From: Azolla caroliniana
Taxonomy: Eukaryota > Plantae > Polypodiophyta
Reading direction: 5' to 3'
Assembly: GCA_043228905.1 (NCBI GenBank)
Contig: JBHGNT010000006.1
Span: 19,902,001-19,966,000 of the forward strand
DNA: 64,000 nt
The notes below the pieces were generated by a model. That model saw nothing but the letters and a program-made list of their open reading frames with translations. It was not told the origin of the DNA and searched no databases. Within the stretch, counting starts at the first letter, position 1; every line of letters begins with the position of its first letter. Shown here piece after piece: positions 1 to 64,000 of the stretch. The position numbers and the translations under genes are program-made.

Positions 1-1276
1 TGGGTCCGGCCCCTCCGGCTTTTACCAAAACCTCGTAGTTCTGGCACACGGCTTCCACAAAGCTGGTCTTTTCCTTGACCAGGTCGTACCACCCAGTGAC
101 CTCTCGGACCCGCCTTTCCACGTGCTTCGCTTCCTCCTTCCTCAACCACACACCGACGAGGCCTTCTAGCACCAACGACCAAAACCCGGAGTCCTTCATC
201 CTCCGGCCTTCGTCACCCCCGACCCAGATTCTTGCCGACACTGAGTAGTGGATGGTCTCTACATGGCGTGCCGCCGCTTCTTCCATCAGGCACTTCATTC
301 CTCCGCATCCGGTGTTCAACACCAGGGCTCTCCGGGCCTCACTAGCATGCACCCGCCCGTTCCACAGGTACACCACGGTAGCCCTGAGCGCTTCCACGAA
401 GTCGCCGCAATCCTTCCGGTTGTGACCGACCGCGTCACACCACAAGCACCGATGCCCAGTCGGAGGCCTTCGGTCACAAGGCCTGCTCGCCGCCGCCCCT
501 CCTTCCCTGTGCAATCTAGAGGCCTCATACCATTTGCGTCAGCTCTTCCAGAGCCGCTCCTCCGGACGGACCTTTGACCACGTTGGTCGAGGTCGAGCCT
601 GTCTCGAGCCAATCCCGAGTTTCCTCCCTTCGCACCGACAGTGGTCCCTCGAGCTTCCTTGCCACAACAGATCCCGCCTCCAATGAGCCCTTGTCGCCCC
701 ACTCACACCATTTGTCGAAACAGCCGCAGACTCTTTTCACCACGGCCCAGTCGGTCGTCAGGCCGTCGTCTGTCTCCAGCAAAAGACCCACTTGCCCCCG
801 ATCCTGCATGTCCACACCCTTTACGAACAACAGAACCCGGCTCATATCTAGTATGGTCATGTCCAGTGCCGAGAGCCATGCAAAGCGTTCCTCAAACTCC
901 CGGAGGAGCACCAACGCGTTTCTCCCCTATTCAGGTGTCTCCACCCACTCCATGAAGTCCCGCTTCGATAGCCGAAGTGCGTCATCAAGCCCATACTTCT
1001 CAAAGAGCCGACCTTCAGATTCTTCCCAAGTTTGGCACTCAGCCCGCACCTCGAGCACCTCCACGTGGATGCCCGGCATTGCCACCTGAGGGAATCGGCC
1101 AGCCACCTATCCTCCAGAATGTCCCTCATTACCATTTCGGCTCGGTAGGCCTCTAGATAGCTCGTGGCGTGCTTCCCACCGAACCGGCCTATTGTACCAA
1201 CAATCGCTTTGATGGCCCTATCGAGGGTGCATGTGGCCTCACGCACACTCACGATCCGATCAACGGCAGAAGCCAT
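1..1276 (-). mobile_element. Ty3/gypsy gag region (frameshifted), continues beyond the window start
   Basis: Minus-strand ORF pieces 857-1276 and 525-914 are gag-like (GRFGGKHATSYLEAY). A CCHC knuckle CLWCDAVGHNRKDC is read at 407-448 (-). Confidence 0.75.
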
Positions 1277-1322
1277 ATATATATATATATATATATGATT
1301 AGGGTTACAACCGGCATACCAG

Positions 1323-1772
1323 TGAGCGACAACGCTCTAACACTCACACGCACACACAGAAACGCGAGATGGAGACTCTGCTGGAAGCACTCGGGCTTTC
1401 CACGAAGCAGAGGCAACCTCCCAAAAACCTGCAGGGCACAACAACAGAGGAAGATAGAGGAGAAGGGCTCGGTCCCGGTCCGACAGCACTTCGTCCTTGA
1501 CAGAACACGATGCCGACTCTGCCCCTTTCCCTCTCTTTTATAGTCCAAGGAGGGAAAGACGTTAGAACTGGTCACACCACCATTATTCTCTGTCCTTTCG
1601 GACAGAGATACTCCTCGATTTTCTACCTAATGAATACGCGCTACCTAGGATACTCGCATCGGCCGGTCTGTACCTAACTATGTACAATACATCAAACTTA
1701 GTGCCCACATGTAAGGGCTGGTTCACGCACACTATTCCCGGATTCCGCCTCGGGACGGTTTTCTTCTCGACA
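1323..1772 (-). mobile_element. Putative 5' LTR of the minus-strand gypsy element, followed by a PBS-like TGGTATGCCGG (1311-1321)
   Basis: On the minus strand it starts TGTCGAG, ends ...CGCTCA and contains TATAAAA (~1536-1542). A TGG-initiated PBS-like motif and then gag follow. The second LTR is not in the window. Confidence 0.55.
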
Positions 1773-1774
1773 CC

Positions 1775-3627
1775 GTGGAGGAGGACCGGTTTCGGAGGAT
1801 ACTCGAAAGGCACAGGAAAGCCTTTGCATTCTTGCCGGGGGAGATCAGGTGCTTAGACCCGACTATCGTTGAATCGATGGTGATCTGCACGGTACCGCAC
1901 GTGTCGTGGAGTCTCAAACCGATTCCGGTACTAAGGGCTCACATCCCAAAGTTGATGGAGCTGCTCAAACAGAAAGTGGAGATGGGCATCCTCGAGTTGT
2001 CAAACGCCCCATATTCAAATCGGTGGTTTACAGTGCCAAAGAATAACAACACATTGTGCTTCATCCAGGACCTGCAACGGGTCAACAAGGTGACAATTTG
2101 GAATGTAGGAATCGGGCCGACAATTGATGAGTTTGCGGAGGCCTTCGCTAGAAGGTCAATCTACTCGGTTGGCAATTTGTACTCGGGGTACGACCAATTC
2201 CAGCTAACCGTGGAGAGCAGGGATATCAACACAATGTGAACCCCTCTTGGCCTAGTTCGGATGCGTACCCTGCCACAAGGAGGGACCAATTCGGTGGCAC
2301 ACATGCTGAACGCAATGAACAAGGTTTTGCAGGATTGCATCCTGGACATCACCATGCCATTATTAGATGACATCCCGATCAAGGGATGTCCGGAGGAAGC
2401 GAAGGATGAATCGATCGGGTTGGACGGATGCCGGAAGTTTGTCACAAACAACATCTCTGACTACGAGAAGATACTGCAAATGCTTGAGGGCGCTCGGCTT
2501 ACCTTCTCCGGGGAGAAGTCAGCTTTCGAACAATCCGAGATCCTAGTAGTGGGGCACCTGTGTGGACCATACGGCCGAAAACCGTCTCTGGCGAAGGTAG
2601 AGGCCATTGCTGGGATGGAGGAATGCAGGTTGGTCACGGAAGTCCGAAGATTCCTAGGTGCGTGCACCTTCTACCACGTTTGGATTCCGCACTACGCGCA
2701 CATCGTAGAACTGCTCTACGGATTGCTAAAGAAAGGCCATAAGTTCAATTGGAAAGAAGAACACACAGAATCGGTCCGGAGACTGAAAAAGGCGCTGACA
2801 GTGGCGTTGGCTCTCCGGAAAGCGGTATACAAGCCAGACACTCCAGTTAATGTAATGTTGGACACAAGTCCTACCAGAATCGGATGGGTGATCAACCCGG
2901 AGGAAGAAGCGGGCACGTGGTTCCCTATCCAGTTCAACACGAAGGTGCTAAGCGAGCGACAACGAGGATACGCCCAAGTTAAACGCAAACTCTGGGGTAT
3001 TGTTTCAGCAGTTAAGGCCGACAAAGACTACTTGATAAGGGCAGAGGTTATAATCGAAATGGATTGCTTGCCGATTCTCGGCATGGTTTCCGGGTGCACG
3101 ACTCTGAACCTGGCGATGCTCAGGTGGATGCCGTATATAAAATCCCTGAATCCGGAGATCCGACACATTTCTAGAAAGGACAACGCCATGGCCAATATGC
3201 TTTCGAGAGCACGGTTCGACAACGACGACGGCATGGTGTCAAAGGACGAAGAAATCGGTGTGGATTTCTTCGAGTCTGCCCGACTTAGGGCAAATAGACA
3301 CAACACTCCGGCCCTAAACGAGTTCAACGAGAACAACAACGAAGAGGAGTGGCTACTGATCGGCAAGTTCCTAAGCACGATTGCACAGGACGCGGCGTGG
3401 ACAAAAGACGAAGTGAGCTGGATCTGAAAGAAGGCATACCGGTACTTCCTACAGAACAGCAAGATATGGTGGCATCCGAAGAAGCGGATTGGCACACCAC
3501 TCCTAGTGGTGATAAAGAAAGAAGACGGTTCGGTGCTACTATCGGAATTTCATGAAAGCCCTTGGTCCGAACACCATGGAACCTGGGCCACATTCGAAAA
3601 ACTGAAGGAGAAGTATTGGTGGCCGGA
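1775..3627 (+). mobile_element. Ty3/gypsy pol fragment: RT, RNase H and start of the integrase Zn-binding domain, with stops
   Basis: SGYDQF, LPQGGTNS, LLDD, FLGAC, DTSPTRIGW, KDNAMANMLSR, HESPWSEHHG...KYWWP. Stops at 2237-2239 and 3425-3427; truncated at ~3627. Confidence 0.9.
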
Positions 3628-4035
3628 GTTCTTCATCCAATTCAGCTTTTCGGACTTCGTCTCTCTCCTTTTCGACTTCACTCCTCCCCCTCATGTTGGG
3701 GTCATCAAGATTGTGTGAACTAATGTAGAATAAACAATGGAACATGTTGAGAATCAAGGTCAACTTGGTCTAGTGTGTGAACTCACCTTGAGAGTGAATA
3801 AACACTCCAACGGTCAAGAGTCACCATTATGTCACCTCTTTGTATTGTAGCATTTAGTATGATTCATAGAATCATATTCTATGACACATAACTTATGAGC
3901 TTTCACATTCCCCATGCTCCATGAGTCTTGTAGTTAATGAAGAGAGAGGGTGACTATATAAAGCACCCTCCTCCCACCTTGTATTAAGTTGTGTCTTTCT
4001 CCTTTGTTAATATACTTAACCTTGTGTATACTCTG

Positions 4036-4066
<31 letters not shown>

Positions 4067-5099
4067 ATCTCACACACACACAGTTTACACCTATTCTGCT
4101 TCACAAGAATCACCATTGATTCTTTACAGAACATTCGAGTATGGGTTCATGAATATGTGTATAATTGGTAGAGTTTGATGTAACATATGTGCAATTACAA
4201 TATTCTTAAAGAATTATAAACTAAAATAGGGAAGTTAATCAACTTGAATTTTTCTGAGAGCTATTTGGCAAGGCCACTCAAATAGCATGCATATTTACAA
4301 GATTGTAAAGTGTGTGTAGAAAATATTCAAAAGAGATGAATACAAAAAAGGTGGCTTAGACCATGGATTATGAAATCTAGATGAAACCTAAGAGAAATAG
4401 GACCTATAGAGCCATAATAGAGATATATGAGAAGAAGAGAAGAAAGAGAGGTGAAGCTTGGGCTCTTTGTAGACCCTTCATGAGTAACATAAGCAAGAGT
4501 GAAGTTTGTAAACATTTTATTGCTTTTGTGGGGGAAAATGGCGATAAATTTGGTTAATTTGCTTAGATTCCAACACTATGCCCCTTTTTATCACCTTGTT
4601 GCATACATGAAGAAGCTCATGATAATCCTTTCTTTCTAAATAGCTTAACTTCCTCTTCTTTTGTAGTCTCCCTTGTCCCAAGTGCCTTTTCTATTTTAGT
4701 TACTCTTTTGTTAATTTATCACCTTCCTTTTTGTTAAATTCCTTCTTCTGAAATAGGCGCCACATAGTGTGTTAGAACGTGTTTGACTCATCCTTTAACC
4801 ACATGGTGGAAAACTAGAACATATTTTGATGAAGAGAGATTGTTATGGTGTTCCTTGTGAGAGAGAAAGAGAAAGAATACACAAGATTATCAAAGACACA
4901 AGCAATACTAATATTAAATTGACTACAAATCAAGGATAACCCCAATTTTTTTAATCAATCTTAGATACAAGAGAGAGACTTGGGTTTTATATAGAACACA
5001 TGTGTAAGTACACATAGAAGCTAGGATCAATCTAGTAATGAAAGGGACAATGAATGGGAAATCTAAAATATTCATTTCCTTAATGCAAAAGTGTTTCGT

Positions 5100-5960
5100 G
5101 TTCATTCAATCAATGGCGGACTTTAATATACATGTGCCCCCATACAATGTGTCTTCACACAGAAGGTGAGTGCTTGAGCTTGTTACGTTAATGGAGAAAT
5201 TAGTTCGTGTGGTGCAACCCCATCATCGAGGAAGAAGAATACTTTTAGTGAGAAAGTGACATATAAAAGTTTCCACCGCAAAAACAAAAGAAAATATAGA
5301 AGTTATTATCAACTCCACAAAAACTATGGCAAGGCCATTTAGGTTCGTCATCAATTGGTTATTGATATCACAAGTGAACTGTAGCTTAAAGGAATTGAAC
5401 CCAATGTATTAGAAATTTCGATTGTACAAAAAGGACTCTGAAAATGGACAAATGAACCTAGCAAAAACCTGATTAATAGTTATTATGATTGGTCATTACA
5501 ACCAACATTACCATATATTCCAGTTTACACTTGCATGGAGCCTAAAAAATCTAATAGTAATTGTTGATTTCGAGGATCATTACACTACAAGGCACAAATA
5601 TCTTCTTGTAGCAAGCAATAAATTACAAAGGAAGCATTAAAAGAGCATGGTTCATGATTGGACTTTATCAAACAGAATAAAATGGAGGGTCAAGTCTAAA
5701 GGCCAAGGTAAATTGGCTCACATTGGCACTTTGAATGAATTGCAATCAAATGGAGAAATCAAGTCAAGATATTAACCAAGGAACTAATAACTACAACAAA
5801 GACAATGAGGGGGGGAATCAAATTTTATTTCAATGGTCAATGCAAGGGTTTACCAAGTTTCCTTTGTAGACAATTAGTATGATAGAATTTCACTCATCAT
5901 AAGGAGAAAGCCAATTTTTTGTAAAATTTCTTTCTAGACATTCATCTGCCCTACAACTAT
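5100..5960 (+). mobile_element. Highly degraded retrotransposon pol (RNase H/integrase) remnant
   Basis: Scattered integrase-like peptides (e.g. LDFI near 5659) in broken frames; no long ORF. Confidence 0.35.
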
Positions 5961-7559
5961 TGTCTAACATGCATGTCAATGTGTTTCCCACTAGATTGGG
6001 AACCCACATTGTCTTGTAAATGACAAGATATGAGAATGCAAAGGTAGATCCACCAAGGTTTTGAATAGGTGAGAGATATAGGCACTAAGAAGGGATATCA
6101 AAGGGTTTGGGCTTGAATTAATTTGACAAGATTCAAACACACATGCATGGAGACAGAGTGATGATTACTCTAGAATATAGTTTGGAGAGAATCCTTGATA
6201 GTAGCATAGACATATACCTAGACAAGGATTGAAGATTAATTAGACTCAAGTTAGGTAAATCCCTTTATTTATAAGAGCAAGATGATGTAGAAGCTTTATT
6301 TGTTTCTTAAGCCTCAATACTTAGCACAACACGAGGCGGAAGATTACTAGACCTTTTGCTCCCCTCTCCACATTTATACATGTCATGTTAATGCAAATAA
6401 TGTAGGTTACTAGGTTGTTTTCTAAGTCAGATGCTCCACCATTTCTAATGTAGGCATGCACAATGTACACAATGGAAAATTGCATGACATCCAAATCACA
6501 GGAAAGTCTAGGCTCATGAAGCCCAAATTCGTGATAAAAGATGAGACTTTGACTTCTTGTATTCCTTTTAGAGACATCATGCGGGATAATTCTCTTTTCC
6601 TTTTTCCTTTTTATGGCACACTCTTTAGCACACAAGGCAAAAGTTGAAAATAGAAATGATGTTGATCAATGATAATAAAGATGACGAATTTTTTCTCCTT
6701 CTTAACATACTTTTAATTAGCTTACAAACCTCGATTTTGTTGCAATGCTCACCTTGTGCTAAAAGCATTAGGGTAACGTAACGGACAACATCAAATACCA
6801 AGTAGTTAAAAGGACAATGTGCAAATGGACTATCTCATAGGTGTGCACATATTGGAATGTCATAAGTTAGGATATGATATGAAAGTGTGTATATAGTAAA
6901 AATTGTCTTTTCGATTGTCATTTTGTAAGCTTTATATGTAGAGAACATGCAAATTGTAGCATGCATCTTATCATAATATAAAAGAGATATTTTCCTACAC
7001 GATTGTGACATTGCATTCTTCAAGGAAGCTCAATAACAATACCAATGCCTAAGTAGGACAATGTGAATCACATGGAAGAATTGAATTTGCAAGATAAACA
7101 ATATTATAATTATGATTATTGGCAATTGCCTCAGTGAACAAGGCATTGTGAGAGTACATGTGTGTGAGCTCCCTCCATCGAACTCTAGAAATGGGGTTTC
7201 CAAGGTGGGGGATGACATTAAAGGCCAAGAGGTATAGTTTTTTCTTTTCCAAAACAAATATCCTTCCATTAGTTGTATAAAAAGGGTCATAACAGCTACA
7301 ACATACAAAGTTTTTTCCCCCCCTCATCCCGTCTTGTGTAAGACAGTGGTTGAGGAAACAAATCCAAAATAGAGAAAACAATCCACTATTTGTAAGCTAT
7401 TCCTTAGACACAATGCAAGGTATCATATCCATAGATAACAACCAAAGTACTTATATTCGGAAACATGCCCTTGCAAGTCATAATTATGAACCTTTCATTC
7501 AATACTTCTTCAACCAACTCGTGCTCAACATAATCTTTATCCAAAAACCCGCAATATAG

Positions 7560-8500
7560 TGTACTCCATGCCTGTATATCTTACATTTGAAGGTACTAAA
7601 AACTCTCAAGGTAGATAATAGTGTACTCCATGCTTGTATATCATACATTTGAAGGTGGTCCAACACATTCTACTGTCAACTCAACAAATATGCTTCTTCT
7701 TTCCACATCAACCATCTCGTTGGTTACCACCAACTTCCTGTACATCACAAATTTGAAGGCAATCCAATACATTATACTATCAACTCAACAAATATGCTTC
7801 CTCTTTCCACATCAACCATCTCGTCGGTTGCCATCAACTTCTTGTCAAACAACACATTAAGTCAATACATTATGCTTCGGCCCCCACATCATCATCACTC
7901 ATCCTTATCAAAAACATATAAATTGCTTCGTGAAGTCCACATCAACCATCTCGCCGATTGCCACCAAATTTCTGCACATAGACAATAAAATGAGTTTAAA
8001 TTCCTCATCTTATCATGAGAATATTCTTCGACCTCCACACCATCATCACTCATCCTTATCCAAACCATGAAAATTGCTTCGTTAAGTCCACATCAATCAT
8101 CTCGCCGAATACCACCAAAAAATTCTGCACATACAACAATACAATGAGTCTTGTTTTGTCATCTCCTCATGAAAATATGGTTCGACACCCACATCCTCAT
8201 CACTCATCCTTATCAAAAACATACATTCTTCTTCATCAAGTTCACATCAAACATCTCATCGATTGTCGCCAAAATCCTGTACATACAATCAATTAATGAG
8301 TCTAGTCTTCTCAAGAGACTATGCTTCAATCCCCACACCAAAATCGTGTACCTACAAAAACAAAATGACACCACTATCCTCTCTGCTCATTAAATCGGTT
8401 ACAGCCCTCAACACCTTCATCACTCATCCTTATCCAAAATTAGAAGATGCTTCATTTTCCACATCTAGCATCTCACCCGTATCACTCCACATGATTCCCC
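7560..8500. repeat. Degenerate tandem array, ~100-150 bp units
   Basis: CACATCAACCATCTCG-like motif recurs at ~7705, 7808, 7938, 8089, 8244 and 8460; CACTCATCCTTATC recurs four times. Confidence 0.8.
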
Positions 8501-8582
8501 CTATCACATCTACCTCTCTTATGTCCTTCTTGTCAAAGTGTAAGTAAAAAAGAGTAAGAAGAAAAAACTATATACCTCACAA

Positions 8583-9600
8583 TTATCTTTGAAATAAGAA
8601 AGGACTAGGAGGAGGGAATAGCCAACGTGGTGGAGCATAATTCCAACGAACTTCATGTGATTCATCCAACCAGAGAGGTATTGGCCACCATATTTTACGA
8701 AGCTTTTGCCTTTTCTTATGCACCTTTTTCGGCGTTCCTTTAATACTATCATACTCTCCCTTAACTGTGTGCACTAAGTTGTCCCAAAACATCTTAATCA
8801 TATTGACCACATTGTACTCGATGCCTTCATATTTCTTTCACCAACAATGTTTGGACAGACTACTTCAATTGTACTCTCTGACATACGTAATGCTTCCGCG
8901 CATTGCTCCGCCTTGTACAAAGATACCTGAAATATGAGGAGAGATGATAGGCGGGTCGAGGGAAGATACACCGGAACTCCCTCTGTGCATTGACTCAGGT
9001 GCCACTCGGCGCTCAGTCATTCCAAGAGGCATAGTTTAGCATTGAGAAAGCATGAGAAAGGTGAAGAAAATATGTATTCATATTCTACATAAGCAGAGAT
9101 GTTGTATGAGTATGGCCATGAGGAAGAGTTTCAAGTGTGTACCAAAAAAAGAAGATGGCAATGTGTGAGTGTTTAAGATCCTGAGTTTCAATGTAACAAA
9201 TGATAGATAATAGTTGTTTGTTTGGGATTGACCCCATATACAAACTTATTGTCATGTTAACAAACATCCTTAGATTTGGTACATAGAGTGCGCCATTCTA
9301 TGTTTATTTTGTATGCATCATTAAGATTGGATGTAATGTGGGCAAATGGATGTAATTTTCTCTCAAGACTATTCTTATGAAATCTAATGGAGTTCCTCGA
9401 GTTTATGAAGGAAACGCATGCAAGTATTAAATATGCCATCGGATTTTAATGAGATATGAGAGTTGCTTGGATCTCCTATTTGTGACCTTTGCAAATGGGA
9501 ATGTTTATTTTGAGCATACATGTGGATACTTGACATAAAAGACACGATGTGACATATCTAAAATCGCATAGTTGGGTCTCAAATCGAAGCGCACGCAACA
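8583..9600 (-). mobile_element. Degraded L1-type LINE ORF2 3' end
   Basis: The 8583-8810 (-) peptide (FWDNLVHTVKG...VRWNYAPP) resembles the C-terminus of the LINE at 51801-52124 (IWSEVVGTLK...IRWTYRVSP). Confidence 0.4.
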
Positions 9601-11252
9601 CAATGTTAATTGTCTTAGTTAAAAGTTACAAAGCTATATTGAAAAGATTCACTAGCCGCAATTTGGTGGAAACATTTTGCGTTTGAATGAGAAATCAAAT
9701 CATTAATATCTCTTTAATAATAAGTAGATGAGTAGGAAGGGGAGCAAAATCCTTAATGTTGTTTCTTAGATGTTTGTGTTTAGTGAGATAAGATGGAAAG
9801 GATAGTCCTAAATGTGAATGGCATTTATAGATCACGAGGAAAACATGTGCTGAGTGTGGTGGAAAAGTGTCAACCTGAAACATGTGATGACCATGGGGCA
9901 AAAGTGTCAAACTATATATGTCACTTTTTACCATTGAATTGAGTCCTATACATCACACTACCATTGTCTAGGGCCCTACATTTTAAAATATAAACAACCA
10001 TTGCCCTTGTCATGAGATTTCGAAATCCTTTTATAAAAAAGCACCCCTGAATCTCCTCAAGTTACAAGCCCGTGTTGTACTAAAAGTTGCTTCGATGTGG
10101 TTCTCCACACATAGAAGCCCGTGCGAAAACCATTGTTTTGTAAATCAATTAAGCCGGCCCATCTGCACACTATATTCCGAGAGGCCCCAAAAGCAAAACT
10201 TCCAAAGTTGGGTAAAATGGTTTTGTCACACAAATGGGCCAAAAGAATGAAGGTCCACAAAGTTATGAAAAGGCTAGTTTTGTGGTAAGTGAGTGGGTCG
10301 GTGATGTGCTAATTTTAGGCAATACATAATTAAGAAGAGGAAGAAAAACGAGAATGAATTGAATAAAAATTGAAGCGTTTCTTGTTGGGAGGGTGGCAGC
10401 CATTCGTTCTTCAATTTTGAAGGAAGTAATGGAAACACCTAATCTTCGCTTTAACCACCACATAATCACTCCAAAAGAGAACCCTAATCGCTTTCCTTCT
10501 CTTTGCCTTCGTCCATCTAACTCCAAACCCAAACCCTAGTTTTGGCTTCAACCATATGCATTTGATGATTTGATTACAAGACTCTTTTTTCTTTTTCTTT
10601 TTTGCTTTTCAAAAGAGTTATGGTGTTTGCTAATTAGGGTTAATTCCCACACAAACATTTTCCTGTGAGAATCGAATGCCACCACCCCCTAATACAAGAA
10701 TGGAGACTCGGAAGAATGTCCACACGATCCGAACTGGTTTTTACGAGATCACCGATTATGCAATGAAGCCAATACATGTCTCTCTCTATTTCTCTCTATG
10801 TGTTAATTGTCTTCTTCTACTAGAGTCTAGGACATGTCTCTCTCAACCATGACATTCTACACATTCCTTCCTTGAAAGACTAATCATACTCACTCATTTT
10901 GTCACTTCAATTATCATTGGCAACAATAACCAACCATTCATAGTGTTGTTTGTTTTAAGTCCATCCATCATTGGGGCATAATATAACTATTTTCTATCCC
11001 CTTGATCTTTCTTTTTTGTCCATGTCTTCGATCTGTGGTGTTGATCTTGCGCTTCAAATTACTTATATAACCAATCCTCGTTGTTTTAATAATGTCATTT
11101 ACGACACTTGAATAGCATTGTGTCTAGGGTAGTTCACTTCAACCTTGTTTGGCCACACTCTTACCATGATTTTTTTAACACCTTAATAGCATCGTCCACA
11201 TTATGAGTATAATCTTCGAGTTTATTATAAATATCGTGTTGGATGATACTCA

Positions 11253-11488
11253 CTACTTTTAGCATGTGTTATTCTTGATATCTTTGGAATCAACTATGAG
11301 CATGACATTAATTTCATTGATATGTTTTGTTTTCTTGATACTAGTGGAAGCTTATTAGAAAACAATATGACTACTTTTAGCATGTGTTATTCTTGGTATC
11401 TTTGGAATAAACTATAAGCATGACATTAATTTCATTGATATGTTTTGTTTTCTTGATATTAGTCGAAGCTTATTAGAAAACAATATGA
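11253..11488. repeat. Tandem duplication, 118-bp unit x2
   Basis: CTACTTTTAGCATGTG...GAAAACAATATGA starts at 11253 and 11371 with a few mismatches. Confidence 0.95.
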
Positions 11489-13619
11489 AAGTTGTTTCGG
11501 AGAACAAATATGGCGTTCGGATAAAACCAAGGTTGATGAAACTGATCAATTGAGTGCCCGTTGTGATTTTATTTGTTGGGAAAATGACATGGTAAATAAG
11601 ACCAAACTATCTTGAATAGTGCTACAAACTTATCTTCACATAAGTCTCTACAACTGTTGTATGTTGAACAATGTGAAGTAAACAAAGGTGTAAGTTCTAC
11701 ATCAATCACACAATAAAGGGGAATTATAAAAAATGTCCTTCACATATAGGATAATATCCATCATACAATGTGTGTCAAGAACTAAAGAGAATTTATGATG
11801 CATGTCAAGAATTTGTGTAATATGTGACCAAAGTCTCATTTGTACATGTCCTAAACCTTTTCACACAATCTTTTGTCGTTTCATTGTTACCAATGGAAAT
11901 TCGTGCAGCATAAGATATGCCTTACCTATTATGTTTGCACGTATCTACAGCGGATGCCAAGTGTAAGGGTTGGCGAGGTTCGAGATTCAAGAATTTGCAT
12001 GCTTGATAAAATAATAAAGACAAGGAAAAAACAAGTCATGCCAGATCATAATAGTGTTGAATCTAGGAATCATTTCACAAGAAAAAGATTATTATCTTTG
12101 GAAAACCCATCAAGTGATTTTGGATTCACATCGAGGAAGGGTCCAAGAAAAAATACAATAAAACTAGAATGGGAACCACCTTTTAGGAAGGGCAGTATGG
12201 ACAATTTACTGGTAATATGGATGAACTTTGTGACACAATCACACAAGATTGCACAACCTTTATTTCAGTCTAATCATTCATACTATCACATTTTGGTTTT
12301 ATAGGAAAACACACATAGAAAGAAGCGTATGGCAACATATAAGGATTTATTTGCATCTATTGGGGTGAGAACGGCCATGGATCCACGTGCATCCCTACCA
12401 ATCGCCTTAGGCAAACGACAATTATCAAGTTACAAAGATGAAAGATTGTCATATGGAGTAGGAGCGGCTTTACAATGTAGGTATTATGATCCAAAGCAAA
12501 CAATAACAATCAAATGAGGGAATACATCAAAGAAAACAAATCAGCTGTAAACTGGACAACATAATGGCAAGAAAGCTCGGGATATTGAAAGGTACATACA
12601 ATTGAATTCTACATTCAGGTAACTTGTAATTCCTTTATTCAGCTTAAAATCATGTTATAGTTTTGTAGTAATTTCATGGTACTTCATGTATTTTGAAATC
12701 AGATACATGTTTTGATTCTTATTTGTAAACAAAATTTGGAATTATGTTGGCCACCACTAATTCAAAAATATACTGAAATTCTTTCCATGACATCTGGCTA
12801 ATAAGGAACCTTGGATTATGTGTAAGATCGCAATATTGTAATAAGAGAATTATAAGAACGCATATTGACTAGAAGGTAACTATTTAAGAGTGTATATGAT
12901 AAGGTTATAAGTTATAACATAGGGATGTGGCCAAAAAAGGGGAATCCTTTATTAAATTTTAAGATGGCCAAACTCTAAGCATGTATGTGAAGCTATTATC
13001 ACTTGTCTATGTCACTTTATGTGACAATACAAACATATAACATGTTAGTCATAACCTTCATGGACCCTTATCATGTGTATGCAAAGTTTCGTTAGATGGA
13101 AACACGGAATTTCAAATGATCCTTTTAATATATTATCTCCCATGCTTGCTACGAGTCAATGGATTTGTATATCAAACATTTCACCTCAAATAACAGATCA
13201 TTGTATACAAACCAGATCTTTTACTTTTCATTCATATGTGTGGTCATCTCTTTTGACTTCATGGCTTATTCACGTTACTTGAAATTGCTTGTTACTATTT
13301 GAAAGCATAAGGCATAAACTACTTGAAACTCGCATCATTGTTGAAATTGGTATCGTAAGTATCTTTCTGATGATGGCATGATTAAATTGCAAGGTTTGAT
13401 TATCTTCAACGCAGCGAAATTGTCACATGATACAAACTCTTGAATCTTGATATACTTTTCAACACCTCTTCAACATGGGGCAAATTTGTGACATGATACA
13501 AAATCTTGAATCTTGATATACTTTAGACTGAGAATAACAGTGGCACTTGAGTTACCAATACATTCCACCTGAAAAAAACCATAAGAGTGCTAAACCAAAA
13601 CTTCCAAATTGAAACTTCA

Positions 13620-13943
13620 AATGTCACTACCACAAGTTTCTAACTTCCAAAACACGAATGCAATTTCGGACTTGTTTTTCACTTCTCTAACTTTGAGACA
13701 AGTGTTGGGTTAATATGGCAGCTACTGCAAATAGGCATATATCATTCAAGACGTGTATAGTTCCTCTTTCATATTTGTTGATAAGGGCCAAGCCAAGCTT
13801 CTCATTACACCCACACACCACATCATCCTTGCCATCCTCATCCAAAGGCTCCTTCAGCCAATGGTTAGTGGAGATAGCTTTTATCCATTCATTTGTACCA
13901 TAATATTGAGAATGCTTTATATCCCCATGACCAAATATATGTT
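13620..13943 (-). pseudogene. Decayed E+/DYW deaminase domain downstream of the PPR stop
   Basis: Broken frames read HIFGHGDIKHSQ...DEDGKDDVVCGCNEKLGLALINK...ICSSCH (13715-13729)...TLVSKLEK*...NCIRVLE, collinear with the DYW consensus (HxExLA, CxxCH, ISKI). Confidence 0.75.
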
Positions 13944-16928
13944 TTATATCCCCACACCCTTTCCTTGCTTATCCCAAGTAGCATATCTCTGCTTCATGGC
14001 TTCGATGTTTTCTGCCTCCTCGTGCAAGCCAGCACCCATATAAATATTAGCCATAAGCACATAGGCACCACTAAATGTGTTATCTATCTGCAGAACTTGA
14101 TCAAAAACCATCTTGCCAAGCTTCACATTTCCCCATTTTCTACAAGCACCCAATAGTGCAATCCAGACAGTCGGATTGTTAGAATGTGGCATAGCCTTAA
14201 TCACCGAGATTGCGTTATGGAAATGTCCAGTAAATCCAAAACCAACCACCATACATGTATGATGCCCTACATTTGGAATAATCCCATAGTCTCTAATCAT
14301 ATAACCAAAAAGCATTTGGGCTTCACACAATAGCCCAGATCGATTGCATGCAGTTAGAATACATAGGAGTGACACTTCATCAGGCAGCATCCCCTCGCTT
14401 TGCATCCTTCTGAAACAATCCATCGCTTCAAAACCTTGCCCTTGTTGTGCATACCCTGCTATTATTGTGTTCCAAGAGATTGCATTTCGAACTGGAAGCT
14501 CTTCAAGCACTTGTCGAGCTTTTGCAACCAGGTGGCATTTGACATACATATCCACTAAAGCGTTGCCAAGCACAATATCCTTATCCTTCTCTAGCAAACC
14601 CCTACATACAATCTCATCATGAATTTGCTTGCCCTTGTCTGTAGCTCCGATGCTGCCACATGCCTTCAAGGCACAAATGAAAGTAACATAATCTGGAACA
14701 AGACCCTCCTCTTCCATCCTTTCCAAACAATTCAATGCTTCATTACCTTGAAGTTGTTTTGCATAACCTCCAATCAACACATTCCATGAGACTACACTTC
14801 TTGCAGGGAGCTCTTTGAGCACTTCTTGTGCTTTCATAGGATTGCCACATTTAATGTACATATCTACCAAAGCATTACCAAGTGTAATATCTTTATCCAA
14901 TAATCCTCCACTTACAATCTCTTCATGAATTTCTTTTCCCTTCTCTATAACACCTGCATCACCACATGCCTTCAAGATGCATGTAAAAGTGATGGCGTCT
15001 GGAGAGAAACCCTCACTTCTCATCCTTTCAGCACATTTCAATGCTTCATGTCCTCTACACTGTTGGGTATACCCTGTAATAAGTGTAGACCAACCCACTA
15101 CATCTCGAGTTGGAAGTTCTTCAAGCACCTGTTGTGCCTTATCAACCACACCACATTTTGTGTACATTGCCACCAATGCATTACCAAGTGCAATATTCTT
15201 CTCTAGCAAATCCCTACTCATAATCTCATCATGGATTTGTTTACCCATATCAATAGATTTTGTGTTACCACAAGCTTTCAATAATGAAAGAAAGGTGACC
15301 ACATCTGGTGTGAGACCCTCTTTTTTCATTTGTTTGAAACAATTCATAGCTCCATCACCTTGTTCATACTGAGCATACCCTTCAATTAATGCATTCCATG
15401 TCACTACATTTTTTACAGGAAGCTCATTAAGGACCTGCTGTGCTTTAACAACCACACCACATTTGGCATACATATCTACCAAAGATGTTGCAAGAGTAAT
15501 ATCCTCTGGCAGAAAACCCCTATCTACAATTTCCTTGTGAATTTTCTTGCCTTCGTCTATAGCTCTTGCACTGCCAACAGCTTTCAAAATGCAAACAAAA
15601 GAGACTGCATCCGGACAGAGACCCTTTCTTTGCATTCGATCAAAACATTTTAGTGCTTCTTCCCATTGTCCTTGCTGAGCATAGCCTCCAATTAATGTAT
15701 TCCAAACAACTATGTTTTGAATCGGAAGCTCTTCAAGCACTCGTTGTGCTTTTTCCATGAAACCACATTTCGCATACATATCCACCAAAGCATTTCCTAG
15801 CACAAGGTCATCCTTCAGCAATCCCCTACTTACTATCTCCTCGTGAACTTGTATGCCTATACCTATAGTTCCTATCCTGCCACAAGCCTTCAAGATACAA
15901 GTGAAGGTTACAATATCCGGAGAGAGACCCTCCCTTTGCATCCTTTTCAAACAAATGAATGCATTATGACCTTGCCCTTGCTCGGCATATCCTGAAAGTA
16001 GAGTATTCCAAGACACTATATCTCGAGCATGAAGCTCTTCAAGGACTTCTTGTGCCTTCACAACCATACCAAATTTTGTGTACATATCTACCAAAGCATT
16101 GCCAAGTACAACATCCTTAGCCAGCAAGCCCCTACTCAAAATCTCATCATGAATTTGTTTGCCCTTGTCTATAGCTCCTAGACTGCCACAAGCTTTCAAA
16201 ATGCAAATGAAGGTAACCCCATCTGGAAATAGGTGCTCGCTTTGCATCTGCTCAAAACAGTTCAATGCTTTGTGACATTGGCCTTGTTCAGCATATCCTG
16301 TGATTAGTGCAGACCATGACACGACATCTCGAACAGGAAGCTCTTCAAGAACTTCTTGAGCTTTTGCAAGCAGACCACATTTGGCGTACATGGTCACTAA
16401 TGCAGTGCCCAGTACAATATCTTTCTTGAGCAAGCTTCTCTTTATAATCTCATCATGGATTTGTTTGCCTTTATCTATGTCCCTTATGCTGCCACCCGCC
16501 TTCAAGATGCAAGTGAAAGTGAACACATCTGGTGATAGGCCCTCATTTTGCATCCAATCAAAACAGTTCAGTGCTTCATGACTTCTCCCTTGTTGGGTGT
16601 ATCCAGAAATGAGTGCATTCCAAGAGACTATATCTCGAACAGGAAGTTCTTCAAGTACATCTTGCGCTTTTGAAAGTGCGTCGCATTTAGCATACATACT
16701 GATCAAACTACTGGCTAGATAAGGGTTTCTCTCAAGCAAACCCCTTTCAAGAATTTCAGCATGTAACATTGAGCCTTTATAGAGATCCTTCTTCCTCGCA
16801 CAAGCCTTGAGCGAGGCAACAAAAGTAAAAGTTTCCTTACTCTTTTCATAGCTCATTTCCTTATCATGCTTTTCATTTAGCTCTCCATGCATTGAAACCA
16901 TATTTGCTCCATTTCTCAGCACTTTCAC
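13944..16928 (-). CDS. PLS-class PPR protein with E domain (L-S-(P-L-S)x7-P2-L2-S2-E1-E2), organellar RNA-editing-type factor
   Basis: 994-aa ORF with regular VSWNALI..Y / TF..ILKAC / LGNALVDMY.KCG motifs and the E motif WIALLGACRKWGNV. The true start is uncertain (first ATG ~16901). Confidence 0.95.
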   Translation of the reverse strand: MKVLRNGANMVSMHGELNEKHDKEMSYEKSKETFTFVASLKACARKKDLYKGSMLHAEILERGLLERNPYLASSLISMYAKCDALSKAQDVLEELPVRDIVSWNALISGYTQQGRSHEALNCFDWMQNEGLSPDVFTFTCILKAGGSIRDIDKGKQIHDEIIKRSLLKKDIVLGTALVTMYAKCGLLAKAQEVLEELPVRDVVSWSALITGYAEQGQCHKALNCFEQMQSEHLFPDGVTFICILKACGSLGAIDKGKQIHDEILSRGLLAKDVVLGNALVDMYTKFGMVVKAQEVLEELHARDIVSWNTLLSGYAEQGQGHNAFICLKRMQREGLSPDIVTFTCILKACGRIGTIGIGIQVHEEIVSRGLLKDDLVLGNALVDMYAKCGFMEKAQRVLEELPIQNIVVWNTLIGGYAQQGQWEEALKCFDRMQRKGLCPDAVSFVCILKAVGSARAIDEGKKIHKEIVDRGFLPEDITLATSLVDMYAKCGVVVKAQQVLNELPVKNVVTWNALIEGYAQYEQGDGAMNCFKQMKKEGLTPDVVTFLSLLKACGNTKSIDMGKQIHDEIMSRDLLEKNIALGNALVAMYTKCGVVDKAQQVLEELPTRDVVGWSTLITGYTQQCRGHEALKCAERMRSEGFSPDAITFTCILKACGDAGVIEKGKEIHEEIVSGGLLDKDITLGNALVDMYIKCGNPMKAQEVLKELPARSVVSWNVLIGGYAKQLQGNEALNCLERMEEEGLVPDYVTFICALKACGSIGATDKGKQIHDEIVCRGLLEKDKDIVLGNALVDMYVKCHLVAKARQVLEELPVRNAISWNTIIAGYAQQGQGFEAMDCFRRMQSEGMLPDEVSLLCILTACNRSGLLCEAQMLFGYMIRDYGIIPNVGHHTCMVVGFGFTGHFHNAISVIKAMPHSNNPTVWIALLGACRKWGNVKLGKMVFDQVLQIDNTFSGAYVLMANIYMGAGLHEEAENIEAMKQRYATWDKQGKGVGI

Positions 16929-18924
16929 AACCTAAGAGGAACTCTGATACCTATCCATCCATAAGGACTCATATGTGATTATGTGTTTTAGAAAAATCTA
17001 CTGATCTACTCAAATTCTGTCTTAAATATAGGAATGGTTGCTCATTCGCTTCCTTTAATTTACTAGAATTGCATGAGAAGAAAGTAAAGTCATTCCAAAG
17101 AAGTATTGAGTTTGAGTTTGTGATGGATGCATGCCATTAAGAAGTGGTTTATAAGATTGGATCATTACAGTTTATGGTTGTTTGCTATGCCAACGTATCA
17201 TGGCTTGGGAGAAATACAGGGCTCACTCGTACACCAGATATGTTGCACCCAATCACCAAAACATCTTCTTCGAACGCAAAAATCACACACCCTTGCATTC
17301 TTAACTCCACTCACCTTACCTGCAATCCATATCGTTAATTCTGTTTGGCTAATGTCTCACTCTCTTTGATATGAGACAAGATGTTGAGCCCCTAGCAAGG
17401 CATCCCATCAATTGTGCAGTTTCTGCCTTGAAGAAATTTAGTGAGCATACATGTCACACTCTACCTGACTGCTCAGACTTCGATCACAATAGAGTTTGAT
17501 GTCTACACATATTCAGACATGATGTATCTGTGTGACGTTTCTCTCCCAGCCACAATGTCCTCTAGGCTCTCAATTGCTACTCATATTACAATTCTCAATC
17601 TTCGTATGCTGCATGTTAGCTCTGCACACGTTACATGAGAATGTTTCTTTAGATCCTATAAGTCATATTCAACCTCTACAATAAAATTTATCCATCTAAA
17701 TATCTTTGTTTTCTTTTCATTTTTTGATCGAGAAACACAACTTTCATTAGAGCTTGCTTTCCCCACGTTTTCAACCATGATCTATCCCTACACAGGTTTC
17801 TCTCCTGAGACACAATGTGGACACTCTATTGCAATGCTTATTAGTAAAATAAACAACAAACATTACATGAAAAATGTTTCCTTTGATCCAAAAAGTCATA
17901 TCTAGATTCCAATTACAATAATACAATCCATCTATCTATTACTTCATCTTCTCTTCCTCATACAAATACAAAAGCTTATATTAACCTATACCAATATCTC
18001 TTTGTCTCTGTCGAGCAGTTGGTTTAGCATTTTACACAATCACATCAAAGTCATAAAATTGAAAGAACCGAAGTTCAATCATCACCCCGAGCTCATCCCC
18101 ATCCCACAAATCACAATCACACTCCTGACAACATTACGAAGATGTTTACCTATCCATCTATCTCTCTCTAACGTGTTGAGGAGTCGACATAGAGCGGGCA
18201 GCAATGGAAACTGTGAGTACAAGAATACAAGGCATGTGGGCCATACCATCACCAGATCATGGAGATAATTGCTTTCCATATCCAATCCGCCCGAGGAGAG
18301 CCAAATGCACTTGGTGAACGTCATAATAGCCTTGCTCCACCACACCGATCAACTGTGGATACTATGTCCCCTCACCATTTCAACTCATACACATTAGTTA
18401 TGCATTTCATGGTTACAAATCATCTCCAGAATCATTTCACTGCATGCATTAAGATCATTATCATGAATCTACTAGATTTTTCTTTTTTTGTTTCAGTATT
18501 GGCAACATCATTTCACCATATTTGTGGTTTGTATTATAGGCCGACGTAGGCCTCTTGTAGGCATTTATACCTCTCTATCTATCTAGATCTTTGTCTCTAT
18601 CTCTATCTCTATCTATCTATATATCTCCCTATCTCTCTCAACATCAACCAAACAAACAAATTGTCCTGAACATCTCTCAATATAAGTGTTTCTGAACACA
18701 AAGATCTCACCTTGTTACGTCGAATTTTCTCGCCATTGCAGAGGATCCTTGAAGAATTCCTTCCAGAAGCGGACCATCCTTTCACAGGGACGATTCAAGC
18801 TCCCCTGTTTCGCCATAGCTAGAGGAGGAGGCCGACGCCATGGCCATGGCCAGATAGTCCATTCGGGTCCACGAACTATTGCATTTTTACAAAAATGGCC
18901 CTCCACTTATGCATTCTTTCAAAG

Positions 18925-19191
18925 CATAGTATAAACCATACGTAACATACGTGCATTCGCGCTCGATAATGTTTTTACAAACATTCGTGTATGGTAAACA
19001 CCCTCGAAGTATGGTAAATACCATACTTTTGTATTCCTTATTTATTATAAGGTAATGTTTTTTTTAAGGTAAGAAAATTAAGGTAAAAAGTGTAAAAAAA
19101 AAACATATGAATGTTTTGATAACATACGCATTCGTTTTCATTCTAATGAAAAGAATGTTTGCTAATGCATTATAGTATATTACGTACTATG
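18925..19191 (+). mobile_element. hAT-type MITE, copy 1
   Basis: TIR CATAGTA...TACTATG; perfect 8-bp TSD TTTCAAAG (18917-18924 and 19192-19199). Confidence 0.9.
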
Positions 19192-19534
19192 TTTCAAAGA
19201 GAGTGTGTATTATTATTGGTATGTATATGTTTATGTAGTTTTTTGAATTTCAGCTTCACACATGGTATATTGCCTTCCTAAGGCCTTTGACGGTAAAAGG
19301 CACCTTGCGGGGGGCATCATCCTAATCAGAGCAGGAAACACGTGTGAAGGCGGACAACTTCAGAGAGTCCAGACATGTCTTGCCTTGGTGGAAAATACAT
19401 CAGAACATGTTGTACCAATAGAGAGGTGAATCATGATGTAGCACATAAGACTAGTGGAGTGAGGCAAGGCAACCTGCTTTAGAGAGTCCACACTTATTGC
19501 CCTAGTGAAAATTTAGAGTTTGATATATGGCATC

Positions 19535-20322
19535 CATAGATTGACCCATGCGTAATATAAGTGGTATTCGACATCCGCAATATTCACGATATTCGAGAAT
19601 ATAAATCGGCCCCAAGAATATTATAAAACCATTCGTTTACATTTACATGTACACACCTAAATATATGATATATACATATTATATATACATACATACATAC
19701 ATATATGATATATACATATTATATATACATATACACACATACATATATGTGTATACACACACATATATCACTCATATATGTATATACACACATACATCAA
19801 TAATTAATTAACTCACTAATATATTAATTAATTAATTCACTTAAACATTAATTACTTTACTAATACATATCTTAATTCATCAAAAAATTAATTAATTAAT
19901 TGAAAAATATTAGTTAATTAATTAGGGCTTCTACTAAACTTAGGGTTTCAATGAAAGTCTGAGTTTGCGGCAGAGAACAAGATGTAGGATTAGAATAGAG
20001 CATGAGAGGGAGTCAAAGACGCGGGCTGAAAAGAAAGAAAATTGTTGAAACTAGGATTATGATAGAAATTAAGGTTTTCAGCCGAAACCCTAATTTCTTG
20101 GCCAAGAACAAGATGCAGAGGGAAGCGAGGGCAACACGCAGAGGGAGTAGGGTGAGGCTTCCTCGCTCGCTGCTCACTGTTCTCACATGGAAAAAATCGT
20201 TTTTTATTTTTTATTTTTTATAAAAAATTCAAAAAAAAAACGAATATATTTACATGCATTCATATTCCTATTCGTATGAATTCGTGGGGCAGGCCCCACG
20301 ATTGCGAAAATGTCAATCTATG
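19535..20322. mobile_element. Non-autonomous TIR element (hAT-like CATAG termini)
   Basis: 11-bp TIR CATAGATTGAC / GTCAATCTATG; flanks share GCATC; AT-rich microsatellite interior. Confidence 0.65.
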
Positions 20323-21488
20323 GCATCATATCCATCAAGGAAACATGTGGAGCCGACATAGCTGTTGTGGCATTTAATATCATCGGAGAACAACAAAATG
20401 GAGTGGATAACTTTGAATTCATATGCATTTTCCCTATCGATGTCAAATGAAAAGAGTCGATATGGCATGCAATTCTTGAAAGAGGGAATGAAGACATGAT
20501 CATCAATTGGGAATTTTTAGTGAAGATCATTTGTTATGAACTAAGGTGCCCAAGCTATGTTTGTCATACCTTCTACAAACATGATTGATTTGGAACATTC
20601 ATATCCACATTCCAAAATAATAGCTCTTGAATTCTCGTTAATGTTGAGTTTGAATATGGCAACGATGGATAGAATGTGGGGAGCAAACAATTTTAGAATA
20701 GAGGAAGTTATTCATTATCTTTACAAATTTGTTAGTTGTTCATGAATCTAGAAGAGGAACTAATTCATGTGGAGGGTTGAGACACAAATCATAAAGGCAC
20801 TCACCAAAGTTTGACTCTATCCAAAATGTCACCATTTTCAAATCGTGAATATAGCATATGTATATGCACATGTATATGTATATGTGCATGTGTATGCGTG
20901 TAATAAAATACAAATAAGAGAATACCCGAGTTACCACAAAATACTCAACAATACTCTCATTGATTTGATCTCATGATGTGCCTAGCTCGCTCGAGTATAG
21001 TTTTTTTTAATACAACCACTCATTGGTATATAAATATACATAGAGATGTGATTCTCAAGTCATCGGCGGAGGGAACAACCATCTTGGTGGCTGAAAATGC
21101 CAAAACCACTCCAATATTGTTAGCTCAAAGATATAGTTGTTTGCTCAACATCATCCACATTCGACGATCTTATGCCATGATCTTTGTTAGTATCCCATGT
21201 TTGTTTGTACTAGCATGGGAACCTAACATAACTATTCATGCAAGTTTCGCAATTTGGGAACTTATTAAGAAACAAAATGGTGATTGGTTAATGATTTATA
21301 CATATCGTTTGTTGACTACATCCTAATACTCCACTTAAAAGACCACATAAATGATAGAGGGAATGAACCTAATTCAACCACAACTTGCCTCCGTTATAAT
21401 AAACACAAAGAGCAAAAGGCCAACATAAATGCAATTTTTGTGGTTATGGAGGGTTGCAAAAACTAGCTCATCAATCGGAGAGAGTATA

Positions 21489-21489
<1 letters not shown>

Positions 21490-21545
<56 letters not shown>
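21490..21545. repeat. (CT)n microsatellite
   Basis: Directly visible. Confidence 0.95.
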
Positions 21546-21548
<3 letters not shown>

Positions 21549-22370
21549 GGGCATTCATACACATGTAATGCAAAGTATAGTGTAGCTAAAAAAGGAAGAA
21601 TCGGAAAAGTACATAAGGGATGAAGCCATTGAGGAACGCTAATAGGCAAATCATGTTACATTGGGGCCAAACACAAACATTTGTTCTAGACGAGATCACA
21701 CAAATTAGGGCAAAAAGCACTCATCACTGGTGTAATGCTATGCAATATGCATAAAATCGTCCAAAAGAATGCAAGATTGTAATTTATTTATTTATAAAGT
21801 ATCCCGTCATTAGTATAAAGAAATTTACATATAGATATGATTCTCAAGTGATCAGTGGAGGGAATGAATGACATCTTGGAGGTTTGAAAATGCCAAAAAA
21901 GACTACCATCTTTGAAGGACAAAAGTGGAGTATCTTTCCAGAGAATAATAAACTAGAGACATTGAACAACTTTAGTGGTTTAATCCCCAATAAGACAATC
22001 GCATTGTGTTTTTTAAGTATGGACCATGTCCAACCAAATGTTACGCACCACTTCAACTAGTGAGACCCTAACTTGATGGAAAATGGAAGAGCAACAAGCC
22101 TTCACGATGTAGGATATGGTGGTATTACTTCTTCCTAAAAACTACACGATCACTAAGGGTAGTACCGGAAGCAATCCGAAGAAAGTGTTGAAAGTATGGT
22201 TGAGAGACTCGGCATCATAATGGAACATAGAGTGGACAAATGATGTCCAAACCACCATTCCCCATGTGAATAACAATGGTGGAGTTGGCAAATATTTTTA
22301 GCAGATGTTTCCATACCAGATTGAAGACACATATAGCACACACACATGTGTGTGTGCGTGTGTATGTATG

Positions 22371-22407
<37 letters not shown>

Positions 22408-22935
22408 TGCGTTTATTTGCTACCAAATCATAATGAGGCATGACGAGGGAATCTTTGCCATGATGATGCAGGGCGTGTTTCCGAGAACACGTGCAATCTG
22501 CACTATCAGATCTTTATCCAAAAAAAGTGTACCATAAAAATTTTGATTTTTGGTAGACCGAGTAGCCCGATTGTGTGAATCTCAGTTGCCCAACTCGAAT
22601 TAGTAGCCCAACTCATAGAGGGAGCTCGAATCACAGGAGTAGCCCAACTAATTGGGAGAGCTTGACTTATAGTTGTATAATTGTATTCAACTAAAACCCT
22701 AATGTCTGTCATTTTTCTCACAAATTTGAAACAATGACGAAGGTTTTAGGAGGGAATAGGCCATCACCATCTACACCTGCCAATCACCTACACCTACACA
22801 TACACATGCATCTACATTGCCACCTACTCAGTTGGGAGGCATGTATATTATTGGCTTCTACTTTTGTTTACTACTTGAAAATTGTTTTGTGAAATTTATT
22901 GAGTGTTTGGAAATGGATGCTTAAAATGTTAAAAA

Positions 22936-23197
22936 TATAGTATGAAGCATACATACCATTCGTGCATTCGCATTCGCGAAAATTCTTATCATTCATGTAA
23001 GAAAAACACCCTTGAAGTATGGTAAATACCATACTTTTGCACTCATTATTTATTATAAGGTTTTTTTTTTAGGGCAAGAAAGTTAAGGTTTAAAAGTGTA
23101 AAAAAAAACACAAGAATGTTTTAATAACATAAACTTTTGTTTTCATACGTATGAAAACGAATGTTTGGGCTAACAAACACGAATATTACGTACTATA
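22936..23197 (+). mobile_element. hAT-type MITE, copy 2, nested in the MULE-like element
   Basis: Homologous to 18925-19191; TIR TATAGTA/TACTATA; TSD GTTAAAAA/GTTAAAAT (7/8). Confidence 0.85.
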
Positions 23198-23604
23198 GTT
23201 AAAATGTTCTTGAAAATGGTAATAGGGTTTAGATTCTTATGAATGTATACATATCGTGCATGCATTGGATGATTTCGGAATGGCTACATGTTGCATTTGA
23301 AAACTTTCATGATTTCTTAATATGCCTGCATGTTTCTAAATCAATTAGGTTTTAGATTTGCGTGGTTTTTGAAGTTGATACATAATTATTTGTATTTGGC
23401 CTTGCTTGTATAGATGGCTGCCAGGTCCAAAGAGTTCCTAGAGTTTGATGTTTATTGGGGTGAAAGACGACGCGGTGAAGGGAGGTATGGCACTTTCGAC
23501 TCGTGGGAGCTTTCCACGCCCAAGGGCCTTTGAGTTCATTAATAATCACGCCCTCATAGTCCTTATGTCCTCCCTAGTCCAAGGTCCCCGTGATTCCACA
23601 CAAG

Positions 23605-24995
23605 TAGCACATGCACACACATTTACACGACAACGGTGTTTGGAATGATCTCTTACTTTTTGTTTTACATCGAGAAGTTGATTTGAGTGTGGAAGTTTTA
23701 TATATCTAAAACTCAAAAAATTTCATGGAGATTTTTTTTCTAGAGTTAAAAGTTTTTTGAAGTTTTTGATGTAAGGCTTCGAGTCGAGCTACTGCATTGA
23801 CAGGGTCAGGCTATTGTTTCGAGTCAAGCTACTGCACTAAGCTGGTCGGGCTACTATAATCAAAGAGTCAGGCTACTACCTTGATAGGGTCAGGCTATTG
23901 TTTCAAGTCAGGCTACTGCATTAAGCTGGTCGGGCTACTATAATCAAAGAGTCAGGCTACTACCTTGATAGGGTCAGGCTATTGTTTCAAGTCAGGCTAC
24001 TGCATTAAGCTGGTCGGGCTACTATAATCAAAGAGTCAGGCTACTACCTTGATAGGGTCAGGCTATTGTTTCAAGTCAGGCTACTGCCTTGAGCTGGTCG
24101 GGCTACTGTAATAAAAGAGTAGCACACACACACACATTTACACAACAACGGTGTTTGGAATGATCTCTTACTTTTTGTTTTACATCGAGAAGTTGATTTG
24201 CGTGTGGAAGTTTTATATATCTAAAACTCAAAAAATTTCATGGCAGATTTTTTTTCTAGAGTTAAAAGTTTTTTGAAGTTTTTGATGTAAGGCTTCGAGT
24301 CGAGCTACTGCATTGACAGGGTCAGGCTATTGTTTCGAGTCAAGCTACTGCACTAAGCTGGTCGGGCTACTATAATCAAAGAGTCAGGCTACTACCTTGA
24401 TAGGGTCAGGCTATTGTTTCAAGTCAGGCTACTGCATTAAGCTGGTCGGGCTACTATAATCAAAGAGTCAGGCTACTACCTTGATAGGGTCAGGCTATTG
24501 TTTCAAGTCAGGCTACTGCCTTGAGCTGGTCGGGCTACTGTAATAAAAGAGTAGCACACACACACACATTTACATGACAACGGTGTTTGGAATGATCTCT
24601 TACTTTTTGTTTTACATCGAGAAGTTGATTTGCGTGTGGAAGTTTTATATATCTAAAACTCAAAAAATTTCATGGCAGATTTTTTTTCTAGAGTTAAAAG
24701 TTTTTTGAAGTTTTTGATGTAAGGCTTCGAGTCGAGCTACTGCATTGACAGGGTAGGCTATTGTTTTGAGTCAAGCTACTGCATTAAGCTGGTCGGCTAC
24801 TGTAATCAAAGAGTTAGGCTACTACCTTGATAGGGTCAGGCTATTGTTTCAAGTCAGGCTACTGCCTTGAGCTAGTCGGGCTACTGTAATAAAAGAGTTG
24901 GGCTACTGCATTGACAGGGTCAAGCTATTGTTTTGAGTCCGGCTACTACCTTGAGCAGGTTGGGCTATTGTAATCAAAGAGTAGAGCTATTGGTG
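23605..24995. repeat. Hierarchical tandem array: ~430-520 bp higher-order units containing 84-bp units built from ~21-bp GGCTA(C/T)T subunits
   Basis: CACACACATTTACA...CGGTGTTTGGAATG starts at ~23614, 24130 and 24562; GGGTCAGGCTATTG recurs every ~84 bp (23803, 23887, 23971, 24055). Confidence 0.95.
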
Positions 24996-25189
24996 ATAGA
25001 GGTTGTTAGAGTCAGGGTATCAAAAACACGCGCACTTTTTTAGATAAAAGATCTGACGGTGCCATATTGCACGGACCCTCGGAAACGCGTCCTGCACAGT
25101 CCGTGGTCATGATTCCCTCGTAGGCCTCGTTATGATTTGGTAGCAAATAGGGACGACCACATGGTATGATATGTATGTATGTGTGACAG

Positions 25190-25787
25190 AACGCTTCACC
25201 ATCGTCGACCCACTATGGGTGCAGCTACACCAGCAGGCAATGAAGGAGCAAGACATCCTTAAGAAAGTTGCGCAATGTGAGATTACGTTCATTCCGATCG
25301 TGCTTGATGGGCATTGGAACTTGTGGTTCACCATGCGACAACAAGCTTCTAAGCTAACTAGCAAAGTAGTCTTCTGCGATCCATTGAACAGACCAGCAAC
25401 AGACAACATGCGGAGAATGGCAGAGTTGGCGATTCGGACAATTTCATCTGAACCGTCAGACCACACCATTGTGCCCAATGGTCGACATCAGGTACTGCAC
25501 ATCCCAACACAGCCAAATTGTTGGGATTGTGGCTTTTATGTGATGAAGACTATCCAAATGTTGGTGAGGGAGTTCTTAGAAGGATGGATATCTTCGACTT
25601 TTGTAAGTGTAATTGCAATTCCTTGTTCATGTGGATTGTGTATAGATGTGTTCTTATACATATTTGGTTACAGGGCACAGAGATGTGGTTCACCAAACGC
25701 GAAGTGGATTCACTTCGGATTCATGTGGACGAGTGGGCACGATCGGTATTAGGATTTGCACCTGCGACCGGTGGCTCCATATTGTAA
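25190..25787 (+). CDS. Ulp1/C48 SUMO-protease-like fragment carried by the MULE (5'-truncated; intron ~25603-25673)
   Basis: Catalytic signatures GHW, FCDPL and QPNCWDCGFYV; GTAAGT donor and TTACAG acceptor; last exon reads ...EMWFTKREVDSLR. Confidence 0.75.
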
Positions 25788-25895
25788 ATTTTGGGAATGT
25801 TGTTTTCAGCACAGATTTGGCTATAGAGCTGATGTTGTAACTATATTTTGGAATCCCCAAAAATTTTGTATAGTGAGAATCGACTCATTGTATAT

Positions 25896-26312
25896 CGCGA
25901 TTACTTATTAATGGAAATGTTGTTTACAACAATTATTTATCTCAATCTGAATGTATTTATCTCAATCTGAATATTGTGGATGATCTGAATGTATGGTTTT
26001 AAACCAATCGCAAGTTGTGGTATTGTAAACGCGATTACTTGTTAATGGAAATGTTGTTCCCAACAATTATTGTGGATGTTCTGAATGTATGGTTTTAAAC
26101 CAATCGCAAGTTGTGGTATTGTAAACGCGATTACTTGTTAATGGAAATGTTGTTCCCAACAATTATTGTGGATGTTCTGAATGTATGGTTTTAAACCAAT
26201 CGCAAGTTGTGGTATTGTAAACGCGATTACTTGTTAATGGAAATGTTGTTCCCAACAATTATTGTGGATGTTCTGAATGTATGGTTTTAAACCAATCGCA
26301 AGTTGTGGTATT
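25896..26312. repeat. 96-bp tandem repeat (~4 copies)
   Basis: CGCGATTACTT starts at 25896, 26030, 26126 and 26222. Confidence 0.95.
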
Positions 26313-26336
26313 GCCCAAACCTTTTAAAATTAATTA

Positions 26337-28066
26337 TGGCTCATGTCCAACCCTACTTGCCTGGTGAATATGGATCTCCCGCAAGGCAACCGTTCATCTT
26401 GGTGCTCCAAGATGAATGGATGTTAGAGATGTGTGAGCGACTGTCGATAAACAACTCTTGGGCAATCGACTCCACGTTTAAAACAAACCAATTTGGCTTG
26501 CCATTATATGCAGCTGTGGCTCCAAATGCCATGGGAGTTGGTATCCCATTATGGTACATGATATGTAGTTCTGATAAGGGGTCTAACCATGAGCAAGTAG
26601 CTTTAGAAACTTGCTTGAGAGTCATATTTGCACGGATGCCCAATGTGAGGCCAAATGCCATAGTCATCGATAAAAGTTGGACATCGTATAATGCCATAAG
26701 TAATGTGGTTGCAACAGACCGATTATCTTGGATAGTTACAAATGGGCAAAGGTCGCAAACACATTGTCGACTTTTGTTGTGTCACTTCCATGCAAAAAAA
26801 GCATGGTTGGACAACTTGTTGCCAAAGGTAAGTGCAAGTGAGAGAAACCACCTTTATAATCGGATGTGCCAACTCATGCAATGCATTACGGAATCCACAT
26901 TCAATGCCCAATGTGAGGACTTAAAGGTAGAATATGCAAACAAGCCAGGTGTTTGGCAATATATAGAAGGAGGATGGTGTGGCTTGACATGTGTGTGGAG
27001 GAAACTGTGGCCCAAATTTGGTAGAATGTTCAACTACGGACATGTTGACACTACCAATCTTGTGGAGAGACATTGGCAGTTTATCAAATATACTGCCTTA
27101 AGAGGGAGGATAAACCGATCAATTACCGATCTTGTGCATGTTTTAATCGGGGACAGTCAAACTGGCACTTGCATCGGGGGTACTGTTATTGAATGGTACA
27201 AGCAACCACAAGAAATATGTGAGAGTGGTAGATTTGCACCACGTGCAAATTGTAGGGATCAAACAACTAGACTTAAAGAGGCCGAAAGGCTACTAGAGAG
27301 GTATGAAACTAATAATGCGACAATGCATATTGTGGACGAGCCTCGATATTGGTTTAAAATATTGAGCTTGACAAAACCGGATGTATGGTATAATGTATTG
27401 CTCCAATGTTCATATTGTGATTGCCACGACCCTGCGAGTAAATGTAAGCATATACTTGGCATCAGGATGATTATTGAGAGGCACATGCCACATCTATGTG
27501 GGTCATTGCCTTTTATAGATCATGCAACCTATATGCGCAATGACCATTTCACAGAGACGGAAATGGAGACAGAGGTAGAACCAGTCGAGGAGACAAACCC
27601 TATAACATCACGAGTGGAGGAATGTTTGTCGAAATTACAAACGCTTGAGGGGGCTATTCAATGTTTTAAGCAAGGGTTACAATCCCTCGACTGTGCAGCA
27701 ATTTTGGCATGTATGGAGTCCATTCAAGAAACAAGTGAGACATTGGTGTATCACACAGGTGCACCGAAACCAACTAACGAAGAAGACCGTGGATCCATAG
27801 GGCGTAAGCAAGCAATTGGTGCAAAAAGGGGAGCATCAATCAACATTTCACAAGATCTTATTGGCAGCTCCCCAAACACTTCCAAGGCACACACAGGAAA
27901 AATGCAAAGAGGCGCAAGTCGAGCTAGGAGGCGGTTGCCAATATGTGCGACAGATAAAATGCGATGCTTGCATTGTGATGCCTTGACCTTTAGATCAAGG
28001 GACTCAAATGTTGATTGTTGCAAGAATTGTGGTCGCATCTTGCCATCATCTCCGGATGAGCCATAA
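26337..28066 (+). CDS. Mutator/MULE DDE transposase with SWIM Zn finger (N-terminus absent)
   Basis: WAIDSTFKTN (D1), IVIDKS (D2), LCHFHAKKAW (CxxH), TTNLVERHW (E), SWIM CDC...CKHI, C-terminal CxxC...CxxC. Confidence 0.92.
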
Positions 28067-28348
28067 ATGTTTGGTAACTTTCAACTTTTATGTTTTGCCA
28101 GGATTATTTGTTTTAACAGAAGTATGGTAAAGATCGTCGGTTTTAAGTAATTTAAGGTTGAATTTTGTGACTATTTGATATGTTATTGTAAGTTTACATT
28201 CTTCGTTTTATGTTTTAAATGTTTTTTAACTTTCAACTTTTATGTTTTAATATGATTATTTGTTTTAACATAAGTATGGTAAAGATCGTCGGTTTTAAGT
28301 ATTTTAAGGTTGAATTTTGTGACTATTTGATATGTTATTGTAAGTTTT
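28064..28348. repeat. ~150-bp tandem duplication 3' of the transposase
   Basis: AACTTTCAACTTTTATGTTTT...GTTATTGTAAGTTT occurs twice. Confidence 0.85.
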
Positions 28349-28397
28349 AAGGGTAATTAACAAGCTTATTTGAAGATTTTGGTTGGAATGATACATT

Positions 28398-28775
28398 TGG
28401 TTGGGCGACCTGCAACGGTTGGGAGACCAATCGGTTGGGCAACCTGTAACTGTCAAGGTTGGGTGACCTAAAACGGTTGGGCAACTTGCAACAGTCATAG
28501 TTGGGTGACCAATTTCGGTTGGGCGACCAACGACTCAGAGTTGGGTGACCTCTGACAGGGTTGGGTGACCATCGACTCAGAGTTGGGTGACCTCTGACAG
28601 GGTTGGGTGACCATCGACTCAGAGTTGGGCGACCTCTGACAACTTTTTTTTTCGCGCGCTCTTCCTTATCGAAATCTGACGGTGCAGATCGCACGCACCT
28701 TCCTCTAGGCGACCTGCACCGTCTGTGGCCGCGATTCCCTCACCAGCCCTCTTTATGATTTGGTGCAGGATAGCA
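28398..28775. mobile_element. Right end of the MULE: GTTGGG(C/T)GACC subterminal repeats plus TIR
   Basis: About 12 GTTGGG(C/T/A)(G/A)AC motifs at ~20-bp spacing. 28660-28775 is homologous to the TIR at 25040-25149 (ATCTGACGGTGC...GATTCCCTC...TTATGATTTGGT) and is followed by (TG)n/(TATG)n. Confidence 0.8.
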
Positions 28776-28782
28776 ACGAGCA

Positions 28783-28817
<35 letters not shown>

Positions 28818-31800
28818 ATGTATGTATGTATGTATGTATGTATGTATGTATATTTTAGTATTAATTACACATTTGTCTCCTTCTCCTTCTCCTCCTCCTC
28901 CTCCTCCCTCTTCTTTCTTCTTCTTCTCTGGAGTCTGCAGGAAAAAGGAAGGGCTTTCTTCCTTTGTGTTATTCGATCCATCGCCCAACGAAGAAGAGCT
29001 TGCGGCTCCATCGCCGCATATCAATCCCAGGTTCCTTTCCTCTCCTCTTTTTCCATGTAAATCCTTTATTATTCTTCACTGCTGTTTTCCTGCGGTAGAT
29101 CTGTCTGTTTCTTCGTCTTCTGTCCTCCTTACGCTCCAAGCGTTGAAGGAATATTCCTCTCACTTATTAAGGCGCGTGCGAACCTGTCCCTGATTCTTTC
29201 TGGAATATTCTAGAAGATTCTGTATTTTTCGATTAGACACCGTCATCGAGCTGCTGCCCGAGCGCATCATCTCACGATCGCTCAGTGTGAGATGATGCGC
29301 TCAGTGTCTTTTTGCAACAAGTCAGGAACTCTTTTGATACTGAATAGCTTGTAATTTTTCTTAGTTTTTCATCAATAATAGAACTATATATTTTTATAAA
29401 GTCTGGACTTGGAAACTTTTCTTTAGCTATTGGCATGTTTCTGTATTGAACTATGAGAAAACCACAAATGTATAGGAAATTACTAGAAATTTCCTATATT
29501 TATGTTAGATTTCCTGATATAAATGTGTCCAACTAATGTTTTATGAGATTATGAGAAAGAACGGCAGTTTCTTAATTTAGCATAAAATTGATATTTTAGA
29601 AAAAAATTCCCTTTTTTGTGTCAGAATTTGTTCCCTCTATAATTGTTTCAACCCACTTTGTATGAGATTATGAGGAAAAAAACACAGAATACCTGCGTAT
29701 AAAGATCTTTGCTGATATTTATGCACATGAATCAGTTCTTGGTAAAGAGATTCCATGAAAATATTGTTTTATGTGGAAAAGCATGTAACTTTTACTGGTT
29801 TTTGTATGGGAAAGCATAAAATTTATTGGTTCAAAAGGCTTTAGCATGTTGGTTTTTCATATTTCTAGGTTGCAAGAATACAGCACAGACAATATCCTTT
29901 GGCTTGCCATGAACTTTGGAACAGATGTGATTGCAATTACCAGTCTTATAGGTCCAATCCCACCCTCCTAACCTACCATATGTGAACCTTCACCCAAGTG
30001 CCATAACTTCATGTGAACAAAAATTCTTCGTTGTTTGCTGCAATATCAGATTTTGGTCTCTCCGTTCATGTTTTGGTTTAGCCCAAACCTAGGTTCTTGA
30101 GAGATTATCCCCAAAATGTTCTTGACTTCAAAAGAATATCCTCTATGGGGATGAAAGGCAACTTCATGATTTTTGTTGTGTTGGGGATCTGTACTTTTTA
30201 GTTGACAATTCATTACTATTAGTGCTAAGAAAATTAATTTTCATGTCATTTAGCCTTGCTGTTAGTAGTGAAATAAATTTGTTGACCTTTACATTTCAGG
30301 AATGTCTTTTCTCCAGCGTTTCTATACTTTTAGATTGGTGTATATGAAACATAGACCATCACTATCATAACAATATAGTTTTGTTGATCAGCTTGATTGT
30401 TGTTTTGTCAATGTTGTATTGACTTGTGTACCATCAATTCTAATATATGTTACATGGATCGATGGCTAGAGTGCCTGCAAGTCAATAGAATTTTATGATT
30501 CTTGAGGTGTCTTAGGTTCTCATATTGATGAGGGTTATCTTGGCTTCTGTTTTACTCAGGTATCTAAAGATGTTAAGGGGTGTGTATAGGAAATTAACTT
30601 CAAGTTCGTGCATAATTTCAACCAAGGTCCCCAAGGCCTGGACAGCAAACAATGATTCAGGTTTAAAAAGTATTGAGGATCTAGGAAGGATCAATACCCC
30701 CATGGGTTTGGCAGCTTGGAAATACCCAATCGTCAGAGGTCCCTTTCTCTTTAATCCTTGTTTGTTGTGTTTTTTGCATATGAAAATATATCCACTATTA
30801 TCCTCACCCCTTTGATTTCATTTTAAGTTAGTGACACTATAGTTTGAACCATTGCTTGTTTTGGATCTCATAGAAGATTCTAATGTCAATAAGTTTAACA
30901 TATACATCCATGACTAGTGGAAAGAAACTGGGAATGTGAATATGTTGGTGATTCTAAGGCTTGAAATTGTGAAGGGTGTAAGTTCTAAACATATTGAAAC
31001 CCTCAAACTTTTAGAGAGTTTTCTAGTATAAATACACAACGTAGTCCCATAAATGTTTGAAAATCCAGATTGAGAAAACATATTGACATAAAGTGTCCAT
31101 GAATGGTGAATCGGGACATTGATTAACATTATCTATCTATCTATCTATATAACAAAGCTTTAGCATGAATAGATTGTTGTGCTAGAAGCCCTTATCTATA
31201 TAACTAAGCTTTAGCATGAATAGATCGTTGAATCGTTTTGTTGTGCTAGAAACCCATATGGATATGAAGGAGAGTTGGGGTCTAACAACCACCCATGGGA
31301 GTCCATCTCATACTATCCACAGAGGTTATTAACATGAATAATGGGAATATGTAGTCAGTTTTGGATATAGCCGGCCATTTCATCTTCCATTAGGGTGGAG
31401 TCCCTTCTTAGAGTGATGGTGATGAGGGGAAGAATATGCATCAAAATCCTCGGTATGTTTACTACAGAATAGGGGTGGCCAAGGTTTATCCACTTGATAT
31501 TTGGGCCTATCTCTAGCCTTAATTTGACCCCTAATGCATAGTTAAAATTGTCAATCAACATCATATATATTTCTTTTACAAACGTTTATATGTGGTTTTT
31601 GCCATATTACAATGCTAGAGGAATTTCTCGTTGCATTGATAGAAGAATCTGATGCTTGCAATCTCAACTTTTGTCTCTGAACTCGGAACCCATGTTCTTC
31701 CTATGTCAATGTCTTCTTTTGTGAAGAAGCAGTATCCTCAAGACTCTCAGTGACATGAGTGTTGTGGACCTAATCTTCTGTGGTCATGCTACATATGATT

Positions 31801-32256
31801 TAACGTGGACCTAACCGAGATATGAGATTGTGGCTGGAGCACTCAGGGTACACATGCAGACAAAAGCCATGAACTTTTCTTGTTGAATTACAGCGTCAAA
31901 TCTAATCACAACACTAATTCACCTTTGTCATGTCTATCCCCATGTTTAGTTTAACGGTTTAACCTAATTTATGTGGGGTTAAATTTTGTAAGTACTAAGG
32001 GGATGATAGATAGTATAAGGACAAATGTGGTCACTCATGTATAGATGTATTTGTTGTGTGACATGTGGATTATCATATGCTGATGGGTAAGGAGGATTGA
32101 AGAGTCCATATGGTTGAAAGTTTCTTGTAAAAAAATTCTATGCTTTCTGGATTGTAATCTGTGTTTTAGCTCTTCTTAACTGTGTGTACTATGAACCTTG
32201 TTTACCATGCACATATTTATTAACTTTACGTCAACCAACTTTTTCGTAATGTGCAG

Positions 32257-32879
32257 CTTTGTCGAGTGAGGTTGTGACACAAACTTCTGGAGCATCTGCT
32301 GTTAGTGTGGTAAAGGGTCCCGATTCGAACATTGTGTATGATGAATCTGTCCATGAGAGATATCCTCCAGGTGACCCAAGCAAGCAGGCATTCACATACT
32401 TCGTTATGACAGGAGGAAGGTTTATCTATGCATCTATGATCCGCTTGGCTATACTGAAGTTCATATTGAGTATGTCAGCAAGTAAAGACGTTTTAGCTCT
32501 TGCTTCTTTAGAGGTTGATCTGAGCAACATAGCACCTGGCTCAACAGTTACAGTGAAATGGAGAGGCAAGCCAGTTTTTATTCGTCACCGAACTGATGAG
32601 GACATTAAATCGGCAAATAATGTGACTCTAAGTGAGTTGAGGGATCCTCAAACAGATTCAGAGAGGGTCATTTCCCCTCAATGGCTTGTTGTAGTTGGAG
32701 TTTGTACTCATCTTGGATGTGTTCCATTGCCGAATGCTGGGGAGTATGGAGGTTGGTTCTGTCCTTGCCATGGTTCTCACTATGATATCTCTGGAAGAGT
32801 AAGGAAAGGCCCTGCCCCGTATAATCTAGAGGTGCCGACATACAAGTTCTTAGAAGAACAGAAATTGCTGGTTGGTTAG
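32257..32879 (+). CDS. RIP1: Mitochondrial cytochrome bc1 Rieske iron-sulfur protein, last exon
   Basis: CTHLGC and CPCHGS 2Fe-2S motifs, [12 protein letters not shown], plant-type [12 protein letters not shown]; TGCAG acceptor at 32256. The upstream presequence exons (~28900-30160) were not resolved. Confidence 0.95.
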
Positions 32880-33566
32880 ATGCGCGTGTGCAACCCTGAT
32901 TTGTGCTCAAAGACCTGTTTTGTTTTTATAACTGGCATTAAGCTTTTGGTTTCTACTGTAAAGGTAGAAATGAGGAATTTGCTGTGGAAAACATCAATAA
33001 GTTGCATCTCAAGAAGTCCCTTTACAATGTAAATGAGGAACTGGACTCTTTGTCTAGAGCATGGAGCTCAGAAACATTAGTTTGATAATTTGATATTCTT
33101 GAACATTTAAGATAATACTTATTTTCAACTTTATAGTTCTTTGATTACCTCACAGTGAATCATTCAAATTATTATTCGTAATTTGTAATCGTTTCACATT
33201 CTTGTTCTGGTAGCTTAAAATGAAGAGCTTTGGCCTACCTTAGTTCAATGAGTGATTTATTAGTCTTCTTAGTCTTAGTCTTCATGCAAAGCTTATAACC
33301 TTAGTTTTTCATGGAGTACATGTATGTCATATTGTTATGTTGAAATTGGATGATAGTGGTTACTTGTTTACAAGATAAAGACAATTAATTTTATTATGTC
33401 TTCTTTGCAACAAAATGAAGATGAGTGTTGTTGAGGGAGGTATTCTGATTTTCCTACTATTCTACTCGATTTGTTTGCATTGTCAGAAACTACGTAGATG
33501 GCATTTTATTAAATGTACAACAAGAAGATACTACTTTGGTTAGATTCTATATGTAATATGCATAGT

Positions 33567-33833
33567 TTTGACCCTGCTATTTTATCAACTAAACAAGACA
33601 AATGTATAATTAATTTTTGGATGTGAATGACTTGTATCTTCTTAGATGCTACCAAGTTAAAATTTTGTGTCCCCTAGAAAATGCGCCTTATTAATTTGCT
33701 TTGACCCTGCTATTTTATCAACTAAACAAGACAAATGTATAATTAATTTTTGGATGTGAATGACTTGTATCTTCTTAGATGCTACCAAGTTAAAATTTTG
33801 TGTCCCCCAGAAAATGCGCCTTATTTATTTGCT
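33567..33833. repeat. 133-bp tandem duplication
   Basis: TTTGACCCTGCTATTTTATC...GCGCCTTATT(A/T)ATTTGCT occurs twice, nearly identical. Confidence 0.95.
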
Positions 33834-35039
33834 GGTTAGTTTTATTTGGTTTTGATGGGGTTTTCTTCCCAATCATTTTTCTAACCCTTGCTACCCCTTA
33901 TTAGCCATGCGGATTATCCATAGGGTTTTGACTTGTGAGCCTATTATGTGTTTGCTTTTAATCAAGTAATTATCGTAACTTGATCACTCAAGTAATTAAC
34001 TTATAACTACTTTAAAAACCTCTATCCACAAATTATAAGGTTAATGTTTTTCCCTACATATGAGTGAGTCATTCCAAAGGACTATTTATATGCATTAAAT
34101 TGTAACAAAGAAAGCAAGGTGGGCTCATATTTATTAGAGCTTGGTTTGGATTTGTTAGAATTAAAACATCTTTTAGTTCCTAACACTAATTAACATTGGA
34201 ACCACGGTTACAAATTATTCCTAGGGAATAAACCTTGACTTTAAATATTTCTTTTGAGGTAACTTAACGAATGCTCACAAATGTTCTTGTATCGAAAAAC
34301 TACTTTTTGTCTAGGTAATGAAAATGGAATGCATTTTAGGAATCTTGATAAATACAAAGAGACAATTTGTTGAAAATATCCCTTGCATGTTCCTCCCAAG
34401 GGAACTCAACCCACACCGTCAAGTCTTATATACTCGAGCAATAACTATTCTATAATTTGTACCTCTTACGTGAGCAGATATTTCGAAAGCAAGCCTACTT
34501 GGTTAGAAGGTAAAAGTAAAGATGTGCTCATTAGCAAAATCGTGAATAAGAAGCACATGGATATGACTTTTTGCAAAGAGTACAAATCATGAATCTACAT
34601 TATCTATACATTGACTGGATTTTTTACGATGCATTGCAAACATGGGACTCAAAGAAATGACCAAACTTTCAAAAAATGTATTTTATTTGTTTGGGTGTAG
34701 ATAATTTCAAGTAATTAGAAAAATTTAACTCTCCTTATATAATTGAAATTGAACGAGGCTGAAGCTTGTAGGGAAACTATACATAATTTACAATTATTAC
34801 AAAATAAAATTGCGTGTAAAGATATTTATTATTCATCTATGTACATAATTCAGAGTTATTAGGGGGAAAATTAAGGGTTCCTATTTGAAAAGGAAATAAA
34901 AGAAAATGTTGTAGTTTGCAAAAAAAAAAAACTACTATGTAAAATCATTCATTATGTGTATAGATAGTCTAGTGTAAGTAGATACTATTTTGACAATAGT
35001 TTAGAGTAATATTTATACTTGAAATTTCATGGCTAAATG

Positions 35040-36310
35040 CAAACTTCGAAGTTTCTTGTGAGGCCGTATTGTACCTTAGAGATAGAATTGGATAAAAAAA
35101 AACATTCTATTCTAAGGGAACATCCTCTTCTTGACAAGAAGGAACCACTAAATGATTTACGTATTTTAGTTTACGTCAAAGTGAAGGTACTTTTCTCCAT
35201 CATTAATCTTAAACTACCACAATGATTCATTAACAAAAAGTTCTCTGCACTAGAAAGGAATTGACCTACAAGTGTAATAGAGTTGTATGCGATAATTCAA
35301 GAACTCAAGACATGATGATGTTCATTGTTCACTACTTGTGCGGAGCCGAGGTTCGAAGCTTGAACAACCATTCCATGTCAAAATGCTTACACAATAAACT
35401 AGAACCAATGCCACAATAGATGGGAACATCTCATGTAGGAGTTCCACATAGAAATTGAGTATTATAGGGAGAAAGATAATATAATGGTCTGTGCTTTGTC
35501 TACACTTGTGTATGAGATGAGTTTCAACATGGTTGAAAGTGAGATGTCACACACTATACATGAAGCTCAGAAAATAGGCACATTTATTTAGAATAAGTGA
35601 ATTGGGGCCAACTATCTACATAAAAATGAAACCAATATCCATTTTCCCATTAGGCCATCACCCTCAAAGTTCTATCTATTGACCCAGGGTTGCTAAAGAG
35701 AAAAGGAAAATATGTGTTATGCAGATTTCCAGTGTCAAGAACCAAGGTATCAAGGATTGCATGAAAGTCCATGTGTTGGACATTCAAGCATGAAGAAAAA
35801 TTTGCAAAAGTTAAGTGCCACAATTGGGGGTGTCATATTGACAAGGATTTCCCAGACTATGTGTCTTGATGCGTTGCTTGTCCTACTTCGAACTTCTATG
35901 CGTGAGAGAGTATGTTATCTTATAATGTTGCAACCTTTTGCCCATCCTAAATAGGGAATGGCAAAGCATGTCCATGGATTTCTTTGTGGGTTTGCCTTGT
36001 ACTAAACCTTAACACATATCAACATTGGTTATGGTTAAATAGTTGACAAGGATTTCTAGGCGGCATTCCATGTTTGTGGGCCACAATTCATTTCAAACTT
36101 CTAGAAGCACTTGTGAAAGATACTTAGGATTTCCTTTAAGCTCTCTTAAACCTATTGTCCACAGAGTGCCATCCAGAATTGAATTTAGAACTAAGATGTT
36201 AGAGTAGTACCTTTGTTGCTTCATCAATTACCATTAGGATGATTGGGTTGACTGCTTGCATTTTGCAAACTTTGCTTATAATCATTCAATAAATTCTTCT
36301 ACCAGACATA
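35040..36310 (+). mobile_element. Degraded Ty3/gypsy RNase H-integrase
   Basis: FSALERN*PTSVIELYAI, EKDNIMVCALS, HESPCVGH, MSMDFFVGLP, DDWVDCLHFANFAYN in broken frames. Confidence 0.75.
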
Positions 36311-37709
36311 CTTCAATATTCTCTGAAACACAAATCGTTACCACACATCAAAAACATTGTATACATATCACTAATTATCGACACCTCAACACATGACTTG
36401 GAACTTGTGGTTGTGACCTACTTCTATGATGCTAGTTATGGTTCAATGCTCTACACCTTTTAGATGAAACAAAGCAGTCCACACCATCAAGCTACACAAA
36501 AACAATATTCCAACACATTCCCAATGTTGGCTATGGTGGGGCTCAAATTCTTTCTCGGAATTGACCCATGGGAGGATATATGTTGACCTTATTTGATAGT
36601 TTGTAGAATGATATCAACGAAAAACTAGTCATGTAGTAATGTATGTCTCCAACAACCAACCCCCCATTGAGTTCTTGTTCTCTATGGAGGATATAGAAAA
36701 CACTCTACCTCCCAAGAGACAGTGTCTCCTTTACCCATCCCCACATACTTTGAAGATATACCTAACATCATCATTCCAAAACTATGGTGGCACTTGATGA
36801 ATGTGCCAAGCGAACTACATGATATATGTCGAGAGTCATCCCAAGTCATTGATGCAACCAACAATGACAATGTTCAACATGCACATCAAAAGCTTGTATT
36901 CTAGGCAACATACATGTTGATGTTTGATTGGTCCCGCTATTCTTTGTTGTTCAAACCTTAAATTTCAAGGTAGCATGTATCGAAAATTACAAGACCTATA
37001 TCTTTACTAGATATGGAGAACTACATTAAAATTAAATGTTGGCTTACTATCACGGTAATGTTATGTAGTGTGGCACACCGATGGTATTTTATGTTTGTCA
37101 CAAGCCCTTCCCTCGGAAGTAGTAATCAAGTGTGGTTAAGCACATTTAGCCCATTCCTTTCCTTAATCTCTCATTCTTTTGTTCATCATTAGTTTGATCT
37201 GTAATAGTTCCTATGATTAATTGATTGGGACCATGAGCTCGTGTTTAGTATCATATAATAAATTGGTAACGTTTCATAGCTTGGAAATTTGCTGAAGGGA
37301 AAAATCATCAGAACTTTTGTAATTTGGAAAAATTTATAAAATATTGTAGGTTTTACTCAGAAACCCATTATGGAGAATACAGATATTTCCATGGCTTATG
37401 ATGTTCCAGAGAATGGCCACTTCTGAACGCATCATGACATGAGGATTATGATAGCCCCATATTGAAAAGCCCTCGTATCCTTCCTTCTTAACCACCTTTT
37501 ACATAGAGAATGATGAGACAGCAAATTAAATCAATTGTTGTTGCCCTAGTTTAACACATAGGTATAAGGCTAAGTATGTGGCCATTGTATTATATAAGCC
37601 CAATAGAAGATAATCATTGTAATGTTAAGGCTTAAGCATTTCATGTAGAGAGAAAGAGAAAGAGAAAGAGAAAGAGAGAGGATTCATGAAGCTCTGACTT
37701 AGTTAGTAT

Positions 37710-39341
37710 ATGAAGAACTTAGAAGGTTTCACCTTTGTGGCCTTACTCAAGGCTTGTACCAAGAGAAAGGATGTCCAGAAAGGCATCAGATTACATGATG
37801 AGATCTTAAGAAGAGGTCTGCTTGACAGAAAGAACCCTTATGTAGCAAGTACTTTGATCAATATGTATTCCAAATGTGGTATGCTTGAGAAAGCAAAATA
37901 TGTGCTTGGAAAGCTTCCGGTTCGAGACATAGTCTCTTGGAATGCACTCATGTCTGGGTATGCTCACCATAAGCAATTTCATGAAGTGCTAGAATGTTTT
38001 GATCGCATGCAAAAGGAATGTCTTTCGCCGGATGTGGTTAGTTTTATATGTATCTTGAAGGCATGTGGTAGTACAAGAAACATAGAAAAAGGCAAACAAA
38101 TCTATGATGTCGTTGTGAATAGCGGGTTGTTGGAGAAACATGTGGAGCTCGGAAATGTTTTGGTGGATATGTATGCAAAATGTGGTATGCTTGAGAAAGC
38201 GAAGCAAGTGTTAGAAGAGCTTCACATACGGAATGTTGTCTCTTGGTCTTCATTAATTGGTGGATATGTCCAACAAGGTCAAGGTGAAGAAGCATTGAGT
38301 TGCTTTGAGAGAATGCAAAGTGAAGGATGCCCTCCAGATGCAATCACATTTAGTTCTATCCTAAAAGCTTGTGCTATTACTGCAGCCATATGTAAGGGTA
38401 GCATCATTCATGAAAAGATTGTGAGTAGGGGATTGTTAGAGAAGGACATCGTTCTTGGAACTTCTTTAGTGGATATGTATGCTAAATGTGGTATGCTTGC
38501 AAAAGCACAAAAGGTTCTCAAAGAGCTTCATATTAAAAATGTTGTCTCATGGAATGCATTAATTGCAGGATATGCCCAACAAGGGCAAGGTCATGAAGCA
38601 TTGAGCTGTTTTGAGCATATGCAAAGCAAAGGTGGCCCTTCTCCAGATGCAGTTACTTTCACTTGTGCTTTGAAGGCTTGTGGTAGCATAGGAGCAATAG
38701 ACAAGGGCAAACATATTCACGATGAGATTTTGCATAGAGGATTTTTGGAGAAGGATACTATGCTTGGTAATGCTTTGGTGGATATGTATGCCAAGTGTGG
38801 TATGCTTGCAAAAGCACGACAAGTAATTGAGGAGCTTCCTGTACGAAATGTAATCTCTTGGAATGCACTAATTTCTGGGCATGCCCAAGGAGGACAAGGT
38901 CGTGAAGCATTAAACTGCTTTCAATATATGCAAAGTGATGGTTTATCACCTGATGAGGTTACTTTCCAATGTGTTTTACGAGCATGCACTCATGCAGGAT
39001 TATTAGATGAAGCTCAGTTGATGTTTGCAAACATTTGTAGAAATAATACCATCATCCCGAGCATAGAGCACCATAGTTGTGTATTGGTTGTTTTGGGATG
39101 TGCTGGGTACTTTGATGAAGTGTTATCCGTGACTAAAGTGATGCCATTTTCTGATCATCCTATAGTTTGGCTTGCAGTGTTGAATGCTTGTAGAAAATGG
39201 GGCAATGTGAAACTTGCGAAATTTGCTTTCAATCAAATAGTTGAATTTGATCATAATTGTGCTGCTGCAGATGTTCTTATCTCTGATGTTTTTGCAGCTG
39301 CTGACATGAAGGTCGAATCTATGAAATTGAAGCATGAGTGA
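37710..39341 (+). CDS. PLS-class PPR protein, E subclass (~14 motifs)
   Basis: 543-aa ORF with PLS triplets and the E motif WLAVLNACRKWGNVKLA. Confidence 0.93.
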   Translation: MKNLEGFTFVALLKACTKRKDVQKGIRLHDEILRRGLLDRKNPYVASTLINMYSKCGMLEKAKYVLGKLPVRDIVSWNALMSGYAHHKQFHEVLECFDRMQKECLSPDVVSFICILKACGSTRNIEKGKQIYDVVVNSGLLEKHVELGNVLVDMYAKCGMLEKAKQVLEELHIRNVVSWSSLIGGYVQQGQGEEALSCFERMQSEGCPPDAITFSSILKACAITAAICKGSIIHEKIVSRGLLEKDIVLGTSLVDMYAKCGMLAKAQKVLKELHIKNVVSWNALIAGYAQQGQGHEALSCFEHMQSKGGPSPDAVTFTCALKACGSIGAIDKGKHIHDEILHRGFLEKDTMLGNALVDMYAKCGMLAKARQVIEELPVRNVISWNALISGHAQGGQGREALNCFQYMQSDGLSPDEVTFQCVLRACTHAGLLDEAQLMFANICRNNTIIPSIEHHSCVLVVLGCAGYFDEVLSVTKVMPFSDHPIVWLAVLNACRKWGNVKLAKFAFNQIVEFDHNCAAADVLISDVFAAADMKVESMKLKHE

Positions 39342-42182
39342 AACAACCTTGAACATAAAGGTTGTAATAGCCTTTGAAAGAATTAAGAGAGGTAAAGCAC
39401 GTACTATCCTTCAAATTATATTTGAAAATGTGAGTTGTATGCCCCTCACAGACACTATGCTTGAAAAGCATGTGGCAGAATCTTTGCATGAAAGAGAAGG
39501 TACAAAAGATTGAATCCATGAAACTGAAATATGCAATGAAACAGCCTTCAATGTAAAGGTTGCAACATCCTTTCTGAATGATTAGGACAAATAAAAGAGA
39601 TGTCAAAGTGAAGGGCTGATAAGATTCTCCTCTTTCCTCTCATCCTAATGCTAGTAATTCCACTCGAGGCATATGAGAGTTGAGGGGATAGACAGACAGA
39701 AATAAAGATGTATTAATGTCTACTACTAAAGGCCAAAGGGGGTCTATGAGACAAATCAAGATTATGAATATGAATAAAGTCATGTTGTCAATACTGAAAC
39801 GAAAATAAAAGCTCTAGATTTCTTAAGATTCATGATAATGATCTTAATGCGTTGGTGGCATGCAGATCAGACATGACGAGCAATGATATCCATGGTCTGG
39901 TGATGATATGGTCCCATGTAACATATCCTGCTACCTGCTGTCTCCATTGTCATCGGCATTCCTTAACGCTCTCTATGATGATCCTTTGGTGTGTTGTCAG
40001 TGGAGGTGTGGGGCTATGGAAGAATTCAGTGATGCACGATTGTCGTCGCATCTTGTCCTAGTATAATGGTTGAATCACCTATGTATTTGAAGTTCGAGCA
40101 AGTTTTGGCCAAAGAGTCATAGATCGGCCCTTCCCATCATTTGTCAAATGGTGATGAAGTCCACGTATATAGGGTGATATACTTTAGCCCAACGTTTCTT
40201 TATTTCAGCTATGATATTGTCTAAGCTCTTGACATCACTTTCTTTTGCTAGGGAGAGTTCTACATTACTCCTCGTAGTGCCTTTTACCCTGTCATTTTGT
40301 CAACTTGGCTTCATATTCTCGAGGTTAAGGTCAAGTTCGCCTTCTTCATCATTAGTAATTTTCACCTTGATCGCTTCAAATTCAGTTCGAACAAATTTGA
40401 TATATTCTTCAAAGGATGGAGATTTGACGTTGTAAGGCATTCATCAAATAAAATTTGACCTAATAAAATTGGGAAGTGTTTTCTAAAGGTTCATGAAACG
40501 TCCATCCAATGTTTCAAGACTTAATGCGTGTGTAGTTTATGTGTCTATGTGTAGTTGTGTAGTTGTGTGGGTGGCACTTGAGGGATAGAATAATTACTTG
40601 TGCGTTAGAGAAGAAGAGAAAAAGAACTCCAAAAAATACAAACATTAGCTGAAACAAAAAACCCTAAAAAGGAAGAAAAACTTCTAAAACTAAGACAAAG
40701 AAACCATAAAAGTGCAGCCAGAATGAAACCCTAAGGTTCAGCAAGAACAAAACCCTAAAAATTCAGTACAAAGGAAACGCTAAAAGCACAACAAAGCAAA
40801 ACCTTTAAAACTCAGCAGAATAGGATTTAGTCAATTTGAACATCCAATACATATTGCCAAACCCCATCACTCTTAGCAAGGGTTTTGGATCGGCATGCTT
40901 TAGGCTACCACCAATTGTCTATGAAAAAGGTTGTTTTGGTTTGCAATAATATGCTAATTAAATGTCTTTGTCAAATGTGATCAACATAAGGATCTTGATT
41001 TGTTGGAGACAATATATGGTGATGCACATCAGAGTTTCAAGAACTACCTCATACATGCTTCAACAACAATTTTAAGGCAGAATTAAAGCCCAACTTATGG
41101 AATTGGAGGATATCCAGATGGTTTGCAACTGAAGATATATGCATTTAGGATACTTCTATGTTGATCAAGAGTACAGTTTACTTTCAGCCAATATCCTGAC
41201 AGAATGGCTATCAGAAATTTAAACAATTAAGGGTGCTCTTTTTGTTGTTGTTAACTTATCTCTAAAATCTAATGATGTGCAAGATATGTCCATAATCTTA
41301 GGGCATCAATGGATTTGTGGAGCCTTCGTGGAGAGTCTCATAGCTTTAGATCAATCCAAAGAATTTTTTTTGCAAGTCAAGAACACACACGTGGTGCAAA
41401 GAAAACATTGAAATTTCATCCATGTCGATAGAGTCCCGTTTCCATGGATGAATGTGTAGTATATTTATTCTTTATAGCTTGGCACATTTGTATACTAGTT
41501 TAAATTCGTAGTTTGTGTGAGTTTGCATGAATGAGCCGTCTCTACACATCTGACTCATTCTGACATAGATGCACTAATGTACTGATGAATTTCAGCTGCT
41601 ATGTTTGCACTAATGTAATGGCTATGAACCTTTAAAAGCTTTGTTCATGCATGCATAGCCACCGGCTGAAGTAGTAGTGATGGCTAACAAAGCAGGGAAA
41701 CATAAAAGTATGGGGTGTTCCTTTTGTAGGAGAATTATACGGTACTGGAAGACTTCCAAGAGATATGGCTTACTCTCCAAAATATGAAAGGATTTTGGCA
41801 AGTAAGCCCTCTCTCATGGAATCAACTAATCTAATCTTAACCGAATCAAGTAGAGTTTTCATGAAACAATGCCAGCTTCATTGGACAAGTAGACATGGAG
41901 GGTGTGGTTATTTGTCTTGTTGATGTACTGTGGCTAGCTGTAAAAGCATCATATGTAAGGAACAAAATCATACTTTTTTCTCATCATTTTCTATTTTTTC
42001 ATACATGAAACGGTCTCGGGAAGAAGAAATTCCTAAATCATGGAAATTCATCATACAACCAACAAGCTTCAATAGTTTGTCGATTTCTCTGTCCCAACAT
42101 ACACCCTGAAACCTAGTCGACTGTAAGGTTCTCTAACAGAGATTTAAATTAATGGGCAGAAATTTATGCATTAAAGTTAAGA

Positions 42183-44072
42183 ATGGAGGGCATGGAAAGA
42201 CATAATGCCTGTGTGGCCTTAATCAAGGCATGTACAGGGATCAAGGACCTGTCTCGACTTCATGCAGAGATTCTAAGAAATGGATTTTTGCATGGAAAAA
42301 AAGGACACATTATAGCTACCACCCTGATTAGCATGTATGCAAAATGTTGCCTTTTCTCAAAGGCCCAAGAGCTTCTTGAAAACCTTCATATCCAAGATGT
42401 AGTCTCATGGAATGCACTCATTGCAGGGTACATAAAACAAGGTCATGCCCATGAAGCCATAAGATGCTTTGAAAATATGAAGAAAGAGGGCCATGTCCCT
42501 AACCAAGTAACCTTCATATGCATCTTGAAAGCATGTGGGCTTGCAAGGGACAGGTGCAAAGGTAAGCAAATTCATGAAGAGATTGAGAGAAAGGGGTTTT
42601 TGATGATGTTAGAGAAGGAGGTAAATGATAATGTGGTTGTGCTTGGTACTTCATTGGTGGATATGTATGTGAAATGGGGGGATTTGGCTGAAGCCAAACA
42701 AGCTCTAGAAGGGCTTCAACTCCGAAATGTGGTCACTTGGACATCCATCATAGTAGGATATACCCAACAGGGACAATGTTATGAAGCATTCGACTCTTTC
42801 ACACGCATGCAAGCAGAGAGCCTCGCCCCGAATATGATCACTCTCGTTTCTATCCTGAAGGCATGTGGGAACATAGGTCAAATACACAAGGGTAAGCAAA
42901 TGCATGTGAATGGGGGCTTACTAATGAAGAAGGAGAATGAGATTGGCATGCTTGGCTCTGCTTTGATTGCAATGTATGCAAAGTGTGGTGTACTCTCTAA
43001 AGCTCGACAGGTGCTCGACGAGGTTTGTACCGATGATGTGGTTTCATGGAATGCACTTATTTCAGGTTATGCCCATTGGGATCAAGCTCACAAATCAATC
43101 CTCTCTTTTGAACGCATGCGAATGCGTGGCATCTTGCCCGATGCCTTTAGTTTTGCTTGTGTCTTGAATGCATGTGGTGAGACAGGGGATATTAGTAAGG
43201 GTAAACAAATCCATGAAGAGATTAAGATGAATGAAAACCGGATGTTAGAGAAGGATGTGGTGCTTGGCAATGCTTTGGTGGATATGTATACCAAGTGTGG
43301 TTCTTTAGAAACTGCAGAAAAGGTGCTCAAAGAGCTTCCGATCCGAAATGTGGCCTCGTGGAATGCCCTCATATCAGGATATGTTCGGCATCAGCGGTAT
43401 CATGAGGCATTTGATTGGTTCGAAAAGATGAGAAGTAGTGAGAAGGGCTCCTCAAAACCTGATGCCATTACATTCCTTTGCATCTTGCAAGCATGTGGGA
43501 GCATAGGGGCCATTCATAAGGGGAAACAAATACACAATGAGCTTGTTTCCAAGGGCTTTCTCAAGAATAATATCAGCCTTGGCAATGCAGTGGTCGACAT
43601 GTATGCACAATGTGGTATGCTTGCCATAGCACATCAAGTGCTCGAGGAGCTTCCTATTCGAGATGTGGCTTCTTGGAATACACTAATGTCCACATACGCC
43701 CACAAAGGGCAAACCCATGATGTCTTGTATTGTTTTGAGCACATGCGAAGTGAAGGCTTGTCTCCAAATAAGGTCACATTCACTAGTGTTTTAAGTGCAT
43801 GCGGTCGTTCAGGACTCTCTAAGGAGGCTGAGTCACTCTTTAGCTATACCACCAAAAGATATGGTGTTATTCCGAATATAGAGCACCATAATTGCATGGT
43901 CGCTATTTTAGGGTGTGTTGGGCATTTCAGTAAGGCAATGTCATTAATGAAGTATACACAATCTTTGGATAATATGGTTCTCTGGGTTACATTGTTGGGT
44001 GCGTGTAAAAAATGGGGGAATGTGGAGCTCGGGACATTGGTATTTGATCAAGTTTTGCAATTAGACAATTGA
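42183..44072 (+). CDS. PLS-class PPR protein with truncated E domain (~17 motifs)
   Basis: 629-aa ORF ending WVTLLGACKKWGNVELG...QLDN*, where the paralogs continue into E2. Confidence 0.9.
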   Translation: MEGMERHNACVALIKACTGIKDLSRLHAEILRNGFLHGKKGHIIATTLISMYAKCCLFSKAQELLENLHIQDVVSWNALIAGYIKQGHAHEAIRCFENMKKEGHVPNQVTFICILKACGLARDRCKGKQIHEEIERKGFLMMLEKEVNDNVVVLGTSLVDMYVKWGDLAEAKQALEGLQLRNVVTWTSIIVGYTQQGQCYEAFDSFTRMQAESLAPNMITLVSILKACGNIGQIHKGKQMHVNGGLLMKKENEIGMLGSALIAMYAKCGVLSKARQVLDEVCTDDVVSWNALISGYAHWDQAHKSILSFERMRMRGILPDAFSFACVLNACGETGDISKGKQIHEEIKMNENRMLEKDVVLGNALVDMYTKCGSLETAEKVLKELPIRNVASWNALISGYVRHQRYHEAFDWFEKMRSSEKGSSKPDAITFLCILQACGSIGAIHKGKQIHNELVSKGFLKNNISLGNAVVDMYAQCGMLAIAHQVLEELPIRDVASWNTLMSTYAHKGQTHDVLYCFEHMRSEGLSPNKVTFTSVLSACGRSGLSKEAESLFSYTTKRYGVIPNIEHHNCMVAILGCVGHFSKAMSLMKYTQSLDNMVLWVTLLGACKKWGNVELGTLVFDQVLQLDN

Positions 44073-45760
44073 TTTGCTACAACATGCAACACACCATCAA
44101 TCTCTAAATGATTCAGAGGTTACATGATCTTCCATCAGATAGACTTTAATATTTTCCAAAGTGCTTTAAGTGCCATATCAATTGGAGGGCATCTTATACA
44201 TATTAACATTCTATGATGGGCTTTTCACCTCATATAGTGGGATCCCACTAGTAACAAGTGTTACTACTAAATAACATGAAAGAAAATAGTCAATGCATTT
44301 GCTCGCTTCAGCACAAAAATAAAGTCTAATTCTAACATATATACATTAGGTACCACTATAACGTGAGGCTGAAGATGTGGATAATAAGACTTTTAGACAA
44401 GTCACGTGTTGAAATTTTAAATTTTAGATGTAGGACATGTTATGGTTATGGGTGGGCCCATTCACATGTAAGATTAAATTAAATAATGCCAATACATGGA
44501 AGAATGTCCCCAAACTCGAAGAAAATGATGTCAAAAGGCTTGACTAGCACGAGAAGAATCCTCAAATGCCATGCAAAAACTAAACCCTCTAAGAATTTGG
44601 CAATAGTGGACATCAAAACACATTATAAAGTGATAGAAACAAACATAGAAAACACACTGCAACTATTCGCTCTCATCGCGTAAGCAAAGAAACATATAGT
44701 TGAATTTGTCCTCCAAGTAGGTAGACTTTGCTAGAAGACAAATATAGCCCATGAGACGAATAAGAGTCCGATTGGTCACAAAAAATGAGCAGGAGGCAAC
44801 AAAACATGACTTTTGAACCTAGATCAATATACAAAGCAATCTCCTACTGCCATAAGTAAAGAGAGAGAGAAAAGTACATACATCAAACACAAGGTAAATG
44901 CAAAGCGCTTCCCATATCCAGACAGATGGTGAAGGGTTTGAAAGATGCTCAGGATTCTAAGTGTTCCGATCAGAACACTTTGAAAGCATCACATGTTCTT
45001 TGCCTTTGTGTCTAAATCAGTTCAGAGTGAGCTTTTACACAATCGGTCTTCTAGGATTTGGGATTGGTCATCGAGGAGGTGTCTTGTGACTCATCTGCAG
45101 AGTATATTATCGAGGTATACCAAATACATTAGATTGATATTTTGAAAGGATTATCAGGAAGCAAGTGAAAACACATTGTTGAGAGAACACAAAAGCTATA
45201 CAATATAAGCAAAGTCGCTATTAAATATGAAAGCCTATAGCTTAAATGCATATCAACATATTGATGGCACACTTTTCATTAATCACTTCTACACTACAAA
45301 AATTTAAACAGAATTACATGATATATGATATAGTTTAACTGGTAGGCAAAAACACTTTTATATTAAAAACCTCGATAAATTAACATATGTTTATTTCACT
45401 AACATTAGTTACTTAAATTGCTTTCAAAACTTTTTATTTTATTTTATTTTCCTCTAGCATTCCCTTCACATCAACTACATCCACACATAAACAGATTATG
45501 TACAAGGAAAGTAGCCAAGGAAAAACAATGAGAACACATCACTATCATTCAGTGAGAAGAACACTAAATTCAACCAAAATAATGCGATGAAATTTGAGAA
45601 ACTATATTACATCCATAGAAACCTAATTTTAGGCTCTCTACACCGACCAAAGACATCGCAACATAACCCAAATGAAGTCAAAGAGAGCTCTGTTCAATTA
45701 ATCTCATACCCGATTTGCCATAAATGAATTGATCGGTATCAACCATAGGGAGCCTCTTCT

Positions 45761-46342
45761 TCAACTACCTTGAGCTTGAGATCCGTGGCCTCCACCAGTA
45801 TTGGCAGACATTTGATAGGTAGATTGGACATATTGTTGTTGAGGATACATATAGCCACCTGATGGTGGTTGTTGAGCCATATGCATATGCCCACTTGAGA
45901 TCCCATTAGAACCTCCTCCATCTTTGCCAACCACCACTGGATCTCCTTGCTTTGCTACAGTAGACCTCTCCCCTTCAAACTCCCTATACTTGTGAAGATA
46001 AACTTTTAGTGGCTCAATGTAATCCTCAAACCCCAAAGTGCTCATGGCCCATAACAGATCATCACCATTTACCGTTTTTCTCTTCTCTCTCTGACACTTA
46101 TCTGATGCCTCTCCAGTTATGAAGCTTATGAATTCAGAAACACATTCTTGGAGAGTCTCTTTAGCATCTTTTGATATTTTGGCATTAGCTGGTAAAGCTC
46201 TCTTCATGATTCGGCTTACATTTGCGATGGGCAATAGTCGGTCTTGTTCTTTGATGCTATCACTTCCTCCATGATGTCCACCTGAATCATCATCAGACTG
46301 ATGACTGTCCGGGCTACCTTGGCGGTAGTTATTTGCCGCCAT
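45761..46342 (-). CDS. NF-YB: Nuclear factor Y subunit B (HAP3), non-LEC1 type
   Basis: [16 protein letters not shown]...[25 protein letters not shown] histone fold. The ATG at 46342 follows a TTGTAG acceptor, so there is a probable 5'UTR intron with an upstream exon near 48400-48500. Confidence 0.95.
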
Positions 46343-48028
46343 AAATCTACAACAAGCATGAGCCAATTTCTAAAATTCAAATATATAAACATTGATGGCA
46401 TCATAGCATATATTGCACTCTAAAAATTTTAGCAGTTGAGAGTTTGAGTCTCATGCAATGGGCTTTTATGTTACAGTCATTATAAAAACTCATCCTAATA
46501 TGCTTGGAGTTAATCCTCTATCTTTTGCTTGTCCTTAACGGGATGAAATGAAAATTCATACAGATGCTGCATGGCTGTTGTTAGCTAGTGTCATGAGACA
46601 TTTCTGGTTAGCTCCTATAACAAGCAAACCCCTCATTTTGTGTTACGAAGATATGCTGCTCTCATTGTTGTTTCAGATCATGCCTCGTTAATTTGATCCT
46701 AGTAAATTTTAATAACTACATTGATGCTGCCACATTTCCACAATAACAAAGAGTGAAAAGGATAGCATTGCCCAGTAGGAGACAATAATAATAGGCAGTG
46801 GTTAATGCTCACCAAATGGCCATTTTCCGATGTTTTGTTATAACTTTCGACCATTTTCTATGATTGAGGTTTTAAAAAATTCCCCCAGCTCTATAGCAGA
46901 ATTGAACAATTCACTTGCCAAAGGAAATTCGTCTATACTTGTAGTATTTCATAGGATATAAATTCCACCAATGATTTGTACTCGGGTGAGTCCTTTAGGT
47001 TCCAAACAGTAAAACACTGCATCATCATCACTGCCTGATGCTCTTTTTCTCTCCAAATCTCAAGATTACCTAAATTTTCAAACCTGCTTTTTCTCAAAAA
47101 CTCTAAATTTTCTAAAATTATAATCACATATATAGACATCCAGGATATTCATCATCATCCAAATTACCACAATGTCATGTGGAGCCGTTTTTCTCTCTCA
47201 AAAGTGCCTGAATTTCTATATAGACTGTAGGATCATCGTCCCAATCATCCTTCAATGCCATAAGAGATGGGTGGAAACTTTTCTTGACACTCAAAACCCC
47301 TAATTTACTATAATCCAATGCTTTACCGTAGAAACCTTAATAAAATAAGTAAACTAAGGTATAATCATCATCATTATGAGCAGAGTATTTGGTTCAAAAC
47401 CCTTAAATTACCATAATGCCATGTCACAATGAAAAGCCCGGTTTTCGCTTAAAGACACTAATTTAATTTCCTAATCACAGTTTCAGGATTCATACATGAT
47501 GAAATGGGTTAATAAAAATTAAATTTTTTTAAGAGAAGAGAAGGATTTTTCACGTGCTTATTATTTATGAGGAAATGGAGGTCTCTAAATTTAGGCTTTT
47601 TAACAGAAGAAATATGTTTATCTAATGATTTAGTCATGAGAAATTTGGTGTTTAATACTTTAGGTATTTAGTTTTTTGCGAAAAAAGGGCGTTTCTGCAC
47701 GACATTAATAAGCAATTAGGGTCTCTACATGACATTAATATGTGATTAGAATTTCAACATGAAATTATTTTATGTGATTGATGTTAAGCAATATATACAT
47801 ACACTATTGTAATATGGACTAAGTGTATGAGCTGAAAAAGTTTAATAAAATGTAAAAAAACGGTAAGCTAAAAAAAAGAAAAAAAGCTACATGATAAGTT
47901 CAAAGACATCCAAAAATCTGTGCCTGGGTAAATAAGGATAATAAAAGCACTGAGGATTTTATATAGGAAAACAGTTAACAGCATTCAAAACAGAGCAATG
48001 GGGTTAAGGATTGTTCAAAACAACCAAC

Positions 48029-48069
<41 letters not shown>

Positions 48070-48180
48070 TTACCGTCTTCTAAGACCAAATTTGGCGCAT
48101 GAGACAAATGATTACAAATTACAATAATGGGCATGTGCACCCAATCATCCAAAATTTAAAATCAATACAATAAACATAAA

Positions 48181-48213
<33 letters not shown>

Positions 48214-48356
48214 AAGAAAGATATATTAACGTCTTTCTAAGGCCAAAATTGGCCCATGAGAAAGTAAGTAAGCTGAGAAATACATGGCAAGTAGTGACAA
48301 AAAGATACAAAACAGAGTAATGGGGGTAGAGGAGAACTTGAATGGAAAACAATGTA

Positions 48357-48389
<33 letters not shown>

Positions 48390-48596
48390 AAGAAGGAAGA
48401 ACCTTATTTAAGTAGAGACAGAGAGACAGAGAGACAGAACGATGAGGATTTGAAGGCCCAGATCGAATCCGACGGTGGCCTCCCCCTGTTCTTTCAAAAG
48501 GAACCCAAAATCTATGACATACTCATTAACCAAAAAAAGAACAAATAAAACGCTCACAATGGATGTGTTGGGGGAGATGAGATGTATATGTATATA

Positions 48597-48629
<33 letters not shown>

Positions 48630-48782
48630 TGTCTGTCTATTATCTCTCTATACCATACATACATACATACATACATTACACAGAGACAGAGAATGGATAG
48701 GGTTAGCATGACCCCCCCCCCCACCACCATAGCCATCCCTCCCTTTCACACTTGTCCGGACAAAACCAAGAATCCAGTCATT

Positions 48783-49420
48783 CATTCCATCGCATCGGCC
48801 AGAAGTCGTCGGGTGCCCCCCGCCCCCATCCATCCATCCGCATTCGCACGAACCGAACTGATTTCGCAGTTTCAGGGTTTGGTTTGGTAGGGTTTGGTTT
48901 GGTTCAATTTAGGCTTGAGCTTCCTTAAGATTTCGCAGTTTCAGGGTTTGGTTTGGTTCAATTTAGGCTTGAGCTTCCTTAAGATTTCGCAGTTTCAGGG
49001 TTTGGTTTGGTTCAATTTAGGCTTGAGCTTCCTTAACCGGCTTGGCATGGCTCAAGCCGAACCGAACCGATTCGGGCCAAACCAGTTAAGGCTAACCGGG
49101 ATGGCTAACTTGGTTTAGGCTTAATCGGTTAGCCTTAACTGGTTTGGTCCGAATCAGTTCGGTTCGGCTTGAACCATCCCGAACTGGTTAAGGAAGCTCA
49201 CGACTAAACTGAACGAAACCGTGAAACTGTGAAATCAGTTCGGTTCGTGCGAATGTGGATGGATGGATGGGGCAGGGGACCCGAGAACTTCGGGCTAATG
49301 CAATGAAACTGGTTTAGGAACCGATTTGGTCCAAACTCCCAAACTGGTTAAGGCTTAACCGGTTTGGTTTGGACAAGGCCAAACCGGTTAAGCCGAAACC
49401 AAACCGTTGTTGTTTTCTAG
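48783..49420. mobile_element. Foldback/long inverted-repeat element with internal ~55-60 bp tandem triplication
   Basis: 48825-48880 is the inverted copy of 49215-49272; 49031-49097 pairs with 49127-49192; GATTTCGCAGTTTCAGGG occurs three times; a further hairpin lies at 49352-49394. Confidence 0.8.
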
Positions 49421-50539
49421 TTGAATCATTGCCACAGAAAAAAGAAAGGAGCAAGATTGGATATCCACAACATCTTCTTGCATTACAATGCCCCTTCATT
49501 ACAAGGAATCGAGGATTTGATAGCTATCGTATCTTCCTCTATGGCAATCCTCGATTCCTCTCGACAAAAAAACTAGGGTTGGGTAGCTCCCACATCTTCC
49601 TAATTGACAAAAGCCTTATTTGTGTGCAACCAAAAGTGTATCCCTTCCCTTGATTCCTTCTTTTACGCTCCTTTACCACCTTCCAAATTCAATCTCAGGA
49701 CACTCATTTCATTGTATTTCTCCCCATATGCGAAATGCACCTTGGGGTATATATGACATAGAAGTAGACTATTCATTTCACTACATTTTTTTTTATTGTG
49801 GTGGGTATCCACACACAAATTTGGTGGTTAAATCCCTATTGGTTGGATGAATGTCATGAATTCATTGAAGAAGTATTTTCCGACATCATTGGAGCAAAGA
49901 CTTTGGATCTTTTAACCAATCACTTTCTTGATAAAATTGTTGAATTTCATTAGCGTGTAAATTCTTCACTCTTTTCACCAACTAGTTAAGGGCTACATGT
50001 GATGAGAGTGGTTAATGAAGGTAACATAGTACCAACATTCGTTGAGTGTTGTGGTATTTGCAAGTCACCACATATCCGAGTGAATGATGTTGGCCAAGAG
50101 TGAATGTTGGCATGTTTCACACATGTCATTCATATGCTTCCTTTTTAAGATTGAGAATATTATGTTAGCAATTTCCTAGATTCTAAATATTTATGTGGCT
50201 AATTCATATGTTCCACATTTTGATGTTGATCACATTCCTTTGCCAATTGGCAAACATCAATAATTTCAACTTGCTTTTAGCGAGGAAAAACACATAGCTT
50301 TCTGTTTGACAATGAGCAACTACTTTACCTTTATCCTCGAGTTTTTCAATGAAACACCCATGCGACTTGAAGAATAATTACATTCCTTGCTCCACACTTT
50401 TTGTAATGGACATGACATCATCATAATCACGTGAATATGCAATATGCTCTTAATGCAGTCCCAATGTTCGCTATTTTTCTTGAACGGAGCATAATTGATG
50501 TGCTAGATTGGGTGCTTATGGTCATTACTTTGTCTCTAT

Positions 50540-52110
50540 GTATTTAGGTCAACCAGACGTCAACAAAATCACGAAACCACTCACATTGATTGGTCATGTG
50601 GTTTGATGGGACCCGAATCAACAAGCCACACATTAGACTTCGTTTGTGTGCCAACACGGAGTTGGCTTTTTGCAACTCATTCCAAAAGAGAATCAAGTTG
50701 TAGTCAGCATGCTTGTAGCTGGTAGTATAATCGGCGACTCTGTGAACTTGTGGCTTGCCACGGATAATAGTTCCGAGTGTGTAATGGTAGTAAAAGGGGG
50801 ACATGGAGCGATACTCTTGCTTGTGCTCCAGGGTGAGGTGGGGGCGACTCACAATAGGCGGGACACAACGCTATAGAATGATTGATTGATGAATGGATGG
50901 ATGGATTGGTAAGGCCTCTCTTTGGCCAAGCTAGATATAGAAGAAGAAGAAGACACAAATCGCCAATAAAGTATAGAATGTTGGAGACGATTTATGTCAT
51001 TGCCAATACAAGACCAGGCCAACATCCTCCATGGAATTAGGGGCGGATGGGCTATGAGATCTGAAATCATTAATGCTTTTTTGATTAGGGAAGCTACTCA
51101 TCAAAGGACGACAACGAAGAAATGGATAGGCTAAAAGGAGGAGGGCTCTTTGCTCCCAAGAGGTATGGACACACCGGACAGGATTGAAGGCTCTGAACTG
51201 CAAGACAACGAGGCATCAACACAACGTAAGGCAATTTGAGTACTAGCAAGGAAGCAAACCTATCCCTTTCTTTCAATTCACAACTAGATTGGGTCGCCAT
51301 ATTATAGCCGCTCAATTTGCTCGAGATCTGGCTGTTGCAAAGGTCTGGAAAACATATCATGTTCCTAACACAATTATCACCAAGTTTTGGCAGAAACCCT
51401 GGAAACACCAACATGCGAGGCGAATCACCACTTTCCAATGGCTATTAGTATATAAGTCACTACCGGTTGGTGCGTGGCAGCGTGGGAACCTCAACTCTCC
51501 TAATCGTGTAGCGTGTCCAACTATAGTAGAATCAATATGACACGCTCTATGGGATTGCCCAGAGTCCCATCGAATATGGCGGGGGGTTGGCCGCTTATTG
51601 CAATTATGCCAGGTGCAAGGCTCAATCAAGTGGGGGAATGTATGTTGGCTATCATGGCAGGCCCCAGTTGACAGATATGAGCATCAGGAAGAGGGGATGA
51701 CTTTGGTTATAAAAGCACAAGAGTTTTTTTTTTTCTCCACCATCGACAATGTCCACTCAACTCCTATCAATGCCAAAATTTCAACTTGTGTTGGAATTGA
51801 TTGGTCAGCCCAATAACTCTTTGGATTCTATGGAAACAACGGTGTAGACGGGTCTTCTCCAAGCAAACCGTGCAGCCAACAGTGTTAAATGCAAGAGAGA
51901 TATGGAGTGAAGTGGTAGGCACTTTAAAAGAGCCAATTATGATGGCCTCAAGGGTGATTCCGATGGAGTTGAAAAGACAACGACTACTAGCCGTCATCCA
52001 ACAATGGGCGTCCTCCCCCTTTTTTATTGAGTCGATGGGCATCTACATAAGATGGACCTATCGTGTGTCCCCCCTACAAAGCAGGGATTTGTATATACTG
52101 ATCTCAATCC
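50540..52110 (+). mobile_element. Degraded L1-type LINE ORF2 3' part (RT C-terminus, zf-RVT)
   Basis: RLKGGGL, TFQWLLVYKSLPVG...ESI*HALWDCP...IW, LWILWKQRCRRVF. Confidence 0.8.
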
Positions 52111-52259
52111 GTAAAATTTTATAACTAATGGAATGGAAGGAGCTTGTTTTCGGAAAAGAAAGGAAGAAAAGACACAAATCGCCCACAAAGGGAGGGAGGG
52201 AAGAAGAAGATGAAGGTTTTTTTGGGTTCTATGGCCTTCTTCCTCTTTGGACTTGGGTA

Positions 52260-55200
52260 ATGGCAGCTTCGTCGTGCTTAATACGATCTCTTCTTGTCTT
52301 CCCCTTCTCTCGCTCCAACCATTCTTCTTTCCTCCCACGTCTCTGCCTCCATTGCTCATCTCTGCGCATGGAAGCAGAAATGCCTCACCTCACCATTGCT
52401 TCCTCTTCCTCTTCCTCCTCCTCCTCCTCCTCCTCTCTGTTTTCTTTGTTTTCTTCTTCTTCCTCCTCCTCCGTCATGGATGTTGCAGACTATCGAATTG
52501 AAGGAATCTCTATCGGTGGTCATGAGACTTGTATCATTGTTCCTAAGCTTAAAGTAGCTTTTGATATTGGCCGATGCCCCCAGCGTGCCATCTCCCAAGA
52601 CTTCCTCTTCATCTCCCATGGCCATTTGGACCACATTGTAAGTAGAATTTAATTGACAAAAGGTTCTTCTGTTTTAAATCCATGTTTTTTCAGCGTAGGA
52701 AACAGTTTTTTATTTGAAACTATACAGGTAAAAAATATTGGAAGTGTTCAAAAATTTGACATCTTACAAGCAGTTGATGAATCTATGTGTTCTGGATGAG
52801 TTTATTTGAAAATTTACAAGTTTATCAATCTATCCATGAATTCGCATAACAAATCAGTTTATCTGACTTAAATGTACAAGGCTATCTATTCAACATAAAA
52901 ATATGAAATTCCTGAAACATAGGTAATTGTGGTATTTCCATCATTCATTAATATGGCAATCAAATGATCAAATTAGCTGTTTGAAAATATAATGTGAACA
53001 TCTAACCTAAATTAACAATGTTTTACTAAATTTCTATCACATTTCGGTGCATGCTTGGAAAGAGATTAAAGAAATTGTTAAAAGAAAACCTTTCAAAACT
53101 CTGTTAAGCACAAACTGGTGGTGATGAAATTTCCTTTAGGTATGACTGTTGTTTTTATGTTTTCCTTGTTTTCTATGACCCCCTTAATGGGCAGGGGGGG
53201 TATCAATGAAAAATCGCCCACAATAAGAAAGGAGTGCAAGCCATATTTCAGAGTCTTGCTGGCCCCGTTTTCTAGAATTCATTTAACATTCCACTAGATA
53301 TTAAGAGCATATAGGTGTAGCTAGGCATTTTTTTACAGTCAAATAAAACATACTGATAGAATTTGAATCACCAAAGGAGGGCTCTTCTCATTCAGTAAAG
53401 CGTACGCAACATTTCCTTAGCCCTTGATTTTCATGGCATGAGGGATCAATATAGGGTAGACCATAATCTGTCTTCTAAAAAGACAAGATATTTTGTTGAG
53501 AGTCTTCTTTCTAACCGGTTTTGGTTTTGGTTGATACTTTTGATGGGCAGTCTTCCTACACTCTAGTTTTAGTTTCTAGTCGGCTCAATGAACTTTTCTT
53601 TTTGTATGTATGTGATATCACATTTTTGGATATAACAGACTGCTTTGGCTTGTGTAGAACTGTTAACATACTATCTACTTCTTTCTTTTTAAATGCCATA
53701 TTCTTAATGTCTATGTGTCTCAGGGAGGCATCGCAATGTATGTAGCTACACGGGGCTTGTACAAGATGAAACCCCCTGTGGTAATTGTTCCAAAATGTAT
53801 CAAGAAGACAGTTGAGAAGCTCTTCGATGTCTACCGAGAGTTGGATGGTTCAGAGCTTAAGCATGAATTAATCGCTTTGGATGTAGGTATGTTTATGTTG
53901 TGTATTCTTTTATCAAGTCAGGTGTAGTCATGCATCATAGGATTGCTCCTATTTACCAGATTGGGGAGACATATGCTATGGGCAAGGGTCTTGTTGCAAA
54001 GGCATTTAAGACTTATCACGTAATTCCAAGCCAGGTTTGATTTGAAAATACCAATAAAAGCAAGCATGCTCAAGCATATTAACACTTATCATACAAGGTT
54101 CTTCCCTTAGATTTCTTTCTACATTTATATGCATTCCTAAATCGTATTGGAATACTTGTCTTTTGGACAAAGATACCAATTGTTTCACATTAACTTGGTG
54201 TATCAAATTTACAGGGTTATTTGCTATACTCAGTTAGGAACAAACTGAAAGCAGAGTACCTTGGGCTTTCTGGAAACGAAATCAAGAATCTAAAGGAGAC
54301 TGGAGTTGAGGTGAATTTGCTTATGATTTGAGTATTTTGATTAGATCAATATCCAACATGGGTATCTTGGGTGAGTTCCTCCTTGCTCTAACGGGAAATG
54401 CGATGGGGCTTCAGCACACAGGGTGTTTAATTCTAATACCTGAGGTAGTCGTTTGTGCATGCAAACCATTTGCAGAATTTTCCCTCAGGTCAAGCATGTA
54501 TTCATGATGTGCGAAGTTGCAAGTTTCGACTGGATTTTTCTCATCCTCAATGTTCAGAATCTTTTCGTCTTCACTGCATCCATTCTCAAGACCAGTTAGA
54601 ACTGCACTTTGTATTATGTCAAAGCACGTGCAGATCTTTCTTCAGCCATTTTATGAGCCATTTTTTAACTCATCGCTACTCTTTCGAGTGGTCATCACCT
54701 GCAGTCCAGGTGTACACGTGGTTGTCTCCAGAACTTTACATGATGGCTCCATGAGTGTCATCTATTGAGGATGATATATGCAATCTCTAGTAATGACGAC
54801 ACTTTTCAAAATATTGACACCTTAACCTTGGAAAATGCTCCTTAACCCCTGCCAAAACAACACAACCTTGAATAGTGCTCCTCCATTCCTGCTGCCAAAA
54901 CACCATGGAATATCAAAAAAGCCCACCGCTCTGGATATAACAAATGAGGATATGAATACGGGGAGTATATTCTATCATCTAAGGATGAATTGGGAGATTC
55001 AGAAAGGGCGTCACATATATGAGAGTGAAGTCAGTCAGCTCTCATATCCGCATTTATTTAGTTCATTCCTCGTTCCATTTGGACCCACCTCCAAGATAGC
55101 ACTCTTGGGGCTTTTTGGACCATATTTATATGTTCAGATTAGCCCTTTAGGCATGCCATACTTGCATACTTGATACATATAGGACACATATACATGGACA

Positions 55201-57198
55201 TGTTTTATATTGTAGGTTGATTTAGCCTCTAATAATGTGGAAAAGGAACTCTCTCTCTCTCTCTCTCTCTCTAAGAATCTAAGGCAAAATGTCACTTCAT
55301 TTCTCTGAAGAGGCTGAACTGATAAAAAACATCTCAATTATAATGTGATGTGTTATCTCAATGCTCATTCATACAAAAAGAAAAGGCTCAAGTGATGATT
55401 ATTCACTTTAGTTGTAACTTGGAGGTTATATTGTACTGCTTGTAACATATTCAAAATTGCATTTTGATAACATTTTGTACAGAATATAAAAGATGATATA
55501 TAAATAACAATGTACTGGTTCATTTTTTTTAATAGATTACTTTCACCACAATGGTTCCAGAGATAGCATTTACTGGTGATACCATGGCTGATTTTATTGT
55601 GGACAAAAACAATGAAGATGTCATGAAGGCAAAGGTTCTTGTCATGGAGGTCAGTTTTGTCTCACTTGATCACACTTTCTCTCAAAGTAACTACTAAACT
55701 GAGTGCTTCAAGGGCTCTTATGAAACGTAAGTTGAGTGCAAAGTTAATCATAATTATAAGTTTATCTCAAGTGTATACCATAGAGTATGTACAATAAAGT
55801 CAGATGGCTTATGGATAATAGTCATGATGTCTGCAGTGTGAGAAATGCTGTTAATAGCAGTGGAACAGTTAGAAAAAATAGACACAACCAAGCTGTGAAA
55901 AGGCTGTTAGACAGCAGTAGCAAAATAGTCGCAAAGAGTAGAGACACAACCAAAGAGTAGAGCCTGTAGCAACAAAAATAAAGTTCTTACAAAAGAGGCT
56001 GGTATAGCCTATTTATACAAAATTGGGGAGCATGGGTGAAATGGTTGTTTGGTAGTAAAGTGACTCTTGTACTACCAAATAGGTACAGTAAATGAGGAAT
56101 AAGAGGGAATATCTTGGAAGAGAGAGAAGGCATTTAAAGAGTTACAGATTCTAGAGAGAAGAATCTAGGAAGAGAGAGAATGTTGAGAAGAGATAATAAA
56201 GATGAAAGAGAATGCAGGTGTGGAGCTGCCACTGTCTAACATGCAGTACTACTGTTTCTATTTTTGCATAAAAAAGAACAGCATGTTCATTATGCTTGGG
56301 AGTGGCTCCGGGGATAAGATTTAATGGAATTATTGTATTTTTGTTGTAGTTTGCAAATAGCATATCTTGGGGGTATTTGGAAAATCCCCATTATGGTTAT
56401 TTTTCAATTATAAGCTGTGTTTGTGGTGGTTAATGATTTAAAGAAATAGCACTGTGAGTAAACTATATAACCTTGAAGGGTTTGAGAGATCGATGTAAGA
56501 AATCTTTATCCATTTATCCAACAGGCTACCTTTGTTAACGACAGCATGCCTGTGGAGCAAGCTAGGGAACATGGTCATACACATTTATCTGAGGTAGTCG
56601 TCTTTGTTTTTGGGTGCAATCCGTTTTGTCAGTCTTCTTTGTAAACTAGCTTTGTAGCTCTTTAATATTAAAGTTTTTACTGAAATTTCACTCATCCCAT
56701 GCACAATTTGATACATTTGCAATGTTTTTATTTTATTTTATTCCCCAAATGCCCATCAATTTTCATTATTTCCCTAAATCCTCTGGTCAATCCTCTAGAA
56801 TAAAGAAACAAAGACATTTAATTGATCAAGAGGGTGGTTGACCATAGGCATTGGGGGAAATGAAGAAAAAGGTGGATATTTTCAGAGTTTGTTGCTGCCA
56901 TTTATTACATTATGCTAGTGCTTACAGCCAGAATATATCAGTTGAGCCAGCATGTGAAATGTTCTGTTAGGTGGTGGCTCTTGCAGATAGATTCCATAAT
57001 GAAGGAATTGTTTTTATACATTTTTCAGCAAGACATAGAACTGAGGTAAGGAAAGTAGGTTTAAGAGCCACAAAAGCTTATCATATTCTGTGAGTGAGTA
57101 ATACAATGTGTTTTGCATTCCAGGAAATCCAGACAGCATTGAAGAATCTTCCTAAAGGGCTACATGAACGATCGTTCGCATTGCTTGATGGTTTATAA
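52260..57198 (+). CDS. TRZ: Short-form TM-type tRNase Z (TRZ1/TRZ2-like). Exons: 52260-52637, 53724-53882, 53960-54034, 54215-54310, 55536-55649, 56525-56593, 56971-57045, 57124-57198
   Basis: EGISIGG, FDIGRCP, HGHLDH, TYHVIPSQGY, KLK..YLGL arm, AFTGDT, MEATF, HGHTH, HFSAR; all introns GT-AG and in phase. The start codon is uncertain. Confidence 0.92.
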
Positions 57199-57356
57199 TT
57201 GCAATGATTTAAAGAGATGTATTATAAGTAAGAGCACATGAAAATTCTATTCTTTTTTGTCAATTATTTAGTGTAAGGAGCTTGATTCCTTCATAGTCTA
57301 CAAGCATTATTCAAGTTGCTTGTCGAGGAAACTTACTATTTTTTCCCTCTATATTC

Positions 57357-58351
57357 AATTGGGAATAAAAAGCAATCGTGCCTTTTATTAGTGCACGAGT
57401 GTGAACGCACTCGTAGCACATTTTGACTTGTATACATCGAACGTAATATTCGTGTTCATGCAAGCATTCAAACGTTTGGAAACAAACATGTTTGAAAAGG
57501 GAAAAATATGTGCTCCTTTTTTTTCTTTTTTTTTCATTAATTTATTGTTATTACAAATTCAGCTCACCCTAGTGGTAAGGTGTCTTGCTATTGCTGTGTA
57601 TGTCTTGGGTTTGATTCCCAATTTTCTCATTGCTCGCTCTCATTAGTACCATGTCAAAATTTTATGTTAGTATTATAATAGTTGTTTTTCTTTCTTTTTT
57701 CATTATTAGAACTAAGCACAACCTAGTGGTAAGTTGCTGTGCTACTATTACTTGTGTCTTGGGTTCAATTCCCAACTTTCTCATATCCTCTTTTTAGTGT
57801 CATGTTGCTTTTTCTTCTTTTCCTTTCTTTCTTTGTTATTAGGAATTAGCTCACCCTAGTGGTAAGTTGTTATGCTACTACTACCTATGCCATGTTTTTT
57901 TCATATTCTCGAATATACGTTTTATGAGTTTTTGAACGTTTGATTATAATTTATAATGACATATTTTGATTCAATCTCTATAGTTCATACTCATTTTTTT
58001 GCAAAGTTCTAAAGTGAGGATGATAGAGATGTCTTGATTCTTAAGAAGCATCCCAAAAGTATGCATGTGATACAATAGAAATATTGTACCATACTTATGT
58101 TGGTGGTTCACAATGGATTAGAGTCCACTTATTATTATTGAGAGTGAATCAATATATAATATAGACCATAGCCAATCCAATCCAACTTGTCAATCCACTC
58201 CAACTTTGAGATGATTTACCATACATGTTTGATTGAATCATTCTCGAATGCGAATGCATGTATGATACGTATGGTTCATTCTATGCTTGTATATACATAT
58301 ATGTATTTAAAAACCAAAAAAAGTGGTACACTTTTTGTACCCAAGACAACG

Positions 58352-58395
<44 letters not shown>

Positions 58396-61300
58396 CCTTT
58401 GTCTTTCACTCAGACTCTCTCTCTCTGATTGACCTAAAACCCTAATTCTCTTGTTGCCCTTCAAACTAGTATTAGAGCGAAGCAGGTTAGAGCAGTTCAC
58501 GTTTTCTGTAGAGTAGGTCACATTTTGACCGTGTGCAGCAGAAACATCTTGTAGGCTTTGACAATGCATGAACAATAGATATTGCCTTTAAAAATTTATC
58601 TACATGTATGAAATTTTCTGTTTTCAGTGTGGTTATATATTGTTGGTTGGTACTTGTTTGTACCTTAGTTCACTTGTGTGAGAGTCTAGGCTTAGTTTTA
58701 TTATTATTAAGTTTTGGTCTTCCTTTTGGGCTAAGAAATCATGACTAACAACAGTGACAATAGCTATCTTATGCACATCAAGAAGCTGGAGGGTGCACAT
58801 AACTTTGCGGTATGGAAAAAGTAGTGTTACAACATCCTGTTGTAGAAGAAGCATGCAAAGCCTATTTAAAGTCAAAGGGGTAGATTATTGACAAAAGTTG
58901 AACGAGCTTACACGCTCGACTATTGAGTTGTCAATTTTTGATGCCTTGATGTTTAATATTGAAGGTTTGGACTATGTCTATTCTATATGGACTAGACTAA
59001 AGGAACTGTATGCACAGAAGACAACAACTAACAAAGTTTATTGGCTTAAGAAACTTATGGATTTGCGCATGACAGAGGGCACACCCATGTCAACTCACTT
59101 GAGTGAGTTCCATTCCATTTTCAGCTAGCTATTTGCCTTGAATTCATCATTGATGATGAGTTTAAGGCCATGTTTTTACTTTGCACCTTGCCATAAAGTT
59201 GGGATACTTTCAGGATTGCTATGAGCAATTCAAAGGCGATGCTTCTTTATGCCGATGTAGAGAGTTCTCTACTCATGGAAGAGATGAGTCGACAGAACAA
59301 TGCATCCAATAAGTCCTCTAGTGCGTTGCATACTAGGGGTAGGTCACAACAGAGAGGCAAATTTAATAGTTATGACCGTAGTAAATCACGTGGTAAAGAT
59401 GTAGAATGCCATCACCGTGGCAAAAAGGGTCACTTTAAACGTGATTGTTTCAAATGGAAGAAAGAGAAAGGAAAGGGCAAGAAGATAGATGATTGCATAG
59501 AAGAGAAGAGAGACATTCAATTGAGGAAAATCAATGCTAATATTGAAGAGGTGAAGGTAGTGACTCATGATAGTGATAGTGGAAATGATGTACTCTTTGT
59601 CTCTTCCTGCCATAGAGAACATGCTTTACTTGTAGATACGGATGGTGACATGCACACGTGGATACTCGATTCTGGTGCTTCTTTTCATGTCACCCCTCAT
59701 CGTGAGTGGTTTTCAGATTACACAGGGGGTCAACATGGTGTTGTCCATCTTGGGCACTATGCAATTACAGTTTCAACGTGCTTCTGCTTTCACACTTCAG
59801 CATGTATTGCATATACCTCAGCTCAAGAAGAGCTTGATTAGCACATGACAACTAGATGATGATGGATTTCACACCACCTTTGGTGATGGGAAATGGAAGA
59901 TTTTTAAGGGATCTAGAGTTATTGCCAAGGGTAGTAAAAGTGATACTTTGTATCCTCTCCATGTATCTAGTGTGAGTGACCATGTTGTTGCCATAACTGA
60001 GCAGCCAAGTGTTTCTTTGAGGCATGGCCGGTTGGGACACATGAGTGAAACTGGTATGAAAGTACTTTCTCGTTTAGGTTACTTGCCGTGTCTTCGTTAT
60101 GTTGATTTTGAGCATTGTGATCATTGCATTTATGGTAAACATGTACAAATAAAAAGTCTCTTTCGCTGAAGTCTTCCCCTCTTGAGTTAGTATATTCAGA
60201 TGTATGTCAGATGCCAAGGCTATCATTAGGGGGAAAGAAATACTTAAGTTGTTTTTATCGATGATGTTACATAGAAGGTATGGTTGTGAGGCTTTTGTGC
60301 ACATTCGTAAAGAAGAACGCTACAAACTTGAGCCAAAGTCCTGCAAATGTATTTTCCTAGGATACGGCGACGAGGGTGAAATGGGGTATAGATTGTGGGA
60401 TCCAGAGAAAAGAAAAATAGTACGTACAAATGATGTTATCTTCCGGGAAAATCGCATGCATAAACAACCCGAAAAGATCGAGGAAGTACGTAGGGTTGTA
60501 TTCCGAGAATAAATACCTTTTAAACAGAAAAATGTGCCTGCTGTACAACAACAAACATATGTTGTAAACTTACTTGCAAATGCAGAAAATGAGGCTAGAA
60601 GGTTTTTGTAGAAGTCAAGTGGACCACTACTTGTACACCAAGAAGGCAGGAGATGGCAACCTGATTATCTTGGTTTTGTATGTTGATGGTATGTTAATTG
60701 CTGGCAAGGATATTCATGCCTTGGATTCATTGAAGCAAAGCCTTCATGGCAGCTTTGATATGAAGGATCTTGGTGATGAAAATCACATCCTTGGCATGCG
60801 AATACTCCAAAACCAATCGAAAGGGGTAATCTTTCTATCTGAGCAAGAGTATATCTCTAAGGTTTTGCAGCGTTTCAATATGGGGGGGGGGGGGGGGGGG
60901 GGACAATTGGGGTTCCATTGCCTCCAATTTTGAAACTTAGTGCAGAAGACAACCCTACATTTGATGATGAGAAGTTTAAAATAGCTAAGGTTCCATATGC
61001 TTCAACCGTTGGTAGTTTGATATATGCGATAATTGCTACACACCATGATATTGCTTTTGCAATGGGAGTGGTTAGTAGATACATGGCAAATCTCGACAAA
61101 AAGCATTGGGAAGCGGTGAAAGGTATTATGAGATACCTCAAAGGCACAAAGGACTTGTGCTTTTGCTTTGGAAAGCAAAAGACATCTGTCGTTGGTTTTA
61201 TGGATGCGGACTGTAGAAAGTCTACTATTGGGTATGTGTTTACTTTCATAGGAGGAGCGGTCTCTTGGATCTCTAGGCTACAAAAGTGTGTTGCATTGTC

Positions 61301-61795
61301 TACTACAAAGGCAGAGTATGTTGCTGCCACTTAGGCATGCAAGGAGGTTTTATGGCTTTCATATCTAGTGAGAGATCTTGGCATTACAGAGTTACTTATT
61401 CTTCATTGTGATAGTCAGAGTGCTATCATGCTAGCTCAGAATCTCGTCTTTCATGCAAAGATGAAGCACATACAGGTGAAGTATCACTTCATCATAGATG
61501 TACTTGACAGCAAGAACATTGAGCTTGTCAAAGTACATACAAATGATAATCCTGCAGATCTTCTCACGAAGGGTCTTCTAGCTGAGTGATTTGCTCATTG
61601 CCGACAGATGATGGGAGTTGGATAGATGTATGTAGTTCAGCTTTGTACATACTTGGACTTAGCTGACTTTCTTCTTCTTCTTCTTTTTCTCCTCGTGGCA
61701 CATTGCCTTTAGGCGGGAGGTTGTTGGGAATAAAGGGCCATCATGCCTTTTATTAGTGCACGAGTGTGAACGCGCTCGTTGCGCATTTTGACTTG

Positions 61796-61836
<41 letters not shown>

Positions 61837-61925
61837 TTATTTAAAAACCAAAAAAAGTGGTACACTCTTTGTACCCAAGACAACGTACATCTCGCTCTCT
61901 TCCTAAAAACCAAAAAAATTACAAC
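57357..61925 (+). mobile_element. Ty1/copia (Tnt1/Tork-like) LTR retrotransposon, internally deleted and degraded
   Basis: 5' LTR ~57357-58465 (split by an insertion) matches 3' LTR 61722-~61925. PBS-Met-like TAGTATTAGAGC at ~58467; CHHRGKKGHFKRDC, WILDSGAS, HGRLGHMS, YVDGMLIAG, CDSQSAI, NPADLLTK; PPT AGGCGGGAGG at 61711-61720. Confidence 0.92.
57435..58285 (-). mobile_element. hAT-type non-autonomous element (same termini as the MITE family) inserted in the copia 5' LTR
   Basis: Ends match the reverse complement of the 18925-19191 termini; perfect 8-bp TSD CTTGTATA (57427-57434 and 58286-58293). Confidence 0.88.
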
Positions 61926-61929
61926 ATAG

Positions 61930-62770
61930 GAAGTCCATGGAACACACAGCATTGGCCGAGCACATCATATATGCTTGAGAGTGTCTAGTTCATTTTCTCA
62001 CTCTAACCTTCAACCGTGCCCTCATCGAGGGTTTTCCACCACAATGGACCATGAACACAGTGGCCCCTTTACATACAGGAGGGGACCCAATGGACCCAAA
62101 TACATATAGGACCATTATGATAGGTCATATGCTCGCTAAATTATATGGTGTAGTAATGGAAGCAGAGCTCAACGATTATATGGAAACCTTAAGTCTTCAA
62201 GCACCTGAGCAGGCTAGCTTTAAACAAGCCTTCTCCACTATTGACCATATCTTCAACACTTAGATGTTTAATTAACCAGACGACGACTCGCAAGAAGAAA
62301 CTATATTGTTGCTTTGTGGACTTCTACAAAGCCTTTGACACAGTTCGTAGGGAGCGGTTGTTTGACAAGCTTAAAAGCTTGGAGATACCAAATGACATGA
62401 TTTGGGCCATCTATGCTCTATATGAGATCATTGATTTTATTGCTCGTAAAGGAGGCAACAGAGTAGCCATTGGGGGTACGCAAGTTAGTCTCTACTCTAC
62501 GCAAACGACATAGTTTTGCTCTCGGAGTCTGAACACGACCTACAAAAGCACATTAATGCCCTAGACGACTTTTGCACACGAGGACTGGTAGTGAATCTAG
62601 CAAAAACTAAAGTCCTTATCTTTTATACATCGTCTCGAGTTAGGAGTAAATGTCACCTAATCCTCTCTCATAAACCAGTTGAGTAATTGGATCATATGTA
62701 TATTTGGGAATCACTTTTAGTGCTCGTTCAGGTAAATTCTCGATGACCCAGGCATACAAAGATAGGCTAA
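61930..62770 (+). mobile_element. RTE-clade LINE RT fragment
   Basis: GDPMDPNTYRTIMIG, STIDHIF, LYCCFVDFYKAFDTV, LYANDIV, VNLAKTKV, YLGITF, with frameshifts and a deletion. Confidence 0.85.
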
Positions 62771-63493
62771 TGTTGTCGTAGTGTAATTCGCACACTACGT
62801 GAAATATGTAAAAAACATATCCGATTTAAGTACGCATAAATAAATAAAAGAAAATATTAAAAGTATTATTACATGGATAGGGCAAGATTTGAACCTTGTA
62901 CCTCCATGTAAACAACCCCAAACTTTATCATTGTATTAACTTATCATAAGTGATCTAAATATAGATTTAATAGGTATACTAGTTATATTTACGCCTATTT
63001 TTACAAAAAAATAAATCATGCACTTTTAGAGTGCGTGAAAACTTTATTTGGAAGAAAAACGCAAGCCAATTACTCATGCACATCTAGTGTGCATGAGCAC
63101 TATATTTACGAAATAAAAAAAAGCATGGTTGAAAAAGGCAACTCATGCACATCTAGTGCGCATGAACACTTTAGGAAAAAACATGATGCTATGGTTAGTC
63201 TCTTCCATCACTATATGAGGAGGAGAGAAAGATGTATATTGTTGTTGATTTTTTTATAAGGGTTGATTAATATAAAATATTCGTGGGATTCACGATTTTG
63301 CCATTTATTTCTCTCTTACAATCTGAGTATCAATTAATACACTATACTCATGGGATTCACGATTTTCATATCTTCTTCTTGCAATCTATTCTTAACTAAC
63401 ATTATCTCATATTTTTCTTTCTCCTAGTCCAAAACCCCAGTGGTTCCCACCCGACTCACGCAAACGATCTGGCGCCGAAAGGCATGACACAAG

Positions 63494-63660
63494 TGGTGAA
63501 CCCGACATGAAGATGGGTGGCAAGGAGATGGAGAATCAACAACCGGAAACTAACAACATGATGGCGATGTTCGAGCGGATGCTACAAGAACAACACACGT
63601 GTCAGAGATTGCGGCGGTAGTAGAGCGGCTCGTGCAACGGAGCAGGCAATTCAACGGTGT
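63494..63660 (+). mobile_element. PBS (tRNA-Trp-like TGGTGAACCCGAC) plus short gag start of a truncated LTR element
   Basis: The motif follows ...ACACAAG and is followed by a short gag-like ORF (MMAMFERMLQEQ...ERLVQRSRQFNG). Confidence 0.45.
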
Positions 63661-64000
63661 CGTGTGGTTTTTCACACACGATATGAAAACTAGTAAAAGA
63701 ATTATTTAAGATTATCTTAATGTACTGATATGGAAAGATAGATGTCTTCAAGAGTTTCATAACGTATTTTACTACGCATGAAATGGATAAACAAGCATCA
63801 AGTTATGTGAGTGAGAAGTTTAAAGAGAAAAGGAAAAAAAACAAAATTGTGAGATATCCCACATAGATAGGATAACATTGGATTCCCCAATATATATAGA
63901 AAGCCAAAACCTATTCATTATATTAATGTGTGAAGCACAAAATGTTCAAGGTGACTTGGGCTAAATTGTGTGGATGAATGGCTCAAATGATTTTGGGTCA

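Follow-up and report, generated by a model that had tools for sequence, protein, structure and literature searches.

What stood ahead of the long PPR reading frame on the minus strand of this locus before the region decayed? In the window, that is, the whole 64,000-nucleotide stretch of Azolla caroliniana DNA that we analyzed, a preliminary description had placed two to three decayed OSB-type PDF motifs upstream of the frame and proposed that they were once fused to a PLS-E-DYW editing factor. In our reading, the region probably represents what decay has left of the 5′ end of a fern-like PLS-E PPR gene that carried one PDF motif.

The remains can be divided into two pieces. The coding part of exon 1 (18711..18816, minus strand) begins at ATG 18816, where the sequence reads MAKQGSLNRPCERMVR, and includes the 5′ half of the motif at 18768-18711, as judged from the sequence and from HMM matches: FWKEFFKDPLQWREN is encoded at 18768-18724 and is followed by one extra base (a +1 frameshift at about 18723), RRNK (18722-18711), and an AAG/GTGAG donor. 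The start of exon 2 (16926..17016, minus strand) holds the 3′ half; it opens at an ACAG acceptor with NLSRSVDF (17016-16993), after which come a 4-nt insertion (16992-16989), KHIITYESLWMDRYQSSS, a TAG stop (16934-16932), and the PPR frame. The four strings quoted in the preliminary description are all present in the sequence. The motif carries two frameshifts and one stop, and at this locus it is dead.

The pieces cover columns 4-22 and 26-50 of an OSB-only HMM, that is, consecutive halves of a single motif. When the two are joined and each break is filled with X, the score is 28.1 bits, as compared with 8.9 bits for the best shuffle (976 scored of 1000), which upholds the identification as an OSB PDF motif. 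The HMM check proposed earlier gave a similar answer in a splice- and frameshift-aware scan that used the OSB-only profile and adopted the split point after K from the preliminary description: donor 18711 ranks first among 6900 GT sites in the window (18.4, with the runner-up at -10.8), and acceptor 17016 first among 7467 AG sites (2.3, with the runner-up at -22.7). The register is exact, with 8 residues from K to the F of PDF across donor and acceptor, the same as OSB spacing. The 3′ half is in register and in frame with the PPR ORF, and the motif does belong to the PPR gene, as had been suggested; the start of exon 2 also aligns to the N-terminus of P0086, the closest relative of the window protein (E 1.5e-9). 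As for the features of OSB membership, the PDF motif is present in degenerate form (OSB-only HMM), and the N-terminal OB-fold (SSB-like) domain is absent, with just 16 codons separating ATG 18816 from the motif, which the PPR array follows. Pfam found no SSB domain within the PPR ORF and returned no match for the PDF motif. Six-frame and HMM scans gave no PDF halves in the vicinity of the window's two other PPR ORFs.

The count of two to three motifs did not survive. The fragments RH(fs)SQTELTIWIAG (0.5 bits) and the LWNDF frame (-0.5 bits), previously taken as parts of PDF motifs, score at chance level and lie in intron sequence (17040..17400, minus strand) that reaches at most 0.7 bits with both HMMs and gave no match in the six-frame scan. 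Members with two or three motifs do exist, mostly in Diphasiastrum but also P0131 (Pteridium) and P0162 (Adiantum), and a similar arrangement could be imagined here; with the middle fragments at chance and the outer pieces being complementary halves, however, we rejected it as extremely unlikely. Instead, a single motif is spread across two exons at this locus, as in 20 of the 22 fern members examined.

The halves would have been joined across an ancestral phase-0 GT-AG intron of 1694 nt (17017..18710, minus strand), which interrupts the motif after WxDxRxxK; the pyrimidine tract at acceptor 17017 is weak, and the evidence that fern PDF-PPR genes share the intron position is only indirect. The join of 18711 to 17016 was not observed in reads. 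A spliced contig does reveal a shorter GT-AG intron (18362..18710, minus strand), with the same donor and an alternative or cryptic acceptor; it comes from one run, X5 (RNA by guess), at a depth of 7.9 with 100 letters on the shorter side, and the splice is not shown in X2, X3, or X8. None of the runs is recorded as RNA. X5 has no cover at 16992-17843, a gap that was kept out of the evidence; X8, X12, and X18, with contigs that traverse the intron, were treated as DNA. The alternative exon extends from 18361 to at least 18073, with no PDF coding in translations or by HMM. The earlier suggestion to follow the 18711 donor therefore yielded, from this one contig, a junction at 18362 rather than at exon 2, though not one that leads into an OSB gene. 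One might still suppose that exon 1 is part of a separate OSB gene or a non-coding transcript lying upstream of the PPR gene by chance, given that the sole spliced contig joins it to 18361 and no contig is shown leading from there into the PPR ORF. This is very unlikely: the complementary half is in exact register and shares the frame of the PPR ORF, the 16 codons ahead of the motif leave no space for an OB fold, fern fusions are similar with a median of 23 residues ahead of the motif, and nothing in the alternative exon matches PDF.

Assembly error as the source of the frameshifts is ruled out by X2, in which a single contig covers 16850-18950 with 0 gaps; since X3 across exon 1 and X18 across exon 2 also have 0 gaps, the lesions are real. 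The frameshifts recur in relatives and in a DNA contig obtained independently from the same species. From sequence comparison, the PPR frame looks constrained, having diverged less than the intron in related runs. For pieces among the matches listed, with a likeness floor of 88%, X8 differs from the window at 43 of 2004 letters with 0 gaps (six listed ORF pieces) and by 5-10% in intron pieces, and X18 at 80 of 2107 letters of the ORF with 0 gaps, the comparison outside it giving about 8.5% with 45 gap letters. Within the ORF, a 1-nt insertion at 15290 is present in one X8 contig and absent from another.

The PPR frame (13944..16931, minus strand) is open over 995 codons and matches Pfam PPR families. 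Its translation is built of regularly recurring triplets, each about 102 residues long, whose repeats we take to be of the P, L, and S types, and it ends in an E motif (PF20431, residues 935-981, 35.1 bits; Pfam cut-off 27.3). Using tblastn with fern DYW tails, a frameshifted E+/DYW remnant can be traced at 13660..13950 (minus strand), with CNE in place of HSE, CxxC readable in a different frame, and several indels among related runs. An in-frame DYW domain with HxE..CxxC is absent at the locus, where the stop falls at 13946-13944 and HSE is lost, and the sequence is heavily decayed for any reading of a KP box, HAE, or last triplet. Thus, of the PLS-E-DYW part proposed earlier, the PLS-E array stands, and DYW persists only as this remnant. 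The first ATG of the PPR frame is at 16901; no transit peptide is obvious by eye past it or in exon 1, and the N-termini of the fern relatives are likewise short. Because of the X8 insertion and the lack of a visible transit peptide after 16901, the PPR gene may be a pseudogene in progress.

Intact PDF-PLS(-DYW) fusions, which the preliminary description had envisaged, do exist in other plants, with one to three motifs. Such proteins are common, intact PDF and PPR parts occurring together in 139 of 463 retrieved; their named sources are ferns, Diphasiastrum, Sphagnum, Ceratodon, and Calypogeia, and many possess a complete DYW domain. Among the matches listed, 118 of 120 proteins bear both PDF and PPR marks (one motif copy in 85, two in 27, and three in 6), and 46 of these 118 have an HSE..CxxC end. 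All 46 intact tails read HSE, not HAE, with DYW, NYW, or DFW as the last triplet, which by sequence is the canonical C-to-U type. The intact fusions of HSE type are non-fern; 0 of the 22 fern members examined, many of them incomplete gene models, have an intact HxE..CxxC end. When 120 PPR relatives were chosen irrespective of PDF, 11 had an N-terminal motif: 5 complete, 1 degenerate, 5 with the 3′ half only, and 0 with the 5′ half only, a pattern that would be expected were exon 1 left out of gene models. A quick tree of 75 rows passing a regex, which does not settle single versus repeated origin, places as sister to the window protein P0086 (SH-aLRT 92), which begins with a 3′ motif half and is the only member of their 11-row clade to have one. 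We found no published description of a PDF-PPR fusion in a literature search with incomplete coverage of key papers, nor any trace there of an N-terminal PPR domain named ‘CURE’. We read the locus as a decayed member of what is apparently an undescribed variant among PLS editing factors.

The motif of about 50 residues is the same in the fusions as in OSB proteins (OSB-only profile), with the OSB W, WWDNR, PDFKHK, LW, and PxW positions retained in the fused consensus. Across ferns and one lycophyte it is near consensus, and its scores in mosses and a liverwort reach 66-76 bits. Predicted models of the fused and OSB consensus have the same element order, helix-strand-strand-helix, with high pLDDT. 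Unlike OSB proteins, the fusions lack the OB fold and have the motif N-terminal, joined to a PLS PPR array, and at this locus it is broken. No solved structure matches the motif by sequence at E<=10; fold searches gave none at E<=0.001 with Foldseek and a best Z of 4.1 with VIA-align, a PDF+PPR model matched in its PPR part alone, and an Atlas search gave no usable match. This lack of a structural match does not show a new fold. A prokaryote genome scan with 67 candidates gave 1 match, which lies on the edge of a 1.6-kb MAG contig, and the best 150 of 798 matches in a representative search were full of OSB-like and PDF-array proteins.

Like PLS-class editing factors (E, E+, DYW), the window gene has P-L-S triplets, an E motif, and a DYW remnant, whereas the fusions add an N-terminal PDF module; their intact relatives end in HSE..CxxC..DYW. 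The extra PPR domains named in the available part of PMC9459714 are RRM, LAGLIDADG, SMR, NYN, CBS, and SAP, and in that of PMC13386178 RRM, MORF, and RanBP2 zinc finger, with PDF not among them in either. The RRM-PPR and hallmark-domain fusions (PMC13386178, available part) likewise join an accessory nucleic-acid-binding domain to a PPR array, but theirs are RNA-binding and found by InterPro, whereas PDF is a known DNA binder unmatched by Pfam. The DYW:KP proteins, U-to-C editing factors of hornworts, lycophytes, and ferns (PMC9478123), are also PLS-DYW proteins of seed-free plants, though they differ from the 46 intact tails of the PDF fusions, which have HSE, not HAE.

We propose that one OSB-type PDF motif, once spliced across an intron, was fused ahead of the PPR array, and that the PDF part was later broken by two frameshifts and a stop, with the PPR frame still open. 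The module would then be dispensable at this locus, or the gene itself in the course of being lost; exon 1 probably persists as a 5′ leader, with 16901 as the expected start of any protein. The PPR array of intact members would read an organellar RNA site and E/DYW would edit it or recruit a deaminase, as is standard for PLS proteins. Their PDF motif would bind ssDNA without sequence specificity, like OSBs, and would hold the factor in the nucleoid, close to nascent transcripts. By analogy with OSB1, whose PDF motif alone suffices for ssDNA binding (PMC6963530 and PMC6451138, available parts), we tentatively suggest this nucleoid tether as the role of the fused motif. A bolder proposal, which we regard as doubtful, is that PDF-PLS-DYW proteins are an old, overlooked organellar editing class of seed-free plants that docks via PDF on nucleoid ssDNA and edits nascent RNA during transcription; in its boldest form they would also deaminate cytosine in displaced-strand DNA, linking editing to organellar genome change, and seed plants would have dropped the module.

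The fused motif might instead bind ssRNA 5′ of the PPR-bound site, for avidity or to keep the target unfolded, as a built-in substitute for the MORF/ORRM cofactors found in seed plants. The N-terminus of a PPR array faces the 5′ side of the RNA target, and the motif, being N-terminal of the array, is on that side; every named fusion row is from a seed-free plant, and MORF proteins have been reported in gymnosperms and angiosperms (PMC13386178, available part). This absence from seed plants is weakly tested, however, because 120 of 435 and 120 of 190 matches were listed. The fused consensus has no clear shift from that of OSBs, and published PDF binding is to ssDNA (PMC6963530 and PMC6451138, available parts). 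We regard ssRNA binding as somewhat unlikely. Less probable still is a passenger role, in which the motif would have been acquired a single time along with OSB 5′ exons and carried through PPR expansions with no needed function. Its decay here with the PPR frame kept, and the degenerate or half motifs in 6 of the 11 carriers, would fit such a history; near-consensus motifs in ferns and the lycophyte, the moss and liverwort scores, and copy numbers of up to 2-3 in some members would not, and the OSB motif, being C-terminal, would not travel with a transit peptide.

The locus is a ruin whose value lies in pointing to the intact fusions and in indicating that loss of the module can occur. A 55-residue single-strand-binding module combined with a programmable PPR-DYW protein would be of interest for RNA-editor design. 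Through the fusions, well over a hundred predicted editing factors from mosses, liverworts, lycophytes, and ferns gain a domain that Pfam missed in this analysis; the fusions also bear on whether organellar editing is coupled to nucleoid transcription and on what replaces MORF cofactors in seed-free plants.

The minus strand of the window carries one decayed PDF motif (the ssDNA-binding motif of plant organellar OSB proteins, about 50 residues long) ahead of a PLS-type PPR ORF. All four peptide strings quoted in the preliminary description are present in the sequence, and its proposed profile search of the region recovers the outer pieces. With A1, a profile from five Adiantum PDF motifs, the best match in the window lies at 18768-18718 (columns 16-32, E 1e-4), and a match at 16991-16926 (columns 42-63, E 0.058) is joint second with an unrelated place. 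To avoid circularity, an OSB-only profile was built from 32 OSB-like proteins without PPRs, which supplied 75 motifs; against it the two pieces, read through with an X at each break, reach 28.1 bits, compared with 8.9 for the best of 976 scored shuffles. When each GT and each AG in the window was scanned with one frameshift allowed, the donor at 18711 ranked first of 6900 and the acceptor at 17016 first of 7467, each leading by more than 24 score units, and this acceptor leaves exactly 8 residues from the K to the F of PDF, as in OSBs. The middle fragments (~17360-17320 and ~17100) were rejected as PDF motifs at 0.7 bits or less. Because the outer pieces score together and the middle ones do not, we read one motif spread over two exons, and not the two or three proposed.

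Exon 1, with its ATG at 18816, has one extra base near 18723; exon 2 has four extra bases and a TAG directly before the PPR frame. A DNA contig from a second study under the same species label (run X2) covers 16850-18950 with 7 substitutions and no gaps, exon 1 is spanned without gaps by X3, and exon 2 by X18 and by X8, whose sole gap (17035) lies outside that exon. The frameshifts are therefore real and shared. At 18717, the window has A where all four compared runs have G (plus strand), and it is the A that gives TAA in the exon 1 frame. The 18711 donor is live: one contig of X5 (RNA by guess) skips 18362-18710, a GT-AG intron leading to a non-coding exon. Use of the donor is thus borne out, but the ancestral join to exon 2 was not seen among contigs of the compared runs, and none of those listed bridges exon 1 to the PPR ORF. 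Within the intron, a strong donor-like site, GCAG/GTAAG at 17320 (minus), may mark a further leader exon, and short stretches at 17990-18480, where the contigs of DNA runs reach very high depth, are repeat elements.

The PPR ORF (16931-13944, minus; 995 codons) ends in an E motif (Pfam), and past its stop lies a frameshifted DYW remnant lacking HSE. Among the best 120 of 2767 matches, those relatives that are named come from Adiantum and Ceratopteris, so the window DNA is fern-like. In the listed pieces, the frame differs from X8 at 43 of 2004 letters and from X18 at 80 of 2107, without gaps; this is less than the 5-10% divergence, with gaps, of the intron in relatives' runs, which suggests constraint on the frame. 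Counting against constraint are a 1-base insertion at 15290 in one X8 contig and the absence of a visible transit peptide after the ATG at 16901.

The plus strand has two further ORFs for PLS PPR proteins, likewise of this fern type (Pfam), at 37707-39341 and 42153-44072; no PDF halves were found near them. The plus strand also holds a MULE transposase (26291-28066, Pfam) beside what we take to be a protease-like ORF (25144-25752), presumed retrotransposon-like ORFs (2240-3427 and 59197-59841) and, from translation, a presumably Rieske iron-sulfur protein-like ORF (32250-32879); an ORF at 45761-46369 (minus, from translation) we assume to be NF-YB-like.

Intact proteins with PDF and PLS modules, some with DYW, do exist in seed-free plants. 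A complete PDF motif opens 5 Adiantum proteins among the 120 listed PPR relatives. The A1 search returned 435 proteins, the best 120 including OSBs and PPR proteins of Adiantum, Ceratopteris and Diphasiastrum; a search with that region of a Diphasiastrum protein which holds three motifs returned 190, the best 120 adding Sphagnum, Calypogeia and Ceratodon. In this second set of 120, 118 have PDF plus PPR marks, the latter scored by regular expressions (85 with one motif, 27 with two, 6 with three), and 46 of the 118 end in HSE..CxxC. A full motif with at least three PPR marks occurs in 139 of 463 retrieved proteins, and the motif comes first in 138. Pteridium transcripts also contain it; no seed-plant fusion was named among the top matches listed. 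In 22 fern members picked from the best 120 A1 matches, the motif is single in 20 and an intact DYW site was found in none, many of these gene models being incomplete. About 23 residues precede the motif in these fern proteins (median over 22 proteins), versus 72 in a mostly lycophyte and moss set (median over 90 proteins); either the fern gene models are too short or targeting differs.

Among the 120 listed PPR-selected relatives, the 3' half of the motif stands alone in 5 and the 5' half in none, as a shared intron would produce. One 3'-half-only protein, P0086, is sister to the window protein in a quick tree (SH-aLRT 92), and the two align across half-motif and linker (E 1.5e-9). The proposed ancestral PDF-PLS-E-DYW fusion is likely, but with a single motif. 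The observation is partly confirmed and its interpretation partly supported: we take the locus for the decayed remains of a gene in an apparently undescribed group of organellar editing factors, the PDF-PLS(-DYW) variant.

No description of such a fusion was found among the titles and abstract openings that literature searches returned, or in the portions consulted of PMC6963530, PMC6451138, PMC9508816, PMC13386178, PMC11845758, PMC9478123, PMC6424221 and PMC9459714, though Zaegel 2006, Gutmann 2020, Gerke 2020, Kwok van der Giezen 2024 or supplements may mention it. OSB, PDF and ssDNA do not occur in the portions consulted of the InterPro-based 2026 survey (PMC13386178), and two fused PDF motifs gave no relevant Pfam match.

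Six other retrieved proteins (P0239, from the dinoflagellate Effrenium voratum, P0241, P0243, P0246, P0247 and P0282) consist of a hydrophobic leader followed by 6-11 PDF motifs in tandem; they show neither PPR marks nor an evident OB fold, and are possibly plastid ssDNA binders. In a Xanthobacteraceae MAG, 31 residues at the end of a 1.6-kb contig (L001:3-95) match the motif with 45% identity; this is either a bacterial relative or contamination.

What would the motif do in intact fusions? The consensus of the fused motifs nearly coincides with that of OSBs, structure models of the two are both confident with elements in the same order, and the OSB1 motif is described, in the portions consulted of PMC6963530 and PMC6451138, as sufficient for ssDNA binding. 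Our tentative reading is that it could tether a PLS editing factor, ordinary in other respects, to the ssDNA of the nucleoid, close to nascent RNA. That the motif instead binds RNA as a built-in cofactor is somewhat less likely, and that it is a passenger less likely again. A structure of a designed PPR bound to ssDNA exists (5orq, among the listed fold-search matches), so action on DNA is conceivable, though no more than that.

P0460 is a PDF-PLS-DYW protein of Ceratodon purpureus with a long N-terminal leader, and its Physcomitrium ortholog may be among the characterised editing factors; if so, the motif would be testable at once.

What the first reader, a model, noticed from the sequence alone, without database searches (positions are those of the whole stretch)
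37352..37600. Independent PDF-motif relic upstream of the second PPR gene
Seen: 37352-37395 reads FTQKP(fs)LWRIQIFPWL. 37478-37581 reads SFLLNHLLHRE**DSKLNQLLLP*FN(fs)HIGIRLSMW, where GAA TGA TGA GAC is two G>A changes from E-W-W-D. Both pieces lie just 5' of the PPR ORF on the same strand. Finding the motif in front of a second paralog makes chance similarity less likely and suggests the PDF module is ancestral to this PPR clade and is repeatedly lost.
Basis: partly seen in the sequence, partly recalled or inferred. Interest (0 to 1): 0.75.

Follow-up and report, generated by a model that had tools for sequence, protein, structure and literature searches.

The report
Chance match beside real PDF-PPR family
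The proposed relic scores no better than shuffled DNA, but the gene behind it likely belongs to a large, apparently undescribed family of plant RNA-binding PPR genes that begin with a small module known to bind single-stranded DNA in other proteins, a module this copy has likely lost.

Summary
'PDF' is the OSB-type single-stranded-DNA-binding motif, not peptide deformylase. The letters at 37352-37600 read as stated, but they are not a detectable relic. nhmmer finds nothing there. A frameshift-aware codon profile gives 9-16 bits, p 0.08-0.83 against shuffles in 23 of 23 settings. Scores as high occur 87-162 times in this window. A relic as old as this gene's split from PDF-bearing paralogs would nearly always score higher. 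At least 70 loci in this genome encode a PDF motif in frame with a PLS-PPR array, most split by the same phase-0 intron as the OSB-like gene. The window's first PPR gene has a true two-exon relic (E 7e-10, 2e-11). All three window PPRs nest among PDF-bearing genes. The fusion also occurs in Adiantum, Pteridium, Diphasiastrum and Sphagnum. This scan noted it earlier in a peat moss; eight literature searches found no description. Interest: stretch alone about 0.05, family about 0.55.

The parts
37352..37397 (+).
   Evidence: Letters confirmed; LW..W part sums to -5.6/-2.4 bits; region p 0.08-0.83
37478..37581 (+).
   Evidence: Best path 13-16 bits; 87-162 equal or better places in the window; W-to-P spacing 21 codons against 22-24 in 40 of 40 motifs measured; no other copy of 37225-37645 found in the genome
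37045..37243 (.). Dispersed repeat, 68-87% alike to copies elsewhere
   Evidence: 42 other matches among 40 of 69 candidates scored; extent
35000..36450 (+). Decayed Gypsy-like pol (RNase H / integrase-like) fragments; bounds approximate
   Evidence: Read by eye from translations; family label recalled, not tested by a profile
37645..37680 (+). (GAGAAA)n simple repeat; GA repeats also lie in the PDF intron of several intact paralogs
   Evidence: Sequence; paralog introns by eye
37679..37726 (+). Weak candidate remnant (RIHEALT*LVYEELRR) of the end of PDF exon 2 or of the linker, out of frame with the PPR ORF
   Evidence: 18.8 bits, p 0.018 in a window chosen after the fact; best site in 33001-37730 in 5 of 18 settings; chance sites upstream of PPR3 reach 17-19 bits; also aligns to the linker of paralog L126
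37707..39341 (+). PPR2: 544-codon open frame, PLS-type PPR array with partial E motif, no DYW, no PDF; ATG at 37710
18711..18816 (-). PPR1 exon 1: short N-terminus plus first half of a PDF motif, one frameshift near its end, GT donor at 18710 in the family position
   Evidence: nhmmer 18782-18728, E 6.7e-10; 34-48 bits with models holding this half, above 150 of 150 shuffles
16901..16998 (-). PPR1 exon 2 start: second half of the PDF motif with a frameshift and a TAG at 16934 where the family has W; then in frame with the PPR array
   Evidence: nhmmer 16988-16901, E 2.1e-11; 40-56 bits with models holding this half
13944..16931 (-). PPR1: 995-codon open frame, PLS-type array with E motif
42153..44072 (+). 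PPR3: 639-codon PLS-type open frame, no PDF detected upstream

Best explanation
The stretch 37352-37600 matches the PDF motif no better than shuffled DNA, and the PPR gene behind it is likely a member of a large PDF-plus-PLS-PPR family that lost its PDF exons, probably by deletion or replacement of its 5' end. Shown: the family exists in this genome (short exon 1 with the first half of the motif, phase-0 intron, exon 2 with the second half, a linker and the PLS array); PPR1 in this window has a broken PDF; PPR2 has none detectable. Inferred mechanism of the family: the PPR array picks an RNA sequence (established for PLS proteins). The PDF motif, which binds single-stranded DNA in OSB1, likely adds a sequence-independent grip on single-stranded nucleic acid next to the array. 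A minority of copies carry a DYW deaminase domain; the rest would act as binding or specificity factors. The module is likely an accessory, so duplicates keep the array and lose it. My odds for the single-strand-grip role are about 0.5; a protein-docking or targeting role takes most of the rest.
For: No signal at the stretch with working positive controls in the same window. Four-fold-site distance from PPR2 to its nearest PDF-bearing paralogs is about 0.7-0.8 for both branches, so about 0.35-0.4 on its own. In leave-one-out simulations a full-length relic at 0.4 or 0.5 fell to 13.9 bits or less in 1% and 4% of 72 trials. Family: 91 of 99 genome hits lie in open frames of 385 codons or more; 29 of 30 top loci and 70 of 79 re-fetched loci run in frame into PPR repeats. 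The motif hits a protein named OSB3 in Amborella at E 2e-37 and folds at pLDDT 90.5. One contig of a related organism differs from PPR2 at 8 of 486 letters, against 5-10% in non-coding neighbours, a weak hint that PPR2 is kept without PDF.
Against: A relic older than about 0.7 substitutions per site cannot be told from noise (57% missed at 0.8). The distance estimate rests on 60-70 sites and is the minimum of 45 comparisons. The best shuffle p is 0.08, and the stretch lies on the right strand close to the ORF. The tree is the quick one, its deeper rows were chosen for having PDF, three rows (L103, L118, L126) were cut at a later repeat, and its supported branches force only 1 change. Binding, localisation and editing were not tested.
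Confidence: 0.75

Rival explanations
1. The stretch is a true but very old relic of one or two intronless PDF motifs, decayed beyond statistical recognition.
For: Right strand, 126 nt before the ORF. H*..**DSK.NQ are mostly one-base neighbours of P..WWDNR.NK. F-x-H...W and W-to-P(+7) spacings fit after one frameshift. Best p 0.08-0.13. One clade member (L024) is intronless and two-PDF fusions exist.
Against: Equal scores occur about once per 0.8-1.5 kb of strand in this window. The age bound from synonymous sites is too young for such decay. It needs two frameshifts, three stops and a two-codon deletion. The signal is not at the place where paralogs have exon 2.
Confidence: 0.12
2. PPR2 descends from a PLS gene that never had PDF; the module spreads among paralogs by exon shuffling or gene conversion rather than being lost repeatedly.
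For: 17 of 47 rows in the clade have no PDF within 1.5 kb. The tree is poorly resolved, and PDF-less PLS genes outside the clade were not sampled.
Against: The same intron position and clade-specific exon-2 tail (WV.EEL.RR) run across the clade. Half-decayed states are seen directly: PPR1, L093 (exon 1 only within 1.5 kb), L106, L038, L138. All deeper rows sampled and the moss and lycophyte relatives carry PDF.
Confidence: 0.12
3. 'PDF' means peptide deformylase and the stretch is a fragment of such a gene.
For: The abbreviation only.
Against: PF01327 has 8 matches in the genome, none in the window. No significant DNA similarity of the region to those loci (best E 0.87).
Confidence: 0.01

Closest known systems
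OSB1-4 / PTAC9 organellar ssDNA-binding proteins (Zaegel et al. 2006, seen only through passages of PMC6963530, PMC4166229, PMC6451138)
   Same: The ~50-aa PDF motif: the fusion's motif hits Amborella OSB3 at E 2e-37. The intron after WWDNR..K lies at the same place and phase as in this genome's OSB-like gene.
   Different: OSBs have an OB-like domain followed by C-terminal PDF motifs. Here the motif is N-terminal, usually within 25 residues of the start, and is followed by a PPR array. The stretch 37352-37600 has no detectable motif at all.
PLS-class PPR proteins (PLS-E, PLS-DYW RNA-editing factors)
   Same: PPR arrays and E motifs. 9 of 70 fusion loci end in a DYW-like domain by eye; 4 of 4 tested pass Pfam PF14432.
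   Different: An added N-terminal PDF motif, and in most copies no room for a usual transit peptide before it. PPR2 itself is an ordinary PLS protein with partial E motif and no DYW.
PPR fusions with RRM or MORF domains (PMC13386178, passages)
   Same: An accessory nucleic-acid- or protein-binding domain joined to a PPR array.
   Different: Those fusions number 1-6 per seed-free lineage in that survey; PDF fusions number at least 70 in this one genome. 'PDF' and 'OSB' do not occur in that paper's main text; its supplements were not checked.

Membership tests
OSB-type PDF motif (stretch 37352-37600) | Profile score above chance | tested here: not met
   p 0.08-0.83 in 23 of 23 settings; positive controls 34-56 bits
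OSB-type PDF motif (stretch 37352-37600) | Pro-Asp-Phe signature | tested here: not met
   CCC TAG TTT at 37544; TAG is two changes from an Asp codon
OSB-type PDF motif (stretch 37352-37600) | First-half W...F..P pattern and W-to-P spacing of 22-24 codons | tested here: not met
   F, H, H at those columns; spacing 21
OSB-type PDF motif (stretch 37352-37600) | Descent from a PDF motif older than about 0.7 substitutions per site | tested here: inconclusive
   Not detectable at that age; the synonymous-site bound argues against it
OSB-type PDF motif (N-terminus of intact fusion genes and PPR1 relic) | Sequence kinship with named OSB proteins and the P-D-F signature | tested here: met
   PPR1 halves E 7e-10 and 2e-11
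OSB-type PDF motif (N-terminus of intact fusion genes and PPR1 relic) | Binds single-stranded DNA | not testable with these tools
   Reported for the AtOSB1 motif in PMC6963530 (passage)
OSB proteins | OB/SSB-like domain before the PDF motifs | tested here: not met
   First Met within 25 codons of the motif in 41 of 49 fusion loci; Pfam shows only PPR-type families for L017
PLS-class PPR proteins (PPR2) | PPR array followed by an E motif | tested here: met
   PF01535 241 bits, 9 stretches; E motif 23.9 bits, just under the 27.3 cut-off; PLS triplet spacing by eye
PLS-DYW editing enzymes (PPR2) | C-terminal DYW deaminase domain | tested here: not met
   No PF14432 match; the frame ends within the E region
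PLS-class PPR proteins (family) | Import into mitochondria or plastids | not testable with these tools
   No predictor on hand; N-termini before PDF are 4-49 residues, median about 12
Peptide deformylase (PF01327) | Match to the family profile | tested here: not met

The most novel reading that the evidence does not exclude
Seed-free plants have a major, undescribed class of editing-type PPR proteins with a built-in OSB PDF module at the extreme N-terminus. It starts about ten residues from the start codon, leaves no room for a usual transit peptide, and works as a single-strand clamp or import/docking module in place of separate cofactors. Birth and loss of this module shape the large PPR families of ferns and their relatives.
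Probability: 0.35. Interest if true: 0.75.

Novelty: new variant of a known kind. Interest (0 to 1): 0.4.

Why it matters
The stretch itself does not matter: it shows how easily a few Trp and stop codons mimic a motif. The family does. It joins a module known from organelle DNA maintenance to RNA-editing-type PPR arrays in at least 70 genes of one genome and in ferns, a lycophyte and a moss, and it escapes notice because Pfam has no model for it. It gives a direct test of how PPR factors work in lineages with very many editing sites: remove the PDF motif from a DYW-bearing copy and measure binding, localisation and editing. The novelty label refers to the family; the proposed relic alone is not a real feature.

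Tried and rejected
Peptide deformylase reading: rejected. Direct DNA match between the stretch and 16925-18768: none in a blastn of 36001-37710 against the window, as far as the cut output shows. Pairwise DNA alignment to 25 clade paralogs used gap costs that align noise; only the join at about 37705-37730 was informative. Genome search with 37225-37645 returned only itself, which does not show rarity. Public runs: no RNA holder listed; four runs of related organisms were contigs only, and the bin 37397-37653 had no cover, which is no evidence. No exon 1 above chance in 33001-37730. Single-sequence fold failed for the motif (pLDDT about 30-40 there); alignment A3 had a first row out of frame and was not used. 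The motif has no significant PDB sequence match (best E 0.06), no Foldseek match and best VIA Z 2.4, rmsd 3.1, 54 aligned; this does not show a new fold. The tree is the quick version; the careful search was not finished. Zaegel 2006 could not be read.

Full report
Peptide deformylase (PF01327) has 8 matches in the genome and none in the window, and the region is not similar to them. The region in front of the first PPR gene reads WKEFFKDPLQW and, 1.7 kb on, LKHIITYESLWMD. From memory this is the PDF motif of OSB proteins, which reviews describe as about 50 residues, named for Pro-Asp-Phe and responsible for ssDNA binding (passages of PMC6963530, PMC4166229, PMC6451138). I tested the identity: the motif from an intact gene of this genome hits 568 proteins at E<=0.001, among them a protein named OSB3 in Amborella at E 2e-37.

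The observation. To ask whether they exceed chance I needed real motifs. A pattern search gave 8 loci: 2 were intact PDF-plus-PPR genes (L012, L015), 2 were OSB-like exons and 4 were unrelated. Protein searches gave 63, 99 and 80 matches. From 49 distinct loci I built DNA and codon profiles of each half and of the spliced motif. nhmmer found both halves of the first PPR gene's motif (18782-18728, E 6.7e-10; 16988-16901, E 2.1e-11) and no + strand hit in 37352-37600 at E<=200. A codon profile that allows neutral mutation (so TGA scores well at Trp columns), stops, frameshifts and gaps gave 9.0-13.9 bits, p 0.13-0.83 in 18 settings; the two true relics gave 34-56 bits with the models that hold them, above all 150 shuffles. 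Five more settings gave p 0.08-0.32, and scores as high occurred 87-162 times in the window and 26-73 times in 37 kb of control DNA (12 of the 37 control loci). It needs two frameshifts, three stops and a spacing of 21 codons where 40 of 40 measured motifs have 22-24.

Could it be too old to see? The four-fold-site distance from PPR2 to the nearest of 45 PDF-bearing paralogs is about 0.7-0.8, so decay could have run for about 0.35-0.4 substitutions per site. Leave-one-out simulations missed a full-length relic in 1% of 72 trials at 0.4, 4% at 0.5, 18% at 0.6 and 57% at 0.8. The estimate is noisy (60-70 sites, minimum of many), so I leave 12% for a very old relic.

What is there. West of the stretch lie Gypsy-like pol fragments (about 35000-36450, by eye) and a dispersed repeat (37045-37243). 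37225-37645 found no other match in the genome. A (GAGAAA)n repeat follows, then 37679-37726, reading RIHEALT*LVYEELRR out of frame with the ORF. This is where paralogs have the end of exon 2 (W.EEL.RR) and the linker. It scores 18.8 bits, p 0.018 in a window picked after the fact, and chance sites before PPR3 reach the same; it is a weak candidate only. No exon 1 was found in 33001-37730. PPR2 is an unbroken 544-codon PLS frame with a partial E motif and no DYW.

The family. 91 of the 99 matches lie in open frames of 385 codons or more; some are near-copies on small contigs. Of the top 30, 29 run in frame into PPR repeats. Of 79 loci fetched whole (66 of the other 69 hits and 13 of the top 30; three OSB-like hits left out), 70 passed a strict filter, 2 more were long frames (700 and 787 codons) that missed it, 6 were short or broken and 1 gave no profile hit. 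Of the 70, 49 have the motif split by an intron, 4 are intronless and 17 had no exon 1 within 1 kb. The intron follows WWDNR..K in phase 0, as in the OSB-like gene on contig C15, which points to an OSB gene as the donor of the module (inference). An in-frame Met lies within 25 codons of the motif in 47 of 49 loci, against 10 and 20 of 49 in the other frames; it is the first Met of the open stretch in 41 of 49. So most of these proteins likely start just before the motif. 9 of 70 end in a DYW-like domain by eye, 4 of 4 tested pass Pfam, and three keep HSE and CxxC. The motif folds as a compact helix-strand-helix domain at pLDDT 90.5. The same build occurs in Diphasiastrum complanatum, Adiantum capillus-veneris, Pteridium aquilinum and, with DYW, Sphagnum compactum: 10 of 24 proteins chosen carried PPR repeats. 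That this genome is a fern's is my inference from these relatives.

Ancestral and repeatedly lost? Of the 28 closest paralog loci of PPR2 (one internal match left out; four near-identical pairs included), 9 have exon 2 and 1 has only exon 1 above the best control score; 18 have neither within 1.5 kb. In a quick tree of 65 rows the three window genes sit in an SH-aLRT 97 clade with 27 PDF, 3 relic and 17 PDF-less rows, and all 18 deeper rows carry PDF, though they were chosen for it. The label needs 14 changes (17.3 when shuffled), but supported branches force only 1. Separate lesions in PPR1, L038, L093, L106 and L138 show decay directly.

How it likely works. Established: PLS arrays read RNA sequence and DYW domains deaminate cytidine; the OSB1 PDF motif alone binds ssDNA (passage). 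Inferred: the fused motif adds a non-specific grip on single-stranded nucleic acid beside the array (about 0.5), or serves docking or targeting given the very short N-termini. Its frequent loss suggests an accessory role. One contig from a related organism differs from PPR2 by 8 of 486 letters, against 5-10% in non-coding neighbours, a weak hint that PPR2 persists without it.

Novelty. Eight full-text searches (listings only, except the passages named) found no description of a PDF-PPR fusion. A 2026 survey of editing-factor fusions has no 'PDF' or 'OSB' in its main text (supplements not seen). The library lacks most subscription papers, and Zaegel 2006 was not held. This scan noted the fusion before in a peat-moss genome (e1-7304442, e1-7304346), found after I had reached my reading. 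New here: its scale in one genome, the shared intron, the short N-termini and the decay series.

Verdict. The proposed relic is a chance match (interest about 0.05). The family it pointed to is real and a new variant of known parts (about 0.55). Overall 0.4.

Noticed in passing
window 41754-41821 (+): Long hairpin with 21-nt arms, 330 nt before PPR3; -33.4 kcal/mol, z -4.3, 0 of 200 shuffles as stable; no Rfam match. Could be a microRNA precursor or a small foldback element.
   Followed up: partly
window 39700-39920 (+) and 18233-18578 (-): Shared sequence (70% over 150 nt, 85% over 41 nt) between the DNA behind PPR2 and the PDF intron of PPR1; probably a small mobile element.
   Followed up: no
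window 39309-39375 and 39506-39573 (+): 78% direct repeat of the end of PPR2, also similar to the end of PPR1; suggests a duplicated, decayed E-region tail.
   Followed up: no
L016/L018 (G000:C15:1941700-1945200): OSB-like gene with at least two intron-split PDF motifs, although PMC4166229 (passage) lists OSB as lost in 'Pteridophyta' from Selaginella alone. Its OB-like domain was not checked.
   Followed up: partly
L163, L168, L175, L176, L182, L184, L190, L208, L215: PDF-PLS genes with DYW-like ends; several have PG.C.W-type gates and altered HSE motifs (HSD, HSS, CSE, NTE).
   Followed up: partly
L081/L082 about 1400-1450: Closest paralogs of PPR2 read PDFR then RRREI in frame, as if most of exon 2 were deleted (by eye); the DNA profile gave only 4.6 bits.
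   Followed up: partly
window 26291-28066 (+) and 25144-25752 (+): 591-codon MULE/SWIM-like transposase frame with a ULP-protease-like frame before it (labels recalled, not tested).
   Followed up: no
window 32250-32879 (+), 45761-46369 (-), 52125-52652 (+): Rieske iron-sulfur exon, NF-YB-like exon and RNase Z-like exon (labels recalled).
   Followed up: no
window 245-3632 (+) and 59197-61334 (+): Decayed Gypsy-like and Copia-like retroelement frames (labels recalled).
   Followed up: no
proteins P0051, P0137, P0002: PDF motifs with a kinesin domain, with a SUV3 C-terminal domain, and 13 matched stretches in one Kingdonia protein; may be gene-model joins.
   Followed up: no
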